Shown here: piece by piece, positions 1 through 64,000 of the stretch
Layout: every line of letters starts with the position of its first letter
How positions within the stretch are numbered: the stretch's first letter is position 1
NCBI GenBank assembly: GCA_018062965.1
Contig: JAGORG010000001.1
Span: 7,488 to 71,487 of the forward strand
DNA length: 64,000 nucleotides
Source: Minisyncoccota bacterium
GTDB taxonomy: Bacteria; Patescibacteriota; Minisyncoccia; Phycocordibacterales; UBA5272
Reading direction: 5' to 3'
The notes under the pieces: generated by a model
Database searches by the model: none
What the model was told of the DNA's origin: nothing
Seen by the model: only the letters and a program-made list of their open reading frames with translations
Position numbers and translations under genes: made by a program

Positions 1-35
1 ATTCTGAATAATGAATTAAAATAGTTAGCCTCCTC

Positions 36-263
36 GTTTTTACATTGTATTATTTTGTACAAAATATGCGTTTCATCCCCTAACCATGACCTAACCGATC
101 TATATTTATCCGACAACCATCCGATAACCGAATTAAGTGTTTTGTCCATGAACCGACCATGAACCGATTTCTAAAAAATACGCATTTTGTCTGTGAACCG
201 TCTGCAAACCGAAAATTCATTTTTAAATGATACCCCACCCCGTTTTACATTGTATTATTTTGC
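36..263. repeat. AT-rich iteron-like array (at least 6 units of [G/T]AACCGA) bracketed by a 20-bp direct repeat TTTTACATTGTATTATTTTG (38-57 and 244-263); candidate replicon origin or recombinase-binding region of an integrated element
   Basis: Read directly: cctaaccgatc, ccgataaccgaatt, catgaaccgaccatgaaccgattt, ctgtgaaccgtctgcaaaccgaaaatt; exact 20-nt direct repeat at both edges. Confidence 0.45.
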
Positions 264-890
264 AAAAATAAAGTGTTTCTTTTCAATTGAAGATTTACAC
301 TTACTAGTAGCTTTCTCACACTTCTTTTTAGTGAACTCAACATCAACAGAATTTTCAGTGAGAGTACTTGGAATATAATTTGCTAGAGTTTCCTCGGTTT
401 CCTTTTCATCTCCATAAAAACCTAACTTTGAAGTATAAGTAAGTAGCACTTTATTTGTAGTGTGAAAATACTGGTTTACTCTATACCAACTATCAACTTC
501 CTTAATATACCCAGTTCCACTTTCTTCGATAGTGGTAACAACAAGGTAATCCTTAGTAGGTCCTTTTATAACCCTGTAAATTGGTGGACCAATGTTTGGA
601 TTCTGAATTAACAAAGAATCAATAACTGCATCATTTAAGGTAAAAACAAATAATACACCCAAGCTGTTAGAAACATCTGAAGTGAAGATTTTTACACTTG
701 AATTTGTCTCACTTAATCTTGCAGTATCAAAGTAAGTAAGTATAGGCGGTTTATTCTGCAAATTCTCCGTTTTACGCTGTGTTGATGTAAAGAAAGGATG
801 TTTAGCTGTGATGTCGCTAATAACTAGCAGTAAAAATGCAAAAATAACAGCCGCCATTATTACTTTTCTTGTAGGTAAGATTTTCTTCAT
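255..890 (-). CDS. hypothetical secreted/membrane-anchored protein (N-terminal signal/TM MKKILPTRKVIMAAVIFAFLLLVIS)
   Basis: 211-aa ORF, hydrophobic N-terminus. Confidence 0.5.
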   Translation of the reverse strand: MKKILPTRKVIMAAVIFAFLLLVISDITAKHPFFTSTQRKTENLQNKPPILTYFDTARLSETNSSVKIFTSDVSNSLGVLFVFTLNDAVIDSLLIQNPNIGPPIYRVIKGPTKDYLVVTTIEESGTGYIKEVDSWYRVNQYFHTTNKVLLTYTSKLGFYGDEKETEETLANYIPSTLTENSVDVEFTKKKCEKATSKCKSSIEKKHFIFAK

Positions 891-952
891 TTATTTAACT
901 ATACCCTATTGCAATACTCTTAAAAAGGAGTAGATTTGAATCACAAGGATCC

Positions 953-1732
953 ATGGCAAAAAAAGAAATATCCGACATTAAAGACTATGAATACTTTGTT
1001 GGTAAAAAGTCTAAAGCAAATACTAAAATGGTTGCTTATTTAGATGAATTACTAAGAAATAAATTCTTCAAAAAGAAACTGAAGCTACTTAAAAAAGAGC
1101 GTGTTAAAGATGATAAGTTATTTTCTGATAAATTAGATAAGGCAAATTCAATTTCAGATAGGTTTGAAAAGCTGAAAAGAGAAGCTCTAACAAACTCAAA
1201 TAGTAAATATTCTTCGTTACTAGAGAGCTTGATCAGTGAGTATGGTATAAGCTCTGGTGCTATAGAACTAGCGACAGCAATGATGGATGAAGATTATGAC
1301 TTTGTTCAACGTCAGATGCACGATGTTCATTTATGCTCAATAAATGACGACTACCAAATATATGTATCACCACTAAACCCTGCAGAGGACTTTATCGCAC
1401 ACAATTTAAGACAAAAAAGGAACATCCTTGCTTACCCCATAAGCATTGGAATAAGCCCTAAAGCGACCAAAGTAGATGTTACCGACTTTATCGAAAAAAA
1501 CTGGTGGTGGATTCAGAACGGACTTAATGATTTTGGACTTAAACCTCTACGCATAAGAAAGCGTAAAAATAATAAAGAGGTTATAAATTTTATATGGGAA
1601 AAGAGAAATCTGAGTCTTAAAAAAATAAAAGAGTTGTTGGATACAGAACACCCGAAAAATAAACTTATTTATAACGAGATTCAAGACATTATTACATATG
1701 AAAAAGGTAAGAGATTAAAGAAATTAACTTAG
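953..1732 (+). CDS. hypothetical lysine-rich protein
   Basis: 259-aa ORF, no recognisable motif. Confidence 0.45.
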   Translation: MAKKEISDIKDYEYFVGKKSKANTKMVAYLDELLRNKFFKKKLKLLKKERVKDDKLFSDKLDKANSISDRFEKLKREALTNSNSKYSSLLESLISEYGISSGAIELATAMMDEDYDFVQRQMHDVHLCSINDDYQIYVSPLNPAEDFIAHNLRQKRNILAYPISIGISPKATKVDVTDFIEKNWWWIQNGLNDFGLKPLRIRKRKNNKEVINFIWEKRNLSLKKIKELLDTEHPKNKLIYNEIQDIITYEKGKRLKKLT

Positions 1733-1802
1733 GTAGTTAATTTCTTATCTATTGTTTTGCACAAAGTTTAATCTTGAAGTAATCCTTCGGGATTACTCAT
1801 AA

Positions 1803-2069
1803 ATGCAACAAAATTCTTTTCTATTGTTTCCAAAAAGACACTTCGAAACACAAGACCTCGCAACTGCGTGTGTGCTTATGTATAGAGGTTTCAAACTTCT
1901 TACGACACCTAAGGATCCAATAGCTCCTTCGGTTATTCATTACGTGTTCATCAAAAAGGATGGCATCGAGGACGCTTGTATCTTCAACAAGCAAGAGTTC
2001 ACAAATACAACACTTGAAAGTCTGAGAGGGATAGCAAAGGAATTAGTTGTAAGAGTTAAGAAAAATTAA
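1803..2069 (+). CDS. hypothetical protein
   Basis: 88-aa ORF. Confidence 0.35.
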   Translation: MQQNSFLLFPKRHFETQDLATACVLMYRGFKLLTTPKDPIAPSVIHYVFIKKDGIEDACIFNKQEFTNTTLESLRGIAKELVVRVKKN

Positions 2070-2073
2070 GGCG

Positions 2074-2247
2074 ATGAAATTAACGAGTAAGCACATCGCA
2101 GATTTTCAACAGCTTTATCTTGAGGAATATGGGATCACCCTTTCTGAAGATGAAGCTCTTGAAAGAAGCACAAAACTAATCGAGCTTATTCGAATAATTC
2201 ACAAGCCCATTACTAAAGAAGACTATAAAAAATTTAAAAACCACTAA
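2074..2247 (+). CDS. small hypothetical protein (57 aa; MKLTSKHIADFQQLYLEEYGITLSEDEALERSTK...)
   Basis: ORF below the track's length cut-off, found by reading; fills the gap between neighbours in the same orientation. Confidence 0.3.
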   Translation: MKLTSKHIADFQQLYLEEYGITLSEDEALERSTKLIELIRIIHKPITKEDYKKFKNH

Positions 2248-2251
2248 GCCT

Positions 2252-3553
2252 ATGCAAGACAAATATTTACCAATGGGAGTTGATGAGCTAGCAGATATTT
2301 TATCTCTGACCATTAAGCAAGATAAAGAAAATAAGGTTGCCACATTTCTTTGTCAGTTATCAGCGTTTACAGAAGACTCACAATTTAATGTCATATTAAA
2401 TGCCCCCTCTTCTTCTGGTAAGACATACATACCACTTGAAATTTCATATCTCTTTCCAAAGGAGGATCTGATTGTTATTGGGAATATTTCAGCTTCTGCT
2501 TTTTTCCATGAACAAGGAGTACTCAACAAGGAGACAAACACAATTACTATTGATTATGCTCGCAAAATTCTCGTACTCCTTGATATGCCTCACACAGGAG
2601 TTTTGGAAAAAATACGACCCCTTCTTTCACATGATGAAAAAGAGATGGTATCAAAAATTACTGACAGAGATCAGAAAGGAGGACATAGAACGAAGACAGT
2701 TATTCTTAAGGGGTATCCTGCTGTTATTTTTTGTTCTGCAGGATTCAAGATGGACGAGCAAGAACTTACACGCTTCCTTGTCCTCAGCCCTGAATCAACA
2801 CAAGAAAAATTATCTGAGGGTATCAACCAAGCAATTTACAAGGAAGTTAATCCTGAGGAATACAGGAGATTCATACAGTCGGATGAAAGAAGAGCACTGC
2901 TAAAGGAAAGAATTCTTGATATAAAAAATGCACATGTATGTGATATTAGAATTTCGAATGAGCAACTAATTAGGGATCGTTTCTTTACCAATAAAAATGG
3001 TCTCAAGTCTCGCCACCAAAGAGATATAAAAAGGTTCATGTCTCTTATTAAAACAATTGCACTTCTTAACTACTGGTGGAGGAATCCAGTTAATAACGAA
3101 ATTACTGCTAACGAAAGTGATGTCGAGGAAGCGTTTAAAATTTGGGAGAAAATATCAATCTCACAGGAGATGAATCTTTCTCCTTATGTTTACTCTATCT
3201 ATCAAACTATTTTTATTCCTCTCTGGAAAGAAAAACGTATTGCTAATAAAAAGTTAAACCTACTAGCAAGTAACGACTGTGGCATATCAAGGCTTGAAGT
3301 AGCCCAAAAATATTATGACGTTTTTCAGGTGTTTTTGGATAGCCACAAGCTTCGACTCGACATACTTCATAGCCTTGAAACTGCAGGTCTTATAACGCAA
3401 GAATTCGACCCTAACGACAGGAGAAACAAGCTTCTTTACCCAACGATTGATATCGAAGAATACAATGTAAACGAAGGTGGGGTAGTTGATCATGCACAGC
3501 TTCAAGTTCACGCCCTAAAAATAACAGGAGACACTACAGAAGCCAGACCTTAA
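2252..3553 (+). CDS. P-loop NTPase, putative replication/primase-helicase-type protein of the integrated element
   Basis: Walker A-like APSSSGKTY near N-terminus; sits between iteron-like region and integrase. Confidence 0.4.
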   Translation: MQDKYLPMGVDELADILSLTIKQDKENKVATFLCQLSAFTEDSQFNVILNAPSSSGKTYIPLEISYLFPKEDLIVIGNISASAFFHEQGVLNKETNTITIDYARKILVLLDMPHTGVLEKIRPLLSHDEKEMVSKITDRDQKGGHRTKTVILKGYPAVIFCSAGFKMDEQELTRFLVLSPESTQEKLSEGINQAIYKEVNPEEYRRFIQSDERRALLKERILDIKNAHVCDIRISNEQLIRDRFFTNKNGLKSRHQRDIKRFMSLIKTIALLNYWWRNPVNNEITANESDVEEAFKIWEKISISQEMNLSPYVYSIYQTIFIPLWKEKRIANKKLNLLASNDCGISRLEVAQKYYDVFQVFLDSHKLRLDILHSLETAGLITQEFDPNDRRNKLLYPTIDIEEYNVNEGGVVDHAQLQVHALKITGDTTEARP

Positions 3554-3656
3554 TAATTAAAATGACATTTGTCACCAAAGAAGGGGTAACAGTTTCTTGC
3601 GGTCTGGCGATTGCAAGTGTCGTGCTGTTACTCCTTTTTTGGTGCAGTGAATATAT

Positions 3657-5282
3657 ATGAAAAAAAATAATGAGCAGATAAAGTATTTTCTTTACGCAAG
3701 AAAATCTTCGGAGAGTGAGGATAGGCAAATACAGTCTATCGATGATCAGATAAACAAACTAAAAGAACTCGCAAAAAAGCAGGACATTAAAATTGTGAAA
3801 ACGTACGAGGAATCTAAATCTGCAAAGATGCCATACAATCGTCCTATATTTACTGAGATGCTTGAGAGGATTGAGAAAGGAGAAGCACAAGGAATCCTGT
3901 GTTGGCAGATCAATAGACTCACGCGTAATCCAGTAGATGGGGGCAAAATTTCTTGGTTATTACAAAAGGGAGTTCTTAAATCTATTCAAACAATGGAAAA
4001 GGAATATCTACCAGAAGACAATACTCTACTTCTTAGCGTAGAAACTGGTATGGCGAATCAGTTCATTATCGACCTTCGAAAAAATGTTAAGCGTGGCATG
4101 AATGGAAAAGTAGATCGTGGAGATTATCCAACTAAGCCCCCTCTTGGTTATAAGAATGATAAAGAAGAAAAGAAAATAATTGTTGATGAAAAAGTTTTTC
4201 CTTTAGTAAGAAAGATGTGGGACCTCATGCTAACTGGTAATTACGCACCTTCTAAGATTCTTACTATCGCTAACAACGAATGGGGATTTCGAACACCTAG
4301 AACAAAGCGTGGCGGGGACAGACCGATAGCAATGTCTACTATATACAGAATGTTTAATAACATTTTTTATACGGGATCCTTTGCTTGGAACAAGGAAACA
4401 AGAACGGGTAACCATAAACCAATGATTACTATTGATGAATATGACAGAGTTCAATTTCTCCTTGGAAAGAAAGGTAAGCCACGATTCGCTAAACATAATC
4501 ACCCTTACACTGGAATAATTAAATGTGAAGAATGCGGATGTTTACACACTGCGTCTACTAAGTTTAAACAAATTAAATGCACCGGCGAAATAAAGTCTTT
4601 CACTTACTACTACTGCACACGAAGAACAAAAAGAGTTGAATGCTCTCAAAAGAAAGTGCTGACTATTGGAGAACTTGAACAGCAGATAGATGAAGAACTT
4701 CAGAAATGCACTATTGCACCGAAGTTTTTTCAGTGGGCTATGGAGCGACTTAGTGAAGCTAACGAACTTGAAGTTACTGACCGCGTAAAGATATATGAAT
4801 CTCAACAATCCTCTTACACTAAACTACAAGCAGAATTAGACAACCTTGCGAAGATGCTCTACAAGGAACTTATAAGTGAAGATGACTTTACAAGAATGAG
4901 AGATGACCTTAGAACCAAACTCGCTACACTAAAATTGTCTATGCAAAGTACTGAGGACCGAGCAGCTAAGTGGCTAGATGCAAGTAAAGAGGTTTTTGAT
5001 TTCGTAACATTCTCACGAGCACGACTACATAACCCAGAAACAACTTCTGAGGATAAAAGAAAGATACTCACCTCTTTAGGTTGGAACTTTACAATGTTGA
5101 ACCAAAAGCTCAACATTTCCAAGTACGAACACATTTTAACGATAGAAAACAAGTATCCTCCACTAGAATCAAGATTGACTAGGTTGGAACTGAATAAAAC
5201 ACTTACTACTACAGGTCGAAACATTGAACTCGACGCTATTCGTAGCGATTGGTGTGCCTATCGAGATTCGAACTCGAACTGA
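3657..5282 (+). CDS. large serine recombinase (integrase) paralog 1
   Basis: N-terminal resolvase domain (YARKSSESEDRQIQSIDDQ ... ILCWQINRLTRNP); recombinase domain; Cys-rich zinc ribbon (CEECGCLH...YYCTRR); last 33 nt overlap tRNA-His 3' end on the opposite strand. Confidence 0.85.
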   Translation: MKKNNEQIKYFLYARKSSESEDRQIQSIDDQINKLKELAKKQDIKIVKTYEESKSAKMPYNRPIFTEMLERIEKGEAQGILCWQINRLTRNPVDGGKISWLLQKGVLKSIQTMEKEYLPEDNTLLLSVETGMANQFIIDLRKNVKRGMNGKVDRGDYPTKPPLGYKNDKEEKKIIVDEKVFPLVRKMWDLMLTGNYAPSKILTIANNEWGFRTPRTKRGGDRPIAMSTIYRMFNNIFYTGSFAWNKETRTGNHKPMITIDEYDRVQFLLGKKGKPRFAKHNHPYTGIIKCEECGCLHTASTKFKQIKCTGEIKSFTYYYCTRRTKRVECSQKKVLTIGELEQQIDEELQKCTIAPKFFQWAMERLSEANELEVTDRVKIYESQQSSYTKLQAELDNLAKMLYKELISEDDFTRMRDDLRTKLATLKLSMQSTEDRAAKWLDASKEVFDFVTFSRARLHNPETTSEDKRKILTSLGWNFTMLNQKLNISKYEHILTIENKYPPLESRLTRLELNKTLTTTGRNIELDAIRSDWCAYRDSNSN

Positions 5283-5325
5283 GGGCTCCACAAGCCCGCG
5301 TGCTAACCATTACACTATAGGCACC
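5250..5325 (-). tRNA. tRNA-His (anticodon GTG) with encoded G-1 and CCA; discriminator read as A73
   Basis: Manual cloverleaf: G(-1)+GTGCCTA/TAGGCAC acceptor, D GTGT/GCAC, anticodon stem CGGGC/GCCCT loop TTGTGGA, T-arm TCGAG TTCGAAT CTCGA, ACCA. Confidence 0.8.
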
Positions 5326-5490
5326 ATCTGCATAATTCCTTGCGGAATCAGGGTTTTACTCTAACACAGAATTCACTTTTTTTGAAGGGTGCACTGATTT
5401 TCCGAAAGTGGTAGGATTATATTCTCATTGCTCTTTTAAAGATACAGAAACGATATAAGGAGCAGTCTAATTAACCCAAAGGAGAACACC

Positions 5491-6129
5491 GTGGTAAAGA
5501 CCATTGTTGTAGCACTACTGATAGCAGCAGCTGCCTTGGCGTCCAAAAGCACCGAAGCAGAAACGGTTGACTCCATGGAAATCTATCCAGGAGTAAGCCA
5601 AGCAGTCGCCCAAACGGTTGCAGAAACGTACCGACCCAACCTCACATGGCAAGGAGTTGAACCGCTCCCTGAAAAGGAAATACTACCGCCGGACGATGAG
5701 GTTGATACACGTATCACCTTTTACGGTGGTGGTGTGAGTGATCACCGTAGGTCAAGCACAAAGAACGAATCGTACAAACAAAAAAACGGCATGCTCGGAA
5801 TCGGTCTGAGCACTGCAGAAAGTTGGTACGGGATCCGCCCTATTGCGCAGTGGGTTCATGTCTTTGACAACAGCCGTAAAGGCAGCACTGACATGAAAGG
5901 TGTTGGACTTGAGTTGTGTTATGAGTTTGTGCTTGAGATGTGTTACTCACGCATAAAAGCATACGCAAAAATAACCGACAATAAAGGCAACTCCATCTCC
6001 CAATGGGTACCGAAACCTGTACCCACCCTATCGCTTGGCAAGGGGCCGTTCCTAGTTGCTGTAACTGGGATAGACAACAAGACATCATTTGTGTTCTTGG
6101 GATATCGCAAGGAATTTAACTTGTTCTGA
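5491..6129 (+). CDS. secreted hypothetical protein (signal peptide MVKTIVVALLIAAAALAS); GTG start after RBS aaaggagaa; GC-rich relative to neighbours
   Basis: 212-aa ORF, about 48% GC, followed by strong terminator. Confidence 0.55.
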   Translation: MVKTIVVALLIAAAALASKSTEAETVDSMEIYPGVSQAVAQTVAETYRPNLTWQGVEPLPEKEILPPDDEVDTRITFYGGGVSDHRRSSTKNESYKQKNGMLGIGLSTAESWYGIRPIAQWVHVFDNSRKGSTDMKGVGLELCYEFVLEMCYSRIKAYAKITDNKGNSISQWVPKPVPTLSLGKGPFLVAVTGIDNKTSFVFLGYRKEFNLF

Positions 6130-6134
6130 ATCGA

Positions 6135-6170
6135 GGGCGCGTCCGTACGGACGCGCCCTTTTTATTTTTA
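6135..6170 (+). terminator. rho-independent terminator GGGCGCGTCCG-tac-GGACGCGCCC + T-run
   Basis: perfect GC hairpin then TTTTTATTTTT. Confidence 0.8.
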
Positions 6171-6220
6171 TGTATTCTGTGGTAGTATTTCATTACTTCA
6201 AGCAACTTGGTTGCGAAGAT

Positions 6221-6279
6221 GCCCAGGTGGCGAAACTGGTAAAAGAAAATTTGCGCACTCCGTGCGTCTACCAGTTTCG
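6221..6279 (+). repeat. partial duplication of tRNA-Leu: direct copy of its first 21 nt (6221-6241) plus inverted copy of its D-arm (6262-6279) forming an 11-bp hairpin
   Basis: gcccaggtggcgaaactggta identical to 6323-6343; gtgcgtctaccagtttcg is reverse complement of cgaaactggtagacgcac. Confidence 0.7.
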
Positions 6280-6322
6280 TTTACTGTAAGCAAGTTAAAG
6301 GTTCTAGTTACACAACATATAT

Positions 6323-6406
6323 GCCCAGGTGGCGAAACTGGTAGACGCACTACCTTGAGGTGGTAGCGCTGGCAACGGCATGGAGGTTCAAGTCCTCTCC
6401 TGGGCA
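6323..6406 (+). tRNA. tRNA-Leu (anticodon GAG), class II with long variable arm
   Basis: Acceptor GCCCAGG/TCTGGGC? read as GCCCAGG...CCTGGGC-A, D GCG/CGC, anticodon stem CTACC/GGTAG loop TTGAGGT, T-arm GAGG TTCAAGT CCTC. Confidence 0.8.
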
Positions 6407-6410
6407 CATT

Positions 6411-6449
6411 AATACAAAAGACAGACTTTCACAGTCTGTCTTTTGTATT
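6411..6449 (+). terminator. terminator hairpin AATACAAAAGACAGAC-tttca-GTCTGTCTTTTGTATT
   Basis: near-perfect palindrome directly after tRNA-Leu. Confidence 0.7.
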
Positions 6450-6680
6450 AACTGTGTCTCTACAGAAGTACATGACCTGCGTCATGTACGATAGGACTTG
6501 AATGGGCCGTCTACAGGTGTCGACTCTTAAACAGTCGACTTCGCGAAACTACTTCGAACAAAGTGAGGTAGTTTTGTGACCAAGTCCTTTTCTCAACAAA
6601 CCACGAGCGGCGGCCGGCGAACTTTTTGAGTGGCGACGAGAAAAGATTTGTCGGAAAGACTCCTCTCCTTAACACATAAT

Positions 6681-6706
6681 AAAACCGCATCAATCGATGC
6701 GGTTTT
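6681..6706 (-). terminator. terminator hairpin AAAACCGCATCaatcGATGCGGTTTT downstream of rplS
   Basis: palindrome + T-run on minus strand just after rplS stop. Confidence 0.7.
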
Positions 6707-6710
6707 ATTA

Positions 6711-7139
6711 TTATGCTGTTACTTCTTCTGGAGTTTCTACTTCTGCAGCTTCTACTGTTGTAACACCGTCTTTCTTGATCACACGAACGTCTTTCTTCAA
6801 CTTTCGACGAACATCACGGAGAGCCTTGTCACGAACGTAGTAAAGCTTGCTACGACGTGTACGTGAGCGACGAACGATTTCGATCTTGTCAATCATAACG
6901 CCAAAAAGTGGAAATACTCGTTCAACACCAACACCTGAGGTAACACGACGAACTGTAAATGTAGCACCTGTTTCTGTGCCGTGCTTGCGAGCAAGAACCA
7001 TACCTTCAAAAGCCTGAAGACGAGTCTTTCCATCAGCTTCTTTGATCTTGTTCCATACACGAACAACATCTCCAGAAGAGAAATCAAGGGCTTTTCGGGC
7101 TTCCATATCAACAGGTGTAAGTTTGATAGTTGTTTTCAT
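6711..7139 (-). CDS. rplS: 50S ribosomal protein L19
   Basis: MKTTIKLTPVDMEARKALDFSSGDVVRVW...GVERVFPLFGVMIDKIEIVRRSRTRRSKLYYVRD, typical L19. Confidence 0.9.
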   Translation of the reverse strand: MKTTIKLTPVDMEARKALDFSSGDVVRVWNKIKEADGKTRLQAFEGMVLARKHGTETGATFTVRRVTSGVGVERVFPLFGVMIDKIEIVRRSRTRRSKLYYVRDKALRDVRRKLKKDVRVIKKDGVTTVEAAEVETPEEVTA

Positions 7140-7206
7140 AAAAAGTTTCTATAAATACCGTAAGGCGGTGCTGTTTTCTTAGTCAACGCATGATATCACA
7201 GAAACG

Positions 7207-7932
7207 CTATATAAGCAAGAGGTTTTTCAGCACCTCTTTCATGTCTTCTGGAATATCAGCGGTGACCGTTGTTGCGGTTTTCCCCTCATCATCCCCTGGA
7301 ATATCAAGCGTTATAGAATACGCATGGAGCATAGATCGAGAAGCTGCGTCCTTACCCATTTTTGAGCCATACAAGTCATCTCCAATAATTGGGTGACGTA
7401 TCCCTCTAAAATGAGCTCTAATTTGATGTGTACGTCCAGTGAGCGGGTAACACTCTACATATGTATATTGTTTTCCGTCTGGTGCAGTACTGCGAGCGAG
7501 CACCTTGTACCTAGTAATAGCTTCTCGCTCTTCTCCGCGAGTGTCCCCAGAAAACATATCCACTACGGTACGTTTTCGAAAGTCTGATTTTGCACGCGCA
7601 ATTGGGAGTGCTATCATTCCTGTTTCATTTCTAATGTTTCCTTCAACGATTGCTCGGTATACCTTACGCGCTGTGTGATCCTTGAACTGCTTTTTAAACG
7701 TTGTATAGGCAATGGCGTCTTTCGCAAGAACAAGCACGCCTGTTGTGTTGCGATCTAGGCGGTGAACAACCCCCTCTCTCCCTGGGTCGCCTATACCATC
7801 TACCTTGTATGCAGTTCGCATCCAATCAGCAATAGTTTCTTCGTCCTGACGTTCATCAGGGTGCACCATAATACCTGCGGGCTTATCAATGATGACGCAG
7901 TGGTTATTTTCAAAAAGAATAGGGAATTTCAT
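7207..7932 (-). CDS. RluA-family pseudouridine synthase
   Basis: HRLDRNTTGVLVLAKD catalytic motif. Confidence 0.8.
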   Translation of the reverse strand: MKFPILFENNHCVIIDKPAGIMVHPDERQDEETIADWMRTAYKVDGIGDPGREGVVHRLDRNTTGVLVLAKDAIAYTTFKKQFKDHTARKVYRAIVEGNIRNETGMIALPIARAKSDFRKRTVVDMFSGDTRGEEREAITRYKVLARSTAPDGKQYTYVECYPLTGRTHQIRAHFRGIRHPIIGDDLYGSKMGKDAASRSMLHAYSITLDIPGDDEGKTATTVTADIPEDMKEVLKNLLLI

Positions 7933-7949
7933 TATGTATGTATCCTAAC

Positions 7950-7979
7950 AAAAAGAACTCGCATCCGCGAGTTCTTTTT
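7950..7979 (-). terminator. terminator hairpin AAAAAGAACTCGCatcCGCGAGTTCTTTTT after tRNA-Val
   Basis: palindrome flanked by A/T runs. Confidence 0.7.
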
Positions 7980-7989
7980 GTGGTTACTG

Positions 7990-8062
7990 TGGGCAATAGA
8001 GGATTCGAACCTCTGACCTTCGCTGTGTAAAAGCGCTGCTCTACCAACTGAGCTAATCGCCC
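7990..8062 (-). tRNA. tRNA-Val (anticodon TAC)
   Basis: GGGCGAT/ATTGCCC acceptor, D GCTC AGTTGGTA GAGC, loop TTTACAC, T-arm AGAGG TTCGAAT CCTCT. Confidence 0.85.
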
Positions 8063-8131
8063 GATATTTCTCTGCAAGTACATAAATACTACATCATTTT
8101 GTATTTTTTTGCTAGTATGTAGCAATCCATC

Positions 8132-8203
8132 GCCCTGGTAGTTCAATGGACAGAACAGCGGACTTCTAAGCCGTTAATAGTGGTTCGATTCCACTCCGGG
8201 GCA
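8132..8203 (+). tRNA. tRNA-Arg (anticodon TCT), CCA encoded to 8206
   Basis: GCCCTGG/CCGGGGC acceptor, loop CTTCTAA, T-arm AGTGG TTCGATT CCACT. Confidence 0.8.
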
Positions 8204-8262
8204 CCAAAAAAATCCCTACTCAACATTTTGCAATGCTCGTCAGGGATTTTAACAAAAGACAT

Positions 8263-8553
8263 TCAATGCATGAGGAGCGGATTCTGCGCCAGCTCCGCGT
8301 AGCCACCCATAACTGACTCCACTTCTTCCTGGCTGGGAGTTTTCAGTTGCCAGGCGTTAATCTGACGTTGGAACATTTCAGCCCACGAACCGTCCAGATA
8401 CACCTCTTTGTTGGTGCGCTTGTCCACAATCTCAAAACCATGACGCGCCAGAGCGGGTGGAGGCTCTCCAGGTTCTGGCTCGTTGGCCTGCATATGGACC
8501 ACAATAAACGACTCGGAATCATACAACATCTGCATAGAAATATCCTTTCTCAA
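8263..8553 (-). CDS. hypothetical 96-aa protein in a roughly 50% GC insert next to tRNA-Arg
   Basis: ORF with G/C-ending codon bias unlike surrounding genes. Confidence 0.5.
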   Translation of the reverse strand: MRKDISMQMLYDSESFIVVHMQANEPEPGEPPPALARHGFEIVDKRTNKEVYLDGSWAEMFQRQINAWQLKTPSQEEVESVMGGYAELAQNPLLMH

Positions 8554-8697
8554 CAGAGTTTAAATATAAGGAACAAAGCCCTCACTACACTCTCTAGTGT
8601 ACACCTGTTAATAACCACCCACCAAACACTTTCCTTAGTAGTGATATTCTATATATCAAGAGTCCTGTCAAACAACCACTGTAAACGGAGAACTGTT

Positions 8698-8880
8698 ATG
8701 CTGTTACCTTTTAGTGTAAACATTCGCAACTTGAGCGAGCTGGCAAAAATGTTTGGCTTTGTCACACCGCGAGAAGTACACCCAGCGTGTGCGGGTGTCT
8801 ATCTCAAACCACAACATCAAGCACAAGCCCGTGTCAAAGAACGCCTCGATGAGGAACCCCCTTTCAATATTTTGCATTAG
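8698..8880 (+). CDS. hypothetical 60-aa protein (MLLPFSVNIRNLSELAKMFGFVTPREV...) in the same GC-rich insert
   Basis: C-terminal part of track ORF 8347..8880; upstream part is antisense to 8263..8553 so the start was moved. Confidence 0.3.
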   Translation: MLLPFSVNIRNLSELAKMFGFVTPREVHPACAGVYLKPQHQAQARVKERLDEEPPFNILH

Positions 8881-8883
8881 AAC

Positions 8884-8911
8884 AAACCCCGCATCCGCGG
8901 GGTTATTTATT
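8884..8911. terminator. bidirectional terminator AAACCCCGCatcCGCGGGGTT + T-run
   Basis: GC hairpin between convergent genes. Confidence 0.7.
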
Positions 8912-9140
8912 CGTATGCAACAGCCCTTTTTAGTCGATCTTCTAGCTTTCTCCCAAGCATTCTTTTTGCATCACCTTCACCGCACAGAATGACTTCGTCG
9001 TTTCCAATTTTTGGAACAATCACATCCAGGATTTCGTTGATCACACGAGTCATGTCTTTTTCAATAGCAAAACGACCAAATGGAATCATGTCGTTATCAA
9101 ACACAGTGTAGTCATCATGAATACAAATATGATGTTTCAT
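8907..9140 (-). CDS. hypothetical protein (77 aa)
   Basis: ORF only. Confidence 0.35.
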   Translation of the reverse strand: MKHHICIHDDYTVFDNDMIPFGRFAIEKDMTRVINEILDVIVPKIGNDEVILCGEGDAKRMLGRKLEDRLKRAVAYE

Positions 9141-9142
9141 GA

Positions 9143-9814
9143 TTATAGTATACCTTGCACTTTGAGAAGTATGTACAGAGCGATGAGTCCACCAACTGCA
9201 TATGTCACTCGCTTTGTGTGCTTCAAAATATAATGACGGGCCTCATCTCCAAAGTGATACGAAAAGTACGCGACAATCCCGACTCTAATAAGTCTTCCAC
9301 AAAAGAATGATACGACAACCACGAGGAATGGTAATGCAAAAACCCCTGAAAGAAATGCAAATATTCTATCCGGAAGAGGTGTGAACGCAGCGAGGAAGAT
9401 TGTTACAAAAGCATTCCCTGTTACTACACGTTCTGCATATTGTGCAATGAGTGATGTATCAAAAACATTTGTAAACCATGCCTGGTTAAGTGCGTACACA
9501 TATTTACCAAGAAGATACAAACTAGTGGCGCCAAGCGCTGACCCTGCCGCAGAAATAATACTCAGGAGTTTCCATGAAATATCTTTGCGGTATGAGAGCA
9601 CCGCAGCAACCACAAGCTCAGGCAAGAGTGGTGAGATAGTTGTCTCAAGAAATGCAACAACAAAAATACCTGTTCGTATCCATGTGCGCGTAGCTACATA
9701 TTTTACCCATTTATCTATTCTGTGAACTCCTTGATTAACGAAGTTTTGTTCCATTGGTAAGAGTTTTGGTTGGATTAAGAAGGGCAAGTCCGTGTTCTTC
9801 GTCACTTCCTGCAA
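9143..9814 (-). CDS. polytopic membrane protein, DedA/SNARE-associated-like
   Basis: multiple TM helices; start probably internal (MEQNF...) because of overlap with upstream gene. Confidence 0.4.
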   Translation of the reverse strand: MQEVTKNTDLPFLIQPKLLPMEQNFVNQGVHRIDKWVKYVATRTWIRTGIFVVAFLETTISPLLPELVVAAVLSYRKDISWKLLSIISAAGSALGATSLYLLGKYVYALNQAWFTNVFDTSLIAQYAERVVTGNAFVTIFLAAFTPLPDRIFAFLSGVFALPFLVVVVSFFCGRLIRVGIVAYFSYHFGDEARHYILKHTKRVTYAVGGLIALYILLKVQGIL

Positions 9815-10097
9815 GGATCATCCCTTGAGACTCCAGTCCACGCAACATACGTGGAGCGAGATTGGTGATAAAAGGAAACTGTTTGTTGAGAAGATCATCC
9901 GCCGTCACAAACTCACGTATTCCGGAAAGTATCTGGCGGGGTTTTTCTTCACCAAGATCAACTTGTAGTACATAGAGTTTGTCAGCACCTTCTACGACAT
10001 CAACAGAAATAACAGTTCCAAGTCGTATTTCAACTTTTGCAAAATCATCGATAGTAACATAACTCTTCTCTTCTTTGGCGGGTATTGTTTCTTCCAT
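9735..10097 (-). CDS. tRNA-binding domain protein (CsaA/EMAP-II-like)
   Basis: FAKVEIRLGTVISVDVVEGADKLYVLQVDLGEEKPRQILSGI ... GLESQGMILA matches OB-fold tRNA-binding domain. Confidence 0.7.
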   Translation of the reverse strand: MEETIPAKEEKSYVTIDDFAKVEIRLGTVISVDVVEGADKLYVLQVDLGEEKPRQILSGIREFVTADDLLNKQFPFITNLAPRMLRGLESQGMILAGSDEEHGLALLNPTKTLTNGTKLR

Positions 10098-10106
10098 ATA
10101 CAGATA

Positions 10107-10562
10107 CTACCAAGAGTCAGGTGTGCTGTCACTGTCATCCCCTTCTTCGTATGTTTCTTCAGAAGCTACTCCTGGGCCATTTATTTTGTCCAAGTGACGC
10201 TGAAGAACGATGGCAGCCGCTTGGTCATCCACTTCATGACTTCCTTCTTTACCTGGTTGCTTGCGTGCTTCTACAGTTGAGTACCACTCTTTTTCAAAAG
10301 CGATACGTACATCAACTACCTGTTCCAAAGAAAGGCCGAACTTGCGAGCTTCCTTTGCTATTGGATTTAGCTTTCCGTGACCGTCAACACTTTCACCGAT
10401 AACTACATCTGTTATTTTCATCGCGCGAATAAGTTCAACTGTATCTCCGAGTAGCGCATCGTCGTTTGGAGAAATCATAAGCGGAAACGCCAACCGTCCT
10501 TCATCATCAGACTGTGCAAACCCAACTTTTTTAGATCCGTAATCTATTCCAAGATATTTCAT
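10107..10562 (-). CDS. yqgF: YqgF/RuvX-like putative Holliday junction resolvase / pre-16S rRNA nuclease with acidic tail
   Basis: MKYLGIDYGSKKVGFAQSDDEG... Confidence 0.7.
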   Translation of the reverse strand: MKYLGIDYGSKKVGFAQSDDEGRLAFPLMISPNDDALLGDTVELIRAMKITDVVIGESVDGHGKLNPIAKEARKFGLSLEQVVDVRIAFEKEWYSTVEARKQPGKEGSHEVDDQAAAIVLQRHLDKINGPGVASEETYEEGDDSDSTPDSW

Positions 10563-10620
10563 ATAAAGCAGTATATAGTCAGTAGTTGGTAGTTACTAGT
10601 GGAGAAATGAAATATATAAA

Positions 10621-10647
10621 ACACCGGGCAAAAATGCTCGGTGTTTT
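10621..10647 (-). terminator. terminator hairpin ACACCGggcaaaaatgctCGGTGT + T-run, 3' of element R1 on minus strand
   Basis: hairpin flanked by A-run and T-run. Confidence 0.6.
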
Positions 10648-10653
10648 ATATGT

Positions 10654-10760
10654 TGGCGGAGCGTCTCGTGTTAGAACCGTGGTCGGTTAAGACCTGTAAG
10701 GACAGTTTACTACATTTTAAAATAACTGAATCGACCCGTCTCGAGCACTAGCAAAATGAG
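10654..10760 (-). other. R1: degenerate tRNA-3'-half-like remnant (minus-strand sense ...GGTTCTAACACGAGACGCTCCGCCA) ending in CTCCGCCA immediately before a terminator
   Basis: Resembles T-loop/acceptor/CCA of class II tRNA (compare tRNA-Ser 27237-27324) but no cloverleaf can be drawn; shares GGCGGAG and TTAGAACC blocks with R2. Confidence 0.4.
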
Positions 10761-10828
10761 ACAAAGTGAGACACGAAAAGTACTATTTTAATGTCTCACT
10801 TTAATTACAAAAAGTGACAAAAGTGACA
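10756..10828. repeat. short direct/inverted repeats GTGAGACA x2, TGTCTCAC, GTGACAAAAGTGACAC upstream of serine recombinase 2
   Basis: read directly; candidate recombinase or regulator binding sites. Confidence 0.4.
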
Positions 10829-11005
10829 CTTTTTTCACTATAAAATTACAGTCATCTGTAACTTTTTTTCATACATAATCATACATATCAGACTATATAA
10901 GATTAATCATTATCAATACCTGTAAAGCTTTTTTGTTATCACAATGTCGCTTTTTTTAATTTTGCATAGACTATGCAAGGATTATGGTTCTGTCATTAAT
11001 ATATA

Positions 11006-12325
11006 ATGGAAGCACAATCAAATGTTGGACTAATCGGCACTATGGCGGTTATCCCAACAACAAAAATTAAATACGTTTTGTATTCAAGAAAGAGTACTGA
11101 ATCAGAAGAAAGACAAATACTTTCAATTGATTCACAAATTAATGAAATGTTATCTTTAGCTGAAAAAGAAAGCTTAGAAATAGTCGATATTCGTAGAGAA
11201 TCACACAGTGCTAAAGAATCAGGTCAACGACCAGTATTTAAGGAAATATTGGAAGATATACGTAGAGGTAGATATAACGGAATACTTACGTGGGCACCAG
11301 ATAGACTAAGTAGAAATGCAGGCGACCTAGGGTCGCTTGTTGATTTAATGGATCAGAAAAAATTGATACATATTCAAACTCATGGACAAACATTTTCTAA
11401 TTCTCCTAATGAAAAGTTTTTGTTAATGATTCTCTGTTCTCAAGCTAAATTAGAAAATGATAACAAAAGTATTAACGTTAAACGAGGACTTAAAACGAGA
11501 GTCGAAATGGGACTATGGCCATGCCCTGCTCCTACTGGTTATCAGAAAGAAAAAAGGACTGATCGCAAATGCGAAACTCTCATTGATCCTGAACAAGCTC
11601 CAACTATTAAGAAAATGTTTGAGAAAGTAGCATATGAACACTGGAGTGGTAGAAAGATATACAACTGGTTAAAGTTTGATCTTAACTTTAGAACATCATA
11701 TGGTAAGAAACATCTTAGTTTAGGTAATATCTATAAAATACTAGATAATACATTTTATTATGGAGTGTTTGAATATCCAAAAAACTCTGGTAACTGGTAT
11801 ACAGGAAAACACGAGCCAATAGTAACTAAAGAACTGTTTGATTTAGTCCAAAAACAAATCAAGAGTAATATTTTAAGAGTAGAAAACAAGGAATTCGCTT
11901 TTACAAAACTTATGACATGTGGACTATGTGGTAGTGGTATATCTGCCGATGAAAAGTTTAAGAAATTAAAAGATGGTGGAGCTAATAGACATGTGTATTA
12001 CGGATGTACCAAAGCAAGAGATCAAAATTGTAAATGTGGATATATCAATGAAGAAGATTTAATTGAGCAACTACAAAAACTAGTTGATCGTATCGATATA
12101 AATGAAATAGCGATGAAGGATAAAATCAAGGAAGAAGTTGAACGAATCAAAGGATTTCAAAAAGCCATGTTTGATATCAAAGAAAAAATTGATGTCAAAG
12201 ACGTAGATATACGAAACTATGTTAAGCACATTTTGAGAACTGGCAAAGAATCAGAGAAAAGAGAAATAATCGGATGTTTTAAGAGTAACCTTCTTTTGAA
12301 GAACAAGAAGGTTACGTTAGAGTAA
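11006..12325 (+). CDS. large serine recombinase paralog 2 (439 aa)
   Basis: YVLYSRKSTESEERQILSIDSQINEM ... ILTWAPDRLSRN catalytic domain; Cys cluster CGLCGSG...YYGCTK. Confidence 0.85.
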   Translation: MEAQSNVGLIGTMAVIPTTKIKYVLYSRKSTESEERQILSIDSQINEMLSLAEKESLEIVDIRRESHSAKESGQRPVFKEILEDIRRGRYNGILTWAPDRLSRNAGDLGSLVDLMDQKKLIHIQTHGQTFSNSPNEKFLLMILCSQAKLENDNKSINVKRGLKTRVEMGLWPCPAPTGYQKEKRTDRKCETLIDPEQAPTIKKMFEKVAYEHWSGRKIYNWLKFDLNFRTSYGKKHLSLGNIYKILDNTFYYGVFEYPKNSGNWYTGKHEPIVTKELFDLVQKQIKSNILRVENKEFAFTKLMTCGLCGSGISADEKFKKLKDGGANRHVYYGCTKARDQNCKCGYINEEDLIEQLQKLVDRIDINEIAMKDKIKEEVERIKGFQKAMFDIKEKIDVKDVDIRNYVKHILRTGKESEKREIIGCFKSNLLLKNKKVTLE

Positions 12326-12369
12326 AAATCTGATTAATTATAACTTTACAGATTCGATACAATCTAAAA

Positions 12370-12933
12370 TTATAACTCTATAATTTTATCTGAAAATACA
12401 TAGATAATTTTTGTATCTTCATACTGAGTGACAAGATGTTCATCATTCGGATATGTATGCCCATGCAACAGATACTTTGGTTTTTGAACTTCAAGATATG
12501 TGCGTAACGCCTTAAATCCTTGATGAGCTATTTCCTCAGGCTCATCATTTATTTTATATGGAGGACAGTGAGTAAGCATAACATCTACTTTTGGAAAATC
12601 ATGGAGCAAGGTGAACGCTTCATCTTGAGTATACATAGGTGCATACTTATCATCTTTATATCGTACTGAGCCTTCAAAGCCACCAAATACCATTCCCTTG
12701 TATTCAAAAGTGCTTAAGTGCATATTCTTGATACCAAGTTCATCAAAATAACTTCCTGAACAGTGATTCCCGTATACTCCAATTTTTGGAATATCGTGTA
12801 TATCTTTTAATTCTACTAACGAAAAATAATCCAGATCACCGAGCGTACAAATAAGATCAATATTTGGTTCTTTTTGTAGAATGGTACGTATACTTTCTTT
12901 TGGTGCCCTGTCTGCGATAGCTAAAATTTTCAC
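12370..12933 (-). CDS. calcineurin-like metallophosphoesterase (YfcE/MJ0936 type)
   Basis: GDLDY, GNHC, HGHTY motifs. Confidence 0.65.
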   Translation of the reverse strand: MKILAIADRAPKESIRTILQKEPNIDLICTLGDLDYFSLVELKDIHDIPKIGVYGNHCSGSYFDELGIKNMHLSTFEYKGMVFGGFEGSVRYKDDKYAPMYTQDEAFTLLHDFPKVDVMLTHCPPYKINDEPEEIAHQGFKALRTYLEVQKPKYLLHGHTYPNDEHLVTQYEDTKIIYVFSDKIIEL

Positions 12934-12944
12934 AGTAATCTTAC

Positions 12945-13613
12945 TTAGCTGATTGGTTCAAATTCTTTGTATTCATATGGTTTAAGATTTTCAAATAGCG
13001 CGGGGTCAACATTATAGATAGAAGCAACGTGTTTACTTTCGAAAGGAGAAATATTAAATATAATATTTCTACAAGTACGCAAAAGAGTGTCACCTAACTC
13101 TTCTGAAACCTGCCCCATATATTGATGAACAATGGTTAATGATATATTTAAATCTTTTGAATCTGATAAAAGCTGTTGTATTTTTTTAGAATCAAACATA
13201 TAAACTTCATCTATAAAGATAAAATAATCAGCAAAAAGTTCTTTATTATTTAATATTACATCAAGCAACAAGTTACAGATACGTGTAGCTCTTGCTTCAC
13301 CAATTTGATCCTTAGCTATTATGATTTTAGCACTACTATTTTTTTGTAAAAATTCCTTAACCATCTTCTCAAGATCTTCATACCCAAAAGTATCATCATT
13401 AGGATTGTTTGTAAGAATGAAAACTGAATTTGCGGGTGGTTTAATAACTAAACTTGGAGCTTCAGGAAAAGTGTCTACGTTATACCAATCAATATAAAAA
13501 ACCTTCTTGCCTTCTTTAAAAAGAGTAGATGCTTGATTTGAAACAAAAAAAGTTTTACCAGAACCTGCCCTCCCTATAATATGAGTATTAAAATTTGTTG
13601 AGTTCATATACAA
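12945..13613 (-). CDS. P-loop NTPase (Zot-like/AAA-type, 222 aa)
   Basis: Walker A IIGRAGSGKTFF, Walker B IFIDEVY. Confidence 0.6.
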   Translation of the reverse strand: MYMNSTNFNTHIIGRAGSGKTFFVSNQASTLFKEGKKVFYIDWYNVDTFPEAPSLVIKPPANSVFILTNNPNDDTFGYEDLEKMVKEFLQKNSSAKIIIAKDQIGEARATRICNLLLDVILNNKELFADYFIFIDEVYMFDSKKIQQLLSDSKDLNISLTIVHQYMGQVSEELGDTLLRTCRNIIFNISPFESKHVASIYNVDPALFENLKPYEYKEFEPIS

Positions 13614-13685
13614 AATATAATACCATTTTCTAAAAAATATTTGAAATGCACAGGTGCGAAAAATATGATTAATATTTTTCGTAAA

Positions 13686-14639
13686 TTATTTTACATATTT
13701 TTGTAAGAATTTTAGTCCAGTCGCATCAGTATATTTCTCAATATCAAGCTCTCGAGAAAACAAGTCTGCGAGCTTTCTCTTCTCTTCTTGAGACACCTCG
13801 TTTATTTTAGGGATATTAATTGACTGGGGTTTGATATCCTTATATTCCTCAATGAATCTTTTTATTTCTTCTCCTCCATCTGTAAACAAACTTTCATCGA
13901 GTATAGACTGACCATCATAAGAAGCCCTTACTAAAGCGTTAAATACTTGGTCTTCTGGCACTCGAGAGAACGTAGCTATTTTGTTTACCAAAATATCAAT
14001 AAGAACTCTTCCAATATCGTATGTTTTATAATATCCTTCCTGAGCTAAGTGCGTATTGCCTGACCTTTTTAGATACTCATCTAAAACCATGTCAGCAATT
14101 TTCTCAACTAAACCTTCGTTAAAAGCTGTTAACACTGTTTCAAAATCACCACCTTCTTCGCTATATCTCTCTCTGCTTATACCTGAAAATCCCGTAGTAA
14201 CTTTATGTTCACCAACGTCTATGGCTTCCGTTTGCTCATTTTGTTGTGTTATATGTACTTGCTCATGCACTAAAAGTTTAAGGATAAGCAATCTCTTTCT
14301 CATCTTTTCTTTTAAAAGAGGCAGGACAAACTTGTAGTTCACTGGATTAAAACGAAGGAAACTTCTTTCCTTTTCTTCTCCTGATTCATCTGCTTCAAAT
14401 TCCGTTCCCGCACATGCGGCATAATAAAATACGTCATAAAAAAATTCTATATCTTCTCTGCCGACAAACTTCATCTGACTAACATCAAGACCACACTTTC
14501 TGTATATTTCCTCAAATACTCCTCGAAGTAAATCAAAATCAACCTTGTCCAAGTCTTGTTCAATTCTCTCCTTAGAGCCTTCAAAAACAGCTTCTTTTAT
14601 TTTCCCGTGAACTGATTCTTGTGATGGTAGCTTTTCCAT
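13686..14639 (-). CDS. hypothetical protein with HExxH motif (LLVHEQVHITQ), possible Zn-metallopeptidase
   Basis: motif only. Confidence 0.4.
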   Translation of the reverse strand: MEKLPSQESVHGKIKEAVFEGSKERIEQDLDKVDFDLLRGVFEEIYRKCGLDVSQMKFVGREDIEFFYDVFYYAACAGTEFEADESGEEKERSFLRFNPVNYKFVLPLLKEKMRKRLLILKLLVHEQVHITQQNEQTEAIDVGEHKVTTGFSGISRERYSEEGGDFETVLTAFNEGLVEKIADMVLDEYLKRSGNTHLAQEGYYKTYDIGRVLIDILVNKIATFSRVPEDQVFNALVRASYDGQSILDESLFTDGGEEIKRFIEEYKDIKPQSINIPKINEVSQEEKRKLADLFSRELDIEKYTDATGLKFLQKYVK

Positions 14640-14651
14640 AAAAATTAATAC

Positions 14652-16058
14652 TTAACGATCAAGATAATCTTGAACTCTAAATTTTCGTGATCTTAATCTT
14701 TGCGATGCTAAATCAAGATTATCTATAAGGCGGACAAGAGTATGTATATGAGGCTCTGCTTTATCTCCATATGTATCACGAAGTTTCTTACCAAAAGAAA
14801 CCATATCTTGGGCAACATTAGATAAACTGTCATCCAATCTTCCGAGACTATCTACATCCTCACTGAGCCGCGACTCTTGAGACACACCAAACTCTGACAT
14901 CGCTTCTGCAGCTTTATTAATATCTTTTCGCAAAGCTTCATCTAGTTTTTGATTGTCTCTTATTCTAGCTAACGCACTTGCATATTGAGATGCGGCTGAT
15001 TGCTGTAAAAGATAATTTAAACCATCCCTCTCCCTTTCTTCTAGTTTTTGAAGTAATCTTACATTTGACTCAATAACATCTTCAAAAGATTTTTTAATCT
15101 CTGGGCTAAAAACAGGCTCACTTTGTTCTATCTGTTCTAAAGATTCAACCTTTTGGTTCGTTGTATTTTCTTGTAGAACAGCACCTTCGTCTACAGAAGG
15201 AATCCCTACTTCATCCTGTGTGTCCATTGTTGAAGGAACAGCTACTTCAACAGCTTTAGGTGTATCATCTTTCTTTTCTTGAACTTTTTCTGGTTGCTCG
15301 CTTAGCATGTTTTCACCTGCATCTATTCTCGCTAATTCCGCATCTTGTTGTTGTTTTTCTGCGCGTTCTCGAATCTTTTCTTCTGCTGTTTTTAAAAATC
15401 CAGGTTTCTTTTGAAGTATATCTAAGTTAGTTACGCTGTCTTGCACAATAGAAGGATTTGGCTCAACTACCCCTTCTTCAATCTTCTCTTGGTCTTTGGG
15501 TAATTCAAAAACTGAATCGTTTGCAGGCGCCTTATTTATATAACTTGATCTCTCTTCGCTCGCTACAGGTTTAACAACTGAATATTTAGCGTCCAATGCT
15601 TTAATCCTATCAGTTGCTTCATCTTCTGTTTCTAGCCGTAAAGAATCCACTTCGCTAGATGGAGTTAATTTATCTTGCTGATGTGGTTGATTGTTAATTT
15701 CAACACTGCTAGCTTCATTACCAACAGGCTCTACAACGTTTAGTTTTTGTTGGACAGGAATTTTTACGCCATCTTGCTGAGCGACAGCTTTCTTTCCATA
15801 TGTATTGCGTATGAAATCAACAGCGGTCCCCATTTCTTCCATAGATAATCCTGCTTGCTTAGCTTCACCTAGTCTCTTTGCAAAAGAAGGATCATTAGCA
15901 AAATCAACCACACTTGCATTAGTTCCATTTTTTGCCTGAAAATCCCAATAAGAAAATTTGAGATCTTTTTTTAATTGATTAACTAGGGAGTTACTTTCCA
16001 CATGTGAAATAGGATTGTCATTTTTCTTCTCTTGACTAGACATTTCAGGGCTTTTCAT
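14652..16058 (-). CDS. hypothetical acidic, coiled-coil-rich protein (468 aa)
   Basis: E/D/Q-rich, no motif. Confidence 0.45.
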   Translation of the reverse strand: MKSPEMSSQEKKNDNPISHVESNSLVNQLKKDLKFSYWDFQAKNGTNASVVDFANDPSFAKRLGEAKQAGLSMEEMGTAVDFIRNTYGKKAVAQQDGVKIPVQQKLNVVEPVGNEASSVEINNQPHQQDKLTPSSEVDSLRLETEDEATDRIKALDAKYSVVKPVASEERSSYINKAPANDSVFELPKDQEKIEEGVVEPNPSIVQDSVTNLDILQKKPGFLKTAEEKIRERAEKQQQDAELARIDAGENMLSEQPEKVQEKKDDTPKAVEVAVPSTMDTQDEVGIPSVDEGAVLQENTTNQKVESLEQIEQSEPVFSPEIKKSFEDVIESNVRLLQKLEERERDGLNYLLQQSAASQYASALARIRDNQKLDEALRKDINKAAEAMSEFGVSQESRLSEDVDSLGRLDDSLSNVAQDMVSFGKKLRDTYGDKAEPHIHTLVRLIDNLDLASQRLRSRKFRVQDYLDR

Positions 16059-16187
16059 AACAAAATTTTAACATAATTATTATGATAAGGTTACCAACAC
16101 ACTACAACTAGAACGCTCTTGATACTTACATTGATTTACATTACCAATGAAAACGTTTTTATAAATAAGATACCTGCTAAAAAGCAA

Positions 16188-16221
16188 AGCACGAGATATG
16201 TTGTACAACACATCTCGTGCT
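16188..16221 (-). terminator. long near-perfect palindrome AGCACGAGATATGTTGTACAACACATCTCGTGCT followed by T-run on minus strand (3' of R2)
   Basis: 17-bp stem. Confidence 0.6.
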
Positions 16222-16227
16222 AGCTGT

Positions 16228-16325
16228 CAATGGCGGAGGGTGGTAGACGAGATTAGAACCTATTGGGCTATCCCGTCCAATTACTTTTATGTCCCTAGCT
16301 TATCAGCAGAGACAGCGAACATCCA
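16228..16325 (-). other. R2: second tRNA-3'-half-like remnant (minus-strand ...GGTTCTAATCTCGTCTACCACCCTCCGCCA)
   Basis: same organisation as R1 (CTCCGCCA + terminator), about 100 nt between stop of 16326..16934 and the hairpin. Confidence 0.4.
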
Positions 16326-16934
16326 TTAAGATTTGCCATTCGACTTGGCCAATTTGCCCTTGTAGCGCTCTATACGCTTTTCCCAATCTCCACCCCACTT
16401 TTGGGCCAAAGCCGCCTCACAGAGCCGAATAGCGTCCTCTAGGCGGCCTTCTTTCTCCCGGATAATGGCAAGGTCCATATAGCCGACATGGGACGGTAAC
16501 TCTTGGTCACCGTACTCTTTCTTAAAGGCCTCGGCCGCTTCCGCGCTTATGGCTATCTGTTGCTCACATGCCTTGGTCGCCCGGTCCAAAGCGAAACTAT
16601 CCACGTCCCGGAAACGGTAATAAATATCTTTTTTGTTTTGATACAGGAAATGACGGTCGAGGACCGGAGCGCTTGCCTCCAACGCCTCCGCTTTTTCCAA
16701 TAGCTTGTAGGCAATGTTTCGGTCTTGCTCGGTCTTGAGCCACCCGGCCATAGTGGAGAGATAGCCGGTGGCGGAGCCACTCATTGAAAGAATGTCGCCC
16801 TCTACCACTCCACCGGGACCGTACACGGCAAGTATTCTTTTCCTCTCGGTATCACTAAAGACCGTGAGCCACCAATCGGAGAGGCCGTAGTATTTTATTG
16901 CGCCGCTTGGTTTTTTCGCAAAGAAAGAGAACAT
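16326..16934 (-). CDS. hypothetical protein (202 aa), helical/TPR-like
   Basis: ORF, roughly 50% GC. Confidence 0.45.
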   Translation of the reverse strand: MFSFFAKKPSGAIKYYGLSDWWLTVFSDTERKRILAVYGPGGVVEGDILSMSGSATGYLSTMAGWLKTEQDRNIAYKLLEKAEALEASAPVLDRHFLYQNKKDIYYRFRDVDSFALDRATKACEQQIAISAEAAEAFKKEYGDQELPSHVGYMDLAIIREKEGRLEDAIRLCEAALAQKWGGDWEKRIERYKGKLAKSNGKS

Positions 16935-16938
16935 AAAA

Positions 16939-17643
16939 TTAGCGAATAAACTTCACTTGGATACCGACTACTCCATACTTGGCTTCCTCGTCTTTTGAAT
17001 AATATTTGTATATACCCATGAGGTCGTCTTTGTTTATGCCACCAAACATAGTTGCTGGAAACGCGTCAAAGAGTTGAGAAAATGTTGGATAGTGAAATAA
17101 GTTGGTTATCTTAACTCGAATGATTTGCTCCGGGTCGCTCATTGCCGAAAACTCTATTTCGTCGCCGACGTTAAGAAGCTGTCTTTTCTCATCATTCAAG
17201 CGAACCTCAATGGTTTTAGAGCCGTCCTTTATCTTTCCAAAAGGATTGGGTTGGAGTTTCATTTTGTGAACGTAAACATTCCCGGCTTTCCCGTATGCTT
17301 CCATTTCGTATTTATTTTTCCTATATCCATTACGTGCCGTTTCAAGTTGGTATAAAAATGGGTGAATAAGCGGCTCTCTCATACTTTGTGCAACGTGCAC
17401 GAGTTCATGTTCCAAGTCGTTATCCAACGCATTGGGACTTATCAAAACCATATTTCCTAAAGCCATTGCTCGCGCACCTTTTTGATTTGGTAACCACCAA
17501 TACCACCAAAAACTTTTAACGTGAACCACTAATGCAAAAGGTGTATAAGAAAAAGAGAATTGTTTAGGAATGGAAACAAGCGCACCGCAAAAGCCAAGTA
17601 TGGTCCAAGGAAGATTTAAGATAATTGATAAGAATGTCCACAT
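16939..17643 (-). CDS. membrane-anchored HExxH (HELVH) metallopeptidase-like domain fused to C-terminal ASCH (PUA-like) domain
   Basis: LEHELVHVAQ; GKIKDGSKTIEVRLNDEKRQLLNVGDEIEF resembles ASCH GxKxxExR. Confidence 0.45.
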   Translation of the reverse strand: MWTFLSIILNLPWTILGFCGALVSIPKQFSFSYTPFALVVHVKSFWWYWWLPNQKGARAMALGNMVLISPNALDNDLEHELVHVAQSMREPLIHPFLYQLETARNGYRKNKYEMEAYGKAGNVYVHKMKLQPNPFGKIKDGSKTIEVRLNDEKRQLLNVGDEIEFSAMSDPEQIIRVKITNLFHYPTFSQLFDAFPATMFGGINKDDLMGIYKYYSKDEEAKYGVVGIQVKFIR

Positions 17644-17645
17644 GG

Positions 17646-20600
17646 CTAGATATTTCTTGTCCCTCGGCAGTACGGGAACTTTGAACAGCCATAGAACTTA
17701 CCGCGTCGGCCGTTCCTCAATATCATTTTCGCGGAACAGCGAGGGCAATCTACATTCGATAGGACCGGGGCCGGACGCTCGGCTCTTGCGCCGCTTCCGT
17801 GGGATTTACAGTAACGGCAGAAACGGCCGTATCCGGTAACCAAACTGTTGTCCTTAAAGTCCTCGTCCTCTCGTATCTCTTTGCACTTTGGGCATTCCTT
17901 CTTGTCCCCGTTTTGGAGGCCTTCGACTGTTTCTTGGATATTGTCGAGGAACCCATTGCGAGGGCTGTTTCTAAAAAGGTCGCTAATCCGCTCGTCCAAG
18001 GTAGCGATAGGATTTGTTCCGATATTGAACTTGTTTATACGCAAGAACTTATATCCGTAGCTCTCTAACACTTTCTCGCGGTACACGTCTCCCTCGGAAT
18101 AGTAATTCTTGTAGTTGAACTCGTTTACCTCATCAATATTCTTGAAGTGCTCGCGGAAACCGTCGTACTCGATAATAATTTTATGCTCGCGGTGGTTCTC
18201 GTCCTTGTACACCAAGAGGAAATCAACCTTGTAGTTGGCGTGCTGATAGCTAATATCCAACTGCTTTAGATATTTTCCAATCTCGAATTGCGGAATGAAC
18301 TCAATGCTATCTTTATTCTTTTGCCAGAACTCCGTTTGGTAAAACCAATTGAGAACCTCCGGCTCCATTTTCGAGCTTTGGTCAACGTCGGCCGAGGTCC
18401 TTTCCTTCTTGGCTTCTTCCAACACGTTGTAGTAATGACGCAAAGCGTCACCAATCGAGCCGTCGTACTTATCGAGCGGTTTGCTCAAGACAAAGTGCAT
18501 ACATTCTTTTGCACGGCTGAAACCGACGTTGAGACGCTGTACTTTTATCTTTCCGTCTTCCTCGCTATCAACGCTGTTGAGGTCCTTAATGAATACGCCC
18601 CATAGTTTGTCGGAAACCTCATTGGCAACCATTGAATAGAAAATGATGTCGCGTTCCTCGCCTTGGCAAGTATCGAACGTCATTATCTTGAGCTTGAGTT
18701 TGTCGAAATAGTAATCGCGCTCCGGTAGCTTGCTGATTTCGTCAATAAGGATTTTCTGTTGGTTCGTGTGCGGCGTGATAATTCCCACACTCAAACCTTT
18801 GTCGGCCTCACGAAGCGCTTGGAGTTCGGAGATTATTAACTCGATTTCTTTTCTATTGGTGTTTGGTATCAACTCAACTTTTCCGTCGCTCTCGGCAAAA
18901 GAGAACTTAATAACCTCGTCCATTGCCTTGCCGCGTATCTTCATTACCTGCAAGCTGTTTTGATAGAAATACTTGTTGGAGTAAGAAATGATTTCTTTGT
19001 ATCCTCGGAAATGCTTAAGAAGCTGGATATTGTAGTTGCTTATGAACTCGAAGAACTCAAGTATCGAGGTCTTGATGTCGAACTTGGCCAACTTCACTTG
19101 CTTTGCGTCCTCTTGGGAAACCTCACGTCGGAACACTTCCGCCAATGCGTTGAGATACTCTCGGTTTGTTTCCGACCTCGCTTGTGCGGCCTTTATGTTG
19201 CTGAACTGCCTCTTGTCTCCAAGAATAAGAACCTTCTTTGCGCGTATGAGAGCCGGGAACGCTTGCGCGATGCTGACCTGCGAGGCCTCGTCAATTATCA
19301 CCAAGTCGAATATGCCGGCTTCCAACGGTATGTATTCCGCGTAATCTCTAATGCCGGCCAATATGCAAGGGAACGCGTCTTTGAGTTTTGCGAACTGCTC
19401 TTTAGGGAACTGCTTTTTGTCACGGATAATATTTCGCAATGTCTCCGCGTCGTTCTTGTTGTGTTCGTAAAAATCAATGAGGCGTGAATCGAGAAGGTGG
19501 GTTACTTGGGTTGTGACGAGCGTTTCGACTTCCTTTTTGTGCGATGCGTAATTAAGTTTTGGGATACATCCGAAACGAGTTGAAATCGCATTCTTGAGGC
19601 CGGCAAATCTCATGGCCTTCTCAAACTCCATAGACGACATGTCTACGAGCTTATTCTTAAACCACGTCAAAATATTCTTATCCGAAATGCCGGTTTTCTT
19701 GAGTGACTTAGGGTATAGCTCGAAACCCTCCGAGAACTTTTCTACTTGCTCCATGAGCGAACCGGCAAGCTCTTTGCTTTCAGTAACTCCGTGCATGTCC
19801 GCAAGAAGGTCTGTAAGCGTCCCTAGATAATCTCCCTTGATTTCGACAAGGTAATCGCTGTGCTTCCTTATGGCGTTGAGGTGGTCGAAAATCTCAATCG
19901 CATTTCCAATATCCGAAAGCGACTCTTGGACCTTCTCGTATTTGGAGAATGGTAAGAGTGTACGGAAACGAGCGTTGAGCGCTTCAACTTTTGTACCAGC
20001 AAACAAGAAACCGAGCACCGGCAACTTTGCGTCACGACACTCTTTTACAAGCTCTTTTAGTTTTGGCAAATCCTCGTCGCTAAAATGTCCGAGGTTTGAA
20101 ATGGCAGAAAGTTTTGTCTCGTATTTTGCCGACACCTCAATAAGAGCGGCACTTACCGACGAGATTTGAGACAGAAAACCTACAAAGGCCTCTTTGGTTT
20201 TAATGTCCTCAATATCAACACCTAGGAACTTGGCAACATGGATAGCTTCAAGCTGATTTCTAAGGCCAAGGAGAAAAGCTCGCAATTCTTCAAAGTAACC
20301 AATCTCGTACTGGTTGGCTGAAAGCTCATCCACATCAAACAAGAAACTCTCTTTTTCGTAGTAGCTTTCGAGGTCGTAGTAGTCGCGGATTTCCTTTAGG
20401 TCCACGTCGCTGTACGCCACAATCTCGGCCTCAATATCTTCCTTCAAAGAGTTTTGCAACTTTGAAATATTTTCGGTGAGCACGTCGTAATCTTTCTTCA
20501 CCGCTCGGTGGTGAGCTTTGATTTTCTCGATTGTCGCCTTGGAAAGGATTTGGCTATACGTGTTTCCGGTTTTACCGAGACGGAGTATTGGATTTTGGAA

Positions 20601-22190
20601 ACCTTCCTCGTCGAAACGGACCTTATCCATTGTCTCGGTAATTTTGTCCTCGACAACATCAAGCGCTTCTTTCTTATCCGAAAGAACTAAGACGGATTGG
20701 TGCCGGAGTATCGCATCAAAAATGATTGCCGTAATCGTATGGCTCTTACCGGTTCCCGGTGGTCCCTCAACAACCAAATACTTACAGTTATCTTTGCGTA
20801 TGGCTGACAATATTTGTAGCTGTTCGCTGTTCAAGGGAATAGGGCTAGCAAATACGAGCTTGTCCGGTACGTCGGTCCCGTCCCATTCGCTCTCCACCTC
20901 GGGATTAACAGGGTCCGGGTTTTTGTGTATGAAATCTTCTACCAAAAGATTGAACATTTCCGCGAGTAGCCCCGTATCGGAGTTCAATTCCTGCAAGATT
21001 TCTTCGTAGTCGTTTACGAGTGCTTCGTCGGACTTGTCGAATAGGGAGAGATAAAGGGAGTTGGATACGCGCGCGTGTAAGCTCCGTGACAGTTGGGTTT
21101 GGTCGCTTGAAACATCAACCTTTTTGTCCAACTCGAAGTTGTTTACAATCTCGCTCAAAATGCTGTTGAGGAACTCGGGCAAATCGTTTTTGTGTTGTGA
21201 CAAATAGATAATACGCTCGGTAATTGAGCGAAGATTTCCGCGAGTACCTTTTTGGTTGTTGTATTCCTGAACTATGAACTCAAGCGCTCTCTTGTTGATA
21301 TAAACTTGCGAATCGAACTCAATCTTGAATACGTCGTTGTCCCGGCGCACGGTAAAGGGAGTATAGAAAATCGGATACTTAACCTTGTTGAAAGTGATGT
21401 CACAGAAATATAAATAGAAATCTTGCTTATCGAGAATGGCTCTGTTTCGGTCCATTTCAAACACCTCCGCGAAAAGGTCACCCACTTGGAAGCTCTCGAA
21501 AAAACCTAGAATGCTTGTCTTGATACTCTCGATGTCGAAAGCTGTTTTGAGTTCCTTGGCCGCGTTTACTTTCTCGTCGGCAATAAGATTTTTGAGAAGT
21601 TCGGAAACCTTGTTCTCAAGCATTCTTAGAAGAACCTCGGTAAGTTCTTCCTCCATTAGATAAATGTCGTTCTCGTCGCCGATGTCGAGGTTTTCGATTG
21701 ATTTCTCAATACTTCCAACGAACGGCAGTACCAATCCTTGTTTAACAATGCCGGCGGTATTTTCGAGAGAAACCGAAAGTCCTTTCTCGTATTCTTTTTT
21801 GTATAGGGCGGCCGCCTTTTCGATTTCCTCCGCTATCAATGCAAGAGTTTCCTTAACTTGTGTCGGCGATATTTTGCCGACTTGCAACGTAATCAAGTCG
21901 AGCAGGTTCTTCGGGAGGTTTGATTTGTAGACCCCTTTTTGGAGGGTGCTTAGAGCGTCTTTATCAAATGACTTTTTAATGAGCGAATGTATGTCTTTAG
22001 AAAAAGAGGGGTATTTGGCAAGATTTACGCCAATCAAAAGATTGTCCGGGTTGCGGAGCTTAACGGAGCGGCGCGGGTTTTTCCTCTTATGGAAATCCGT
22101 TTCGAGGAAGTCCATAAAATACTTCGCAACTTCCTTGACGAAAAGAAGATTGCCGGTGACCTGTTCTTTTTTAGTGGTTTCGGTAGGCAT
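17646..22190 (-). CDS. 1514-aa Upf1/DNA2-like SF1 helicase fused to DUF559/Vsr-like endonuclease domain and C-terminal topoisomerase-type C4 zinc ribbons; long N-terminal region of unknown function
   Basis: Walker A VVEGPPGTGKSHTI, Walker B LVIIDEASQV, motif TFDTCQGEERDIIF, then YKVDFLLVY...IIIEYDGFREH, then CPKCK...CRYCK...CPRCS...CSKFPYC. Confidence 0.75.
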   Translation of the reverse strand: MPTETTKKEQVTGNLLFVKEVAKYFMDFLETDFHKRKNPRRSVKLRNPDNLLIGVNLAKYPSFSKDIHSLIKKSFDKDALSTLQKGVYKSNLPKNLLDLITLQVGKISPTQVKETLALIAEEIEKAAALYKKEYEKGLSVSLENTAGIVKQGLVLPFVGSIEKSIENLDIGDENDIYLMEEELTEVLLRMLENKVSELLKNLIADEKVNAAKELKTAFDIESIKTSILGFFESFQVGDLFAEVFEMDRNRAILDKQDFYLYFCDITFNKVKYPIFYTPFTVRRDNDVFKIEFDSQVYINKRALEFIVQEYNNQKGTRGNLRSITERIIYLSQHKNDLPEFLNSILSEIVNNFELDKKVDVSSDQTQLSRSLHARVSNSLYLSLFDKSDEALVNDYEEILQELNSDTGLLAEMFNLLVEDFIHKNPDPVNPEVESEWDGTDVPDKLVFASPIPLNSEQLQILSAIRKDNCKYLVVEGPPGTGKSHTITAIIFDAILRHQSVLVLSDKKEALDVVEDKITETMDKVRFDEEGFQNPILRLGKTGNTYSQILSKATIEKIKAHHRAVKKDYDVLTENISKLQNSLKEDIEAEIVAYSDVDLKEIRDYYDLESYYEKESFLFDVDELSANQYEIGYFEELRAFLLGLRNQLEAIHVAKFLGVDIEDIKTKEAFVGFLSQISSVSAALIEVSAKYETKLSAISNLGHFSDEDLPKLKELVKECRDAKLPVLGFLFAGTKVEALNARFRTLLPFSKYEKVQESLSDIGNAIEIFDHLNAIRKHSDYLVEIKGDYLGTLTDLLADMHGVTESKELAGSLMEQVEKFSEGFELYPKSLKKTGISDKNILTWFKNKLVDMSSMEFEKAMRFAGLKNAISTRFGCIPKLNYASHKKEVETLVTTQVTHLLDSRLIDFYEHNKNDAETLRNIIRDKKQFPKEQFAKLKDAFPCILAGIRDYAEYIPLEAGIFDLVIIDEASQVSIAQAFPALIRAKKVLILGDKRQFSNIKAAQARSETNREYLNALAEVFRREVSQEDAKQVKLAKFDIKTSILEFFEFISNYNIQLLKHFRGYKEIISYSNKYFYQNSLQVMKIRGKAMDEVIKFSFAESDGKVELIPNTNRKEIELIISELQALREADKGLSVGIITPHTNQQKILIDEISKLPERDYYFDKLKLKIMTFDTCQGEERDIIFYSMVANEVSDKLWGVFIKDLNSVDSEEDGKIKVQRLNVGFSRAKECMHFVLSKPLDKYDGSIGDALRHYYNVLEEAKKERTSADVDQSSKMEPEVLNWFYQTEFWQKNKDSIEFIPQFEIGKYLKQLDISYQHANYKVDFLLVYKDENHREHKIIIEYDGFREHFKNIDEVNEFNYKNYYSEGDVYREKVLESYGYKFLRINKFNIGTNPIATLDERISDLFRNSPRNGFLDNIQETVEGLQNGDKKECPKCKEIREDEDFKDNSLVTGYGRFCRYCKSHGSGARAERPAPVLSNVDCPRCSAKMILRNGRRGKFYGCSKFPYCRGTRNI

Positions 22191-22193
22191 TTT

Positions 22194-22376
22194 TTATCTC
22201 CGTTTGCGAAGGTTGGAGTTTTCCTTAAGGAACTTTTGCAAGTCCGCTTCCTTAATGCGCCAGTAACCGACTTTTGTGGCCATTAAGCGCTTGCTATGGA
22301 TATACCGAAACACCGAACGCTCACTCACTCGCAAGCGTGTCGCAACCTCTCTTAGTGTAAGCAGTTTCTCTCCCAT
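22194..22376 (-). CDS. excisionase/AlpA/MerR-type HTH DNA-binding protein (60 aa)
   Basis: LTLREVATRLRVSERSVFRYIHSKRL...GYWRIKEADLQKF. Confidence 0.65.
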   Translation of the reverse strand: MGEKLLTLREVATRLRVSERSVFRYIHSKRLMATKVGYWRIKEADLQKFLKENSNLRKRR

Positions 22377-22404
22377 AAGGTTATTACAATTCTATTATTT
22401 CCAT

Positions 22405-22445
22405 TTCAAGTTGTCAAAATGTGTCAAGGTCGTTAAAATGGATAT
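22405..22445. promoter_or_regulatory. divergent promoter/operator region with two TGTCAA repeats 10 bp apart (TTGTCAAAATGTGTCAAGG)
   Basis: between divergently transcribed xis-like gene and 22446 operon. Confidence 0.4.
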
Positions 22446-23162
22446 GTGGGGTCAAATATGAAAATGACGATGAAAGTAAGTAAGGGTGAGTATAGAAAAA
22501 TCCTCTCCGCCTTCTCCGATAAGGCGGCTCTTGATATTCGACATTTATGTTCTGTTCTTCTTAAAGCAGAGTTAGAAGACCGGCTCGATATAGAGCGAAA
22601 TATTTTGGATATAGAAGATATTGCGGCAAGCGCTATACCGGAGAACCAACTAAAATCAATCTACGAAAGAATGACGGGCGATTTGGGGATTTTAAAAACA
22701 GCGACACCGGTTACCAAGAAAATGCTGAAACTAGATTTTAGCGGCTTGGAAATCAATACGGAAAACGCTATTACGCTTTCGCAAGTCGCCGACGAAATGG
22801 GCCGGCCGGCACATCCGCTTTGGAACAGAAAATCTAAGAGTGAACAGGAAGAAACTCCCGATGAAGATTTGTGGCTCGATGAGGAAAACGGCTTAATCCA
22901 TTTTCGAGGCAGAAAATGCAAGTTGGGTATCGGAGATATTGATTACTTTTTAATACAAACTTTACTTAAGTCCCCAATAGGTAAGCGAGTTGCCGAAGAC
23001 GATATTTTGGAAGCAGATGATTTTGTTCAACGCACCAGAAAAAGCAAAAAGTCACGACGTCTATATGACGCTCGTCGTCGTCTAAATAACAAAATGGCTC
23101 TTGATTTAGGGATAACAGAGTTTGTCGGTTTCGAGAAATCTTACTTTTGGAGAAATCAGTAG
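22446..23162 (+). CDS. hypothetical protein (238 aa)
   Basis: ORF. Confidence 0.45.
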   Translation: MGSNMKMTMKVSKGEYRKILSAFSDKAALDIRHLCSVLLKAELEDRLDIERNILDIEDIAASAIPENQLKSIYERMTGDLGILKTATPVTKKMLKLDFSGLEINTENAITLSQVADEMGRPAHPLWNRKSKSEQEETPDEDLWLDEENGLIHFRGRKCKLGIGDIDYFLIQTLLKSPIGKRVAEDDILEADDFVQRTRKSKKSRRLYDARRRLNNKMALDLGITEFVGFEKSYFWRNQ

Positions 23163-23242
23163 AGCAATAATTATTGGCTCGATGTGAGTCAAGTTGGTTC
23201 TCATGCTCCTTAGCTACGCTACACACGTAGCTTTTTTGCTAT

Positions 23243-23503
23243 GTGATTATGACGATGAAAAAGGACAATTCGGTTAGCTTCTATCGCACGTCGGACCTCG
23301 CGTTGACGTGTGCTCTTTGCATTGTCGGCTTTATTGCCGAGGACGTGGAAGCTATCGGTCCTACAAGGTCGGTCTTCGTCTTCAAGAGTTCGGAAGAACT
23401 AAGCACAGCAATAAAACGCTACTGGATGAGCGAGCTTCGAGTGGAACCGCAAGCATATTTCAATATGCTTAAAGTCCTTAAAGCTCGGCTCTATCAGCGT
23501 TGA
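23243..23503 (+). CDS. hypothetical protein (86 aa)
   Basis: ORF. Confidence 0.35.
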   Translation: MIMTMKKDNSVSFYRTSDLALTCALCIVGFIAEDVEAIGPTRSVFVFKSSEELSTAIKRYWMSELRVEPQAYFNMLKVLKARLYQR

Positions 23504-23504
23504 G

Positions 23505-23741
23505 ATGCTTTCGCCCGAAGCATTGCAGGAGTTCAAGGATATTTGGAGGGATGAGTTCCATGAGGAAATCCCTGACCATTTTGCTGTTGAGCAAGCAATC
23601 AATCTCTTGGCGATGTTCAACGTAATCTACCGACCTCTCCAACGAGAGTGGCTAAATGACTATGAAAATAAAGAGCATAGGAGAAATCCTCAAGGACCGA
23701 GACAAGAACCAAACCCCGGACCTAAGAGGACTTCCGATTAG
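23505..23741 (+). CDS. hypothetical protein (78 aa)
   Basis: ORF; overlaps next ORF by 86 nt. Confidence 0.3.
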   Translation: MLSPEALQEFKDIWRDEFHEEIPDHFAVEQAINLLAMFNVIYRPLQREWLNDYENKEHRRNPQGPRQEPNPGPKRTSD

Positions 23742-24165
23742 GCCACGAAATAAGCAAAACCGTTTCTACATAGATAACGAGTTTCTCGAAAGAGGTTATG
23801 TAGCAAGGTTCAAGAAGTTCCCACTCATTCCCGTATACGCCGTCTTGTGTAAGTACGCCAACGCACGAACGCAAAAATGTTGGCCGGCGTGCGAAACGAT
23901 AATAAAAGAAACCGGAATAAAGAACCGAAATACTGTTTGGGCTGTCATTACTCTCTTGGAGAAATTAAGCATCATCTATACAGAGCGTTCGAGCGGTAGA
24001 ACCTCGAATAGATACTGGATGCTCGATAGCAAATATTGGAAAGAGCCGAACAGTATCACGGTTGATACGGTTAGGGATTGGGTCAACAAGAACCGTATCA
24101 AAAAGAAACCAACCGTATCAAATGAGGAAACGAACAGTATTCCCGGTGATACGCGAAGTCATTAA
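23656..24165 (+). CDS. HTH protein resembling phage/plasmid replication-initiator or DnaD-like N-terminal domain
   Basis: YAVLCKYANARTQKCWPACETIIKETGIKNRNTVWAVITLLEKLSII; true start uncertain. Confidence 0.4.
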   Translation: MTMKIKSIGEILKDRDKNQTPDLRGLPIRPRNKQNRFYIDNEFLERGYVARFKKFPLIPVYAVLCKYANARTQKCWPACETIIKETGIKNRNTVWAVITLLEKLSIIYTERSSGRTSNRYWMLDSKYWKEPNSITVDTVRDWVNKNRIKKKPTVSNEETNSIPGDTRSH

Positions 24166-24197
24166 ATCTTAGAAATCAAATAAATATATAAATCACT

Positions 24198-24545
24198 ATG
24201 ACAATGAAAAAAGAAAAACGATTGCCAATTGGTTACGTGCTTGGTGAGAAAAAGCAGGTTGTTCTATCAAACGACCAAGAAGTTATTACGGCGCTCTTTG
24301 GTTACTTTGCTCGAATGCATAGCGAAGCACATAGTCGAGCCACCAAACGAGGAATTGCTGAGGCAAAGAAGCGATGCGAAACATCCGAAGCTAATGAAGT
24401 CATTGCTTCAGCTAGAGGCAAGGGACATGTTGCTCACCGCTTTCTTAAAAAGCCATTGGCCTTAGACGGAAAGAAACTATTTGTGAATAAATCCAGCTTT
24501 CTAAAGGTACATCGACTAACGAGAGCACCGCGCGCGAGTGTCTAA
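24198..24545 (+). CDS. hypothetical protein (115 aa)
   Basis: ORF. Confidence 0.35.
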   Translation: MTMKKEKRLPIGYVLGEKKQVVLSNDQEVITALFGYFARMHSEAHSRATKRGIAEAKKRCETSEANEVIASARGKGHVAHRFLKKPLALDGKKLFVNKSSFLKVHRLTRAPRASV

Positions 24546-24587
24546 ACCCAATTATTCAAATATTGGCCCCACCTATACCTCGAAGCT

Positions 24588-24926
24588 ATGAAATGCAAAC
24601 ATGTAAAACCAAATAAAAGTAAGTGCAAAGCCAACGCAATGGTAGGTAAAGATTGTTGCTTCATGCACAACCCGGATACACGTAAGAAGCTCCTTGAAGC
24701 ATCACGCAAAGGTGGCAAGTCGAATAAGCGTGAACGCCGCAAACTACGGATACTCAAAACACGTTTAAAGACCCCCGAGGGTATCCGCAAACTCCTTGAA
24801 GAAACGGTGGTCCAACTTAATGACGGAAAGATTGATGAGAAGACCGCAAACACCGTTGCATACCTGTCCTCCAACCTAATGAAAGCCCTAGAACTCAAGC
24901 ACGATAAGGACTATTGGGAGCTATAA
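24588..24926 (+). CDS. hypothetical basic protein with N-terminal Cys/His cluster
   Basis: ORF. Confidence 0.35.
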   Translation: MKCKHVKPNKSKCKANAMVGKDCCFMHNPDTRKKLLEASRKGGKSNKRERRKLRILKTRLKTPEGIRKLLEETVVQLNDGKIDEKTANTVAYLSSNLMKALELKHDKDYWEL

Positions 24927-24959
24927 AAATGCTTCCAAAGCACCCCCTAAAAATGTTAT

Positions 24960-25170
24960 GATTTATATGCTACCCGTTAGAACAAATACCGCACGAGGTT
25001 TTCGTCTTTTTTGGCGCCGTTTATGGGCTGAAAGGGGCAGTCAAGACCTCCGTAAACGGTGCCTCGTGCATTCGTTCTTGCGGGTAGCAGGCAACTTGGC
25101 TGTCCCTTTTTGCGTTGTCCCGCGAGAGAGAGCTGTTGCCTCTTATAAGAATTATTTAGCTACGAATAAT
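24960..25170 (+). other. GC-rich, highly structured non-coding segment (nested inverted repeats GCACGAGG/CCTCGTGC, GGCGCCGTTTA/TAAACGGTGCC, CTTGCGGG/CCCGCGAG, GGCAAC/GTTGCC); candidate ncRNA or regulatory leader
   Basis: read directly; the track ORF 24958.. is coding only from the ATG at 25174. Confidence 0.35.
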
Positions 25171-25173
25171 TTT

Positions 25174-25611
25174 ATGGAGGTACAAAAGAAAAAGTATAGT
25201 AAGGGTTTGATAGTGTTCGTGTCTGTCTGTGTGTTTTTCCTAGTGGTTGTTATCGGTTTAAGTTCCGGGTCCGGCGATAAGCAGGCGGAGCAAAAAACGG
25301 AAGCGGTCGCAACCGAACAAACCGACGCCTCAAAGAAAGAAGCACAGGAAGGGCTTGAAGCACTCTTGGCTCTCTCAAAGCAAAGCGGTATCGTCGCGTC
25401 GTACGAGTTTTCCGATACTGCAAATGTTGTTTACGTGACCGATGTTTGGTATTCGCTCGATGTTCCTTTCAAGAAGGACCTCGTTGGAAAAATCGCATCA
25501 CTCAAAGAAGCCGCAACCGGCTACCACACGTTCCAAGTTATGAATGTAAAGTCGAATGAGAAAGTGGCAGAGGTTACCTCGTTTAGCGGCTCGATAGAGA
25601 TTTATAAATAA
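25174..25611 (+). CDS. membrane-anchored hypothetical protein (146 aa; MEVQKKKYSKGLIVFVSVCVFFLVVVIG...)
   Basis: start moved to in-frame ATG preceding the TM helix. Confidence 0.45.
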   Translation: MEVQKKKYSKGLIVFVSVCVFFLVVVIGLSSGSGDKQAEQKTEAVATEQTDASKKEAQEGLEALLALSKQSGIVASYEFSDTANVVYVTDVWYSLDVPFKKDLVGKIASLKEAATGYHTFQVMNVKSNEKVAEVTSFSGSIEIYK

Positions 25612-25616
25612 AACCC

Positions 25617-27248
25617 ATGAAGAATACTGATACTCAAATCAAATACGGAAACTACAACCGCAAAAGTAGTGAAGACCGTGAGCGGCAGATTTTGAGTATC
25701 GGTTCCCAAATTGATTGGGCGAAAGAAGCGGCGGAAAAGCACGCCGTTAAAATCCTCAAGTCATACCAAGAGGAAAAGTCGGCAGAGGCACCCTATCAAC
25801 GTGCCGTCTTCGACCAAATGGTTAAAGATATTCATGCCGGAATAATCAACGCACTTATTTGTTGGAAGTTGGACCGTCTCGCTCGTAATCCCGAAGAAGC
25901 CGGCATCATTCTTGGAATGTTAAAGCGCGGTGAGATAAAGCACATCATCACCAACGAGCGAGAATACCGACCTGAAGACAACGCCATTATCTCCTATGTG
26001 GACTTTGGAATGGCGGACCAGTATTCGCGTGATTTAAGCAAGAACGTTAAGCGAGGTCTAAAAACAAAGCTCAATATGGGTTGGTATCCGAGCCGTGCTC
26101 CATTGGGATATTTGAATACTAAAATTGCGGAGAAAGGTGAGAACACAATCGTAAATGACCCAGAGCGTTTTGAGACAGTAAAGCGCATGTGGCAAACAAT
26201 GCTTACCGGGAGGTATACGGCTCCCCAGATATTGCAGATAGTGAATAACGAATGGAAGTTTAAGACACGAACAACTAAGAAGTTCGTCGGGAAGCCCCTT
26301 TGCCGAGCAACTATCTATAAGATTTTCAATAATCGTTTTTATTGCGGTTTTTACGAGTTCCCGAAAGGAAGCGGAGAATGGTACCGAGGCAAGCACGAAC
26401 CAATGGTTACGGAGGACGAGTTCGAGCAGGTCCAAATGTTGCTCGGCAATAAGAAACGTCCGCGCCCTTTGACGCGTCGGTTCGCTTTTACCGGCCTAAT
26501 GCGTTGCGGAAATTGTGGCGCAATGATTACGGCAGAGGAAAAGATAAAAAGGCAAAAGAATGGAAACGTACACCAGTACATTTATTATCGTTGCACAAAG
26601 CGCATAGACGAGAAGTGTCCCGAGAAAACGGTTGAATTAAAAGAGCTTACCGGGCAGATTGATTTGCTTATCCGTGGCCTCACTATTTCCGACAAGTTTG
26701 CGGCTTGGGCAATCCGTTACCTCCACGAGGTCCGACAAAACGAAGCGAAAAGCCATGAGGAAATGTTCACCAACAAACAGAAACGACTTACCGACGTTGC
26801 AAAGCAAATGAACAATCTCTTACTAAAATATACGTCCTCCGAAAACTCCACCGGTGACCTCATTAACGATACGGAATATAAGACATTAAAGCTCGCTCTT
26901 ACGAGAGAAAAATCTGCGCTTGAAGGTGACTTACAAACACAGAGCAAAGAAATGGAGAGGTGGATTGAGTTGAGCGAACGGACTTTCCACTTTGCCCGTT
27001 ACGCAAGCACTTGGTTTGAAAAAGGCGACCTAGAAACTAAAAGAGCCATTTTTGCCTGTTTAGGTTCGGACCTCATCGTAAAAACCCAAAAGCTCAACAT
27101 ACAACTGCATAAACCGTTCCAATTCATTTTCGATAACCTTGAGGAAATAGAAAAAGAATTGGTTACGGTTAGAACCTCAGAAAGTGAAGTATTTATGGGC
27201 CAGAAAGTATATTTGGACCCAAGTTGTCTTACGTTGCGGAGGAGGTGA
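25617..27248 (+). CDS. large serine recombinase (integrase) paralog 3 (543 aa)
   Basis: YNRKSSEDRERQILSIGSQ ... LICWKLDRLARNP; zinc ribbon CGNCGA...YYRCTK; last 12 nt overlap tRNA-Ser 3' end. Confidence 0.85.
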   Translation: MKNTDTQIKYGNYNRKSSEDRERQILSIGSQIDWAKEAAEKHAVKILKSYQEEKSAEAPYQRAVFDQMVKDIHAGIINALICWKLDRLARNPEEAGIILGMLKRGEIKHIITNEREYRPEDNAIISYVDFGMADQYSRDLSKNVKRGLKTKLNMGWYPSRAPLGYLNTKIAEKGENTIVNDPERFETVKRMWQTMLTGRYTAPQILQIVNNEWKFKTRTTKKFVGKPLCRATIYKIFNNRFYCGFYEFPKGSGEWYRGKHEPMVTEDEFEQVQMLLGNKKRPRPLTRRFAFTGLMRCGNCGAMITAEEKIKRQKNGNVHQYIYYRCTKRIDEKCPEKTVELKELTGQIDLLIRGLTISDKFAAWAIRYLHEVRQNEAKSHEEMFTNKQKRLTDVAKQMNNLLLKYTSSENSTGDLINDTEYKTLKLALTREKSALEGDLQTQSKEMERWIELSERTFHFARYASTWFEKGDLETKRAIFACLGSDLIVKTQKLNIQLHKPFQFIFDNLEEIEKELVTVRTSESEVFMGQKVYLDPSCLTLRRR

Positions 27249-27324
27249 GATTCGAACTCACGGTCCGGTTGCCCAGACTCTTGTTTTCAAGACAAGTGCA
27301 ATAGACCAACTCTGCCACTCCTCC
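27237..27324 (-). tRNA. tRNA-Ser (anticodon TGA), class II
   Basis: GGAGGAG/CTCCTCC acceptor, D GCAG AGTTGGTCTATT GCAC?, anticodon stem CTTGT/ACAAG loop CTTGAAA, long variable arm, T-arm GTGAG TTCGAAT CTCAC, discriminator G. Confidence 0.8.
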
Positions 27325-27374
27325 CTGTTTCTTTACAGTCGAAATAATTTACCACATTTTCACATTTTTAACAA

Positions 27375-27830
27375 CTACACCGCATAGTGTTCACTGTAAT
27401 GACAGTTGGGGCATAGGAGTTCTAGATTTTCAAACGAATTATCTTTTCTGTTCCTATTTTTATGGTGAACATGCAGCACCTGATGAATTGCATATAAACA
27501 CCGTTCACATTGAGGTCCACGTAAATCAAAAAGCTGTTTTTTAATTGAACGGATTCCTTTTGCTTTGTCGTTTGGACCTTGCATAAGATAATGAATACCT
27601 GCACGATTTTTGTTAGCACATACCCTGCTACACGTTTTCTTATTGAACCCAGAAAGAATAAGTTTTCCGCACACAATACAAGAAACTTCTTTACGGCAAG
27701 AAATACCATAACAAGCACTACTACAGAACAGTTTGTTTTTCGTAGCTTTTATTTCTGAAGGTCTTTTGTAGATTGACCTGTTACACACGCAACATGCTGT
27801 ATTTGGCTTTCTTATGTATAACTCAGTCAC
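27375..27830 (-). CDS. HNH endonuclease with multiple CxxC zinc knuckles
   Basis: HVHHKNRNRKDNSFENLELLCPNCH. Confidence 0.7.
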   Translation of the reverse strand: MTELYIRKPNTACCVCNRSIYKRPSEIKATKNKLFCSSACYGISCRKEVSCIVCGKLILSGFNKKTCSRVCANKNRAGIHYLMQGPNDKAKGIRSIKKQLFDLRGPQCERCLYAIHQVLHVHHKNRNRKDNSFENLELLCPNCHYSEHYAV

Positions 27831-27899
27831 TAATCCAGTTTACCACAAGATAAGCTCCTATGGTCAAATGACAAAAAATATTGTAGTATCTGATGTATC

Positions 27900-27971
27900 G
27901 CTCTCGTAGTTCAATGGATAGAATTCAAGTTTGCGGTACTTGCGATGCAGGTTCGATTCCTGCCGAGGGCA
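27900..27971 (+). tRNA. tRNA-Arg, anticodon read as GCG (unusual)
   Basis: GCTCTCG/CGAGGGC acceptor, anticodon stem CAAGT/ACTTG loop TTGCGGT, T-arm GCAGG TTCGATT CCTGC. Confidence 0.65.
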
Positions 27972-27975
27972 CATG

Positions 27976-28015
27976 AAAACAAAACAACCACTTTAAAAAG
28001 TGGTTGTTTTGTTTT
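27976..28015 (+). terminator. terminator AAAACAAAACAACCACTTT-aaaa-AGTGGTTGTTTTGTTTT
   Basis: long palindrome directly after tRNA-Arg. Confidence 0.7.
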
Positions 28016-28021
28016 CAAAAA

Positions 28022-28135
28022 CTCTGCCCTCGACAGGAATCGAACCGAAGGTCCACATTTTTAATAAACAAAGTGAATACTAAAAATGTAGAATCTCGAC
28101 CAAAGGGAGAGGCTGTTCCTGCAAAAAGGGCGCAC
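28022..28135. repeat. tRNA-associated module copy A: inverted copy of tRNA-Arg 3' end (28022-28046) + conserved 66-nt hairpin core (28047-28112) + imperfect direct copy of tRNA 3' end (28113-28135)
   Basis: ggttcgattcctgYcgagggca shared with 27950-27971 in reverse complement; core about 80% identical to 32559-32623. Confidence 0.6.
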
Positions 28136-28251
28136 TATAGAGAACCCTCGTACAAATCACATTTTAAGATATTCTCAGCCGACAAATACTTCTTGATGTA
28201 ACCTAACTTTGAATACAAACAATAAACCGACCACGCGGGTCGGTTTATTGT

Positions 28252-28521
28252 TTACTTTGTTATTGCTTTTGCGATTGCCTTTGCAAGACGAGACTTCTTG
28301 CGGTTTGCAGTACCTTTCTTGATAACCCCACCCTTAGCTGCTTTATCAAGAGCCTTGAATGCGAGTGAAAGTTCTTCAACTGTTTCTTTTGTTTTCTTTG
28401 CCAAAGTAGCAGATCTAACTGTCTTTACAGCTTCTTTCATCGTACGGCGTAGCTTGTCGTTAACGACGCGCTTGCGTAGACTTGATCGGTGTGCTCTTTT
28501 TGCGTTTTTTGTAATTGCCAT
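28252..28521 (-). CDS. rpsT: 30S ribosomal protein S20
   Basis: MAITKNAKRAHRSSLRKRVVNDKLRR... Confidence 0.85.
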   Translation of the reverse strand: MAITKNAKRAHRSSLRKRVVNDKLRRTMKEAVKTVRSATLAKKTKETVEELSLAFKALDKAAKGGVIKKGTANRKKSRLAKAIAKAITK

Positions 28522-28595
28522 ATGTTTATGTGAATGTAGCTACTCTACCACAAAAAGCTTAATTCTTCAATACCTACACATGATATACTCGCTCT

Positions 28596-29156
28596 ATGAT
28601 TGGTTACCTTACAGGAACAGTATTTCAAACCTCAGAACGAAACATACTTCTTTTAGTTGGTGGGGTTGGCTACAGTATTCTTGCTCCACTACCGACGATC
28701 CTTGCAAGCGAACACGGAAAAGACCGTTCTCTTTATATTCATACACATGTCAGAGAAGATGCTATTACGCTCTATGGTTTTGATAAAGACATAGAATTAG
28801 AAACATTTGAACGACTTATCTCTGTATCTGGTATTGGCCCAAAATCAGCACTTGCTATGCTTTCAGTTCACTCCCCTGCATCAATTGCTGAAGCAGTAGA
28901 GCGCGGGGATGCGGCGCTTCTTTCTCATACACCAGGAATTGGCAAAAAAACTGCAGAAAAAATAATCGTTGAACTGCGTGGCAAACTGGTACATCTCCAA
29001 GGTGCCGAAATAACCGACACACTCTTTGAGGTACGCCTCGCTCTTGAAGCTCTCGGATATTCATCAAAAGAAATTCACGAGGTATTACAAAAACTAAACC
29101 CGCTTGAAAAAAATACAAGCAAACTTATTACGCAAGCATTAGCAGAATTAAAATAA
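28596..29156 (+). CDS. ruvA: Holliday junction helicase subunit RuvA
   Basis: MIGYLTGTV...LLLVGGVGY; HhH region GIGPKSALA. Confidence 0.8.
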   Translation: MIGYLTGTVFQTSERNILLLVGGVGYSILAPLPTILASEHGKDRSLYIHTHVREDAITLYGFDKDIELETFERLISVSGIGPKSALAMLSVHSPASIAEAVERGDAALLSHTPGIGKKTAEKIIVELRGKLVHLQGAEITDTLFEVRLALEALGYSSKEIHEVLQKLNPLEKNTSKLITQALAELK

Positions 29157-29160
29157 CATC

Positions 29161-30432
29161 ATGCTAGAACGTATTCTTCGCACCATCGAAAAGCTAACCC
29201 CAAAAAAACTCTATCGTTTTTTGCAACCTGTGTATCATTTTCTTCTTGCATGCACTGGAACGATTATCTACCGCCACCCATCGCAACACATCTACGTCAT
29301 AGGTATCACTGGAACAAAGGGTAAATCTTCTACAACGGAGTTTGTAAACGCAGTTCTTGAAGCTTGTGGGAAAAAGACAGCGGTGCTTTCTACTATCCGT
29401 TTCAAGGTGGGAACAGAGTCTCGACCAAACAAATACAAAATGACCATGCCGGGGAGATTTTTTACACAGTCATTTTTACGACAAGCGGTTGATGCCGGAT
29501 GCGAGTACGCAATCATAGAAATGACATCAGAAGGCGCACGATTCTTTAGACACTTTGGAGTGTCAATGGATGCACTTATCTTTACCAACCTCTCCCCTGA
29601 GCACATCGAAAGTCATGGCTCATTTGAACGCTACAAACGTGCAAAGCTTCGCCTTGTACATAACTTGGCACGCAGTCGCAAACCTGTTCGTATATGTATC
29701 GCAAATATAGATAACGAACACGCTCCGAGTTTTCTCATTCATGATATAGAAAAAAATATTGGGTACTCACTTAGTCATACGCATATCCTTTCTGAGACAC
29801 CGACATCTAGTACTATCAAGTGGCATGATATAGATATCACCATTCCACTTCCTGGAAAATTTAATATTTCAAATGCACTTGCTGCTCTCACACTCGCGCA
29901 TGAGCTTGGACTATCAGTCGAGCAAGCAAAGCAAGGTATCGAGTCTCTTTCACTTATTCGTGGTCGAGTTGAACGAGTAGATGCTGGGCAAGACTTTTCA
30001 GTTATTGTTGACTATGCACATACTGATGACTCACTTCGCAAGCTCTACGAGACATTTCCAACATCTCGTAAAATTGCAGTACTTGGTTCTACTGGCGGAG
30101 GACGAGACTCGTGGAAGCGACCAGTTCTTGGAAAAATCGCAGACGAATACTGTGACGAAATTATCATTACCAACGAAGACCCGTATGATGAAGACCCGAT
30201 GAAAATTATTGAAGAGGTTGCAAAGGGTGTGACAACACATACACCAATGATTATTCTCGATCGTCGTGAAGCAATCGCACACGCTCTGTCTCTGGCGCGC
30301 ACAGGAGACACAGTTCTCATAACAGGCAAAGGAACTGACCCCTACATTATGGGACCACATGGAACAAAAGAAGTTTGGGATGACGCAACAGTTGCAAAAG
30401 AAGAGCTAGAAAAAATACCAAAGATACAATAA
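29161..30432 (+). CDS. Mur ligase family protein (MurE-like)
   Basis: GITGTKGKSSTTEF ATP-binding motif; VDYAHTDDSL. Confidence 0.65.
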   Translation: MLERILRTIEKLTPKKLYRFLQPVYHFLLACTGTIIYRHPSQHIYVIGITGTKGKSSTTEFVNAVLEACGKKTAVLSTIRFKVGTESRPNKYKMTMPGRFFTQSFLRQAVDAGCEYAIIEMTSEGARFFRHFGVSMDALIFTNLSPEHIESHGSFERYKRAKLRLVHNLARSRKPVRICIANIDNEHAPSFLIHDIEKNIGYSLSHTHILSETPTSSTIKWHDIDITIPLPGKFNISNALAALTLAHELGLSVEQAKQGIESLSLIRGRVERVDAGQDFSVIVDYAHTDDSLRKLYETFPTSRKIAVLGSTGGGRDSWKRPVLGKIADEYCDEIIITNEDPYDEDPMKIIEEVAKGVTTHTPMIILDRREAIAHALSLARTGDTVLITGKGTDPYIMGPHGTKEVWDDATVAKEELEKIPKIQ

Positions 30433-30433
30433 G

Positions 30434-30461
30434 AAAACCCGGCGCTCCGCGCCGGGTTTTT
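30434..30461. terminator. terminator AAAACCCGGCGCtcCGCGCCGGGTTTTT
   Basis: GC hairpin + T-run. Confidence 0.8.
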
Positions 30462-30472
30462 GGTTGCCTCAG

Positions 30473-30925
30473 TTAAGGCCTCAAAGGTTTTCCATCTACC
30501 TCTATTGGGATCCATGTCCCCTCCACTTGCTCCTCGTAAACGACATATTGGCGAACAGACAGAATGTCGTTCCTGAGATGGAGCTGGCAAAGTCTACACC
30601 CCGACTCACGAGGTACCAGTTGCGTCCGGATTCGCTGTGCACTTCCCTTTCTTTCAAACGTGACAAGGTCTGTGGCAATCAACTTTTCAGGATATTCCAC
30701 GGCGTACTCGTCATGTTTAGGAAGACCGCACCCTTCTTCGGGTTTGAGAACAAGAAACCTTTGGGTAGGAACATCCCACCCTTCTCTTGTGATTTTGTAA
30801 TCTCCCAGAACCCGAAACGGGCCAAGTGGAGGCGGATCAGGTTCCCCTTCGCAGTGGGTCATCTCTGGAAAAAACTTGTACAGACCATTTATCTTGAGCG
30901 GATATGGTGTATGAACGTCGTCCAT
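30473..30925 (-). CDS. hypothetical protein (150 aa) in roughly 50% GC insert
   Basis: ORF with distinct codon usage. Confidence 0.45.
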   Translation of the reverse strand: MDDVHTPYPLKINGLYKFFPEMTHCEGEPDPPPLGPFRVLGDYKITREGWDVPTQRFLVLKPEEGCGLPKHDEYAVEYPEKLIATDLVTFERKGSAQRIRTQLVPRESGCRLCQLHLRNDILSVRQYVVYEEQVEGTWIPIEVDGKPLRP

Positions 30926-30999
30926 GGATTTCTCCAGTTTGTTTGTACAATCCCTTTCGGGGCTTGCGATAACCCTACCATATCGGCTATAGTCTTGTC

Positions 31000-31920
31000 A
31001 TGCCCGAACTCCCAGAAGTCCATACTACCGTCACAGGTCTCCATAAAGTTTTGCCTGGACTTACTATAACCGATGTCTGGTCAGATATGTGGTCATCTGC
31101 AAAGCTCTCAAAAAATACGATCAAAGACCGTAGCTACTTCCCCTATTTCAAAAAGTACACACTTGGTAAAAAAATCATCGCTGTACGTCGTCGTGCAAAA
31201 CATATTTTGATAGACCTCGAGAATGGCTTCACGATGATCATTCACATGAAGATGACAGGACATCTCATGTACGGAACCTACAAGGAAAACAGAACATACA
31301 ACGGTCGCGAGTGGTCATGGATTCCCACAGAAAAAGATTCTCCCCTACATGACCCATACAATCGCCATATCCATGTCGTGTTCACGCTTTCAAATAAAAA
31401 ACAGTTAGTCTTTTGTGATTCGCGAAAGTTCGGCACAATAGTTGTAGAAAAAACAGATACGTTACACACAGAGCGTCTCGCACACCTTGGACCAGAACCA
31501 CTTGAAACGACGTTCACACAAAATAACTTTAAGGAACGCATTATGAAATCCCCCGCTCGCGCCATCAAAACGGTGTTGATGGATCAAACAATCGTCGCTG
31601 GGATTGGAAATATTTATTCCGATGAAATGCTTCACCGAGCACATATCCTACCAACACGCACACCAAAGAGCTTTGATGAAACGGAGTGGAAACTGCTCTT
31701 CAAAGCAATGAAAGATGTCCTCATGAAAGGAATAAATTTTGGTGGAGACTCGACGAGCGACTATCGCAACATAGAAGGCTCCCGCGGAAAGTTCCATGAA
31801 AACCATCTCGTCTATCTCCGAACAAAAGAAAAATGCCTGGCACGCGGATGTGCAGGCATTATCGAAAAGAAAACCATCGGCGGACGAAGCGCTCACTTTT
31901 GCACTGTGTGTCAGAAGTAA
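31000..31920 (+). CDS. mutM: formamidopyrimidine-DNA glycosylase
   Basis: MPELPEVHTTV N-terminus; C-terminal zinc finger CLARGC...CTVCQK. Confidence 0.8.
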   Translation: MPELPEVHTTVTGLHKVLPGLTITDVWSDMWSSAKLSKNTIKDRSYFPYFKKYTLGKKIIAVRRRAKHILIDLENGFTMIIHMKMTGHLMYGTYKENRTYNGREWSWIPTEKDSPLHDPYNRHIHVVFTLSNKKQLVFCDSRKFGTIVVEKTDTLHTERLAHLGPEPLETTFTQNNFKERIMKSPARAIKTVLMDQTIVAGIGNIYSDEMLHRAHILPTRTPKSFDETEWKLLFKAMKDVLMKGINFGGDSTSDYRNIEGSRGKFHENHLVYLRTKEKCLARGCAGIIEKKTIGGRSAHFCTVCQK

Positions 31921-32165
31921 ACATCACGCACAGCCTCGCTACTTATTCTTCTCCTAAAGTAGTAGCCGCGCTTTTCGTCGTAGAGCATGCAGAGATTTGT
32001 CAGACCTGACTCGTCAGATCCAATCGACCTCGTGTTATAGGGTGCCGTGTCTGCACGCTCACAATCCCTTCGGATGGTAACCAAAACGGACAGTACCGCA
32101 AACAACAGTACAACTACAGCAATGCCAAGGATTTGGTATTCGTTAATGAGCGAGAAAGAACTCAT
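31911..32165 (-). CDS. small membrane protein (84 aa)
   Basis: single TM helix. Confidence 0.35.
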   Translation of the reverse strand: MSSFSLINEYQILGIAVVVLLFAVLSVLVTIRRDCERADTAPYNTRSIGSDESGLTNLCMLYDEKRGYYFRRRISSEAVRDVYF

Positions 32166-32442
32166 GGGAATCTCCTATGTTTGTTTATATAAACACTACA
32201 GCAAAATATTCCAATACGCAAAATATTGTATACTACAAACATGTCTCTCCTCTTAAAAATCTTTGTAGGTTTCTGGGCGCTGTGGATTCTCTGGTATATC
32301 ACCGGCGGGCCACTTCGCGATGATAAAACAAAACCATTTGTCGGGCCAAACCAGAGAGGTCAACTAGAAATGTTTGGTACATCGTCCCTTCCACGATAAC
32401 TGGAAAAATATTAGAATTTTTGCTAGGATAGAGCAACCAAAT

Positions 32443-32515
32443 GCCCCTATAGCTCAGTTGGTAGAGCAGCGGCCTTTTAAGCCGACGGTCGCAGGTTCGA
32501 TCCCTGCTGGGGGCA
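32443..32515 (+). tRNA. tRNA-Lys (anticodon TTT)
   Basis: GCCCCTA/TGGGGGC acceptor, D GCTC AGTTGGTA GAGC, loop CTTTTAA, T-arm GCAGG TTCGATC CCTGC. Confidence 0.85.
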
Positions 32516-32540
32516 CAAAATAAGCGAAGCGTTTTTGATA

Positions 32541-32641
32541 CCCAGCAGGGATCGAACCGAAGGTCCATATTTTTAAGAAACGAAGTGACTATAAAAATAT
32601 ATGATCTCGACTGAAAGGAGAGGCGGACCTGCTGGGGGCAC
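32541..32641. repeat. tRNA-associated module copy B: perfect 18-nt inverted copy of tRNA-Lys 3' end (32541-32558) + conserved 65-nt hairpin core (32559-32623) + direct copy of tRNA 3' end (32624-32641)
   Basis: cccagcagggatcgaacc = reverse complement of 32494-32511; cctgctgggggcac repeated directly. Confidence 0.65.
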
Positions 32642-32659
32642 TCAGCACTAAAAACACCT

Positions 32660-33184
32660 ATGAAAACCTTCAAAAATATTTATGACGAGGACACACTTGA
32701 GAATGAAGCTAAACCAAGCAGTGAATATACTCTACGACCAACAGTAAAGGCTATCGTTATCAACAACGAAAATAACATTGCACTACTAAAAGCTCGCGGA
32801 CACTACTTGCTCCCTGGTGGAGGCATAGAGACTGGCGAGTCTGCTATAGATGCGCTACGAAGAGAGCTGATGGAAGAGATTGGTTGCAATATTGATAACA
32901 TCAAAGAACTTGGTATTTCGAACCAATTTAGAAAAAAGCATATGGTTCACTACGAAGTAGTATTCTTTAGTGCAAACGTTGCTGGTGAAAAAGGAAACCT
33001 AACAACTACCCAAGAAGACGAGCTACGAGATGTTGAGTTGTTGTGGTTTAACAAAGAAAAAGTCTTTACACTTCTAAAGTCTCAGATAGATACACAAGAT
33101 GAAAATGAATACTCATTTTATTTTAATTCCCGCTCTCACTTTGGAGCATTTGAGGAATACATCACAAATTCACAAGATAGGTAA
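32660..33184 (+). CDS. NUDIX hydrolase
   Basis: Nudix box GGGIETGESAIDALRRELMEEIG. Confidence 0.8.
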   Translation: MKTFKNIYDEDTLENEAKPSSEYTLRPTVKAIVINNENNIALLKARGHYLLPGGGIETGESAIDALRRELMEEIGCNIDNIKELGISNQFRKKHMVHYEVVFFSANVAGEKGNLTTTQEDELRDVELLWFNKEKVFTLLKSQIDTQDENEYSFYFNSRSHFGAFEEYITNSQDR

Positions 33185-33193
33185 AATAAAAGT

Positions 33194-33823
33194 CTACACT
33201 CCAAGCACGATACTCTCTAACTCAACTTTTAAATCCTTCTCCCCTCGATGAGCATCGAGACTTGCACGGATGATACGGGATGCAAATAGCTCACATTCTT
33301 TTTCAGAAAACTTTGTTGCTTTACCTGACTTTGTGTCCTCCCATATTGTTTTCATCTTCCACCACAGAGCCCCTTGTATCGCCTCAGCAGAGTCAGTGTC
33401 TCGTAGCTTCATCCATTCAAGCCATGCTTGTTTCTTATCTCGTCGCGCAAACGCATTACAAAGAGTAAACGGAGTTGCGGATTCAACTTTTTCCTCACGT
33501 GCGTCAAATGTTTTTGTAGAATACTTTTCGAGACGCTTAACACGATTCGCATCCGCCAGAGGCTCATCGATAATAAATATATTTTCTGAGGTTTGCATCT
33601 CTCCGAGCAAATCAACTACAACGTCCCTACTACCTGCCACGTCCATTGTTTGAATAAGGTTGGCAACTATTTTTTCACCAAAAAGACTACGAGCTTCCAC
33701 GAGTGGTTTGAGTGCTGCAATTTGTTCGCTGTATATATGTACCGAAATAGGTCCAAGAGAAGCAAGTTCCTTGTAAGCTTTTTCTCGACGTAGCGTATCT
33801 GTACCGATAAGTGAATATATCAT
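33194..33823 (-). CDS. possible DNA polymerase III delta subunit-like protein
   Basis: size/position next to polA and weak resemblance to HolA N-terminal region. Confidence 0.35.
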   Translation of the reverse strand: MIYSLIGTDTLRREKAYKELASLGPISVHIYSEQIAALKPLVEARSLFGEKIVANLIQTMDVAGSRDVVVDLLGEMQTSENIFIIDEPLADANRVKRLEKYSTKTFDAREEKVESATPFTLCNAFARRDKKQAWLEWMKLRDTDSAEAIQGALWWKMKTIWEDTKSGKATKFSEKECELFASRIIRASLDAHRGEKDLKVELESIVLGV

Positions 33824-33826
33824 ATC

Positions 33827-36178
33827 TTAGAGAGCTTGAAGGTTGGCCCCGAGAGACCTTGAGGCGACGAGTGGAAGATTAGACAGATTTCTTTTTTTCA
33901 AAACGTTTTCAAGTACTACCACCAAGTCATCTGCAACAGACTCTGCAATATCAGCATCTAACTCAAAAACAAGTTCATCGTGAATTTGAAGTGAGAGTTT
34001 CACTTTGTCTTGTAGGTTTTTTTCTTTGATGTACGCGTCCGCATCAATCATAGCGAGCTTGATAACATCTGCTGATGTTCCTTGTATTGGTGCGTTAATA
34101 GCAATACGTTCACCTTGGGCTCGCAAAAATGGAAGCGGACTTTTAAGTAGCGGCACCTCGCGACGACGTCCAAGAAGGGTGACCGTATAACCGTGTTTCC
34201 ATGCGTATGCTTTTACTTCTTCAAGATATTCCATGAGTCGGGTAAAGGTTGCTTTGTATTGATCATAAAACGCTTGAGCTTCTGCTCGTTCTACATGCAT
34301 ACCCTCCTTAAGAGAGGTAACCCCCATACCATACAAAATACCAAAGTTGATAGCTTTTGCTTTGCGACGCATATCTGCTGTCACATCAGCTTCTGAAACA
34401 CCAAACACGCGCGCCGCGGTTCCTGTGTGAACGTCAATGTTCTTTTCAAAAATTTCAATCAGATGTTTGTCCCCTGAAAGCATCGCAGCAGCTCTCAAGT
34501 CAATCTGCGCGTAGTCACATGAAAGCAATACTTTTCCAGGTGGAGCAACGAATGCTTCGCGAACTTTTTTCCCAAGCTCGCTTTTGATTGGTAGGTTTTG
34601 TAGATTTGGATCTTCACAACTAAATCGCCCCGTCCCTGCTCCTGTTTGAATAAAGTGCGCGTGAATGCGACCGTCATCTTGTACATAGTTTGGTAGCGTA
34701 TCAATATACGTCGAGAGTAGTTTGGTCAGTTCGCGATATTCTATTATCTGTACAACAATAGGATGCTCGTCTTTTATTTTTTCAAGCTCGCCTGCATTTG
34801 TACTTTTTGCACCAGTTGATGTTTTTTTGATTTTTGTTCCGAGGTTTAGTTTTTCATACAACACTTCTCCAAGCTGTTTTGGTGAAGCAATATTAAATTC
34901 CATTCCAGCGGATGTATAAATTTCCTGAGAGAGAGCAACTACACGAGCGTGTAATTCTTTACTTAACTTCCCCAACCCTTTTGTGTCTAATGTGATACCG
35001 CAGGCTTCCATGTCTCTGATAACCGACATGAGCGGTTGCTCGACTTCTTCGTACAAATTCCATAGCCCTTCTTTTTTGAGCTCTTCCTGAAGCCAAGCTC
35101 GCATATCTACAAAAGATGACTTGTCAGTAAGTGTACGAATGTCTACAAGGGAAGCATTTGTCATTTCACTATGGAGCAAGTGCGTCATAACTCGCAGTTC
35201 TTCAAGATCGGCGAGTGCAACCTCTTCTTCAACAACTAGAGGCGCTTCACCTTCTCGTGTATCGATACTTGCAAGTTTGTTTCGCAGTGAGCGAAACTCA
35301 AACTCATCGCAAAGTTTTTCGTATTCTTCCATGTTGATGGTTTCACTCCACTTTTTTTCTGGGAATACATACGTAACAGGTGCGTCGCGTCTAATGGTTG
35401 CTAGTGTTTTAGAAAAGAGCGCCTCTTCTTCACCTTCTTCAAGAAGTTTTACCATGCGCTCTTTGAATCCTTTTTCTAAAAACTGATTGCGGTCTTTTTT
35501 AATGGCAACATACATGGACTCAACACTTCCAAAAGCTTTGATGAGTTCGGTTGCTGTTTTATCTCCAATACCTTTGATGCCGATGATGTTATCTGATGGA
35601 TCACCCGCTAGACCCTTGTAATCTGGAATCATCTTCGGGCCAAAACCGTAGCGTTCTATAACAGCCTTTTCATCAAAGAGTACTGTGTCGTTTCCCCGCT
35701 TGAGCGTATAGACAAATACTTTTTCATCATCAACAAGCTGTAGTGTATCCATATCTCCACTTGCGATAATGATTCGAACATCTTTTCTTTGTTTGAGCTG
35801 ATCAACAATCGTACCCAACATATCATCCGCCTCAAAGCCTTCATGACAATACACTGGAATGGATAGACGTTCACAAATAGATGGAGCGGCTTTTAGTTGT
35901 TCCGCAAGTGCGTCTTCTGTTTTTGCACGACCTGCTTTGTATGCATCGTATGATGTGTGACGAAATGTAGGCTTTGGCAAATCAAAACACGCAGCAATAT
36001 AATCTGGTTTGATTTCGTTATACAAACGAAGAACCATGGTCATCAGCCCATAGATAGCACCCGTTGGTCGACCATCTCGAGTGGCGAACCCCTGCATCGC
36101 ATGATACCCACGATGAAGTACCGCATGAGCATCCAGTAGCACGATAGTATATGGGTGGTTAGATTTAGTTGATGCCAT
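33827..36178 (-). CDS. polA: DNA polymerase I (5'-3' exonuclease + polymerase domains)
   Basis: [37 protein letters not shown]. Confidence 0.9.
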
Positions 36179-36617
36179 AGGTAATAGTCACATCACGTGT
36201 ATCGTCATCAATAACATCAAACGAAAGTACAACATCTGGTTCTATATATGACATCTTGCTTGGCCATTCGATAAGTACAAGCGTGTTTGGAGATGTTACG
36301 TCATCTTGTAGCTTTAAAACTTTTGCTTCTTTGGGGGCATCGAAACGATATGCATCGATGTGAACTATTTTTTTAAATGTTGCATGCGGAGTCGTGTACT
36401 CTTTTTTGAGAATAAATGTTGGACTGTGAACCTCTTCTGTTACCCCGAGACGTTTTGCAAGGGCTTTTGTAAATGTAGTTTTACCCGCACCAAGGTCGCC
36501 TTCGAGTAATACCACAGAACTTTTTGTGTGTTCATATGAGCCAAGGTGGTTAAGTACTTTGTCGACAACGGCATCAAGCCCTTGTTCATCTATGAGAAGC
36601 GTCTCTTTCATGTCCAC
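36165..36617 (-). CDS. tsaE: tRNA t6A biosynthesis ATPase TsaE (YjeE)
   Basis: [23 protein letters not shown]. Confidence 0.8.
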
Positions 36618-36688
36618 ATTTTACCATACAAAACCGCCCCCTTGCGGGGGCGGTTTTTCCTTGCGACCACACTCACATAAGGCAAATG

Positions 36689-39013
36689 TTAGTGATGGTT
36701 ATTGTTGTTGTCACCCTTGTACGCAACGTAGAGGCTGCGTCCGAGGATGCCAATGATGAAGAGGATAGCAATGAGTGCAAGCCATTCGATAAGTGTGTTT
36801 GGAAGGAATCCGATACCGTCCCCACTTTTACCGATAACTTTTTTACCTCCTTCTGATTTTGAATCAGTCTGTTCTGTGATAGTTCCGACAACGTATGATG
36901 TTACTTCGTCTTGAACTGTTTCATTTCCCGATGTACCTGGAACAGTGTAGATAACGTATGCTGTGGTCACAACTGATGTACCAACGAGAGCTCCGTTATT
37001 TACTTGTACGTTCCATGTGAGTGAACCTTCAGCATATGGATCAAGCCCCACTCCACTGACAGTTAGTGTTCGTGCATTTGCATCAAACATTCCTGCGGTT
37101 GAGTTTACAAAACTCATATCAGATGGAACGCTCACCTTAAATGTAAGTGGTGCGATTCGTGTGTCTGAAAGGTTTTTGTACACGAGGCGGTATGTTGCTT
37201 CACTGTTTGGTGAAAGTGATCCACTTACTTTTTCTACATGAAGTGAGATGAGTTTCTGTCCTTCATTGATAAGCGCTGCCGTACCTCGTGAACCAATAGT
37301 TACAACTGATCCGTCACTACAAACGATTTCGTTTTTAACAGTAGTTTTTGTTGATGTTTTACCTGGAACCTTAACTGGAGTAACAGGCTTTACATACGTA
37401 ACCTTTGATGACTTTGTTGTGAACTTTACGATTTCACCCTTTACTGTACCGTACTGATTATTCATAACCGCACGACAGTAGTATGATGTGTTTTCTTTAA
37501 GGTTCGTAAGCATGTTTGAGAACGGTGCTGTCGCTTTGTTTCCGATAGAAGCAGATGCTGTCTGTCGTCCAAGGTTTGATGTCTCACCGTATTCGAACCA
37601 TGCAGTTGACTGAGCACCTGAGGCGATAAGACCTATACCGTTACAACGAGCACTGTTCTTTGTGATTTCTGTTACTGGAGATGTAACCACGTTGTTGAAC
37701 TTGATGTTTTGACTTTGTGGGTATACCGTAACCGAATCTGTTGCCTGGTTTCCTACACTGTTGTAACACGTGATGGTAAACGTTGTTGGCTGTGTGATGT
37801 TGTATCGTAGTTCGTTTCCAGAAAGGTTCTTGTAACCACTCCATCCGTTTGACGCAGAACAGTTTGTCGCGTTCTGACTTGTCCATGTGAGTGTTGTGTT
37901 TCCTCCGTAGACGAGTGTTGTTGGGTTAGCGTTGATATCTACCCATGGAATACTTGCAACTACTGGGCAGCTTTGGTATTCAGGGATAACAGAACCGTTT
38001 GGACATGTTCGGTAACATGTAGAACTTTCAGGAACTGTTGTTCCGTTTGGACACACCTTATAACATGTTTGTGCTACGGGAACTGTTGTTCCGTTAGAAC
38101 ATGTCTTGTATTGAAGTGGACACACCTGTGTTACAGGAATAACACTTCCATCCCAACATGTCTGATTCTGCACTGGAGTAACCGGAGCAGGACAGTATGT
38201 GTTTGCGGTAACTGTTGTTCCATTGCTACATACTTTTGTACATGATGGGTAGTCGTGATTGTAACGACTAACATATGGGTCGTTTAGTGAATATGTACAT
38301 GTACTTGGAGTAGGAGCCTGACATGTTCCATTCGCTAGACGAGTATAGCCAGCTGGACATGGAGCAGGTGTAGCAGGACACGCAGCAAATGAACAGTTAG
38401 GGCCAGTTCGTCCGACAGTTGATCCATCTGGACAGATTTGAGCATCCTGAGGACACGCTCCTGGTGTCACGACAGTAGGACAGCTCTGTGTTTCTGGAAC
38501 AACAGAACCGTTTGGACATGTTCGGTAACATGTAGAGTTCACAGGTACTACTTGTCCGTTTGCACAGACTTTGTTTGTTTGAGCAACTGTCCCTCCCCCT
38601 GTTGAATATGTGCCGTATGAACTAGATGTGTAGTATGTTGGTGCGCTATAGTATGTTGAACCTGTATACCCTGTCCAACTTGGAGATGAGTATGTGTTGT
38701 AGTCTACATAACTTCCTGATGAATATCCTGAAGTTGTGTAGGCAGGATAATATACATCATTTGAAACTGGAGGATAATATACATCTGAGCTGTTAGTTAC
38801 CGTTGGTCTGTAGTATTCGTCATCACACCACGTACATGCTGTATTAACAACATCATAACCACCATCATATGTTGGTATGTAGTCGTTCCATTCTTCTTCA
38901 GTTGCCCATTCATACTCTTCTGCCTCTTCTGCTATGACTTGAGTTGGAACAAAAGATGTAAGCACAGCAAACATAACGAGAAGTGCGGATATTTTTTGTA
39001 AAATGTTTTTCAT
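36689..39013 (-). CDS. large Cys-rich cell-surface protein: signal peptide, tandem Cys-containing repeats (CxNGTTVPxxxxC), C-terminal TM anchor
   Basis: MKNILQKISALLVMFAVLTSF signal; repeats around residues 150-350; C-terminal LALIAILFIIGILG. Confidence 0.6.
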   Translation of the reverse strand: MKNILQKISALLVMFAVLTSFVPTQVIAEEAEEYEWATEEEWNDYIPTYDGGYDVVNTACTWCDDEYYRPTVTNSSDVYYPPVSNDVYYPAYTTSGYSSGSYVDYNTYSSPSWTGYTGSTYYSAPTYYTSSSYGTYSTGGGTVAQTNKVCANGQVVPVNSTCYRTCPNGSVVPETQSCPTVVTPGACPQDAQICPDGSTVGRTGPNCSFAACPATPAPCPAGYTRLANGTCQAPTPSTCTYSLNDPYVSRYNHDYPSCTKVCSNGTTVTANTYCPAPVTPVQNQTCWDGSVIPVTQVCPLQYKTCSNGTTVPVAQTCYKVCPNGTTVPESSTCYRTCPNGSVIPEYQSCPVVASIPWVDINANPTTLVYGGNTTLTWTSQNATNCSASNGWSGYKNLSGNELRYNITQPTTFTITCYNSVGNQATDSVTVYPQSQNIKFNNVVTSPVTEITKNSARCNGIGLIASGAQSTAWFEYGETSNLGRQTASASIGNKATAPFSNMLTNLKENTSYYCRAVMNNQYGTVKGEIVKFTTKSSKVTYVKPVTPVKVPGKTSTKTTVKNEIVCSDGSVVTIGSRGTAALINEGQKLISLHVEKVSGSLSPNSEATYRLVYKNLSDTRIAPLTFKVSVPSDMSFVNSTAGMFDANARTLTVSGVGLDPYAEGSLTWNVQVNNGALVGTSVVTTAYVIYTVPGTSGNETVQDEVTSYVVGTITEQTDSKSEGGKKVIGKSGDGIGFLPNTLIEWLALIAILFIIGILGRSLYVAYKGDNNNNHH
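37950..38600. repeat. intragenic DNA-level tandem repeats (ggaactgttgttccgttNgNacat... units) encoding the Cys repeats
   Basis: repeated near-identical 40-60 nt segments read directly. Confidence 0.5.
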
Positions 39014-39144
39014 ACTATATAACTACTCCAATAGAATAATATATCTATAGTATCATACTATACACAAATTGTCAATGTGTTGTTTGTTGTTGTGTATATA
39101 AAAAGCCCCACCTAGTGGTGGGACTTTGGGAAAGAACAGGGTGC

Positions 39145-39936
39145 TTAGGTTGCCTGTCTCATTTTTTGCGGCGAGCAGTACTTGGGAAATTTGTACCCGT
39201 CACGGACATACTCCCAATGTTCCTTCAGCTGCTCCTGCATGCCGTCGCAATGAAAACCTTTTTCGTTTTTCGCTGCGATTTCTTTTTTGACGAAGAGGGG
39301 TTTGATTTTTTCATCTTCTCTCAAGGTCTCCTTGTCGACAGGTCGAACAATGAGACGACCAGTTTTAGCGTTGGCCCGAAGCTCCATAACGACAAAGACG
39401 TTGCCACCCCGCTGCACCTCAGAGAAGCATCGACCGTCAGCGCGAGATTTGATCTCGCTTTCGGTTTTCAGCTTTTCTTCTGGCTTACAGTCTTTTTTGC
39501 AGGTTTCGTCCTTCGGCGCAGACACAGTTACGGTCGGTGTCGGGACCGTCATAGTAGGAGCTGGTTTGGCTTCTTCCTTGCTGGGAACAACCACATTATC
39601 AAACGGATTACCGCACTTGTGCATCCGTTTGGCTCCAGAGGTGTGTTCCCAGTACAGGAACCCGCCCGCAACAACAACGATCTTACCTCCGACAGGTTTA
39701 CCATCTTCGAGGATGTACGCACCTGTGAGGCACGCACCCCCGTCCGGAACCGTTTTCTTTGTCCAACCCTTTTGCTCTTTGAACGGGTGGTTGGTTTTCG
39801 GTTCGTACATGTCGGCAGGTTTCATCTTGCCGGAACTGAGTGTTGCTTTGCACTGTTCTTCGGTATCAAATACCGTAAACGCAGACGCGTGCCCTGCAAA
39901 CAGCAGAACAAACATCAGAGAGAGGATCGATTTCAT
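39145..39936 (-). CDS. secreted hypothetical protein (signal MKSILSLMFVLLFAGHASA), roughly 52% GC
   Basis: start moved to Met preceding signal peptide. Confidence 0.5.
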   Translation of the reverse strand: MKSILSLMFVLLFAGHASAFTVFDTEEQCKATLSSGKMKPADMYEPKTNHPFKEQKGWTKKTVPDGGACLTGAYILEDGKPVGGKIVVVAGGFLYWEHTSGAKRMHKCGNPFDNVVVPSKEEAKPAPTMTVPTPTVTVSAPKDETCKKDCKPEEKLKTESEIKSRADGRCFSEVQRGGNVFVVMELRANAKTGRLIVRPVDKETLREDEKIKPLFVKKEIAAKNEKGFHCDGMQEQLKEHWEYVRDGYKFPKYCSPQKMRQAT

Positions 39937-40085
39937 GGTTGACTCCTTGGTCAAAAAGAATTGTTTTCAAAAGAATTTTAGTAAAAAACTAAAACCCACA
40001 TCTAATAATAAGTATACACTAAAATATAAAAAAGTCAAGCCCCAGCATCCGAAGATGTGGGGCTTTTTGTTCACCGAGGAGGTGA

Positions 40086-40799
40086 TTATTTCAACGATTC
40101 GCAGAAACGTTCACCTGTGGAACGTCTGACGGCTGGGCGCTCGGTTTTTGGATTGCACCAGTTGGGAACCTTTTCCCCATCTTCAAGGGTGACAATGCTT
40201 TGCGAACGCGAAGATTCACGACGTTGGATAGGTCGGTTTTGAGTAACCGTTTCCACTTCGTCGTGCGCACCTTCGGTGCCACCAACCTGCTCTTCCGCAG
40301 GAATGGGGCGACCACTGAACTCGGAAGCTTGCTTGATGACTGCCTCCTTGTGTTCGGGGGTAACAATCACGTAACATGCGCCGGCGCTCGGTCCGAAAAA
40401 CAGACCAAGGGCCGCGCCGATGCCGGCACTGCGCGAATCATCACCAAGGCCGGCGCCGACCAGTCCACCCTTCAGGGCGTTCAGACCGTTAACGACGAAC
40501 CACTTTTTCAAGTGATCCCAGAATCCGCACGGGATACGTGCGTAACCCGGAGGCAGTTGGGATTGTGCTTGCTGGCGAACCGCGACAGGTTGACGGCGGT
40601 ATTGACCGTCATCGTAGCCTTCGTTGTACGCGGGAGCGGGTGCTCGGACAATCCGTCCAGTGAAGCTCACCGGAGGGCAAGGTCGCGAACCAAGCTGGAG
40701 GAAGGTTCCCCCTTTTCCGTCTGCGCAGTACGAATCCGCAAAAGCGGGTGTACCACACAACATGACCAGGGCCATGAGGGCGATTTTGATTGCGTTCAT
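40086..40799 (-). CDS. secreted/lipoprotein-like protein with glycine-zipper segment (GGLVGAGLGDDSRSAGIGAALGLFFG), GC-rich
   Basis: signal MNAIKIALMALVMLCGTPAFA; start moved to internal Met. Confidence 0.5.
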   Translation of the reverse strand: MNAIKIALMALVMLCGTPAFADSYCADGKGGTFLQLGSRPCPPVSFTGRIVRAPAPAYNEGYDDGQYRRQPVAVRQQAQSQLPPGYARIPCGFWDHLKKWFVVNGLNALKGGLVGAGLGDDSRSAGIGAALGLFFGPSAGACYVIVTPEHKEAVIKQASEFSGRPIPAEEQVGGTEGAHDEVETVTQNRPIQRRESSRSQSIVTLEDGEKVPNWCNPKTERPAVRRSTGERFCESLK

Positions 40800-40937
40800 T
40801 GAGTGCTCCTTTCGAGCGGATGAAGTTGAATACAAAGGGCGTTCTAGGATTTGGGTAGTTGTATGACCACCCTATCTAGCATGTATATAGTATACATAAT
40901 TTATAGGATTTGTCAAGTCCTCTAAACTAACCACCTA

Positions 40938-41045
40938 AAAGCTCACATCTGTCTTTATATAGGACTCTCGGAAGCGGGTAGCTGAGAGGGAAGGATTTTC
41001 TTAGCAAAGAAAATACCTGTGCCTATATAAAGACAGATGTGAGCT
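40938..41045. repeat. perfect 24-bp inverted repeat AGCTCACATCTGTCTTTATATAGG / CCTATATAAAGACAGATGTGAGCT separated by a 58-nt internally palindromic spacer, 70 nt upstream of pilB
   Basis: read directly. Confidence 0.6.
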
Positions 41046-41114
41046 GCTACCAACCCTCTGTTATCCCCTTTTTTGAACATGCACCTTATATAACAAGGTA
41101 TACTTTACATATCT

Positions 41115-42809
41115 ATGATTACCTTTGATGAAGTACTGCAAAATAAAAAACTAAGTGAACTCCGTAGAGATGAGGAGGAGGATTTGGTAAAAATACTTTC
41201 TGATAAATATGGACTTCCGTATGTAGATTTGCGGGGTATCGCTCCAGAGCCTGATGCAATGCGATTTTTTAAAGAAGAAGACGCCAGAAAAGCTGGGGTT
41301 GCTGCGTTTAAGGTGGTTGGCCGCAAACTCTACATAGCAACGAACGCTCCGCATAAAGCAGAGGTGGAAGCTCTTGTTCGTCCACTTGAAACACGTGGGA
41401 CTGAACTGGTTATGTTTTTGTGTTCGCAAGCATCCCTTGAACATGTCTTTGCACGTTATGCAGATATTCACGAGGGATCAAAAGTTGCCGAAGGAACTCT
41501 TGATCTAACACTGGGTAAAATGGAGTCACTAGCTGCTACATTTGAACACGTGAGTGACATGCAGAAACTATTTGATGAGCTTCTTGGTTCAAATGTACTC
41601 TACAAAACAACACGACTCATTGAACTCATCATTGCAGGCGCGCTTAAGTTTGATGCATCTGACATTCATATTGAACCAGAAGAAACGACGGTGCGTATAC
41701 GCTATCGCTTAAACGGTGTACTTGAAGATGTTGCATATATCGACGGTGTAGCACTCAAACAAATCACAAGTCGTTTGAAATTGGTTTCTGGGTTGAAACT
41801 TTCAACTGTTGCAAATGCGCAAGACGGAAGATTTAGTATCGACCTTGGGGAGGTGGAGGTGGAGGTGCGTGTGTCTGTGATTCCTGGAAACTACGGAGAA
41901 AGCTTTGTGATGCGTCTTCTTGACCCACGCCACGCTCAGTCTGATATCAATAACATCGCCATGGGAGTAAAGGTACGCGAAGCGGTAGACCGAGCGCTCG
42001 CTCGACCAAATGGGGTTATTTTGACAACTGGACCAACGGGTTCTGGAAAGACAACAACACTGTATGCGTTTTTACGCCACACATATTCCCCTGGTACAAA
42101 AATCATCACTATTGAGGATCCTATCGAATACCATTTGGATGGCATCACACAGACCCAGGTAGACGAAGAAAAAGACTACACCTTTTTGTCTGGACTACGA
42201 GCATCCCTCCGTCAGGACCCAGATGTAATCATGGTGGGAGAAATACGAGACGAAGACACTGCAAAGGTTGCGATCAACGCAGCACTCACCGGGCACTTGG
42301 TGTTTTCTACATTGCACACCAATACAGCAGCTGGAACTATTCCTCGTCTTATTGATTTGAAAGTTAACCCGAAAGTTATCGCTTCAGCGCTTTCTCTTGC
42401 ACTTGCTCAACGTCTCGTACGAACACTGTGTGAGCATTGCAAACAAGAATACGTAACCAACGAAAAAGAATCTAGAGTCATAACGAACACTCTTGGTGCC
42501 ATGAAAGTAGCTGGTATGGAGGAATCAATGATGGGATATGTACCACTTCCTGAATACAGGATATATAAAGCAGTTGGGTGCGACAAATGTAGTTCTGGGT
42601 ACACAGGGCGCACTGGTATCTTTGAAGCAATTGTTATGTCAGACAGTATTGAGCTTGCTCTTGCAGGGAATCCGAGTGAGCGCGATATACGCGAAGCAGC
42701 TAAAGGATCCAAAATCCCCTCACTTCTCCAAGATGCTATACTGAAGACACTTCAAGGCATAACTTCGCTTGAAGAAATAGGAAAAACGGTTGATCTTTAC
42801 GGTGAATAA
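41115..42809 (+). CDS. pilB: type IV pilus / type II secretion assembly ATPase (GspE/PilB family)
   Basis: Walker A GPTGSGKTTTLYAFL; MVGEIRDEDTAKVAINAALTGHLVFSTLHTN; C-terminal tetra-Cys. Confidence 0.85.
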   Translation: MITFDEVLQNKKLSELRRDEEEDLVKILSDKYGLPYVDLRGIAPEPDAMRFFKEEDARKAGVAAFKVVGRKLYIATNAPHKAEVEALVRPLETRGTELVMFLCSQASLEHVFARYADIHEGSKVAEGTLDLTLGKMESLAATFEHVSDMQKLFDELLGSNVLYKTTRLIELIIAGALKFDASDIHIEPEETTVRIRYRLNGVLEDVAYIDGVALKQITSRLKLVSGLKLSTVANAQDGRFSIDLGEVEVEVRVSVIPGNYGESFVMRLLDPRHAQSDINNIAMGVKVREAVDRALARPNGVILTTGPTGSGKTTTLYAFLRHTYSPGTKIITIEDPIEYHLDGITQTQVDEEKDYTFLSGLRASLRQDPDVIMVGEIRDEDTAKVAINAALTGHLVFSTLHTNTAAGTIPRLIDLKVNPKVIASALSLALAQRLVRTLCEHCKQEYVTNEKESRVITNTLGAMKVAGMEESMMGYVPLPEYRIYKAVGCDKCSSGYTGRTGIFEAIVMSDSIELALAGNPSERDIREAAKGSKIPSLLQDAILKTLQGITSLEEIGKTVDLYGE

Positions 42810-42821
42810 TTCTACATAAGA

Positions 42822-42846
42822 AAACTCCCACATTGTGTGAGAGTTT
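42822..42846 (+). terminator. terminator AAACTCCCACAttgTGTGAGAGTTT
   Basis: hairpin after pilB stop. Confidence 0.6.
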
Positions 42847-43140
42847 CTTGTAGAGTATTGTCAGTCTTTTGTGTGAGCTAACCGCTTACACCTCTAAGCA
42901 ACCCCTTGGTGAAGAACAAACCTTCATAAGGATAGACACAGAACGCAGCAAGTGCGACCAGATCGTCCTCTGAAATAGTAGGTGCTGGAAAAATCCAGCG
43001 ATTGTTTAGAGATGTAAATGTTCAGCTACCACATCACAGATATTGACAATATCTTAAAATGTTACAACGTGTGTTTACGTCGTAGCTAGGATTATAGCAC
43101 ATACAAACCTTTTGTCAAGCCCCTTTTCCTCACCCTCTCT

Positions 43141-44124
43141 ATGCCCCCTTTTGAACCAGAAAACAATGATATAGAGACACGACACCTCGATAGTACACTT
43201 CGCCCGGAGCAATTTTCTGATTATATTGGGCAAGAAACCATCAAAAAGAATTTACATATACTACTCACAGCAGCTCAGGAACGTGGAACACCACCAGAAC
43301 ATATTTTGTTGTACGGTCCACCAGGGCTTGGCAAGACAACACTTGCACATTTGATTGCAAAAGAGCTTAATGCAAACCTAAAACTCTCCTCCGGTCCTGC
43401 GATTATGAAGGTTGGAGACTTGGCAGCGATACTAACCAACCTAACACCGGGCGACGTTTTGTTTATTGATGAAATACACAGATTAAACAAACTTATCGAG
43501 GAAGTTTTATACCCTGCTATGGAATCTGGGAAGCTTGATATCGTCATAGGTAAAGGTCCATCTGCTCGTACAATACAACTTGATCTTCCACCGTTTACCC
43601 TGATAGGCGCCACAACGCGTGTATCACTCCTTTCATCCCCTCTTCGTTCTCGATTCTCAGGTGGTGTACATCGACTTCAGTTTTATACAGAAGATGAAAT
43701 AGCAACGATTGTAAAAAACAGCGCGAAGATTTTGGGCACAAGTATTCCACACGATGCAGCGTTTGAAATAGCGAAGCGTTCTCGATTCACCCCACGTATC
43801 GCAAACTACTACCTGAAACGAGCACGCGACTACGCGCAAGTGCACAAAGCAATTATCGATAGAGATGTAGTAGACACTTCTCTTGCGCTCCTTGAAATTG
43901 ATGAGTTCGGTCTTGGTGTTTCGGAACGGCTCGTGCTTGATGCTATCGTCAACACATTTAATGGTGGACCTGTTGGGTTAAATACAATCGCCGCAGCAAC
44001 TGGTGAAGAAGAAGCAACTATTGAAGACGTTACAGAACCGTACCTTATACAAATCGGAATGCTTGAACGAACACCACGCGGAAGAAAGGCGACAGAAAAG
44101 GCAATGACGAGGTTTAAGAAATAA
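43141..44124 (+). CDS. ruvB: Holliday junction helicase RuvB
   Basis: [21 protein letters not shown]; DEIHRL. Confidence 0.9.
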
Positions 44125-44187
44125 AGGTTTGACTTTATTCTAGGTTGATATTAGGCTTGTTTCAGATTCTTTATTAGGAGACCTTGT

Positions 44188-44499
44188 ATGAAACTTGTAC
44201 AGTCAAAAACGTCTCGTAGACACAAAATGGAGTGTCTTGTGAGAAACAGGATACACCGAGAAATTGAAATTCTCTGGCAACCCTTCAGAGCACCTTGGAT
44301 GTTTGTTGCGAAATTTGAAGGTGTTCACCACGCCAACAAACTCATTAACGAGTATCCTGAATTCCAGGAAACCGCGGAACGAATGGGTTTTGTCGTAGGT
44401 GTGGCTATTCAAAAACTACACAAAGACTCTCGTCTTCGCCCCCATGAACCAAGAAGGAACTTTTATTGGTTCGTGCCGCAAGCGATACTGGGGAAATGA
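44188..44499 (+). CDS. hypothetical protein (103 aa)
   Basis: ORF. Confidence 0.35.
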   Translation: MKLVQSKTSRRHKMECLVRNRIHREIEILWQPFRAPWMFVAKFEGVHHANKLINEYPEFQETAERMGFVVGVAIQKLHKDSRLRPHEPRRNFYWFVPQAILGK

Positions 44500-44552
44500 C
44501 CAGGAACCAAGGAGCGCGTCTTAACGCGCTCTTTTTATGTTACAGTTACAAC

Positions 44553-45050
44553 ATGAACCCTGTACGAATTATCGGTATTGACCCTGGCTTTGATCGTCTT
44601 GGGGTTGCTGTTATTGATAAAGATGGAAACAAAGAAACACTTGTCTATTCGACGTCTATTGTGACATCTCGGGGTGATACGTTTGAAGACCGTATCATCG
44701 CTATTGGAAACGAACTTGAAAAGATATTACAAACATATGCGCCATCTGAATGTGTTGTTGAAAAACTTTTCTTTGCAAAGAACCAAACGACTGCGATTCA
44801 AGTAGCAGAAGTACGTGGAGTTGTGTTGTATGTTGCAAGAAAAGCAGGACTCTCTATCTATGAGTACTCCCCTCCTCAAATAAAACTTGCTGTAACTGGA
44901 TATGGAAAAGCAACCAAACAAGATGTGGGGATGATGGTTGGAAAAATACTTCATCTACCACCACAAGCAAAACAATTAGATGATGAACTAGATGCTATCG
45001 CTATCGCACTCACTCACAGTGCACACCGTAAAACACTGCTCTGGAAATAA
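44553..45050 (+). CDS. ruvC: Holliday junction resolvase RuvC
   Basis: MNPVRIIGIDPGFDRLGVAVID...; start moved to internal ATG. Confidence 0.8.
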   Translation: MNPVRIIGIDPGFDRLGVAVIDKDGNKETLVYSTSIVTSRGDTFEDRIIAIGNELEKILQTYAPSECVVEKLFFAKNQTTAIQVAEVRGVVLYVARKAGLSIYEYSPPQIKLAVTGYGKATKQDVGMMVGKILHLPPQAKQLDDELDAIAIALTHSAHRKTLLWK

Positions 45051-45150
45051 GCGAATATAGGCTTTTATTTATTGGTTTTTTGAGCACTTGCATTGCACTT
45101 CATAAAGTGATATCTTTTGAAGGACAAAATCAGCTCAACAAATTATTTAT

Positions 45151-45327
45151 ATGTTAATTGAAGAAGAAGAGGTAAAAACAGGAGATATAAACCCAGACGC
45201 CCTCGAAGCGGTTTTCGAGGATGATGGTGGAGTAGATGAAGTGGATGTTGTTGTGTTTACTGATGACGACGAAGATGTAGATGAAATAGATATCGCCTTT
45301 CAGGCAAATGATGAAGGGTACTGGTAA
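45151..45327 (+). CDS. small highly acidic protein (58 aa; MLIEEEEVKTGDINPDALEAVFEDDGGVDEVDVVVF...)
   Basis: ORF below track cut-off; ends at bidirectional terminator. Confidence 0.3.
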   Translation: MLIEEEEVKTGDINPDALEAVFEDDGGVDEVDVVVFTDDDEDVDEIDIAFQANDEGYW

Positions 45328-45329
45328 TT

Positions 45330-45359
45330 AAAGAGCGGCGCCTGTGGCGCCGCTCTTTA
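45330..45359. terminator. bidirectional terminator AAAGAGCGGCGCctgtGGCGCCGCTCTTTA
   Basis: between convergent small ORF and tyrS. Confidence 0.8.
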
Positions 45360-45366
45360 ATTTTTA

Positions 45367-46563
45367 TTATTCTGAAACTAGTATTTTTACAAATCGCTTT
45401 TTTCCTATTTTAAGCGTTGAATTAGCAACAAGGGTTTTTGCGTCAGTTAGTACATTTCCATCTACATCTGCAACAGCACCATCTTCAATGAGTCGTCGCC
45501 AATCTGTTTTTGAAGAAACAATACCTTCTTTGATGAGAACATCTGCGAGAGATTCTTCTTTGTTGACATGTAGTTCAGGTATTGAGTCTGGTACACCTCC
45601 TTTTGAAAACGTTTCTATCCAGGAGTTTTTTGCTAGGGCTGCCGCTTTTTCGTCGTGATACATGGTAACAATTGTAGAGGCAAGTTGTAGTTTTATGTCT
45701 TTTGGATTTGCTCCGTTCTTCAACTCATCTTCAATAGCGCTGATTTCTTCGAGACTAAGATCTGTACAGAGTGTGAAGTACTTAATAATAAGCTCATCGC
45801 GTACGGCCATCAGTTTCCCAAACATATCAAACGGCTCATCAACAACGGTGATAATATTCCCCCAACTTGTTGCCATTTTACGACCATCTGTACCTTCGAG
45901 CATTGTGCCGACCATAACGCTTTGTTTTTCCTGACCGAAAAACTCCTGCATGGTACGTCCAGCTTTTACATTAAACAACTGATCAAAGCCGCCAAGTTCA
46001 ACATCGGCTTTAATAGCAACAGAATCATACCCCTGCATCATCGGGTACAAAAACTCTCGCAGTGTTATTTCTTTTCCTGCTTCATAGCGGTCCTTAAAAT
46101 TTCGACGTGCGAGCATTTGCTGAACAGTAAAACATTCCATCATTTTTACAACATCCCCAAACGATAGTTTTGATAGCCAGTCGTTGTTATATACAAATTC
46201 TGTTTTGCTAATGTCTATAATTTTACCTATTTGATTTTTGTAGTCTTTTATATTTTCGTCAATCTGTGCACGTGTAAGCATGGGGCGCTTTTCGGTTTTA
46301 TCAGACGCATCACCAATCTGTGCTGTAAAATCCCCCACAACAAGTACAGCTTGATGACCAAGTTTTTGGAATTCACGAAGTTTACGTAGCGGAATAGCTC
46401 GTCCAAGATGGATTTTTGGTCCAGTTGGATCAATACCGAGCTTCACTCGAAGCTGCTTCCCTGACATGAGAGCTGCTTTTAGTTCTTCCTTAATGAAAAT
46501 ATCCTCAACTCCACGAGTAAGGAGTTCATCAATACGTGATTCGTCTACAATTACTTTATCCAT
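45367..46563 (-). CDS. tyrS: tyrosyl-tRNA synthetase
   Basis: class I Rossmann region PTGPKIHLGRAIPL; KMATS (KMSKS-like); C-terminal S4-like domain; start at internal Met (MDKVIV). Confidence 0.8.
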   Translation of the reverse strand: MDKVIVDESRIDELLTRGVEDIFIKEELKAALMSGKQLRVKLGIDPTGPKIHLGRAIPLRKLREFQKLGHQAVLVVGDFTAQIGDASDKTEKRPMLTRAQIDENIKDYKNQIGKIIDISKTEFVYNNDWLSKLSFGDVVKMMECFTVQQMLARRNFKDRYEAGKEITLREFLYPMMQGYDSVAIKADVELGGFDQLFNVKAGRTMQEFFGQEKQSVMVGTMLEGTDGRKMATSWGNIITVVDEPFDMFGKLMAVRDELIIKYFTLCTDLSLEEISAIEDELKNGANPKDIKLQLASTIVTMYHDEKAAALAKNSWIETFSKGGVPDSIPELHVNKEESLADVLIKEGIVSSKTDWRRLIEDGAVADVDGNVLTDAKTLVANSTLKIGKKRFVKILVSE

Positions 46564-46623
46564 ACCCCCTATACTACCACACCCTATACGCAAGTTCTAA
46601 GCGTGGTACTATAGACTATATCC

Positions 46624-48801
46624 ATGCATACATCTACAAAAAGAAGAAAATTTACCAAGCGCTTTATCCGTGAAGTGTTCTTCTTGGGTGCGGCTGTATC
46701 TTTTTTAATTGTCACCTGCGTGATTATTTGGGTAGCAAGCCTTGAACTTCCTGATTTTAATAATTTTGAAAACAGAACAGTAGCAAACTCAACCAAAATA
46801 TATGATAGAACAGGAAAAACCGTTCTCTATAATATTCATGACAACGTAAAACGAACAGAAATACCCCTTTCTGAAGTGAGTCCGTATATACAACAAGCAA
46901 CGGTTTCTATAGAAGACGCGCATTTCTATGAGCATCACGGGTTTAGACCTGTGGCATTTTTGCGTGCAGCTCTTGCAAACGTAACAACTGGTAGCTTTTC
47001 ACAAGGAGGTTCAACAATTACACAGCAGGTTGTAAAAAATGCACTTCTCACTAGAGATAAAACTGTTACTAGAAAAATAAAGGAAATTGTTCTTGCCCTT
47101 AAACTAGACGCTCAGGTAAGTAAGGATATGATTTTACAGATTTATCTTAACGAGAGCCCGTATGGCGGGACTGTGTACGGTATAGAAGAAGCCTCTCTTG
47201 GGTTTTTTGGTAAACATGCGAAAGATGTAACATTAACAGAAGCTGCGTACCTCGCATCTCTTCCTCAATCCCCTACTCGCCTATCCCCTTATGGAGCAAA
47301 CAGAAACTTACTTGAGAAAAGAAAAAATCTTGTCCTTGAACGAATGTATGAGCTTGGTTATATAACTGAGGATGAAAAAAATAACTCACAAAAAGAAGTA
47401 CTTACATTTGAACAAGATGTAACAAGTAGCGGTAAAGCGCTTCATTTTATATTTTATCTACGAGAATATCTTGAGGAAAAATACGGTAAGGATGTGGTAG
47501 AAAATGGCGGGTTAAAAGTTATATCTACTATTGATTATGATCTACAAAAAGAATTTGAAACTATTGTAAAAGAGGGCGCTCTTGAAAATGAAAAGAAGTT
47601 CCAGGCGCGTAATGCTGCACTTGTTGCAATAGATCCAAAAACTGGACAGATTATATCTATGGTTGGATCACGAGATTTCTTTGATAAGGAAATACCTGGT
47701 CAATACAATATCGCAACTGCACTCCGACAACCTGGTTCATCATTTAAACCTATTGTGTATGCTGCGGCGTTTATGCTCGGATATACACCAGAAACAATTC
47801 TTTTTGATGTTCCTACACAATTCAGTTCGCTGTGTGATGCATTTGGAAATCCAAAAGCGGGTGTTGATGAGAGTGCTTGTTACATGCCAGGAAACTATGA
47901 CGACATGTTCCGTGGTCCTATATCTCTACGAGACGCTCTTGCTCAATCACTTAACATTCCTGCGGTAAAACTACTCTATCTATCTGGACTTAAAAACGCT
48001 GTTACCGTCGCGCAGTCTATGGGATTATCAACTATAACAGATCCTGCTCGGTATGGTCTATCTCTTGTACTTGGTGGTGGTGAAATAACTCTTCTAGAAT
48101 TAACAAATGCGTACGGTGTATTTGCGAACAATGGCGTGTATCACAAACCAACAGGGATACTTGAAGTACGAGATATAGATGGGAATCTGTTAGAAAAGTA
48201 CAGTGACTCAGGAAAAGAGGTTTTATCTGAATCTGTAACATCACTCATTTCAAGTGTTTTATCTGATAATGAAGCACGAACCCCAGCATATGGTTCAAAC
48301 TCTGCTCTTTATTTTAATGAACGACCAGTGGCAGCTAAAACAGGTACAACAAACGATTATCGTGATGTGTGGATTGTTGGATACACTCCTTCTTTAGTTA
48401 TTGGTATGTGGGCTGGTAATAACGATAATAAACCAATAGATAAGCGAGTTGCTGGTTTTGTAATTGCCCCTATTTGGCATAAAACAATGGACTACGCACT
48501 AAAAAATACTCCTATTGAGTATTTCCCTGAACCACTCCCAAACACCTCATCTAAGCCGATTTTACGGGGTGAGTGGTGTACTTCAGAAGGAGCTCACGAA
48601 ATACTACATTATGTAGAAAAAGATAATCCAGATGGTCCTTATCCATCTAACCCATACTCTGACGCTCAGTACTCATTATGGGAGACAGGTCTTCAATCAT
48701 GGCTTAGTAAAAACTCTTTTGGTTGTAGTGCTGCATATACTGATACAGACTCAATAAACGGAATTAACCCTGTTATTATCGCAACTACAACTGTTCAATA
48801 A
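46624..48801 (+). CDS. bifunctional penicillin-binding protein 1A (glycosyltransferase + transpeptidase)
   Basis: IEDAHFYEHHGF, QGGSTITQQ, SSFKP. Confidence 0.85.
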   Translation: MHTSTKRRKFTKRFIREVFFLGAAVSFLIVTCVIIWVASLELPDFNNFENRTVANSTKIYDRTGKTVLYNIHDNVKRTEIPLSEVSPYIQQATVSIEDAHFYEHHGFRPVAFLRAALANVTTGSFSQGGSTITQQVVKNALLTRDKTVTRKIKEIVLALKLDAQVSKDMILQIYLNESPYGGTVYGIEEASLGFFGKHAKDVTLTEAAYLASLPQSPTRLSPYGANRNLLEKRKNLVLERMYELGYITEDEKNNSQKEVLTFEQDVTSSGKALHFIFYLREYLEEKYGKDVVENGGLKVISTIDYDLQKEFETIVKEGALENEKKFQARNAALVAIDPKTGQIISMVGSRDFFDKEIPGQYNIATALRQPGSSFKPIVYAAAFMLGYTPETILFDVPTQFSSLCDAFGNPKAGVDESACYMPGNYDDMFRGPISLRDALAQSLNIPAVKLLYLSGLKNAVTVAQSMGLSTITDPARYGLSLVLGGGEITLLELTNAYGVFANNGVYHKPTGILEVRDIDGNLLEKYSDSGKEVLSESVTSLISSVLSDNEARTPAYGSNSALYFNERPVAAKTGTTNDYRDVWIVGYTPSLVIGMWAGNNDNKPIDKRVAGFVIAPIWHKTMDYALKNTPIEYFPEPLPNTSSKPILRGEWCTSEGAHEILHYVEKDNPDGPYPSNPYSDAQYSLWETGLQSWLSKNSFGCSAAYTDTDSINGINPVIIATTTVQ

Positions 48802-49028
48802 CTAAGTGTATACCCTTCATGTCCAAGAAGATCTTGTATATGCTTTTTATGAAGTTTGTTTTTTTGAACTGAAGTTATATTGAGGTGTATATTCATACCT
48901 GTAACTTCGATACACGATTCATCAAGTGTCACCCCTGTTACGTCTTCAATATACATAACTAAACTTTTTTTAAATGAGTTTCTTGCTTCTATATGGTGTT
49001 TATATTTCGCAAAAAGATTAATCTCCAT
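48795..49028 (-). CDS. hypothetical small protein (77 aa)
   Basis: ORF only. Confidence 0.25.
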   Translation of the reverse strand: MEINLFAKYKHHIEARNSFKKSLVMYIEDVTGVTLDESCIEVTGMNIHLNITSVQKNKLHKKHIQDLLGHEGYTLSY

Positions 49029-49031
49029 AGA

Positions 49032-50120
49032 TTACCTATTAAGAGGCATAAGTAGGTATGTAAATGTTGCATCATTTCCACTAATAAACATTGCTCGTTC
49101 TTGTGTTGTAAACGAAAGATGAACTTGGTTACCAGATATATGTGGTAGTACATCTAAGAAATATCTGTTGTTGTATTGCGCTTCAATATCTCCACCTGTT
49201 TGTGTTGCTTGTATTGAATATGTTGCCTGCCCAAGAGCTTCATTTCTACTATGAAGAGTGAGTGTGTTATTTGTGAGGATACATTTTACTTGTGCGTAGT
49301 TCTCTGTGAAGTACGTTGTTATATTAAGTGTTTTTTGAAGATCTTCTTTTGAGATAGTTGCTGTAGTAGTAAATTCTTTAGGGAAAAGTTGTCTATAATC
49401 TGGGAATTGACCTGTAATAATATGAACACAGAGGGTTGTTGTTTCATGGGTAAAATTAACAATTCCTTCATGTTTTGAAACAACAACATCCCCTTCTTCA
49501 TCTTGAAGGATTGAAACGATATCATTGATATGTTTTTGAGGTATAAGAAGAGATGTTGTAAATGGATTTTGTAGTTGAATTCTTTTTTCAGCTAAACGAT
49601 ATGAGTCTGTTGCAACAGCGACTAAAGATTCTTCATGTTGATAAATATATACTGATGCTATTTCTGGTTTTATTTCTGTTGTTGCTGCACAAAAGGAAAC
49701 TTCTTTTATTAATGCGATAAAAGTTTGTATATCAACAGTTCCAATATGTTCACCTTGTGGTGGTAGTTTAGGAAAATCTTCTTGTGGTGTTGTTTTTATT
49801 TCTATAACACCCCCTTCTTTACGAATAGAAAAAATACCATCAATAAGTTCACATGTAATAGTTGCATCATTTGATTGCAAAAAATTACTTATTTTAGATA
49901 TTGTTTCTCCATGAACAATACATGATCCATTTTGAATACCTTTAACAGGAATACTTTTTTCACAACTCATTTCTAAGTTAGTTGCTCGTATTGTGAGTAT
50001 ATGATTATCTAACTCAAGATAAATATCTTGAAGGTATGCATGTGTTTGTTGGTGACTACGGGCTTTACCGACTTGTTGTATAGCTCCAACAAGTACATAC
50101 CCCTTACATTCGAATTTCAT
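49032..50120 (-). CDS. dnaN: DNA polymerase III beta sliding clamp
   Basis: three-domain 362-aa protein downstream of dnaA, N-terminus MKFECKG... Confidence 0.8.
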   Translation of the reverse strand: MKFECKGYVLVGAIQQVGKARSHQQTHAYLQDIYLELDNHILTIRATNLEMSCEKSIPVKGIQNGSCIVHGETISKISNFLQSNDATITCELIDGIFSIRKEGGVIEIKTTPQEDFPKLPPQGEHIGTVDIQTFIALIKEVSFCAATTEIKPEIASVYIYQHEESLVAVATDSYRLAEKRIQLQNPFTTSLLIPQKHINDIVSILQDEEGDVVVSKHEGIVNFTHETTTLCVHIITGQFPDYRQLFPKEFTTTATISKEDLQKTLNITTYFTENYAQVKCILTNNTLTLHSRNEALGQATYSIQATQTGGDIEAQYNNRYFLDVLPHISGNQVHLSFTTQERAMFISGNDATFTYLLMPLNR

Positions 50121-50343
50121 AGGTTAAGTATATATAAAATATAATATTAAGTATATCTATGTGTATTATGTGGAGATATATAAATATACTTATATTATAA
50201 AGGTTTTTTAGGTATAGATAGTGTATTTAAAAACCTAACAACTAGTTTTAATTTGTGTATAAAAGAGAGGTTTTAAAAGTTATACACTAACAACATAACT
50301 TTATGCACAGATCTATACCAAGTTTTCAACAGGTTATTAACAT
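50121..50343. promoter_or_regulatory. probable oriC: AT-rich dnaA-dnaN intergenic region with DnaA-box-like 9-mers (TTATGCACA, TGTGGAGAT, TTATACACT)
   Basis: position plus box matches to TTATCCACA with 1-2 mismatches. Confidence 0.55.
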
Positions 50344-51681
50344 CTACACTAAAATAGCTCTAATATCCTCAATCTCTTTATGTAAAACACCATCAGATAC
50401 GAGGTTATTTTTAATTTTTTCATACGAATGTATAACAGTCGTGTGATCTCTTCCCCCTAACTTATCACCAATCATTGGATAAGAGATATCGAAATCCTCA
50501 CGTAAAATATACATAACCACCTGACGAGGTTTTACAACATCTTTTCTTCTTGTTTTATTATATATATGAATATCTGGAATTTGGTAATAATCAGCAATTA
50601 TTTTAACAATCTCAGGAATTGATATGGTTTTCTTTGCTCGAGCAGTATTTTTAAGGATTGTTTTAACATCAGGAAGAGTAAGAGGTTGTTGTTTTATTTG
50701 AACATACGCAAGTAATGATGTCATAACACCCTCAAGTTCTCGAATATTTCCTTGTACTGTTTCAGCAACATATTCCAAAACATCGTGAGGGATTTTATCG
50801 TAACCATCTTTTGTTTTTGCTTTAAGGATAGCTAGACGTGATTCAAATGATGGTGGGTTTACATCAACAATCATCCCCTGATTAAAACGAGATCGTAGAC
50901 GCTCCTCAAGTCCAGATATCATATTAGGGTGCACATCAGATGAAAAGATGATTTGTTTATTCATCTCATATAAAGCGTTAAATAGATGAAATAGTTCATC
51001 TTGAGTCTTTTCTTTACCGTTAATGAACTGTATATCGTCCATAATAAAAACATCATATTTTCTATACTTTTCTTTAAATGTATTGATTTTGTTAAGCCCT
51101 GTTGCATTAACATAATCCATATAAAACTTTTCAAGTGATGTGTAAAATATTTTACGATCAGAATATTTTCTTTTAATAGTATTTCCTATAGCTTGCATCA
51201 AATGCGTCTTCCCAAGACCTGTTTTTCCATAAATAAAGAAAGGATTATATACAATACCTAAGCCATTTATAATAGCTTGGGAACATGCATACGCAACTTC
51301 ATTAAATGGTCCAACAACAAAGGTATCAAATGTGTAACGAGGATTAAGCCCATCATCTTTGTTGATATAAAGATCTTGGAGTGGGAGTGTTTGCCCAGTG
51401 ATGGTTATGTGTTGTGCTTTCTTTTGAAGTGCTTCAGGTTTTACAACGGTAAATGAAACAGAACGTACTCCATCATGAATAATACGTAAAATACGAAGGA
51501 TGAATTTGTGATATTTTTGATTCAACCAATCTTTAACAAATTCATTTGGGACACCAATAGTTACGTCGCCATCTTTATAGTCGATAACTTTCGTGTTTTT
51601 AAACCACGTATTAAAGTTGACCCGAGAAAGCTCTAATTCTATTTGAGACAATGCACTATTCCAGAGTTGCTGATAATCCAT
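50344..51681 (-). CDS. dnaA: chromosomal replication initiator DnaA
   Basis: Walker A GKTGLGKTHL, sensor motifs, C-terminal DNA-binding domain VVKPRQVVMYIL. Confidence 0.9.
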   Translation of the reverse strand: MDYQQLWNSALSQIELELSRVNFNTWFKNTKVIDYKDGDVTIGVPNEFVKDWLNQKYHKFILRILRIIHDGVRSVSFTVVKPEALQKKAQHITITGQTLPLQDLYINKDDGLNPRYTFDTFVVGPFNEVAYACSQAIINGLGIVYNPFFIYGKTGLGKTHLMQAIGNTIKRKYSDRKIFYTSLEKFYMDYVNATGLNKINTFKEKYRKYDVFIMDDIQFINGKEKTQDELFHLFNALYEMNKQIIFSSDVHPNMISGLEERLRSRFNQGMIVDVNPPSFESRLAILKAKTKDGYDKIPHDVLEYVAETVQGNIRELEGVMTSLLAYVQIKQQPLTLPDVKTILKNTARAKKTISIPEIVKIIADYYQIPDIHIYNKTRRKDVVKPRQVVMYILREDFDISYPMIGDKLGGRDHTTVIHSYEKIKNNLVSDGVLHKEIEDIRAILV

Positions 51682-51781
51682 AGTTTTGTAGTATACACAT
51701 CCTTTTTCAGTAAATCGAGACGGTGGTACCTAGGAGTATACGCCTGTTGATTTATCTTTGCCACTCATGTAGAATAGCCCC

Positions 51782-51916
51782 ATGTCAATTACATATAACC
51801 CAAAACGAAAGAAGCGAGGAACAACACACGGATTCCTCGTTCGTATGGCCTCAAAAGGAGGGCGAAAGGTGCTTTCACGTCGCCGTAGCTCAGGACGCAA
51901 AAAACTCTCTGTATAA
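51782..51916 (+). CDS. rpmH: 50S ribosomal protein L34
   Basis: [44 protein letters not shown] (44 aa), not in ORF track because of length. Confidence 0.85.
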
Positions 51917-51943
51917 ACCCTTGGTGTATACAAACCTGTACCC

Positions 51944-52258
51944 ATGCCCCCTCTATCGGAACGTCTAACAAAAAAAGACTTCTCGTTGTTTGCTAAGAAA
52001 AAACTGATACGATCAGACTTGTTAGATATTGCTTATATAGAAGCACCTAAACATAAAGTTGCTTGTGTTATAGCAAAAAAACACATCAAAAAAGCGGTTG
52101 CTAGAAATAAATTACGTAGAAAGTTCTATCATGCATATATAGCTGTCCGCCCAGAAAAGCCGTATATGGTAGTTTTGTACCCAAAACCACAAGCTCAGTA
52201 TGTGTCATATGGAACACTTCTTGATACACTACAGAAGCTCCTTACCCCACTCTCCTAA
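51944..52258 (+). CDS. rnpA: RNase P protein component
   Basis: KKAVARNKLRRKF motif; position after rpmH. Confidence 0.8.
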   Translation: MPPLSERLTKKDFSLFAKKKLIRSDLLDIAYIEAPKHKVACVIAKKHIKKAVARNKLRRKFYHAYIAVRPEKPYMVVLYPKPQAQYVSYGTLLDTLQKLLTPLS

Positions 52259-52269
52259 TTTAACTCTAT

Positions 52270-53004
52270 ATGTTCCATACTATTTTTTACGAACCAATAT
52301 ACAATCTTCTTGTTATTGCTCTTACATACGCTCCGCTGCACGATGTTGGTATATCAATCATTTTTGTTACATGTGTAGTTAAGTTTATCCTCTTACCCCT
52401 TAACTTATCTGCAACACGAAGTCAGTACGCTCTTAAGCGAGTCGAAAAAGAAATGGCGGATATAAAAGACTCGTACAAAAAAAATCCCCAAGAAGCTTCA
52501 AAAAAGATGATGGAAATATATAAGCGTGAAAACATAAATCCGTTTTCTAGTATCTTTGCTGTGCTTATTCAAATTCCTATTTTTCTAGCACTTTATTTTG
52601 TGTTTTCAAAAGGATTGGTCAGTGACCCAAATTCTCTCTACTCATTCCTTAGCTTCCCAGAAGTTTTACACAACGAAGCTTTCGGTGTGCTTGATGTTAC
52701 AAAAAGAAGTATCGTCATTGCTCTTCTAACTGGGATAAGTGCTTATGTATTAGCTCGTCGCCAAACATCAACTATGGTGAGCACAAAGCAACCCCATGAA
52801 GAAACATTCCAAGATCATTTCATGAAGTCTATGAGAGTGCAGTTACTATATGTTTTACCTGTTATTATTGGTGTTTCTGCCTTTGTTTTACCTGCTGCGC
52901 TTGGATTGTATTGGACAACAAGTAATCTCCTTGGAATACTTCAAGATGTGTATATTAAGCGTAAGTTCTTTAACGAAACCAAAGTTAATCCTCTAGTGAA
53001 ATAA
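52270..53004 (+). CDS. yidC: membrane protein insertase YidC (short form)
   Basis: 5-TM 244-aa protein after rnpA. Confidence 0.75.
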   Translation: MFHTIFYEPIYNLLVIALTYAPLHDVGISIIFVTCVVKFILLPLNLSATRSQYALKRVEKEMADIKDSYKKNPQEASKKMMEIYKRENINPFSSIFAVLIQIPIFLALYFVFSKGLVSDPNSLYSFLSFPEVLHNEAFGVLDVTKRSIVIALLTGISAYVLARRQTSTMVSTKQPHEETFQDHFMKSMRVQLLYVLPVIIGVSAFVLPAALGLYWTTSNLLGILQDVYIKRKFFNETKVNPLVK

Positions 53005-54286
53005 GGCGAGGAATATTTACTAACCAAAGCGCCCCGTCTTTTTTGTTGGTAAATGCAAGTAATGTATCGTTGGTATCAAGAAGAAGATTCTCCATATCAA
53101 TAGGTTGACCCAGTTCCTGCCCTATGTTGAATGTAAACGTAGAAGCCCCTTCCGCCACACTTACTATCGTTAAGGAATCACTAAATGAAGTCCTTCCCTG
53201 GTACCAATCATCAGGAAGACCTTCAACGGGTGTTGATAGTTTTTCAGGAACACCACAAACAGTAAACAACGCAGATGTTTCCCATACACACTTATCAGCA
53301 AGTGTTCGTATACTAAGAACTTTTGTTTCCCCTGTTCTCACATCAAAATAAAATGTTGCCAAACCAGAGCGTGACCACATACTGGCAAGGTAGAGTGTAT
53401 TTTTTGTTGATGGACTTATCATGAGTCCTGTTTTTTGTGCCAGTGTTCGAGCGGATGTTTGTGCATCTAATACAACACCTTCTACATATGCAGATGGTTT
53501 TGAAACAAGAAGTGGTGTTTTTCCTGCATAGCTGATATTCCATTCAGATAAAGGGATATCAGTGCGAGTTATTTTTTTATCCAAAGAGATGGTGTACAAA
53601 GAAGAACCTGTTGTGTTTGGCACAATATATGAAATAAGTGTCCCATCAGGTGACATATCAACAGATGATATGTTGTTCGGCAGTGAAGAGTTGCCTTCGA
53701 CTGGAAGAGGGTCTCTACCAGGAGCAACACGAGGAATGTCTATAAGAGTTGATATAGTATCACCTGTTGAAGTGTCGTACGAACGAACAAGAGCTCTTCT
53801 TCCGTCGCGGTATATGTAAGCATCAAACACACCTGGCATTAAGGTGTTTGTTATTTGGTCAATATTTTGTGTCAGTGTGTCATATCCATAAACGTATCCA
53901 GTCGTCCTGTCTATAAACATCAAACTTGTTGATGTTGCACGTTCTTGGCGGGTTATGGGTGTACCAGAAGCGGTTGTCGAAGTTGCCCCTAGTAGGTATT
54001 GATAGTCAACAAATTGATACCCAGCAACAGGATTGGGCCATATTTTTAACATAGGGAAGTTATCTTCAATAGAAATCTGTTGGGTCGTCGTCGATCCATC
54101 CTGGTAAGGTGAATCGGTAACAAATTGAGATATAAAACGCGAAGCGGCTACACCAAATGGATTAGATGATGGGTTTGAGGTAAGAGTCCCAGGAGAAGAT
54201 GTGTCTCTACCAAAGAAGATATAGAGTGTTACACCTGCTGTTATAACAAGCACCACAGCAAAAAGGATATAGATGTTTCTTCGCAT
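52985..54286 (-). CDS. secreted hypothetical protein (N-terminal TM/signal), beta-rich
   Basis: MRRNIYILFAVVLVITAGV. Confidence 0.45.
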   Translation of the reverse strand: MRRNIYILFAVVLVITAGVTLYIFFGRDTSSPGTLTSNPSSNPFGVAASRFISQFVTDSPYQDGSTTTQQISIEDNFPMLKIWPNPVAGYQFVDYQYLLGATSTTASGTPITRQERATSTSLMFIDRTTGYVYGYDTLTQNIDQITNTLMPGVFDAYIYRDGRRALVRSYDTSTGDTISTLIDIPRVAPGRDPLPVEGNSSLPNNISSVDMSPDGTLISYIVPNTTGSSLYTISLDKKITRTDIPLSEWNISYAGKTPLLVSKPSAYVEGVVLDAQTSARTLAQKTGLMISPSTKNTLYLASMWSRSGLATFYFDVRTGETKVLSIRTLADKCVWETSALFTVCGVPEKLSTPVEGLPDDWYQGRTSFSDSLTIVSVAEGASTFTFNIGQELGQPIDMENLLLDTNDTLLAFTNKKDGALWLVNIPRLISLED

Positions 54287-54335
54287 AGTCTTGTTGTTAG
54301 TATAGCAAAATTACTGGTTCCTCTGATGTATACAG

Positions 54336-55205
54336 CTATTTATTAACATGCCAATGTGCCCCTGTTGTTTTTGCGTAAGCTCCTTGCCCTTCGTTACAAA
54401 ATCTCCACCCCTGGAAAACATATACAACACCACCAGCACATCTACCACTTGTTGGACTTGTTGGTTGACGTTTAATGTAGGCGTCCAAAGTAGAGTTGCC
54501 TATTTGAACATCAACAGCGGAGACTCCTGGACCGTGTGTGCTATGTGCCCACCACTCTGTCCCTCCAGAAATAACAACTTTACAATTACATGCTGCTTGT
54601 AACTGGATAAGCATTGATATAACATCCGCAGGTAAAAGTCCAACATTTGTACATCTCTCTTGTCCAACACGCGTACACCATGAACTATTATTGTTCGTTT
54701 CAACTTTACCAGATAGTAATCCGCGCACACGTTGTTCGTCAGCAAGAATTTCTTGAAGTTTACTGTTTGGGCAGTTCCTATCTACACACGCCCCTGCTGG
54801 TAATGTTGTTGGGGTTGATGATGATGTGGTACCGCCAGGTGCGGTGCTTGTCCCGGTTGTTGTGGTCTGCACAGGGATATCTATTGGTTTGAAACTAATT
54901 TCTCCTCGAAGTAAGTCTGGGTTTACTTGGTATAAAATTAGCCACAGCGCGAGTACGCCAATAACTCCATATGTTGCACGTACAATGTCTTCTTTTATTT
55001 CTCGAGCTTTATTCCCAGAATCAGCTGCGGTGAGACGTAAACCACCGATAGCAACTATCGCCGCTCCTGCGAGTAAACAAGCAACAATACCAAGTAACCA
55101 CATATATGAAAAAACTTCCCCTATCGAAGCAGTTATCGCTCCAAAAGAAGTACTTATCCCAGAAAAAACAGGAAGATCTTGCTGGAGAAGGTTGTAGGTT
55201 GCCAT
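54336..55205 (-). CDS. membrane-anchored protein with Thr/Ser-rich linker and C-terminal M15-type (VanY/DD-peptidase-like) zinc peptidase domain
   Basis: STHGPGVSAVD fits SxHxxGxAxD; later AHWH. Confidence 0.5.
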   Translation of the reverse strand: MATYNLLQQDLPVFSGISTSFGAITASIGEVFSYMWLLGIVACLLAGAAIVAIGGLRLTAADSGNKAREIKEDIVRATYGVIGVLALWLILYQVNPDLLRGEISFKPIDIPVQTTTTGTSTAPGGTTSSSTPTTLPAGACVDRNCPNSKLQEILADEQRVRGLLSGKVETNNNSSWCTRVGQERCTNVGLLPADVISMLIQLQAACNCKVVISGGTEWWAHSTHGPGVSAVDVQIGNSTLDAYIKRQPTSPTSGRCAGGVVYVFQGWRFCNEGQGAYAKTTGAHWHVNK

Positions 55206-55225
55206 AACGTTAAGAAAAGTATACT

Positions 55226-56194
55226 CTATTTTCTGCTATCAAAGACAATTTCAACTCTAGCTTCAGTTTTTTGTAGTTTTCTCTTCAGTTGATCTATAGA
55301 AACAACAAGTGTTTGTGCACCATAACTGTCATCTTTTGGGCGAAGTGTTGTTGTATAAAGTGAACTCTGTGTGATAGGTAACCCATTAAGTGTCCATGAA
55401 AACCGTTCACTCCCACGCGGTGTTCCTTTTGTTGATAGGTAATATGGTGCAAGATAGAGCGTGACTTCTTTTGTTGTTTCAAAACGACGAATAAAACCAT
55501 ACGAGGTGTTTGGGCCAAGGATTGTGTCGTGTGTATAAAATAAAGGCATAACAGCATGTGGTCGAATCGTTACACTGTTCTCACTTTGTGAACCGGATTC
55601 GCTCCGCACTATTACTTTGACGATGTGTTCGTTTCGTAAGTAATCAAGACTTGTTGTAAAAGTAGATTTTCCCCTACCAGATGCAGATTGAACAAATTCA
55701 CCATGTACATACCATGCGTATGATAAATTTGTTGCTGGAATACGTTTATTGTTTTCAAAAAACTCAGGGAATGCAGTCACTGTAATAGCTGCCCCCTCCC
55801 CAGGAAGAGCTTTTCCTTTGTAAAAAGGAGGAGTATAGCTTTCAGGTGACTCCCATAGAAGCGTAACAGATTGAGGTGAAAAAACTCTTGATAACCCAAT
55901 CTCTTCTCCAGAACCGTCTCGTGCTGTGAGCTCAACAGTTGTTTTTGTCCCTGGTCCACCAAGAGTTACGTTAAGAGTCTTTTCGCCAACACTGGAACGA
56001 ACAGTTACACCATTTACTTTCCAAGTTAGGAGTGCATTATCGACATCAAAAGAATAACTTTGAACGGTAACTTTGAGGGTTTCGTACGGGTTAATGTTAT
56101 TCGTTGGTATGATCAAATCAGCAGATAGTTGAGCCTGGGCGATGCCAAGGGATATACCAAGGGAACATAGTGCTAAGGTAAAAAAGCGAATCAT
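55226..56194 (-). CDS. secreted hypothetical protein
   Basis: signal MIRFFTLALCSLGISLGIAQA. Confidence 0.45.
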   Translation of the reverse strand: MIRFFTLALCSLGISLGIAQAQLSADLIIPTNNINPYETLKVTVQSYSFDVDNALLTWKVNGVTVRSSVGEKTLNVTLGGPGTKTTVELTARDGSGEEIGLSRVFSPQSVTLLWESPESYTPPFYKGKALPGEGAAITVTAFPEFFENNKRIPATNLSYAWYVHGEFVQSASGRGKSTFTTSLDYLRNEHIVKVIVRSESGSQSENSVTIRPHAVMPLFYTHDTILGPNTSYGFIRRFETTKEVTLYLAPYYLSTKGTPRGSERFSWTLNGLPITQSSLYTTTLRPKDDSYGAQTLVVSIDQLKRKLQKTEARVEIVFDSRK

Positions 56195-58005
56195 GATGAA
56201 GATTGTTCTAATTCCTTCTTCATTTCTTTTATTTGTAAAAGCTGTGATGGGTCAGATGTAATAATCTGATCCTCAGTGTACGAAGCAACTACCTTGATGG
56301 CTACGTGTTTAAGCCCCGCAAAGAATATCCCCTCACCTACACCAGACTCAAGAAGAAGAAACTTTTCTTCGTCTGTAAGATTGAATGTTTTTTGAACAAG
56401 ATCAATTGAAGAAGGAGATTGCTTTAGGAGCAACTGAATTGATGAGTTGGTGATAATAGGTAGTCCGTATGGAGACTTGAGAAAGTCCCCTACGTCTTGC
56501 GTAATCGTTGCAAGTCCTAGGTAATATTTTCGTCCGCGTTTTGCAAGTCCAAACAAAAATGATGCGGTGTCGTCGTTTTTCATCATAATCCACGCTTCGT
56601 CCACAACAAGAAGACGTTTTCGTATATCTTTACGAACAGCGTTCCAGATGTAGTGTGTGATGATATACATCGCAACAGGTTTTAGTTCATCTTCCATGTC
56701 GCGGATAGAGAAACACACAAGCTTTTTATTGATATCTACGTTTGATGGTTGATTAATAAAACCAGACCATGTTCCTTTTGTGTATTTTGCAAGACGGGCA
56801 AGTAGATCCCCTGACCCACCAATACCAGTCAGTACCATTTCAAAGTCAGAAAGAAGTGGTGGTTCAAGTTTTGTAAAATCAACATCTCCTGAAATGTCTT
56901 TGAGTGCGTATGTTTCAGTGATGGCCTGGTCGATAATAGCGTCTTCCTCAGGGGTGAGTCCTCCAAGCATCACACGGAAAAGTCCAACCAGGTTTACAAT
57001 GTTTGAACGAAGAACTTCAGAAGGAGATTCATCCTCTGTTGGTGCAGGTAAATCAAATGGGTTAATATGATGCTCGCTTGTGAGAGAAATATCAAAGTAT
57101 CGCCCCCCAACAGATTCTGCTAGATATTCGTATTCACGTTCTGGGTCGATAATAATAACCTCAGTATCAAACATAAGTGTACGCAAGATTTCTAGCTTTG
57201 TTGTATAGCTTTTACCAGAACCTGATTTTGCAAAGATGATTGAGTTGTAGTTTTCTAGTGAGAAACGATCAAAAAGGATGAGCGACCCATTGTGACGGTT
57301 AAGTCCATACAAAATACCTCTATCAGAAGAGAGGTCAAAAGAAACGAATGGGAAAAATGATGAAAGTGGAGAGGTGTTGAGTTTGTTTTTGATGAGCAGT
57401 CTGTCGTCTTGCAAAGGAATTACCGACAAAAAAGCATCTTCTTGTTGGAAAAGTGCTGGTTTTATATACACAAGACGGCTATCAAGTATGGTTTTTATTT
57501 CATTTTCAACCTTATCAAGTTCTTTTTCGTCGGATCCATAAATAGAAATATAGAGAGACACATCAAACATTTTTTCTTGGGCCTGGATAAGTCCATCACG
57601 CAAGTCTTCAAGGTCTTTGTAAGCAACATCAAGAGATGGGTCACGCACAAGACCTTTTTCTTCTCTTGCCATGATCTGACTTTCAACCTCAGCAACTTTT
57701 CTTTGAAAATCTTTCATCACCTTCCCTGTTTCAAGTGGTGAAATATGAATAGAAACATCAAACACCTTATCGAGGTTAATGATCGGGCTTAGCCAGTTAT
57801 CGGTAAGAAATCGTGGATATGAAATAACAAAAAACGAACGAACAATATTTGTTCCAAGGTTAAGAGCTTTCGGTGTTACCCCAAGCGCGCTTGGTGCAAT
57901 GATGTCTTTTAACTGCATTTCAGCAGCTTTGTACACCTGGTCCGGGAGAATAGGACGCACAGCAGCTTCTCCGTTATTTTTTTTGATGAAGTCAAATAGT
58001 CCCAT
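56191..58005 (-). CDS. VirB4/TrbE-like type IV secretion ATPase
   Basis: Walker A IIFAKSGSGKSYTTK, Walker B LLVVDEAWIMM. Confidence 0.75.
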   Translation of the reverse strand: MGLFDFIKKNNGEAAVRPILPDQVYKAAEMQLKDIIAPSALGVTPKALNLGTNIVRSFFVISYPRFLTDNWLSPIINLDKVFDVSIHISPLETGKVMKDFQRKVAEVESQIMAREEKGLVRDPSLDVAYKDLEDLRDGLIQAQEKMFDVSLYISIYGSDEKELDKVENEIKTILDSRLVYIKPALFQQEDAFLSVIPLQDDRLLIKNKLNTSPLSSFFPFVSFDLSSDRGILYGLNRHNGSLILFDRFSLENYNSIIFAKSGSGKSYTTKLEILRTLMFDTEVIIIDPEREYEYLAESVGGRYFDISLTSEHHINPFDLPAPTEDESPSEVLRSNIVNLVGLFRVMLGGLTPEEDAIIDQAITETYALKDISGDVDFTKLEPPLLSDFEMVLTGIGGSGDLLARLAKYTKGTWSGFINQPSNVDINKKLVCFSIRDMEDELKPVAMYIITHYIWNAVRKDIRKRLLVVDEAWIMMKNDDTASFLFGLAKRGRKYYLGLATITQDVGDFLKSPYGLPIITNSSIQLLLKQSPSSIDLVQKTFNLTDEEKFLLLESGVGEGIFFAGLKHVAIKVVASYTEDQIITSDPSQLLQIKEMKKELEQSSS

Positions 58006-58007
58006 GG

Positions 58008-58649
58008 TTATAATTGTGAAGCCTGCTCCTCAGATAGTGGCACACCACGATCTTGTTCGCCTGGATTAAATAGTTTATAGAAAAGCTCAACAACCTCTTC
58101 TGTCCCAAGTTTTTGAGCACGCAACCCGAAACGCATCAGTCCTTGTGTTACGCTTGCAACACGTTGTTCCAGTTGTGTGCGAGCTGTCTCAAAACCAACA
58201 GTATCTTCTTGTTTGTTGTTATTAAATGAAAGCAACCCACCTGTTCCCCCAGCTGCTGCTCCTGGTGGAAGGTACGGTATCACAATAAAGAAATGCTTTG
58301 TCATAATATTGGTCTCGTCAGTGAACTTTTTGATGAACCCCATGTATTCTTTGATTTGAATCTTAAGCAAATCTTCTTCTACTTCGCCGCTTCTGGATTC
58401 CAACAGGTTCATGTATGGCTTTATGTTCAACCTGCGAGATTGAATAAAAAGTTGCACAGGAAATTCAAGCCCATTTAGAAGTGACTGAAATTGCATAATA
58501 ATAGCTTGCTGCTCATCACTGCTTTTTAGTGAAAGGTTAAGAGATGATGTAATCAAAACAGCGCGCAGTTCGCCATTTTTGAGCGTAACAATCCCATCAC
58601 GAATATGCTCTATAGGAACAAATTGCTGTGTTGCAGACGTGGATGCCAT
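58008..58649 (-). CDS. hypothetical protein (213 aa) in T4SS-like cluster
   Basis: ORF. Confidence 0.4.
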   Translation of the reverse strand: MASTSATQQFVPIEHIRDGIVTLKNGELRAVLITSSLNLSLKSSDEQQAIIMQFQSLLNGLEFPVQLFIQSRRLNIKPYMNLLESRSGEVEEDLLKIQIKEYMGFIKKFTDETNIMTKHFFIVIPYLPPGAAAGGTGGLLSFNNNKQEDTVGFETARTQLEQRVASVTQGLMRFGLRAQKLGTEEVVELFYKLFNPGEQDRGVPLSEEQASQL

Positions 58650-58689
58650 AGATAGTATCCAGTATAGCGCATATTATCTGTGTATCGTG

Positions 58690-59115
58690 TTATTCCTGTG
58701 GGTTACGGTCAAGCACATCAAGTCCAAGAGCTATGTCGTGCAGTTTTCCAGAGTTAGCTTTTTCAAGCATGGCCTGTTTTTGAGATGTTGCGATGATGTC
58801 ATCAACATGAGTCTGCTCCTTGTTGTCATTTTTTGTAGGTTGCTTCCATGTGTAAACCTTGTTTCCTGTGTAGTATTTGAAAGCACTCTCAAGTACATCA
58901 ATGAATGGCCGCTCGTTTACTTTCCAAAAAGCAAGAGCAATAAAAAGCCCTGCAACTGGTATGATAAGCATCATCGCAATTAGTTTTGAGCCAATCAGTG
59001 TCCAAATAAGAAACGAAAACCCCCCTGCTCCAACTAGGTAAGCAAACTGCTTAAGCGTAAAAGGACCAAAAATCTTGTCCTCCATGTCAATAAATTGTGG
59101 AACGCGGAATTGCAT
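58690..59115 (-). CDS. small 3-TM membrane protein, VirB3/PrgI-like
   Basis: EDKIFGPFTLKQFAYLVGAGG then two TM helices; immediately upstream of VirB4-like gene. Confidence 0.5.
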   Translation of the reverse strand: MQFRVPQFIDMEDKIFGPFTLKQFAYLVGAGGFSFLIWTLIGSKLIAMMLIIPVAGLFIALAFWKVNERPFIDVLESAFKYYTGNKVYTWKQPTKNDNKEQTHVDDIIATSQKQAMLEKANSGKLHDIALGLDVLDRNPQE

Positions 59116-59147
59116 ATAGAATAAGTATATCAGAATCCAAGTGATTA

Positions 59148-59873
59148 CTAAGCAATTTCCCTGTATGGGTCAATATTGTATTTTGTAGGAGCTTTGCTGT
59201 ATGTAGCTGCTTGAGGCGCTGGTTCAACAGGTACTTCTCCGCCGTGGGTAAGGTTCTGCTCAGCGCTTGGCGTAACAGAGGGCGTTTCTTCTTTTGGTTC
59301 CATGGACCGCAACTGTTCTTGAATATGCGCAAGGCGTGCTTGTATTTCGTCATCGTCTGGTATGTTTCCTAAAACATCGAGTTGCTCCATGAGTTGCGAG
59401 CGAGAGCCGAGTGTGATTACTTTTGCGGGACGAGGAGTGTTGGGTGTTACTGGGGATACATCGATTGCTGATTCTCGTTTTGTTGTGTCCAAGATTTCTT
59501 TACGCAACTCCTCAGGATGGGGATCATTTCCTAGGGTGATTGTTTTTATTTCTCCAACTGCTTCACCAAGTATTTTGATACGTGCTTTTTGAAAGATGCT
59601 TTTATCTAAATCTTCTGCGAGCTTTGTCGCTTGTTCATGTGATATGCCAAGGGATGTTTCTAAAACATCAACAGCGTGAGATGGATCAATAGCCCCAAGA
59701 AGAATAAGGGTAATGGTATTTTTAAGTGGAAGATACTTTGGTATGGGGAGATTGTAGAGTTTCCCCAGTGTTGCCGCAGATTTGTTCACTTCATCTCCTG
59801 CGAGAATTTCTTGTACAGCAGGAGATGTTTTTGCTATCAGTTCTTGAATTGTGTTTTGGTTTATATCACTCAT
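59148..59873 (-). CDS. hypothetical protein (241 aa)
   Basis: ORF. Confidence 0.4.
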   Translation of the reverse strand: MSDINQNTIQELIAKTSPAVQEILAGDEVNKSAATLGKLYNLPIPKYLPLKNTITLILLGAIDPSHAVDVLETSLGISHEQATKLAEDLDKSIFQKARIKILGEAVGEIKTITLGNDPHPEELRKEILDTTKRESAIDVSPVTPNTPRPAKVITLGSRSQLMEQLDVLGNIPDDDEIQARLAHIQEQLRSMEPKEETPSVTPSAEQNLTHGGEVPVEPAPQAATYSKAPTKYNIDPYREIA

Positions 59874-59882
59874 AGAGATAGT

Positions 59883-62849
59883 TTATGCACGCTTACCACC
59901 TTGCATAGCCATTTTAACAAAGTCGTGTATATCTTGAGGGGTGTTTACTTGTTGAGAGTATGAAGCAACACGTGCATCCGCTTGATCGTTACTTTCTATG
60001 TTAAGGGTTACTTTTGGTCTGATGTTTGCATCAAGATCAAAATCAATCGTATGCTTATCTCGCTCCTCTTGTTGGGTATAAGCGGTCTCTCGAGCGGCTT
60101 CAACGGCTTCATTTATGAAGTTTTGTGTTTGTACTCGAGCGTTTGCCTGAGTATTTGTTTCTAGTTTAAAAGGTAAATCGGCTTCCTGAGTTAAATCAAC
60201 GTCCATCTTACCTTTTTGTAGATCAAGGTTACTCTTCAGGTCTTTTCCTGTTGTTGCGACGTTATATGCTGAACGCAGATCAGAGCGTAGCTTCTTAAGT
60301 GTTTCGACATTCTGTTGCTTCTTTGATGCTATATTTCGGCGAGCTTGATCATAAACCTTCTTTTCTTCATCAGTGGTTCTAGCCATCAGTTCTAGTTCCC
60401 CTTCTAGTTTTTCAATTTCTTTCTTCTGATCTTCAGCAACTTCTTTGAATGGGTCTTTATTGATAAGCTCAAGAGCCATGTCAGAGTTGTCTAACTTCAT
60501 AAGGGAAGCAACCTTCTTTTGAAGTGTATCCTGAGTGAGGTTCCCGCTCTGGTCTCGTGTGACTGGTGTTGCTGTGTATTGATCTGCAACTTTATACTTT
60601 TCCTTAAGAACATAATCATCCCCCGCCTCTTCAATGAGTTTTGTTCGAGCCTTTTGATCTGCTTCAGCATAGTTAGCGACTTTTGCATTGCGGGTGTCTT
60701 GTCGTTCACGTTCGCGAGAGCCGAGCTGTTCAGCAATGAGGTCTCCATCAGTTTTTAAACCATATTTATTTTTTACAGAATCACGCACATTTGCATATCT
60801 GTTTGCATACTCAGATACGGTTGGGTTTGTTGATGCACGTAGTCTATCTTCAACACCACCAAGCACTCCTCGTTTTACTTTGTCGATGTATTTTGCGCGT
60901 GTTGCATCATCTTGTATACCGTCTGCACGAGCTTTTGTTTTTTCAGCTCTATCTTTAAATGCTTGATCGTATGTTTTCAAACCTTTACCCATGTTAGTAA
61001 AGCCAATTTTACCAGCGTTGTTTTGAACAAGGGCTGTATTACGAGCATCAAATGAGCTGTTTTGAAGAGAAAGGAGGCTGTCTTTTACACGGTTTCCGAC
61101 CCAGGTGTTCTGCATTCTGTCCACAGCACCACTACGAGCCAATCGCGCAGCTCCAGCACCAAGCGTTGATCGAGCGAGTAATCCAGCTCCACCCATAGCA
61201 ACCCCTCCTGCAAAACCACCAACCATACCAACACCTTTTGTTGCAAACTCACCAACTGCCCCAGAAACTTCTTTTGTCACTTTGAGCATGATATGTAGCA
61301 TGATAAGCATCATGAGTACGTTTGCTATCTGAGACACCCCACTTAGGTTTGCTACGCTACCAACAGCGTTTCTGCTTATGGCACCACCCTGCCCAAAAAT
61401 AAGTGTCATTTGAATAGACAAATAGAGCATAACCATAAACACAACAGACACAGCGAGCTGACTAAAGAATATACCACGCAGCTGTTGTGCTCGTTCACCA
61501 AGTTTTGGAATCATGACATCCACTAAAAGAAGTGGTGAAAAAATAATAATAAACGAGAGTGCAAGTGTGCGCATCATGAGTATTCCGGAAGCCATCAAAA
61601 AGATATATGCAGCATAGAGAACATATCCTACAACCAAAAGCGCAGCGGGCCAGGTGGTGATAGAGCTAAGTATGCTGATAGGTCTACCCTCAGCATCTTT
61701 TTTGTCAGTATTTGTATTTGTTGCAGAAATAACCAAATCCTGGAGACCAAGCTGTCCCATAATAATAGCGCCTGCGCTATTATTAATATTTTGACCAGAT
61801 AACACATTTGTTACTGTATCGTTCACTGCACTTGCATAGATATTGAGCGAAATAATATTTGAAACATCAATCGCTGCTCGTGTGAGTGGATATGAAAAGT
61901 TCACAAAGAGTGCAAATACAACTACCCATGGCAAGTACTTTTTAAAGGTATCTTGTTTGTTGATGATATACATGAAACCAAGATATAGTCCCGAGAACAC
62001 AACAAACATAGAAATTATCTGCCGTATGAGTTGCCATAGTGGGTAAAACGCAGGCGGAGCCCATGTACTGAACTCAAGAATACCGTAGACGACAATATAG
62101 TTGAGAAGGTTTGTAGATAGCCACAACAAAAACCCCGCAAACTGGAGAAGGGTGTTTTTGATAATGTATGTTACAAAAACATCAACACAACTAACAAGGC
62201 TAAATTGCCAAATCTGACACTTATCAGGGTTAGCGATTCGTTGAGCAGCTTCTGTTCCTGCGGTTGTTATTGGAGTTGCACTAGTAAGACGAGAGAGGTC
62301 ATTTGCTCCAACGTTGTTACCTTCTCGTTCCATTGTTTCTGCAGCTCGTACAAGACTATTTGGACCTGTAAGTTTTAGCAAAAAAGCATTTGTAACACCG
62401 GTCATATCAGCAGGTGCTCCAGAGTTTACGTTTGCATTACGAAAAGAAACATCTGCTGCTGTGATTGCACGCACTTGTGCTTGAGTCGGACTAACCCCTG
62501 TCGCGCGGAGATCGTTAAAGGTTTTTGTGTATAGAGCTTTTGCCGTAGTAACTGCCTGTTGAGCTTTTACAACAGACGCAAGTTCACCTTCAAACTTTTC
62601 TGTTCCTGATGTTGCACGCTGTTTGTACGCATTTTCGATACCTGTAAGACTAGCTGTTGTCGCATCAAAAACTGTAATAGCTGATTGGAAAAGTGTTGTT
62701 ATGGTTGCCTCCTGTTTATCTATGATTCTATCTATTCCTTGTGCAAAGGCAACTTGTTGAGGTGCGAGAAACAAGAAGATGGATAGAAAGATACTACTAC
62801 ATACAGCAAGCTTTCGAAGGCTATTCATAGTGCTCAGTGTATCATGCAC
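59883..62849 (-). CDS. 988-aa polytopic membrane protein, VirB6/TrbL-like channel component with long charged coiled-coil C-terminal tail
   Basis: signal + about 8 TM helices in residues 200-560; KR/DE-rich tail. Confidence 0.5.
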   Translation of the reverse strand: MHDTLSTMNSLRKLAVCSSIFLSIFLFLAPQQVAFAQGIDRIIDKQEATITTLFQSAITVFDATTASLTGIENAYKQRATSGTEKFEGELASVVKAQQAVTTAKALYTKTFNDLRATGVSPTQAQVRAITAADVSFRNANVNSGAPADMTGVTNAFLLKLTGPNSLVRAAETMEREGNNVGANDLSRLTSATPITTAGTEAAQRIANPDKCQIWQFSLVSCVDVFVTYIIKNTLLQFAGFLLWLSTNLLNYIVVYGILEFSTWAPPAFYPLWQLIRQIISMFVVFSGLYLGFMYIINKQDTFKKYLPWVVVFALFVNFSYPLTRAAIDVSNIISLNIYASAVNDTVTNVLSGQNINNSAGAIIMGQLGLQDLVISATNTNTDKKDAEGRPISILSSITTWPAALLVVGYVLYAAYIFLMASGILMMRTLALSFIIIFSPLLLVDVMIPKLGERAQQLRGIFFSQLAVSVVFMVMLYLSIQMTLIFGQGGAISRNAVGSVANLSGVSQIANVLMMLIMLHIMLKVTKEVSGAVGEFATKGVGMVGGFAGGVAMGGAGLLARSTLGAGAARLARSGAVDRMQNTWVGNRVKDSLLSLQNSSFDARNTALVQNNAGKIGFTNMGKGLKTYDQAFKDRAEKTKARADGIQDDATRAKYIDKVKRGVLGGVEDRLRASTNPTVSEYANRYANVRDSVKNKYGLKTDGDLIAEQLGSRERERQDTRNAKVANYAEADQKARTKLIEEAGDDYVLKEKYKVADQYTATPVTRDQSGNLTQDTLQKKVASLMKLDNSDMALELINKDPFKEVAEDQKKEIEKLEGELELMARTTDEEKKVYDQARRNIASKKQQNVETLKKLRSDLRSAYNVATTGKDLKSNLDLQKGKMDVDLTQEADLPFKLETNTQANARVQTQNFINEAVEAARETAYTQQEERDKHTIDFDLDANIRPKVTLNIESNDQADARVASYSQQVNTPQDIHDFVKMAMQGGKRA

Positions 62850-62906
62850 AAACCCTCTTTCTTGTGAGAAAGAGGGTTTGATTGTTGGTATGATTTCTTT
62901 TGCTTT

Positions 62907-63971
62907 TTAAGCACCAGCTCCTCCAAAGTCTTGGGTTTCTAACTGTCCGCGTATCGCTGCGCAGTCTGCTTTGTAGATAAATATTGTACCCCCTTCAGAA
63001 AGGCTTTGCTGTACATTTCCTTTAAATGAAACATATTCGCCGTCACGTATTGCAGCGGAGGTTTGGTTAGGTAAAGCTTCCGCATCTATTCTGTTCTGAT
63101 AATCTCTAAATAGGTTCAAAATAACCTCGCTTGAGTTAGATGTTTGGATCGCGTTGAGTGTCGTTGTGACAAGGGCTGTTGTTGTCGCAATAAGATTTAA
63201 CTCTTGTCCTATAGTTGTACGCAAGCGGTCATTTGTTGTACTTTCGTTTGAGTGGAAGCTAAAAGCAGCTGTAACACGAGCATCGGTTTCTATTTGTGGA
63301 TGATCTTTAACAAGTTTTTCGTAACATGCTTTCATCACGTTAAGTTGATTTTGGTAAAGAGTTATTTCGTTTAGATAGCTTTGGTCGGTGATCTGTAAAC
63401 TAGCAAGTGATTTTTGGTGAAAACTTAGCTGTTGTGCAGGAGGTCCGACAATGGTTTGTTTTCCAGAAGTGTTATTAGCTAAGTCGTTTACCGGCGGACG
63501 GCTCGTGACTACTGTTCCGGTGCCCCCTCTACTTCCACCTGTGATATTTCCAGCTGCTGTGCTGATACTTTGAAGTAGATTAATACTAGTGAATGCTGTA
63601 CTGATAAGTGACCCAGCCCCTGGGCCAAGTGTTGAACGAAGGGTTTCTGCTGGAGACTTGAGAGCATCTTCTAGGAGTGTATTAAACATACGCCCTGTTT
63701 GTTGTACTTCTTCAACAAGACACGGTGGACTAGCTGTTTCTGCATATAGGTTACCGTTAATATCATTTTCAGCGTACTTAACACACGTTGTTAAGCTTTT
63801 TATACCGGCACCTAGGTCAAAATCTTTTACCACTTGTTCTCGCACAGCACTAGCTCCTTCGTTTACAGCGAGCTGGACGTTCATATTTCGTGTATATTCA
63901 TTATCCCCTCCTGTGATAGCGAGCCACGCATCCATGCCACCTGCATTTGGTCGAGCTTTTTGAAGCTCCAT
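62907..63971 (-). CDS. secreted/pilin-like hypothetical protein (N-terminus may lie beyond window end)
   Basis: ORF reaches within 30 nt of window edge. Confidence 0.35.
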   Translation of the reverse strand: MELQKARPNAGGMDAWLAITGGDNEYTRNMNVQLAVNEGASAVREQVVKDFDLGAGIKSLTTCVKYAENDINGNLYAETASPPCLVEEVQQTGRMFNTLLEDALKSPAETLRSTLGPGAGSLISTAFTSINLLQSISTAAGNITGGSRGGTGTVVTSRPPVNDLANNTSGKQTIVGPPAQQLSFHQKSLASLQITDQSYLNEITLYQNQLNVMKACYEKLVKDHPQIETDARVTAAFSFHSNESTTNDRLRTTIGQELNLIATTTALVTTTLNAIQTSNSSEVILNLFRDYQNRIDAEALPNQTSAAIRDGEYVSFKGNVQQSLSEGGTIFIYKADCAAIRGQLETQDFGGAGA

Positions 63972-64000
63972 GAGGGCTTGTGCGGTCTCTACACCCTCAT

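What the first reader, a model, noticed from the sequence alone, without database searches (positions are those of the whole stretch)
16326..22376. 1514-aa Upf1-like helicase + DUF559 nuclease + zinc-ribbon fusion with peptidase-ASCH and TPR-like partners: candidate defence module
One polypeptide combines SF1 Upf1/DNA2-type helicase motifs, a Vsr/DUF559-like endonuclease fold and topoisomerase-type C4 zinc ribbons. It also has a 450-aa N-terminal domain of unknown function.
Helicase-nuclease fusions of this type (for example Nhi-like proteins) act in anti-phage defence.
It is co-transcribed downstream of an xis-like HTH and upstream of a membrane HExxH-ASCH protein and a TPR-like protein, inside a mobile element. 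This is typical genomic context for defence cargo.
Basis: partly seen in the sequence, partly recalled or inferred. Interest (0 to 1): 0.6.

Follow-up and report, generated by a model that had tools for sequence, protein, structure and literature searches.

The report
Standalone Hhe-like helicase-nuclease on mobile element
A 1514-residue protein that joins an unknown N-terminal domain, an Upf1-type helicase, a Vsr-type DNA-cutting domain and zinc ribbons sits on a strain-variable mobile element in a Paceibacterota genome. It is most likely a single-gene anti-phage or anti-plasmid defence protein distantly related to the known Hhe system, and the two downstream genes are local passengers rather than partners.

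Summary
Four tightly packed minus-strand ORFs lie between a strong promoter-like site and a terminator: a 60-aa HTH_17 protein, the 1514-aa helicase, a 234-aa HExxH-ASCH protein and a 202-aa weakly TPR-like protein.

The large protein has an uncharacterised N-domain (aa 1-450) with no Foldseek match in PDB or BFVD. It then has an Upf1-like SF1B helicase with a roughly 350-aa helical, hypervariable insertion. Next comes a Vsr/MTES_1575 nuclease (hhalign 96.6% to the Hhe nuclease domain), followed by two C4 zinc ribbons.

It lies on an 11-kb element (16239-27235) carrying a serine recombinase gene, beside tRNA-Ser. The site is empty in a 91%-identical relative and polymorphic within one metagenome.

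The family is widespread but patchy: at least 533 clusters at 50% identity, more than 20 phyla including archaea, 45-66% identity. It sits among restriction-modification genes, SIR2, PARIS, MADS and integrase genes.

ASCH and TPR are not conserved partners. They occur in about 1 of 79 loci, and ASCH is swapped out in the sister element. Small HTH genes of three unrelated families recur upstream.

The protein fails the Hhe, ProA, PDC-S37 and Mokosh membership tests. Verdict: a new, unnamed variant of Hhe-type single-protein helicase-nuclease defence. The function is inferred, not shown.

The parts
22389..22417 (-). Promoter-like site (TTGACA-17-TAGAAT, 11/12) upstream of the HTH gene. A divergent plus-strand site lies at 22411-22439.
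22194..22376 (-). 60-aa HTH_17 / excisionase-family DNA-binding protein, 3 nt upstream of the helicase. Probably a transcriptional regulator of the helicase gene; a recombination directionality factor is the alternative.
   Evidence: Pfam HTH_17 3e-12. TIGR01764 1.6e-9 and MADS1-like. Small HTH genes of at least 3 unrelated families lie directly upstream in about 19 of 78 loci.
17646..22190 (-). 1514-aa helicase-nuclease (GenBank MBP9782137.1), the conserved unit of the finding.
20841..22190 (-). N-terminal domain, aa 1-450, mixed alpha/beta. It is family-specific and carries invariant motifs YFMDFLETDFHK (24-35), FYLYF..YPIFY.P (258-278) and FDKSDEALVNDYE (384-396).
   Evidence: AF2 model pLDDT 80. 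No Foldseek hit with E<0.03 in PDB or E<0.004 in BFVD. No Pfam hit. Profile search finds 533 representatives, and the complete ones listed are 1310-1715 aa. The link to DUF4011 is weak.
20421..20840 (-). Helicase domain 1A, N-terminal part (aa 451-590): Walker A G476-S483 (K482) and motif Ia LSDKKEALDVV.
19371..20420 (-). All-helical insertion in domain 1A (aa 591-940). Its core, about aa 600-880 (nt 19551-20393), is hypervariable.
   Evidence: AF2 secondary structure. Mean pairwise identity is 38% in this region against 71% elsewhere. Nucleotide homology to the 72%-identical relative is lost over 19632-20324.
18471..19370 (-). Helicase 1A C-terminal part plus 2A (aa 941-1240): motif II D967-E968-A-S, motif III LGDKRQ, motif V TFDTCQGEERD, motif VI QRLNVGFSRAKE.
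   Evidence: Pfam AAA_30 and AAA_12. Foldseek hits Aquarius, SETX/Sen1, IGHMBP2, Upf1 and Dna2, E 4e-8 to 1e-4.
17991..18383 (-). Vsr/MTES_1575 (DUF559-like) PD-(D/E)xK nuclease domain (aa 1270-1400), with D1323, E1341, D1343 and H1348 invariant.
   Evidence: hhalign 96.6%, E 5e-10 against Hhe-type MTES_1575 domains. Recurrent weak Pfam hits in 5 of 6 diverged members. BLASTP colinearity with Hhe.
17796..17903 (-). First C4 zinc ribbon (C1433, C1436, C1458, C1461).
   Evidence: The four Cys are conserved in the close family and present in about 75% of the broad family.
17649..17759 (-). Second, topoisomerase-I-type C4 zinc ribbon (C1482, C1485, C1502, C1508).
   Evidence: Pfam Zn_ribbon_Top1 1.7e-11, 44.1 bits against a cut-off of 32. 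Absent in about half of the broad family and in the Priestia homologue.
16939..17643 (-). 234-aa protein: hydrophobic N-terminus, HELVH motif, C-terminal ASCH domain. Element-specific passenger, not a conserved partner.
   Evidence: Pfam ASCH 2.6e-7. One non-adjacent hit in 79 loci. Replaced in L088.
16326..16934 (-). 202-aa helical protein with sub-threshold TPR similarity. Retained only in the sister element.
16188..16221 (-). Intrinsic-terminator-like hairpin (15-bp stem plus T-tract) ending the four-gene transcription unit.
16231..16262 (.). tRNA-3'-end-like remnant (TGGCGGAGG...GATTAGAACC) holding the left junction of the element. Near-identical strains diverge exactly at 16238|16239.
16239..27235 (.). 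About 11-kb integrative element carrying the operon, several ORFs with no Pfam match, an HTH_36 protein and a large serine recombinase.
   Evidence: Left end. Right end from L098/L101 homology starting exactly at 27236. Empty site in L103. GC 43-46% against 31-37% in the adjacent element.
25617..27248 (+). 543-aa large serine recombinase, the presumptive integrase of the element. Its 3' end overlaps the tRNA-Ser 3' end.
   Evidence: Pfam Resolvase, Recombinase and Zn_ribbon_recom
27236..27324 (-). tRNA-Ser(TGA), whose 3' end is the right boundary of the element.

Best explanation
The 1514-aa protein is a self-contained, single-polypeptide nucleic-acid-targeting immunity protein of the Hhe type. 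It is carried as cargo on a serine-recombinase integrative element inserted beside tRNA-Ser in a Candidatus Paceibacterota genome.

Shown here:
- It has an intact Upf1-like SF1B helicase core.
- It has an intact Vsr/MTES_1575 nuclease fused C-terminally in the same order as in Hhe.
- It has one or two C4 zinc ribbons of the topoisomerase-I ssDNA-binding type.
- It has a family-specific N-domain and a hypervariable helical insertion in helicase domain 1A.
- The gene is strain-variable and horizontally spread across bacteria and archaea.
- It is embedded among defence and mobility genes.
- Its only recurrent neighbour is a small upstream HTH gene.

Inferred mechanism:
- The HTH protein represses or tunes the operon.
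- The N-domain and the variable helical insertion act as the recognition or autoinhibition module that senses an invader cue, such as a phage protein or an unusual DNA or replication intermediate.
- The zinc ribbons load the enzyme on single-stranded DNA.
- The helicase translocates 5'->3' using ATP and delivers the Vsr-like nuclease, which nicks or cleaves invader DNA, or host DNA in an abortive mode.

The downstream ASCH and TPR-like genes are independent passengers of this element.
For: Architecture and intact catalytic motifs:
- The Upf1-like fold is supported.
- Colinear homology to the validated defence protein Hhe runs from motif II through the nuclease: 24% identity over 526 aa, E 2e-20 (plasmid hits).
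- Hhe protects against lambda, T3, T7 and PhiV-1 and needs its Vsr-domain glutamate (bioRxiv 10.1101/2022.06.16.496414, citing Gao et al. 2020). The equivalent residue here is E1341.
- The best PADLOC and NCBIfam hits are all defence helicases: PDC-S37, MkoA/MkoC, Hhe and ProA.

Mobility and non-essentiality:
- The site is empty in L103.
- Near-identical strains have their breakpoint at 16238|16239, and both junction variants occur in one assembly.

Patchy distribution: 77 loci in more than 20 phyla plus Woesearchaeota and Aenigmarchaeota at 45-66% identity.

Neighbourhood:
- Serine recombinases lie within 6 kb in 24 of 80 loci.
- Neighbours hit MADS, SIR2, AriA, type I and type IIG restriction-modification enzymes, SoFic, PDC-S04/13/19/21, Cas4-like proteins, tyrosine integrases and IS21.

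No conserved partner was found.

Upstream HTH genes from at least 3 unrelated families occur in about 19 of 78 loci. In my knowledge this is a pattern known for regulators of defence genes.
Against: - No experiment exists for any family member.
- The protein scores far below the curated cut-offs of every named defence family, so the homology is limited to the helicase and nuclease cores that many non-defence proteins share.
- Neighbourhood enrichment was not compared with a genomic background.
- The family is unusually well conserved for a defence gene (about 60% identity across phyla). It is often directly adjacent to serine recombinases, which could instead point to a role in the biology of the elements themselves.
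- Upf1-like helicases and the top PADLOC relatives (Mokosh) act on RNA, so the substrate is uncertain.
- The sensor role of the N-domain and insertion is pure inference.
Confidence: 0.6

Rival explanations
1. One reading: a four-gene defence system in which the helicase-nuclease works obligatorily with the membrane HExxH-ASCH protein and the TPR-like protein.
For: The four ORFs have 2-4 nt gaps and share one promoter-like site and one terminator. TPR202 is retained with the helicase in the sister element. The whole block recurs identically in other assemblies of the same population.
Against: ASCH234 and TPR202 each have one hit among 79 homologue loci, neither adjacent to the helicase. ASCH is replaced by an unrelated 445-aa gene in the element with the 98%-identical helicase. 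Both are absent at 72% identity. Immediate downstream genes elsewhere are unrelated. Neither protein has a PADLOC hit.
Confidence: 0.07
2. The helicase-nuclease serves the mobile elements rather than the host. It could be an element-encoded replication, processing or transfer enzyme, an inter-element competition weapon, or an addiction (toxin) module with the upstream HTH as antitoxin or repressor.
For: Serine recombinase genes lie within 6 kb in 24 of 80 loci and directly abut the helicase in several: L021 +9 nt, L042 +15, L023 +17. The family is very conserved across phyla. A small upstream HTH plus a large potentially toxic nuclease resembles XRE-type toxin-antitoxin layouts. Two IMG/VR contigs carry it.
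Against: The other genes of the window's element (238, 169, 115, 112 and 217 aa) do not travel with the helicase: only one hit among the 79 loci, plus the 217-aa gene in the sister element L088. Most loci show no recombinase. The recombinases that do occur belong to different families, including tyrosine integrases. An element replication or transfer function would be expected to co-occur with a fixed element backbone. No relaxase or replication-initiator linkage was seen.
Confidence: 0.18
3. Same defence role, but the target is RNA. The Upf1-like helicase would translocate on invader transcripts, as proposed for Mokosh and the CoCoNuT CnuH helicases, and the Vsr-like domain would degrade RNA.
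For: The closest solved folds are RNA helicases: Aquarius, SETX/Sen1, IGHMBP2 and Upf1. There are strong PADLOC hits to MkoA and MkoC. CoCoNuT type III-B fuses a Upf1-like helicase with a helical insertion to a Vsr-like nuclease and was predicted to target RNA (PMC11090510).
Against: Vsr/DUF559 enzymes and topoisomerase-I zinc ribbons are DNA-directed in all characterised cases (my knowledge). The Upf1-like clade also contains ssDNA enzymes such as Dna2, which is among the hits. No RNA-binding domain (CSD, SmpB-like, HEPN) is present in the protein.
Confidence: 0.12
4. A host DNA-repair or recombination helicase-nuclease of the Dna2, RecD or AddA type.
For: It is a helicase plus nuclease fusion with a fold hit to Dna2 and a weak hit to AddAB. 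It lies between ruvX and ruvA in the window.
Against: It is absent from a 91%-identical relative, where ruvX and tRNA-Ser are about 340 bp apart, and polymorphic within one population. The recD models score 12-22 bits against cut-offs of 310-671. The distribution is patchy and consistent with horizontal transfer.
Confidence: 0.03

Closest known systems
Hhe (Gao et al. 2020 single-gene system; NCBIfam NF042953, PADLOC Hhe; DUF4011-helicase-MTES_1575-DUF3320)
   Same: Both are a single large polypeptide. Both have a roughly 450-aa N-terminal region before the P-loop and a Upf1-like SF1 helicase whose domain 1A is split by a large helical insertion. Both have a Vsr/MTES_1575 nuclease immediately after domain 2A, with the catalytic E.DG..H motif aligned. 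Both occur in mobile or defence-island contexts.
   Different: The NCBIfam score is 115 bits against a cut-off of 2000. There is no Pfam DUF4011 hit, and profile-profile support for N-domain homology is only P about 0.01 over 37 columns. The insertion is about 350 aa here against about 900 aa in Hhe. The C-terminus is one or two zinc ribbons instead of DUF3320. Identity in the shared core is only 24-26%.
PDC-S37 (PADLOC phage-defence candidate, untested)
   Same: It is the best PADLOC hit (4.8e-44). The model length (1550) and the position of motif II (about 930-940 against 966 here) suggest a similar overall layout.
   Different: Only the helicase stretches align (two segments, roughly a quarter of the model). 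I found no paper on it and had no sequences for direct comparison.
CoCoNuT type III-B CnuH (Bell et al. 2024, PMC11090510)
   Same: It is a Upf1-like helicase with a coiled-coil or helical insertion fused directly to a Vsr-like PD-(D/E)xK nuclease, with zinc ribbons in the family.
   Different: CnuH is encoded with McrB-like GTPase (CnuB) and McrC-like (CnuC) partners. No such genes are near the window gene or recur near homologues. No SmpB-like or OB N-domain was detected.
Mokosh (MkoA/MkoB, MkoC)
   Same: The helicase core is of the COG1112/Upf1 type, with PADLOC E about 1e-37.
   Different: Mokosh uses a PLD-family nuclease. Here the nuclease is Vsr/MTES_1575 and no PLD domain is present.
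Nhi (nuclease-helicase immunity, Staphylococcus)
   Same: It is a single protein combining a nuclease and a Upf1-like SF1 helicase and acting in defence (my knowledge).
   Different: In Nhi the nuclease is N-terminal (my knowledge). Here it is C-terminal and of the Vsr type. No Nhi model appeared among the PADLOC hits at E<=0.1.
Eukaryotic and archaeal Dna2, Upf1, IGHMBP2, Senataxin, Aquarius
   Same: They share the SF1B RecA-like core fold and motifs.
   Different: They are housekeeping enzymes with different accessory domains, below 20% identity, and with no Vsr nuclease.

Membership tests
Upf1-like SF1B helicases (Pfam AAA_11 + AAA_12) | Walker A, motif II DExx, motifs III-VI and both RecA-like domains of the Upf1 type | tested here: met
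   AAA_11 64 bits and AAA_12 65 bits, both above the cut-off of 27. Motifs are invariant in the family. Foldseek to Aquarius, SETX, IGHMBP2, Upf1 and Dna2, E 4e-8 to 1e-4.
Hhe | Whole-protein score at or above the NCBIfam NF042953 cut-off (2000 bits) | tested here: not met
   115.5 bits, helicase region only. PADLOC Hhe 75 bits.
Hhe | N-terminal DUF4011 domain | tested here: inconclusive
   No Pfam DUF4011 hit in the query or in 6 diverged members. In three hhalign runs with different profiles the best local match was the same motif at the same distance from the P-loop (ours 257-293, Hhe 244-291). Support is weak: P 0.011-0.19, probability under 4%.
Hhe | MTES_1575/Vsr-like nuclease directly C-terminal to helicase domain 2A, with the catalytic E.DG..H motif | tested here: met
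   hhalign 96.6%, E 5e-10. Colinear BLASTP. E1341, D1343 and H1348 are invariant.
Hhe | C-terminal DUF3320 (present in some Hhe-like proteins) | tested here: not met
   No DUF3320 hit; the C-terminus is two C4 zinc ribbons. DUF3320 was detected in only one of the Hhe-like comparators scanned (Salinibacter) and not in Vibrio Hhe, so this feature is not strictly defining.
Hhe | Demonstrated anti-phage activity dependent on the nuclease | not testable with these tools
   Needs a phage challenge with E1341A and K482A mutants.
ProA (NCBIfam NF058533) | Whole-protein score at or above 1500 bits | tested here: not met
   148 bits, aa 881-1232 only. No literature on ProA was found.
PDC-S37 (PADLOC candidate) | Full-length match to the 1550-position model | tested here: not met
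   148.6 bits in two stretches; the best covers model positions 928-1194 only.
Mokosh | PLD-family nuclease (MkoB, or fused in MkoC) | tested here: not met
   No PLD domain in the protein or in its operon.
CoCoNuT type III-B | Linked McrB-like GTPase (CnuB) and McrC-like (CnuC) genes | tested here: not met
   No such domains among window neighbours, nor among the 25 most frequent families listed for 150 neighbours of homologues.
Nhi | N-terminal nuclease domain preceding the helicase | tested here: not met
   The N-domain has no nuclease-family hit in Pfam or PADLOC and no fold match. The nuclease is C-terminal.
RecD/AddA-type housekeeping repair helicases | Model scores above cut-off, and conserved syntenic presence in relatives | tested here: not met
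   TIGR01447 21.7 bits against 310; PRK10875 12 bits against 671. The gene is absent from the equivalent site in L103 and variable among near-identical strains.
tRNA-associated integrative element with a large serine recombinase | Recombinase gene at one end, boundary at a tRNA 3' end, empty site in relatives | tested here: met
   The 543-aa recombinase has Resolvase, Recombinase and Zn_ribbon_recom domains and abuts tRNA-Ser. Homology with L098 and L101 starts exactly at 27236. The left junction is at 16238|16239. The site is empty in L103. Exact att core repeats were not resolved.

The most novel reading that the evidence does not exclude
This would be an unnamed, widely mobile family of one-protein immune effectors, with at least 533 clusters at 50% identity. 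A previously undescribed N-terminal fold plus a hypervariable helical insertion in the helicase would act as the invader-recognition module. The family has crossed the bacteria-archaea boundary recently (45-66% identity between CPR bacteria, many other phyla and DPANN archaea). It may be a major, so far overlooked component of immunity in ultra-small uncultured lineages (Patescibacteria, DPANN), which is why culture-based screens have missed it.
Probability: 0.3. Interest if true: 0.6.

Novelty: new variant of a known kind. Interest (0 to 1): 0.45.

Why it matters
If the defence role is confirmed, this adds a distinct branch to the Hhe-type helicase-nuclease immunity proteins. The branch is found almost only in metagenome-assembled genomes: 28 of the 77 species-representative loci are Patescibacteria and 2 are DPANN archaea.

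Defence repertoires of these episymbiotic, reduced-genome organisms are poorly known. A 4.5-kb single gene kept on small integrative elements suggests a strong selective benefit.

The family offers a clean system for asking how Upf1-like helicases are coupled to a Vsr-type nuclease. It could also show what the conserved N-domain and the hypervariable insertion recognise. The mechanism of Hhe itself is unresolved, so a compact and highly conserved relative could help.

A homologue on a Priestia megaterium plasmid gives an experimentally tractable entry point.

Tried and rejected
- Conserved partners. tblastn of ASCH234, TPR202 and all other element proteins against 79 homologue loci, plus all-versus-all clustering of 1032 neighbouring ORFs, found no conserved partner.
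- N-domain as DUF4011. Three hhalign runs with increasingly diverse profiles gave a consistent but non-significant motif match. I treat this as a lead only.
- Programmed inversion or a shufflon acting on the hypervariable region, considered because serine recombinases are often adjacent. No long inverted repeats lie in or around the gene, so I rejected this.
- Exact att direct repeats at the element ends. Only degenerate tRNA-3'-like remnants were found.
- Phage origin. Two weak partial hits among 50,697 phage records and only two IMG/VR contigs.
- Literature on ProA and PDC-S37. Nothing usable.
- Rfam scan of the window. Only the seven tRNAs.
- PADLOC on the other genes of both elements. Only weak hits: PDC-S10-like metallophosphatase and a mad8-like P-loop protein.

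Full report
**1. What is at the coordinates**

The region 16326-22376 holds four minus-strand ORFs separated by only 2-4 nt:
- a 60-aa protein (22194-22376);
- a 1514-aa protein (17646-22190);
- a 234-aa protein (16939-17643);
- a 202-aa protein (16326-16934).

A near-consensus promoter-like site (TTGACA-17-TAGAAT) lies at 22417-22389 on the minus strand. A 15-bp-stem, T-tailed hairpin lies at 16221-16188 on the minus strand. Co-transcription is therefore plausible.

An independent assembly (L106) is 100% identical over 15797-23466. The exact proteins are deposited from a Candidatus Paceibacterota MAG on a 162-kb contig. The large protein is MBP9782137.1, named only 'topoisomerase DNA-binding C4 zinc finger domain-containing protein'.

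**2. Anatomy of the 1514-aa protein**

Pfam gives AAA_11 (aa 453-589), AAA_30 (962-1036), AAA_12 (1053-1234) and Zn_ribbon_Top1 (1480-1514, above the gathering score). There is a weak MTES_1575 hit (1315-1398, E 0.006), and nothing for aa 1-450.

*Helicase.*
- An AF2 model of aa 441-1514 (pLDDT 72) matches Aquarius, Senataxin/Sen1, IGHMBP2, Upf1 and Dna2 in the PDB, E 4e-8 to 1e-4. PDB sequence hits are to IGHMBP2, Upf1 and Sen1. This is an Upf1-like SF1B helicase.
- Domain 1A is interrupted between motif Ia and motif II by an all-helical insertion of about 350 aa (aa 591-940).

*Nuclease.*
- I compared a profile of the family's aa 1270-1410 with the MTES_1575 domains of six Hhe-like proteins. 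Probability was 96.6%, E 5e-10, over 101 columns. The motifs S.ME, vDF, IEYDG..H and D..R..LE.YG..f.R aligned.
- Five of six diverged family members repeat the weak Pfam hit at the same place.

*Conservation.*
- Across 71 full-length representatives that are at most 50% identical to each other, several residues are at least 90% conserved. These are Walker A (K482), DEAS (D967, E968), motifs III, V and VI, and nuclease residues D1323, E1341, D1343 and H1348. Both enzymatic activities are therefore under selection.
- The first zinc ribbon (C1433, C1436, C1458, C1461) is present in about three quarters of the broad family. The second, topoisomerase-type ribbon is present in about half.

*N-domain and variable region.*
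- The N-domain model (pLDDT 80) is mixed alpha/beta. It has no Foldseek match with E<0.03 in the PDB or E<0.004 in BFVD.
- Its most conserved motifs are YFMDFLETDFHK, FYLYF...YPIFY.P and the acidic FDKSDEALVNDYE.
- Residues about 600-880 are hypervariable, with mean pairwise identity 38% against 71% for the rest. Nucleotide similarity to the 72%-identical homologue disappears exactly there.

**3. The family**

- A search of 5.8 billion proteins returned 1869 hits. The best 120 are nearly all 1505-1530 aa long and 59-98% identical over the full length.
- A profile of the N-domain alone found 533 representatives of 50%-identity clusters among 1.84 billion. Among the 150 listed, the complete proteins are 1310-1715 aa. 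All six diverged members scanned keep the helicase core, and five of them repeat the weak nuclease hit. The N-domain therefore seems specific to this protein type.
- In GTDB species representatives, 77 loci were recovered, all from MAGs or uncultured isolates. The lineages include:
  - 28 Patescibacteria;
  - Syntrophaceae, Methylomirabilis, Zixibacteria, Elusimicrobia, Bacteroidota, Nitrospiraceae and Ignavibacteria;
  - Planctomycetota, Acidobacteriota, Actinomycetota (including Bifidobacterium), Chloroflexota and several Proteobacteria (including Francisella);
  - two Woesearchaeota.
- An Aenigmarchaeota copy was also seen. Identities across these lineages are 37-66%, mostly 45-66%. The peptide-pattern search is biased towards close relatives of the query, so the CPR share may be inflated.
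- Among 72,556 plasmids only one true member exists, a 1367-aa protein on a Priestia megaterium plasmid. It is 35% identical from the N-domain to the first zinc ribbon.
- The 50,697 phage records gave only two weak partial hits to the helicase region. IMG/VR has two contigs.

**4. Mobile, non-core context**

The window gene lies between the core genes ruvX (10107-10562) and ruvA (28596-29156).

- *Empty site.* In a 91%-identical relative (L103), ruvX is followed after about 340 bp by tRNA-Ser, tRNA-Arg and ruvA, with no island.
- *Right boundary.* In 93%-identical relatives (L098, L101), similarity to the window starts exactly at 27236, the 3' end of tRNA-Ser, and the left side is different DNA.
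- *Left boundary.* Contigs that are 99.97% identical to window 9738-16238 (L084, L085) diverge exactly at 16238|16239. This lies inside a tRNA-3'-end-like remnant (TGGCGGAGG...GATTAGAACC). A similar remnant sits at about 10655.
- *Polymorphism.* The same assembly that gave L085 also contains a contig (L107) spanning the window's junction. Both arrangements therefore coexist in one population.

The island 10564-27235 is thus two tandem elements:
- a low-GC element (10564-16238, GC 31-37%) with a 439-aa serine recombinase;
- the helicase element (16239-27235, GC 43-46%) with a 543-aa serine recombinase abutting tRNA-Ser.

**5. Partners**

*ASCH234 and TPR202.*
- Each has a single, non-adjacent tblastn hit among 79 homologue loci.
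- The genes directly downstream of the helicase in other loci are unrelated to them.
- In the sister element (L088), the HTH and helicase block is 92.8% identical at nucleotide level (98% at protein level) and TPR202 is kept (90% nt). The ASCH gene, however, is replaced by an unrelated 445-aa gene.
- At 72% identity (L089, L090) both are gone.
- They are therefore element-specific passengers. The slot after the helicase behaves like an exchangeable cassette.

*Recurrent neighbours.*
- Large serine recombinases lie within 6 kb in 24 of 80 loci, and some directly abut the helicase.
- A roughly 520-aa DUF2779 (Cas4-like) gene lies immediately downstream in 8 loci.
- An N6/N4 methyltransferase cluster occurs in 10 loci.

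*Defence and mobility genes.* I scanned 150 ORFs within 3 kb of the helicase in about 55 loci.
- PADLOC matched MADS (mad3, mad8), SIR2, AriA, type I and type IIG restriction enzymes, SoFic and PDC-S04/13/19/21.
- Pfam found serine recombinases, tyrosine integrases and IS21.
- I did not compute a background expectation.

*Upstream HTH genes.* About 19 of 78 loci have a small HTH gene ending within a few bases of the helicase start, and these belong to at least three unrelated families:
- XRE-type in 8 loci;
- HTH_17, as in the window, in 6 further loci (7 counting the window);
- a MerR-like type in 3 loci.

Non-orthologous replacement at a fixed position argues that HTH60 is a regulator of the helicase gene rather than the element's excisionase. 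The HTH_17 subtype does tend to co-occur with serine recombinases, so a directionality-factor role is not excluded. I put it at roughly 65:35.

**6. Relation to known systems**

- *Database hits.* The best PADLOC hits are PDC-S37 (4.8e-44), MkoC, MkoA and Hhe. The best NCBIfam hits are ProA (148 bits, cut-off 1500) and Hhe (115 bits, cut-off 2000). All cover only the helicase stretches. The protein is therefore not a member of any named family in libraries dated up to June 2026.
- *Hhe is the nearest validated relative.*
  - Vibrio tubiashii Hhe (1915 aa) has DUF4011, a helicase split by an insertion of about 900 aa, and MTES_1575.
  - It aligns colinearly with the query from motif II through the nuclease.
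  - Hhe protects E. coli against lambda, T3, T7 and PhiV-1 and is inactivated by a glutamate-to-alanine change in the Vsr domain (bioRxiv 10.1101/2022.06.16.496414).
- *N-domain versus DUF4011.* Whether the N-domain is a diverged DUF4011 is unresolved. Three hhalign runs gave the same top local match, at the same distance (about 215 aa) from the P-loop. The match was ours 257-293 'FYLYF..YPIFY.P..v.r....f.i.fd' against DUF4011 'LfLalGFLEW...aPL.lvPV.i.k...y.l.y'. Support was only P 0.011-0.19.
- *CoCoNuT type III-B CnuH.* It also fuses an Upf1-like helicase with a helical insertion to a Vsr-like nuclease, but it works with McrBC homologues that are absent here.
- *Mokosh and Nhi.* Mokosh needs a PLD nuclease, and Nhi has an N-terminal nuclease. 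Neither applies.

**7. Mechanism**

*Shown:*
- intact helicase and nuclease active sites;
- zinc ribbons of the type that bind single-stranded DNA in topoisomerase I;
- a family-specific N-domain;
- a fast-evolving helical insertion;
- a mobile, patchy, defence-island-like distribution;
- a recurrent upstream regulator.

*Inferred:*
- HTH60 controls expression.
- The N-domain and variable insertion sense an invader-derived cue or keep the enzyme autoinhibited.
- The zinc ribbons engage ssDNA.
- The motor moves 5'->3', as in the Upf1-like clade.
- The Vsr-like domain cuts DNA.

An RNA target, a role in the life of the elements themselves, and a toxin-antitoxin-like addiction function remain possible.

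**8. Verdict**

The sequence observation is right. The 'defence cargo on a mobile element' reading is well supported for the helicase alone. The partner hypothesis is not supported.

The protein represents an unnamed branch of Hhe-type helicase-nuclease proteins, common in uncultured lineages. I classify it as a new variant of a known kind. It is of moderate interest and is testable through the Priestia plasmid homologue.

Noticed in passing
window 10564-16238: A second, low-GC (31-37%) integrative element sits in tandem. It carries a 439-aa large serine recombinase, a metallophosphatase (weak PDC-S10 hit, 7.5e-10), a P-loop NTPase (weak mad8 hit) and two ORFs (317 and 468 aa) with no Pfam or PADLOC match. 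The recombinase cluster has 32 members, so this element is common in the population. It may be another defence cargo.
   Followed up: partly
window ~10654-10690, 16231-16262 and 27236-27324: Two degenerate tRNA-3'-end-like remnants (TGGCGGAG...TTAGAACC) lie at the left ends of the two elements, alongside the intact tRNA-Ser. This is consistent with serial integration at one tRNA site. Exact att cores could not be defined.
   Followed up: partly
window 27236-27972 versus L103:1489-1754: tRNA-Ser is inverted relative to its flanks compared with the island-free relative L103. A 151-aa HNH endonuclease gene (27375-27830) between tRNA-Ser and tRNA-Arg is present in the window and in L098 but absent in L103. 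The locus has been rearranged repeatedly.
   Followed up: no
L088:14542-15879 versus window 16939-17643: There is a cassette swap inside an otherwise conserved operon. The ASCH gene is replaced by a 445-aa gene (weak DUF1176 hit) whose start overlaps the helicase stop codon, while the flanking helicase and TPR-like genes remain 90-93% identical at nucleotide level.
   Followed up: partly
L002, L009, L011, L051, L068, L069, L071, L074 (downstream of the helicase): A roughly 500-560-aa DUF2779 protein (Cas4/RecB-like nuclease, PADLOC Cas4 about 3e-7) is encoded in eight loci, immediately after or overlapping the helicase stop in five of them. It could be a subtype-specific partner.
   Followed up: no
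L068, L070, L071, L074, L076 (about 50-260 nt after the helicase match): In five loci the helicase match ends at about aa 1462-1481 and a related 155-222-aa ORF follows. The zinc-ribbon C-terminus may be split off or frameshifted in this subgroup.
   Followed up: no
window 21003-21041 (aa 384-396): An invariant acidic motif FDKSDEALVNDYE lies in the N-domain, at the end of a beta-strand and the start of a helix in the AF2 model. It could be a metal-binding or catalytic site, or a docking surface.
   Followed up: no
family alignment, P0029 versus P0116: This pair is 100% identical in the hypervariable insertion but only 85% identical elsewhere. Conversely, 116 pairs are over 75% identical outside the insertion but under 45% inside it. 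This hints at recombinational exchange or diversifying selection on the insertion.
   Followed up: partly
L080:5593-9696 (Priestia megaterium plasmid NZ_CP065336): This is the only family member found in a cultured organism: 1367 aa, 35% identity, lacking the second zinc ribbon. It sits next to damage-repair (Y-family polymerase-like), YolD-like and cold-shock genes.
   Followed up: partly
L085 and L107 (both from GCA_020047435.1): One assembly contains both the junction seen in the window (L107, spanning 16196-19134) and an alternative junction that diverges at 16238 (L085). The element's presence or position is therefore heterogeneous within the sampled population.
   Followed up: yes

Follow-up and report, generated by a model that had tools for sequence, protein, structure and literature searches.

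Short non-coding units that stand behind tRNA genes in an ultra-small bacterium of the CPR/Paceibacteria type, and in its relatives, appear to form a family of miniature mobile elements, targeted to tRNA genes, that has not been described before; literature searches found no paper describing tRNA-linked units of this kind. Each unit is approx. 100–170 nt long and, read in the sense of the tRNA, is arranged in the order D0, T, I, C and D. D0, the last 19 nt or so of the tRNA itself, begins at C56 in the T loop and ends at C74; the position of T is taken by a bidirectional terminator-like hairpin or, in some units, by a spacer of 24–27 nt; I repeats, as reverse complement, the T loop and the 3' strand of the T stem, usually together with the 3' strand of the acceptor; C is a folded core; and D is a direct copy of D0, of 8–20 nt, that was found behind every core. 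Strains differ in the presence of these units, one of them is flanked by a perfect direct repeat of the tRNA 3' end, units with different cores are stacked behind single tRNA genes, and the cores have been kept by selection on a fold that exists on one strand only.

Three modules in the window and their relatives

The window, i.e., the whole stretch of 64 kb that was analysed, has S20, RuvA, a Mur ligase, Fpg, NUDIX and PolA among its gene neighbours, and the homologues of its RuvA are labelled Parcubacteria, Nomurabacteria or Paceibacterota. Syntenic loci were collected through identical and homologous RuvA proteins, and comprise loci from the same species (L003–L009 and L021), from species with approx. 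70–77% RuvA identity (L010–L038) and from species with approx. 65% RuvA identity (L072–L077).

Copy A is located behind the tRNA-Arg(gcg) gene (27900–27972, identified by ARAGORN and by Rfam tRNA matches); this gene and all the module features of the window given below are on the plus strand. Repeat analysis placed D0 of this tRNA, its last 19 nt from C56 in the T loop to C74, at 27954–27972. It is followed by T, a perfect bidirectional terminator-like hairpin of 21 bp (27974–28017, an inverted repeat that is 100% complementary), and by I (28025–28046), which inverted-repeat analysis identified as an inverted copy of the T loop and of the 3' strands of the T stem and the acceptor of tRNA-Arg, complementary to 27950–27971 at 21 of 22 nt; D0, T and I together form one long interrupted palindrome. 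The core (28047–28112) is of the AT type, as defined by the consensus fold of ten copies and its compensatory pairs. It includes a junction strand, AACCGAA, that overlaps the end of I (about 28043–28049), the P2 hairpin (about 28051–28094, with an A/T stem in which 28055–28063 pairs with 28081–28089) and the P3 hairpin (28095–28111). D (28113–28135) is, by its sequence, a decayed direct copy of the tRNA-Arg 3' end (gttcctgc-aaaaa-gggcgcac), and an intact D stands at the equivalent position in L011, L013 and L018. The covariance model R2 matches 28024–28131 with 109 bits. The flank behind D (28136–28227) is a remnant with homology to a Peptidase_M15_4 gene, first to its 5' region and, from 28206 on, to its last codons; this M15 peptidase gene has been deleted in the window and is present behind tRNA-Arg in the sister strains L003–L008. 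T of copy A was also found in L005, in an allele without the core. Only one open reading frame of at least 40 aa runs over copy A (28004–28201, plus strand, 65 aa, TTG start), and it is a mechanical call; the other frames of this size that overlap a module lie mostly outside it.

The same layout was seen behind tRNA-Lys(ttt) (32443–32516, ARAGORN and Rfam tRNA matches, with D0 placed at its 3' end by repeat analysis). In this module, copy B, the tRNA is followed by a spacer, X (aaaataagcgaagcgttttt..., 32517–32540), that recurs in the insert at tRNA-Arg(tct) of L011, there with a different core of type 3. I (32541–32558) is a perfect inverted copy of the tRNA-Lys 3' part (18/18), the AT-type core, recognized by its matches to the other cores and by the consensus fold, extends from 32559 to 32623, and D (32628–32641) is a perfect direct copy of the last 14 nt of the tRNA (14/14); model R2 matches 32536–32641 with 108 bits. 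A NUDIX gene segment (32642–33187) that is present in the window and absent in the sister strain L021 begins directly 3' of this D. Each of the core halves of copies A and B has exactly two matches in the window, against 0.2 and 0.02 in shuffled sequences. The coordinates and matches that the initial annotation had given for copy A, i.e., the tRNA-Arg gene, the inverted copy with 21 of 22 nt, the 66-nt core and the decayed direct copy, were all correct, and its report of a recurrence at tRNA-Lys was borne out by copy B.

A third, diverged module, absent from that annotation, was found behind tRNA-Leu(gag) (6323–6407, ARAGORN and Rfam tRNA matches), at about 6410–6670. A terminator-like hairpin in the position of T (6410–6450) is followed by a module of the GC type (6468–6597), which model R1 matches with 74 bits (E = 5e-15) and which consists of the H1 hairpin with a CTGC loop (6468–6489), an inverted copy of the T arm (6490–6502), a core with an extra hairpin and the H2 hairpin (to about 6581), and a decayed direct copy (about 6581–6594). 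Behind it lies a second, partial unit (6600–6669) that contains the type-4 core motif (cacgagcggcggccggcga...ttgtcggaaag), as seen by comparison with the tRNA-Ser module of L074, and that closes with another direct copy, likewise decayed, of the tRNA-Leu end (about 6658–6669, a direct-repeat match at +251–263). Across the 64-kb window, models R1 and R2 detect three copies only, those at tRNA-Arg, tRNA-Lys and tRNA-Leu.

When the search was extended to related CPR assemblies, further copies of the core were found, and these are also located beside tRNA genes. In the window and approx. 360 kb of related loci (about 430 kb in all), 29 of the 32 listed matches to R1 and R2 lie 3' of a called tRNA gene and on its strand, first units at 0–65 nt from the tRNA and second units of arrays at about 211 nt. 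Two of the three exceptions follow a tRNA-Arg that is masked by N, and the other lies at the edge of a locus, beside a tRNA-Ser-like end. The host tRNAs are Arg(gcg), Arg(tct), Lys(ttt), Lys(ctt), Ser(tga), Asn(gtt), Leu(gag) and Cys(gca). Scans with core patterns found the units in four species of a genome contig collection and in three metagenome contigs; the same patterns gave chance matches only in the viral contigs scanned, and there was no match in a phage database. In L072 (GCA_003518045.1) the hairpin centres behind tRNA genes are runs of N, while L073 and L074 have these sites intact; such palindromes may be lost systematically from assemblies or stored copies.

Core types, inverted copy and the single-strand fold

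At least four core types can be distinguished: the AT type of copies A and B, the GC type, type 3 and type 4. The sequence of the core is conserved between species and between tRNA hosts, and the AT-type core was found with Arg, Lys and Asn flanks. Units of the GC type have an extra 5' hairpin, H1, with a conserved CTGC loop; it is inserted between the acceptor and T parts of I, at the position from which a tRNA would extend its D and anticodon arms. Behind tRNA-Cys of L077 (459–537 and downstream, minus strand), the position of the terminator is occupied by a short hairpin; since this hairpin shares the CTGC loop of H1, H1 and T may be interchangeable or related.

The initial annotation had described the flanks as locus-derived and the core as conserved. 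The flanks indeed differ with the tRNA and are not identical between copies. For D the description holds strictly; for I it holds usually, and fails in the insert at tRNA-Arg(tct) of L011. I usually fits the local tRNA, including species-specific variants of the acceptor (GAGGGC, GAGAGC and CAAGGG), and in L073 and L074 D0, T and the acceptor part of I form a continuous perfect palindrome of 30–32 paired positions, even where D has decayed. In the L011 insert, I matches the local tRNA in the T loop only and pairs with D over no more than approx. 6 bp. This insert is the exception to the pairing of I with D, which covers 6–19 bp in the AT-type units. Decay of D or I has often destroyed the acceptor-like helix in units that retain their core. 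D stops exactly where the tRNA does (CAC) and often has its own terminator behind it.

The stems of the core covary strongly, and the covariation grew as copies were added, in agreement with the covarying structured core that had been proposed from copies A and B. In nine GC-type units, 95.3% of the cells in H1 (9 bp) and H2 (14 bp) are paired, as compared with 81% in shuffled sequences and 33–48% in slid controls, and compensatory changes were found in 15 of the 26 pairs. In the tRNA-sense strand these helices contain 24 G.U and no A.C cells, and one of the G.U pairs is invariant in all nine units. The fold is thus formed by the tRNA-sense strand and not by the minus strand. For the AT type, the consensus fold of ten units is a three-way junction. 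P1 is the helix between I and D; P2 consists of GGUCC, an A/U hairpin and GGAUC, with a G.U pair kept in nine of ten units and with apical pairs that covary; and P3 has the form CUC-GA-CY-AAA-RG-GA-GAG, with a pair that switches from C-G to U-A (four units with C-G, five with U-A and one with U.G). Compensatory change in at least three helices, together with wobble pairs of one strand, shows long-term selection on a single-strand fold, which exists on the plus, tRNA-sense strand only.

These folds modify three details of the initial annotation. The outer GGTC/GACC pairing that had been drawn around the A/T hairpin is not the best-supported structure, given the three-way junction obtained from ten copies. 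The sequence AAGGGAGAGG at the end of the core, which had been taken as similar to a ribosome-binding site, is the 3' strand of P3, a helix backed by the compensatory switch between C-G and U-A. The sigma70-like promoter proposed on the minus strand, with a transcript pointing towards the tRNA, was not flagged by a consensus promoter scan in copy A or in copy B, and the fold lies on the opposite strand. The same scan found no conserved promoter between T and I.

In Rfam, whose families include ribozymes, Y RNA, tmRNA and omega-RNA, only the tRNAs reach threshold, and permissive scans give generic hairpin matches. Several identities for the folded region were considered and rejected. A tRNA or tRNA-like gene on the minus strand lacks a T stem, is negative with both ARAGORN and Rfam, and is at odds with the wobble pairs, which favour the other strand. 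A tmRNA or permuted tRNA was likewise dropped. C/D-box guides, hammerheads and other ribozymes have no Rfam match either, and the junction strands do not fit them. A primer-binding site of the retroviral type is contradicted by I, which copies the gene and not the mature end that bears CCA. Finally, the differences between I and the complement of the tRNA are G-to-A only, which could have pointed to a minus-strand RNA; this was contradicted by formal counts of pairs, and the pattern is read as decay or mutational bias.

Insertion polymorphism, arrays and gene flux beside tRNA genes

The clearest view of an insertion comes from L010 and L011, which belong to the same species, since they encode an identical RuvA protein. 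In L010, tRNA-Arg(tct) is an empty site and runs straight into its trailer. In L011, an insert of 101 nt, formed by a spacer, I and a type-3 core, is located between perfect 19-nt repeats (CGATTCCACTCCGGGGCAC) that start in the T loop, and the old trailer stands after the second repeat; the ends of the insert share no inverted repeat. The statement in the initial annotation that the module does not look like a classical att duplication must therefore be revised, as D behaves as the displaced 3' end of the tRNA; its alternative suggestion of a miniature mobile element fits the polymorphism and the arrays described below.

Tandem arrays of two or three units with different cores were found at tRNA-Arg of L011, at tRNA-Lys of L030 and L031, at L015, where three cores stand in a row, and at tRNA-Cys of L077. 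The array of L011 reads tRNA-Arg, T1, I1, C(AT), D, T2, I2, C(GC), D, and that of L030 reads tRNA-Lys, T0, I, C(GC), D, T1, I, C(AT-like), D. In both of them, each D is followed by what is apparently the terminator or trailer that stood behind the tRNA before the next insertion. Judged by this order of parts, the arrays look like the result of serial insertion, with the newest unit adjoining the tRNA.

T, I and C have also been reassorted. At the tRNA-Arg(gcg) site, L005 has T and I without a core, L004 and L006 have another T, an I that bears H1 and a GC-type core, and the window combines an AT-type core with the loss of the neighbouring M15 peptidase gene; L010, L011 and L018 share the same T and I and have different cores. 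An earlier model, drawn from a comparison of L005 with L004 and the window, had the core enter the inverted copy at its T loop and duplicate 7–8 nt (ATCGAAC). It became unneeded given L011 and the arrays; it is possible for the tRNA-Arg(gcg) site itself. Of the tRNA-Lys sites, those of the window, L012, L021, L022, L030 and L074 have units, and those of L010, L011, L013 and L076 have none. Between L010 and L012, T at tRNA-Lys has been replaced by 495 nt and there is no D at the right border, so not every polymorphism is a simple insertion; homologous recombination that exchanged alleles could account for some of the strain differences.

The surroundings of the target tRNA genes are variable as well. 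Gene-sized indels begin at or just behind D, as in the NUDIX segment (32642–33187) and the M15 peptidase remnant (28136–28227) of the window; in other species the genes behind D encode Fic, TrmB, endonuclease V, PG_binding, DUF559 or DUF6804 proteins, and such genes often have their own TTGACA/TATAAT promoter right after D. The orientation of tRNA-Arg(gcg), its module and its cargo with respect to S20 and RuvA in the species of the window is opposite to that in L010–L013, L017 and L022, and tRNA-Lys is flipped between L011 and L010 or L012. Upstream of copy A, the window carries an island of 16.7 kb (10563–27236) that is absent from the sister strains L005 and L006 and has a large serine recombinase gene at each end (11006–12325 and 25617–27248), the second of which shares about 13 nt with the 3' end of tRNA-Ser(tga). 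Where the island is missing, tRNA-Ser has the opposite orientation and lies 30 nt upstream of tRNA-Arg. Nothing was found that links this island to the units. A gene for an HNH endonuclease of 151 aa (27375–27830, minus strand) lies between tRNA-Ser and tRNA-Arg and travels with the inverted tRNA-Ser, being present in L003, L004, L008 and L013 and absent in L005 and L006. A different allele of tRNA-Arg(tct), about 82% identical, is found in L012 (1748–1822) and L018 (5173–5245); in its 3' half (TTGCAGGTTCGATTCCTGCCGAGGGCAC) it is identical to tRNA-Arg(gcg), its 5' acceptor strand has changed to match, and it may have originated by recombination between tRNA genes at the segment that the units target.

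Possible explanations and comparison with known systems

We give roughly even chances to the explanation that the units are miniature (approx. 100–170 bp), non-coding and non-autonomous insertion elements whose target is the 3' part of tRNA genes. An incoming unit would bring T, which now trails the tRNA, I, which is complementary to the tRNA 3' part, and the folded core; the tRNA would be left intact, with a copy of its last 14–19 nt displaced to the far side as D. Such a displacement would fit site-specific integration with an identity block that starts in the T loop. I would thus travel with the element, and D would be generated or retained as the displaced copy of the target; repeated insertion would stack units, with the newest one beside the tRNA. 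The recombinase would be encoded elsewhere and act in trans; no recombinase gene was linked to any unit, and the neighbouring genes, which vary, include none. In the assemblies, which do not show the direction of change or circular junctions, no excised or circular form was seen. A strand-specific covarying fold is unexpected of a double-stranded attachment site, which points to a folded single-strand substrate or to an RNA. In the first case, I, C and D would fold on the tRNA-sense single strand, with a stem of I and D that mimics the target duplex and is capped by the core, and would act in cis as the substrate of recombination, by analogy with CTX attP and integron attC. However, I and D of the L011 insert pair over so few positions that either the folded I:D site is not obligatory or this copy arose differently. 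After insertion D would decay, and selection, or a templated correction of the palindrome, might keep the acceptor part of I matched to the living tRNA or make it match.

The fold would also suit a gene for a small structured RNA, or an RNA cut from the 3' trailer of the tRNA, transcribed in the tRNA sense. The helix of I and D would then copy the stack of acceptor and T stem, so that RNase P, RNase Z and the CCA-adding enzyme could excise the RNA, the core would carry the function, e.g., binding of a protein or acting as a decoy for enzymes or toxins directed to tRNA 3' ends, and mobility would be that of a cassette carrying an RNA gene. The strand of the fold, its invariant G.U pairs and tandem G.A motif, the end of D exactly at CAC, often before a terminator of its own, the core sequence kept across species and tRNA hosts, and the place of H1 where the D and anticodon arms would emerge all speak for an RNA. 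On the other hand, most units have a strong terminator before I, which argues against routine sense transcription of I, C and D and favours a role of the fold at the DNA level, as does the lack of a promoter conserved between T and I. The acceptor-like helix is frequently missing from units that keep the core. A presence that varies between strains of one species, together with mixed-core arrays, would be unusual in a host RNA gene, and Rfam gave no match; on balance an RNA gene is somewhat unlikely. Quite unlikely is the proposal that the units are inert scars, i.e., leftovers from the vicinity of attL or attR of larger islands or prophages that integrate at tRNA genes and have lost their interior, in which the inverted copy would come from growth of a palindrome by template switching at the terminator hairpin, and the core would be no more than the conserved arm region of the att site of one island family. 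The 3' ends of tRNA genes are hot spots of gene flux here (Fic, TrmB, EndoV, PG_binding, M15 peptidase, NUDIX and DUF6804 genes are variable), the 16.7-kb island with its two large serine recombinases abuts tRNA-Ser in the window, the palindromes of D0, T and I in L073 and L074 are continuous and perfect, and D and I decay in older units. Yet compensatory evolution of at least three helices with strand-specific wobble is unlike a double-stranded arm site, about 45 loci contained no cargo between T and I that would represent a larger autonomous relative, and the L011 insert is a complete unit of 101 nt with perfect repeats and not a product of deletion.

The tRNA-derived segments could also be taken as addresses. 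A self-targeting miniature element, whose own folded RNA or single-stranded DNA reads the tRNA gene by pairing, I with one strand and D with the other, and recruits a host or trans-acting enzyme, is decidedly improbable; if it were true, one scaffold would colonise many tRNA genes, always rebuilding the tRNA, and would constitute a nucleic-acid-guided integration system of only about 100 nt. In a related and very improbable scheme, the core and the tRNA-derived segments would be a nucleic-acid guide in which I and D pair with the two strands of the target and direct an enzyme in trans, after the manner of bridge-RNA (IS110) or TnpB/omega-RNA systems. C followed by D, a scaffold and then 19 nt, is reminiscent of a 3' guide, the two segments I and D are directed to opposite strands of a single site, and the flanks vary with the target around a constant scaffold. 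Nevertheless, no IS110, TnpB or IscB-like gene lies beside any unit, I and D cover the same bases instead of adjacent half-sites, and D is more simply a displaced copy of the target.

If the miniature insertion elements proposed above are indeed mobile, they would be among the smallest site-specific insertion elements known, in which a non-coding unit colonises essential tRNA genes harmlessly by means of a replacement 3' end and a terminator. The units mark the boundary of fast gene turnover beside tRNAs in otherwise minimal CPR genomes and may serve as markers or handles for gene gain in organisms that are beyond present manipulation. Their conserved fold is a concrete substrate for finding the responsible recombinase; if transcribed, they would represent a new class of tRNA-mimicking RNA.

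Among known systems, the units share with MITEs and REP-like elements (Correia, RUP and the PATEs of IS200/IS605) a small size, the lack of coding capacity, an abundance of hairpins, strain-variable presence and, presumably, movement in trans. In contrast with these elements, they have no fixed terminal inverted repeats, leave a target copy of 14–19 nt instead of a duplication of 2–10 bp, are strictly targeted to tRNA 3' ends and are low in copy number per genome region. An identity as a MITE was rejected, since the two ends of the L011 insert have no inverted repeat in common, 19 nt are duplicated, and I and D vary with the tRNA. A PATE of IS200/IS605, with subterminal hairpins and insertion 3' of a motif of 4–5 nt, would account for the hairpins, but it leaves no target duplication, which the 19-nt direct repeat contradicts; neither a Y1 transposase nor TnpB was found in the annotated parts of the window. 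Targeting of GTTC/GAAC as in IS91 is suggestive without explaining the 19-nt repeat, and staggered integration like that of casposons was discarded for the absence of terminal inverted repeats.

The attP site of the CTX phage is a folded single strand in which two inverted dif-like sites are about 90 nt apart. Like this site and integron attC, the units have inverted target-like copies separated by a structured spacer of 55–90 nt, a strand-specific fold with wobble pairs and bulges, and arrays, and the inverted pair ends up at one end of the insert, beside the displaced target copy. Paired inverted sites of the CTX or IMEX kind are present in the AT-type units, and the L011 insert at tRNA-Arg(tct), a recent copy, differs in having no such I:D pairing. 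The target also differs: it is the T loop to 3' end of a tRNA gene, and not attI or the dif site on which host XerCD acts, and the units contain neither a phage genome nor a cassette reading frame. By eye only, the T-loop motif ATCGAAC/GTTCGAT agrees with the attC boxes (RYYYAAC...GTTRRRY) at six of seven positions; no intI was seen, and the units are tied to tRNAs and not to cassette arrays.

The block from the T loop to the 3' end of tRNA genes is used as attachment site by islands and prophages with tyrosine integrases, and CIMEs are deleted, non-autonomous forms of these. The units resemble them in inserting in the tRNA 3' part, restoring the gene and supplying a new trailing sequence, in the direct repeat of approx. 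19 nt that starts in the T loop, and in the tandem build-up at one tRNA. A direct repeat of the tRNA 3' segment flanks the insert of L011 and the tRNA is intact when compared with L010, and empty and filled alleles both exist in the assemblies (L005; L010 and L011). Unlike islands and CIMEs, the units measure only 100–170 bp and contain no integrase, no other recombinase and no gene of any kind, and one core family serves many different tRNAs; unlike double-stranded att sites, they have an inverted copy of the target and a covarying single-strand fold. The att-type repeat and the stacking are thus already known from tRNA-integrating elements, whereas the size, the lack of genes, the inverted target copy and the single-strand fold set these units apart from them.

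Follow-up and report, generated by a model that had tools for sequence, protein, structure and literature searches.

A repeat-bounded hairpin unit behind tRNA-Lys in a Minisyncoccota genome belongs to a family of tRNA-anchored elements and may be a miniature integrative cassette

Integron cassettes are short units inserted successively at a fixed site, attI, and each ends in an imperfect, strand-specific hairpin, attC. In CTX-phage attP (the IMEX type), two inverted copies of the target, dif, fold into a duplex copy of that target. Islands and prophages that integrate at tRNA genes leave the tRNA intact beside a direct repeat of its 3′ end, and a class of such integration with its sublocation in the T-loop is said to have been set out by Williams in 2002. 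The genomes of CPR/Patescibacteria are tiny and hold little spare DNA. In one of them, from a Minisyncoccota bacterium, we analysed a stretch of 64,000 nucleotides (the whole of which is called the window below) in which tRNA-Arg, tRNA-Lys and tRNA-Leu are followed by short structured units made in part from copies of the tRNA's own 3′ end. The unit behind tRNA-Lys, about 125 bp long and referred to as copy B, is laid out as follows.

32443-32516, plus strand: tRNA-Lys(ttt) (ARAGORN; Rfam tRNA, 71 bits)
32494-32516, plus strand: X1, the terminal 23 nt of tRNA-Lys and template of the module's copies
32517-32540, plus strand: spacer, a degenerate mini-terminator aaaataagcgaagcgtttttgata in the slot that the long perfect hairpin T1 occupies in other copies
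32541-32558, plus strand: X′, a perfect 18-nt inverted copy of the tRNA-Lys 3′ end, pairing with 32494-32511 in the predicted co-transcript fold
32558-32609, plus strand: P2, the conserved core hairpin of copy B (from folds, with pair counts on 15 copies)
32558-32566 with 32602-32609: lower stem of P2, with the invariant wobble G32563·T32605 and a bulged A32560
32567-32575 with 32592-32600: upper A/T stem of P2
32576-32591: loop of P2, 16 nt
32610-32627, plus strand: purine-rich, unpaired, conserved stretch acTGAAAGGAGAGGCgga (alignment A3; pattern search in the window)
32628-32641, plus strand: X2, a direct copy of the tRNA-Lys 3′ end cctgctgggggcac and the right-hand boundary of the unit
32660-33184, plus strand: NUDIX hydrolase gene, a neighbour outside the module (Pfam NUDIX, E = 1e-17), absent from locus L152

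On the plus strand, GGTTCGATCCCTGCTGGG at 32494-32511 returns as a perfect reverse complement at 32541-32558 across a loop of 29 nt, and shuffled sequences gave no inverted-copy match even with two mismatches permitted. Likewise, CCTGCTGGGGGCAC at 32503-32516 recurs at 32628-32641, with 0 occurrences expected by chance. The pattern of copy B is not chance, and the earlier note on this DNA, which had claimed the perfect 18-nt inverted copy with its 29-nt loop, the direct copy and a gap of 18 nt to the NUDIX start at 32660, was right in every coordinate for copy B; a NUDIX domain is indeed present in the gene beyond the gap. The inverted copy covers the T-loop, the 3′ strand of the T-stem and part of the acceptor strand, and it forms a stem of 18 bp with the tRNA-Lys 3′ end; the module's own closing stem is only 9 bp because its direct copy lacks the T-loop bases. 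The spacer is partly similar to a native terminator that stands 3′ of the tRNA in L157 and 3′ of the module in L152. In the purine-rich stretch, as seen in alignment A3, GGAG is invariant, the next A, G and C are at least 90% conserved, and (G/A)ATCTCGAC is near-invariant.

Copy B shares its order of parts with a unit behind tRNA-Arg (copy A), except that a short degenerate hairpin stands where copy A has T1, and further members of the family stand behind tRNA-Leu.

27900-28136, plus strand: copy A overall
27900-27972, plus strand: tRNA-Arg(gcg) of copy A (ARAGORN)
27974-28017: T1 of copy A, a perfect 21-bp bidirectional terminator-like hairpin (A-tract/U-tract)
28025-28046: X′ of copy A, 21/22 complementary to the tRNA-Arg end
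28047-28115: core of copy A
28116-28136: decayed direct copy in copy A
6323-6714, plus strand: further family members behind tRNA-Leu
6323-6407, plus strand: tRNA-Leu(gag)
6410-6451: terminator after tRNA-Leu
6452-6595: type-3-like unit (nhmmer match with the type-3 profile), its long hairpin followed by X aagtccttttctc
6468-6489: arm hairpin of the type-3-like unit, with a CUGC loop
6490-6502: part of X′ gataggacttgaa in the type-3-like unit
6596-6676: type-4-like partial unit, ending in X gactcctctcct
6679-6714: terminator after the type-4-like partial unit

The cores of copies A (28047-28115) and B (32559-32627) show about 12 differences in 66 columns, an identity by alignment of about 82% where about 80% had been claimed, and the compensatory C-G to T-A change reported for the hairpin arms is real, as read from both copies: the A/T hairpin has ACATTTTTA/TAAAAATGT in copy A and ATATTTTTA/TAAAAATAT in copy B. 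The inverted and direct repeats of each copy match the adjacent tRNA and not the other copy. These two, both behind tRNAs, are the only type-1 copies in the window, and the idea of a repeated tRNA-associated module is borne out. The other members also lie directly 3′ of tRNA genes. The tRNA-Leu units, found by checking behind all seven tRNAs of the window, have a fold z-score of -3.6, and the type-4-like core is near-identical to the type-4 core of L165, with one compensatory change. The earlier note did not have these copies, nor the mosaic arrays and the unit-wise insertion or deletion at the tRNA-end repeat that are described below.

Through homologues of the neighbouring Fpg gene, loci were collected from about ten Saccharibacteria relatives in which both tRNA sites are present. 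A scan for the core pattern in one genome per species gave 23 matches, six of them real and all in low-G+C CPR genomes, the other 17 being chance matches in high-G+C genomes, and a metagenome scan added five loci that represent four distinct copies (L150 duplicates L144). Viral contigs and phage and plasmid records held no match to the units, one loose viral pattern having given noise only. The hosts are Saccharibacteria and Paceibacterota, plus unclassified bacteria in the core-pattern scan. In all of them the units lie directly 3′ of tRNA genes and always in tRNA orientation, and the tRNAs concerned are Arg(GCG), Lys, Asn, Leu and Ser.

A unit of this family, 125-170 bp in size, consists of a terminator-like hairpin, X′ (the inverted tRNA 3′ end), a conserved core hairpin and X (the direct copy), with X, T and X′ together making one long palindrome. 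The flanking X repeat is the tRNA end, of variable length (12-18 nt), and begins in the T-loop at GATCC. There are at least four core types with one shared architecture, comprising the X′/X closing stem, frequently a further arm on the 5′ strand whose CUNC loop is conserved, the conserved bulge GAAUAGG and a long hairpin starting GGUC. Type-1 cores occur at Arg, Lys and Asn and type-3 cores at Arg, Lys, Ser and Leu, the arms always matching the local tRNA, so that across the family they are re-matched to five tRNA species. The inner stem, GCAGGRATCG/CGATYCCTGC, is tRNA T-loop and T-stem sequence. X′ has C opposite G70, and not the U3 of the tRNA 5′ strand, which identifies it as the 3′ end inverted and not as a tRNA duplicate.

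At gathering threshold Rfam 15 finds only tRNAs in the whole window, and over both module regions at E ≤ 5 it finds tRNAs and otherwise only spurious microRNA-type hairpin matches. Such elements are not described in the literature searched; judged by it and by Rfam, the family is previously undescribed. Several candidate identities were rejected: a minus-strand tRNA, tmRNA or pseudo-tRNA (ARAGORN gives nothing, and L159 alone has a rebuilt T-stem); a retroviral-type primer-binding site (CCA lies outside the complementary segment, which in copy B ends 5 nt before the tRNA does); a small ribozyme or C/D-box guide (no conserved motif by eye, no Rfam match); a small ORF, or a Shine-Dalgarno role of GGAGAGG (no conserved start codon or ORF downstream); the ends of a large island (the genes of the A-B interval, S20, RuvA, Mur ligase and Fpg, are housekeeping, and there are no distant X copies); and a MITE (there are not many near-identical dispersed copies and no fixed-length short target duplication).

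Relatives differ by the presence or absence of whole units at X. In L152, whose proteins are 95-99% identical to those of the window, an identical tRNA-Lys and module are followed by a terminator, AAAATTGTGCAACAATTTT; the two sequences diverge exactly after X2, into the NUDIX gene in the window and the terminator in L152, and in L157 that same terminator directly follows tRNA-Lys with no module between. Because L152 has the copy B module without the NUDIX gene, the link to NUDIX is incidental. At tRNA-Arg, L163 has a unit of T1, X′, core 1 and X, then T2 and a type-3 unit, and L157 has a T2-like terminator and a type-3 unit, which is one unit fewer. Empty sites occur in L009, L153, L156, L159 and L161, and L001 holds decayed unit fragments. 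Tandem mosaics of two or three units with different cores are found in L144, L163, L009 and the window (6452-6676). The units contain no ORF apart from two that have one between X and X′ (L144, 5728-6165; L008, 223-633), neither with a Pfam match. The unit-sized differences fit insertion at the tRNA end; deletion between X repeats could also give presence and absence.

Among the window, L008, L009, L159, L160 and L163, the four-fold degenerate sites of the adjacent ruvA gene are 24-41% identical and so saturated, and the same genomes keep 80-97% identity in the type-1 core behind the orthologous tRNA-Arg, with a similarity that loosely tracks host relatedness. T1 keeps its hairpin shape and not its sequence. 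X′ fully complements its own tRNA end and follows the acceptor variant (CCCTC with GAGGG, CTCTC with GAGAG), also where the right-hand X, which decays in its acceptor part, has lost that part; the matches to the tRNA end are 21/22 in window copy A, 18/18 in copy B and 24/24 in L144, and complementarity is likewise kept in L009 and L147. The terminators of relatives without units carry no X′-like extension. Core conservation, the tracking of the tRNA by X′ and these extension-free terminators therefore argue that the units are not neutral debris, and from such sequence comparisons the core is under purifying conservation and the family is selectively maintained.

The hairpin is under structural constraint. 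In 15 type-1 copies it is 96.8% paired, with shuffle and slide controls far lower; three positions vary on both sides, the main covarying pair is never broken and one G·U wobble is invariant. Seven type-3 copies show compensatory changes at 15 of 29 pairs and again one invariant G·U, and a conserved bulge is present in both core types. The tRNA-sense strand is the more stable one in 17 of 21 units, and isolated helix mismatches on that strand (21 units) comprise 35 G·T against 11 A·C; it is therefore the tRNA-sense strand that adopts the fold, in single-stranded form. Such a fold fits single-stranded DNA and RNA equally well, so that the earlier note's claim of selection on RNA structure stands for structure, on the strength of pairing and covariation, but not for RNA. 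Folding copy B with DNA parameters gives a z-score of -4.1, against -2.8 with those for RNA. X′ and X, 65-70 nt apart, pair in predicted folds, with a full 18-19-bp acceptor/T-stem helix in L163, L005 and L165 and a decayed closing helix in copy A, L009 and L147; overall, the outer stem that closes the module shows only 58% pairing, and X′ still complements the tRNA itself.

We tentatively read copy B as a miniature integrative cassette whose folded hairpin mimics its tRNA-gene target, at something short of an even chance. An incoming unit would supply a terminator beside the tRNA and leave a second copy of the tRNA end on its far side. On the tRNA-sense strand, X′ would pair with X or with the tRNA end, so restoring T-arm and acceptor end as a duplex under a cap formed by the conserved hairpin. 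This strand-specific folded hairpin would serve as attachment site and target mimic and would be recombined with the tRNA gene by an enzyme acting in trans, in the manner of integron attC and folded CTX-phage attP, and the cassettes would be mostly empty, now and then carrying a gene. The X-bounded layout is the classic footprint of tRNA-gene integration, and the start of the X repeat in the T-loop, the terminator, the unit-sized differences, the mosaics and the cargo all fit such integration; decay of the right-hand X is what would be expected of a displaced tRNA end. We infer that the units are mobile and not merely deletable and that the folded form is DNA, and the identity of the acting enzyme is likewise conjectured.

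Several observations count against the cassette. No recombinase was found in or adjoining any unit; domains of tyrosine integrase (Phage_integrase), HUH and reverse transcriptase are absent from the window's ORFs of at least 140 aa, and Phage_integrase is absent from the ORFs scanned next to arrays at other loci. Three large serine recombinase genes do lie in the window, two of them overlapping the 3′ ends of tRNA-His and tRNA-Ser; a link to the units was rejected because their islands have neither tRNA-end repeats nor modules at the junctions, and a tblastn search with a window serine recombinase found no match in ten carrier loci, a set without L153-L165. Cargo is usually lacking, and no vehicle was found, whether a circular or free form of the units or a phage or plasmid carrier. 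The pattern of inheritance is more like that of a vertical functional element than of a selfish one, and deletion alone can give presence and absence at direct repeats. The conserved G·U also weighs against a DNA form, such pairs being more typical of RNA than of DNA hairpins, and the closing stem is not always kept. Finally, dnaA/dnaN lie at 49-51.7 kb, so that a replication origin is nearby and the folded strand of the window's units is the leading-strand template, and therefore not the strand most often single-stranded; the strand was assigned from the position of these genes, GC skew being uninformative.

The main alternative, possible if doubtful, is a structured RNA of tRNA sense, transcribed with the tRNA or by read-through of the terminator. 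Its core would be a small RNA or a protein-binding RNA, derived from the tRNA trailer (3′ ETS) or minihelix-like, and the likeness of the X′/X helix to acceptor and T-stem would allow excision by RNase P and RNase Z. Purifying selection on the core in the face of saturated neutral sites speaks for such an RNA, as do the covarying helices with an invariant G·U and a conserved bulge in both core types, the bias of G·U to the tRNA-sense strand and the constant placement of units downstream of tRNAs in the same orientation. In type-3 and type-4 units the position of the extra arm is precisely that from which the D and anticodon arms of a tRNA branch off. The end of X is often that of a tRNA gene (...GCAC), with a terminator next (L163, L144, L152), and copy B has no real terminator between tRNA and module. 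Most copies, however, stand behind a strong 17-21-bp bidirectional terminator that leaves 0-9 nt for a promoter, and neither there nor elsewhere upstream of modules was a convincing promoter-like site seen, in a promoter scan that was itself uninformative; this upstream terminator with its narrow gap is an argument against an RNA gene. Several copies (window A and B, L005, L159 and L160) have no terminator 3′ of X, the outer closing stem is often decayed, no Rfam family matches, and an RNA gene would not usually show tandem mosaics, decayed fragments and such patchy presence.

A further alternative, which we regard as unlikely, is a tRNA-anchored element whose choice of target is encoded in nucleic acid, the core being a portable scaffold and the arms being rewritten to match each tRNA. 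Recognition would then be by base pairing; the hairpin and the tRNA gene would exchange strands into a four-way junction, and this junction would be resolved by ordinary host enzymes or by an unrecognised partner. A variant of this unlikely reading would be a CPR-specific class of regulatory RNA that mimics tRNA ends.

It is improbable, in our estimate, that the unit acts as a check on read-through, an idea raised in the earlier note as attenuation, in which X′, being antisense to the 3′ half of the tRNA, would block or destroy the precursor as a duplex (e.g. through RNase III) or attenuate transcription, with X2 and the core buffering the effect. Pairing of X1 with X′ over 18 bp is the predicted minimum-energy fold of the co-transcript (-57.5 and -87.6 kcal/mol, z-scores -6 to -7), and this reading would account for an X′ that stays a full complement and follows the acceptor variant even where X2 has decayed, as well as for the lack of an X′-like extension on the terminators of module-less relatives. 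The X1/X′ stem is nevertheless not an intrinsic terminator, as GAAGGTCC follows it with no U-tract and the terminator scan is silent there. The strongly conserved core, the several core types and the arrays are left unexplained, and the downstream genes differ or are convergent (S20 at copy A; NUDIX, missing in L152). Once folded, a tRNA would be hard for X′ to invade, and correction of the palindrome at the DNA level could maintain the same complementarity.

Very little probability attaches to the view that the units are inert scars, attachment-site debris of past integrations into and excisions from tRNA genes with no present function, possibly from the large serine recombinase elements that are frequent in this genome, and with palindromes that would have been extended by template-switching in replication. 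The tRNA 3′ ends of the window are integration hot spots, with recombinase genes abutting tRNA-His and tRNA-Ser, and the decayed fragments in L001 and the single long palindrome of X, T and X′ are of the kind that scars might leave. Against this, the core keeps 80-97% identity where four-fold sites have 24-41%, its helices covary unbroken with mismatches biased to one strand, and the window's serine-recombinase islands leave no tRNA-end repeats, so that the conservation and covariation data largely refute it. Least credible of all is a small RNA on the opposite strand that would run towards the tRNA, stop at a shared bidirectional terminator and copy the tRNA 3′ end in its own, for although T1 is symmetric, of bidirectional type and correctly placed, and although the closing-stem G·U pairs of copy A and L021 lie on the minus strand, which folds better there, the plus strand folds better in 17/21 units with wobbles favouring it 35 to 11, the minus strand has A·C mismatches in place of the invariant wobbles, the extra arm is tRNA-like in placement on the plus strand only, and copy B has no terminator in the minus direction.

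CPR bacteria maintain an unannotated structured element behind several tRNAs, under selection as strong as that on many genes. If the units are cassettes with a folded attachment site, the single-strand recombination of integrons and CTX would extend to tRNA genes and to a major uncultured radiation, and would point to a recombinase so far unrecognised. If they are RNAs, they would form a new class of tRNA-linked RNA. On either reading the family offers a recognisable signature for annotation and accounts for assembly breaks and palindromic chimeras at these loci.

Among known systems, tRNA-trailer and tRNA-like RNAs, such as the 3′ ETS-leuZ sponge and mascRNA-type minihelices, share with the units a location 3′ of the tRNA, in tRNA sense, and, in those copies where the closing helix is complete, an acceptor/T-stem geometry that RNase P or RNase Z could recognise. 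In the units, however, a structured insert of 70-120 nt replaces the T-loop and a terminator usually precedes; they match those RNAs neither by sequence nor by covariance model. Neisseria NIMEs (dRS3) and the BIMEs/REP of Escherichia coli are likewise hairpin-rich tandem mosaics at gene 3′ ends, split by a recurring short repeat. Unlike them, the units are anchored at tRNAs, their recurring repeat is the tRNA end, and they number one to four per site rather than hundreds per genome.

With islands and prophages integrated at tRNA genes the units have in common a direct repeat of the tRNA 3′ end that begins in the T-loop, an intact tRNA, a decaying far copy and variable presence among relatives. 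They differ in having no integrase and usually no cargo, in the added inverted copy and structured core, and in being about 100 times smaller. The CTX type of integration resembles the units in the inverted copies: as in its folded attP, two inverted copies of the target, 65-90 nt apart, can make a duplex target copy, and as at its junctions, one side has an inverted and a direct copy and the other a single direct copy, giving the order tRNA(X) ... X′-core-X. Here, by contrast, the target is a tRNA gene and not dif, the unit of 125-170 bp holds no phage genome, and nothing points to XerCD.

Integron cassettes resemble the units in short length, in apparent successive insertion at a fixed site and in the existence of empty cassettes, any cargo standing between repeat and hairpin. 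As in attC, each unit ends in an imperfect hairpin that is strand-specific (17/21 units; 35 against 11 mismatches), with a conserved architecture, a variable sequence and the best conservation in the recombination-proximal part of the stem. Unlike in integrons, a tRNA gene's 3′ end takes the place of attI as the fixed site, the stems copy the adjacent tRNA, the inner stem being T-loop and T-stem sequence in place of GTTRRRY/RYYYAAC boxes, no intI or tyrosine recombinase is nearby, arrays reach three units at most, and most units carry a terminator only. The family falls outside every one of these known families by the features that define them; in logic it is closest to folded-hairpin recombination sites and to the att repeats of tRNA genes.

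At the tRNA-Lys module, the window differs from L152, a locus from a relative whose proteins are 95-99% identical, by a NUDIX gene that is present in the window but missing from L152 (segments compared: window 32642-33210, L152 2306-2350). The breakpoint between the two falls at the exact end of the module's direct tRNA-Lys copy, and the sequences converge again at a common ...AAGCAC motif, ahead of the next gene. Several NUDIX-carrying short-read contigs (L166, L169, L170) break off within tRNA-Lys.

Further structured units and other features lie elsewhere in the window:

3657-5282, 11006-12325 and 25617-27248: three genes for large serine recombinases, with Resolvase, Recombinase and Zn-ribbon domains
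6408-6714: two further structured tRNA-linked units, 3' of tRNA-Leu(gag)
17646-22190: SF1 helicase with zinc ribbon, 1514 aa, inside a probable integrated element
27375-27830, minus strand: free-standing HNH endonuclease gene between tRNA-Ser and tRNA-Arg(gcg)
37965-38573: diverged direct repeats of 48 and 95 nt within a 774-aa ORF (36689-39013)
40940-41045: inverted repeat whose 24-bp arms match perfectly and lie 58 nt apart, a short distance upstream of the PilB/T2SSE ATPase gene
41115-42809: PilB/T2SSE ATPase gene
56191-59115: type IV secretion-like cluster that encodes a P-loop ATPase of the VirB4/TraG type together with a PrgI-family protein

The tRNA-Leu(gag) units have core types unlike those of copies A and B (behind tRNA-Arg(gcg) and tRNA-Lys). 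Decayed copies of the 3' end of tRNA-Leu mark their limits, and a terminator comes after them. At L021, a locus from another genome, tRNA-Leu is followed after 128 bp by tRNA-His, and the intervening unit is absent. Nuclease genes (HNH or DUF559) also occur near the arrays at two loci from other genomes, L144 (7678-8073) and L163 (4022-4324).

The tRNA-Arg site is represented at locus L156 (1-8000) by a contig that forms a giant palindrome, in which S20-RuvA-Mur-Fpg is mirrored about two inverted type-3 units at the expected tRNA-Arg position. Here the hairpin probably misled the assembly and so produced a chimera. The window itself encodes all four of RuvA, RuvB, RuvC and RuvX. Its 774-aa ORF has no Pfam match and is probably a repeat-containing surface protein.

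A likely replication origin near 51.7-52.3 kb is marked by dnaN and dnaA on the minus strand and yidC on the plus strand (49032-53004), which puts the window's module-bearing tRNA genes head-on to replication.

Two of the recombinase genes overlap tRNA 3' ends, that at 3657-5282 with tRNA-His (5250-5324, minus strand) and that at 25617-27248 with tRNA-Ser (27236-27324, minus strand), which suggests that serine-recombinase elements have integrated at tRNA 3' ends. The stretch from tRNA-Arg(tct) to tRNA-Ser (about 8200-27250), which besides the helicase holds ASCH and HTH_36 proteins and two serine recombinases, is a probable integrated element; at L021 these two tRNA genes are less than 5 kb apart.
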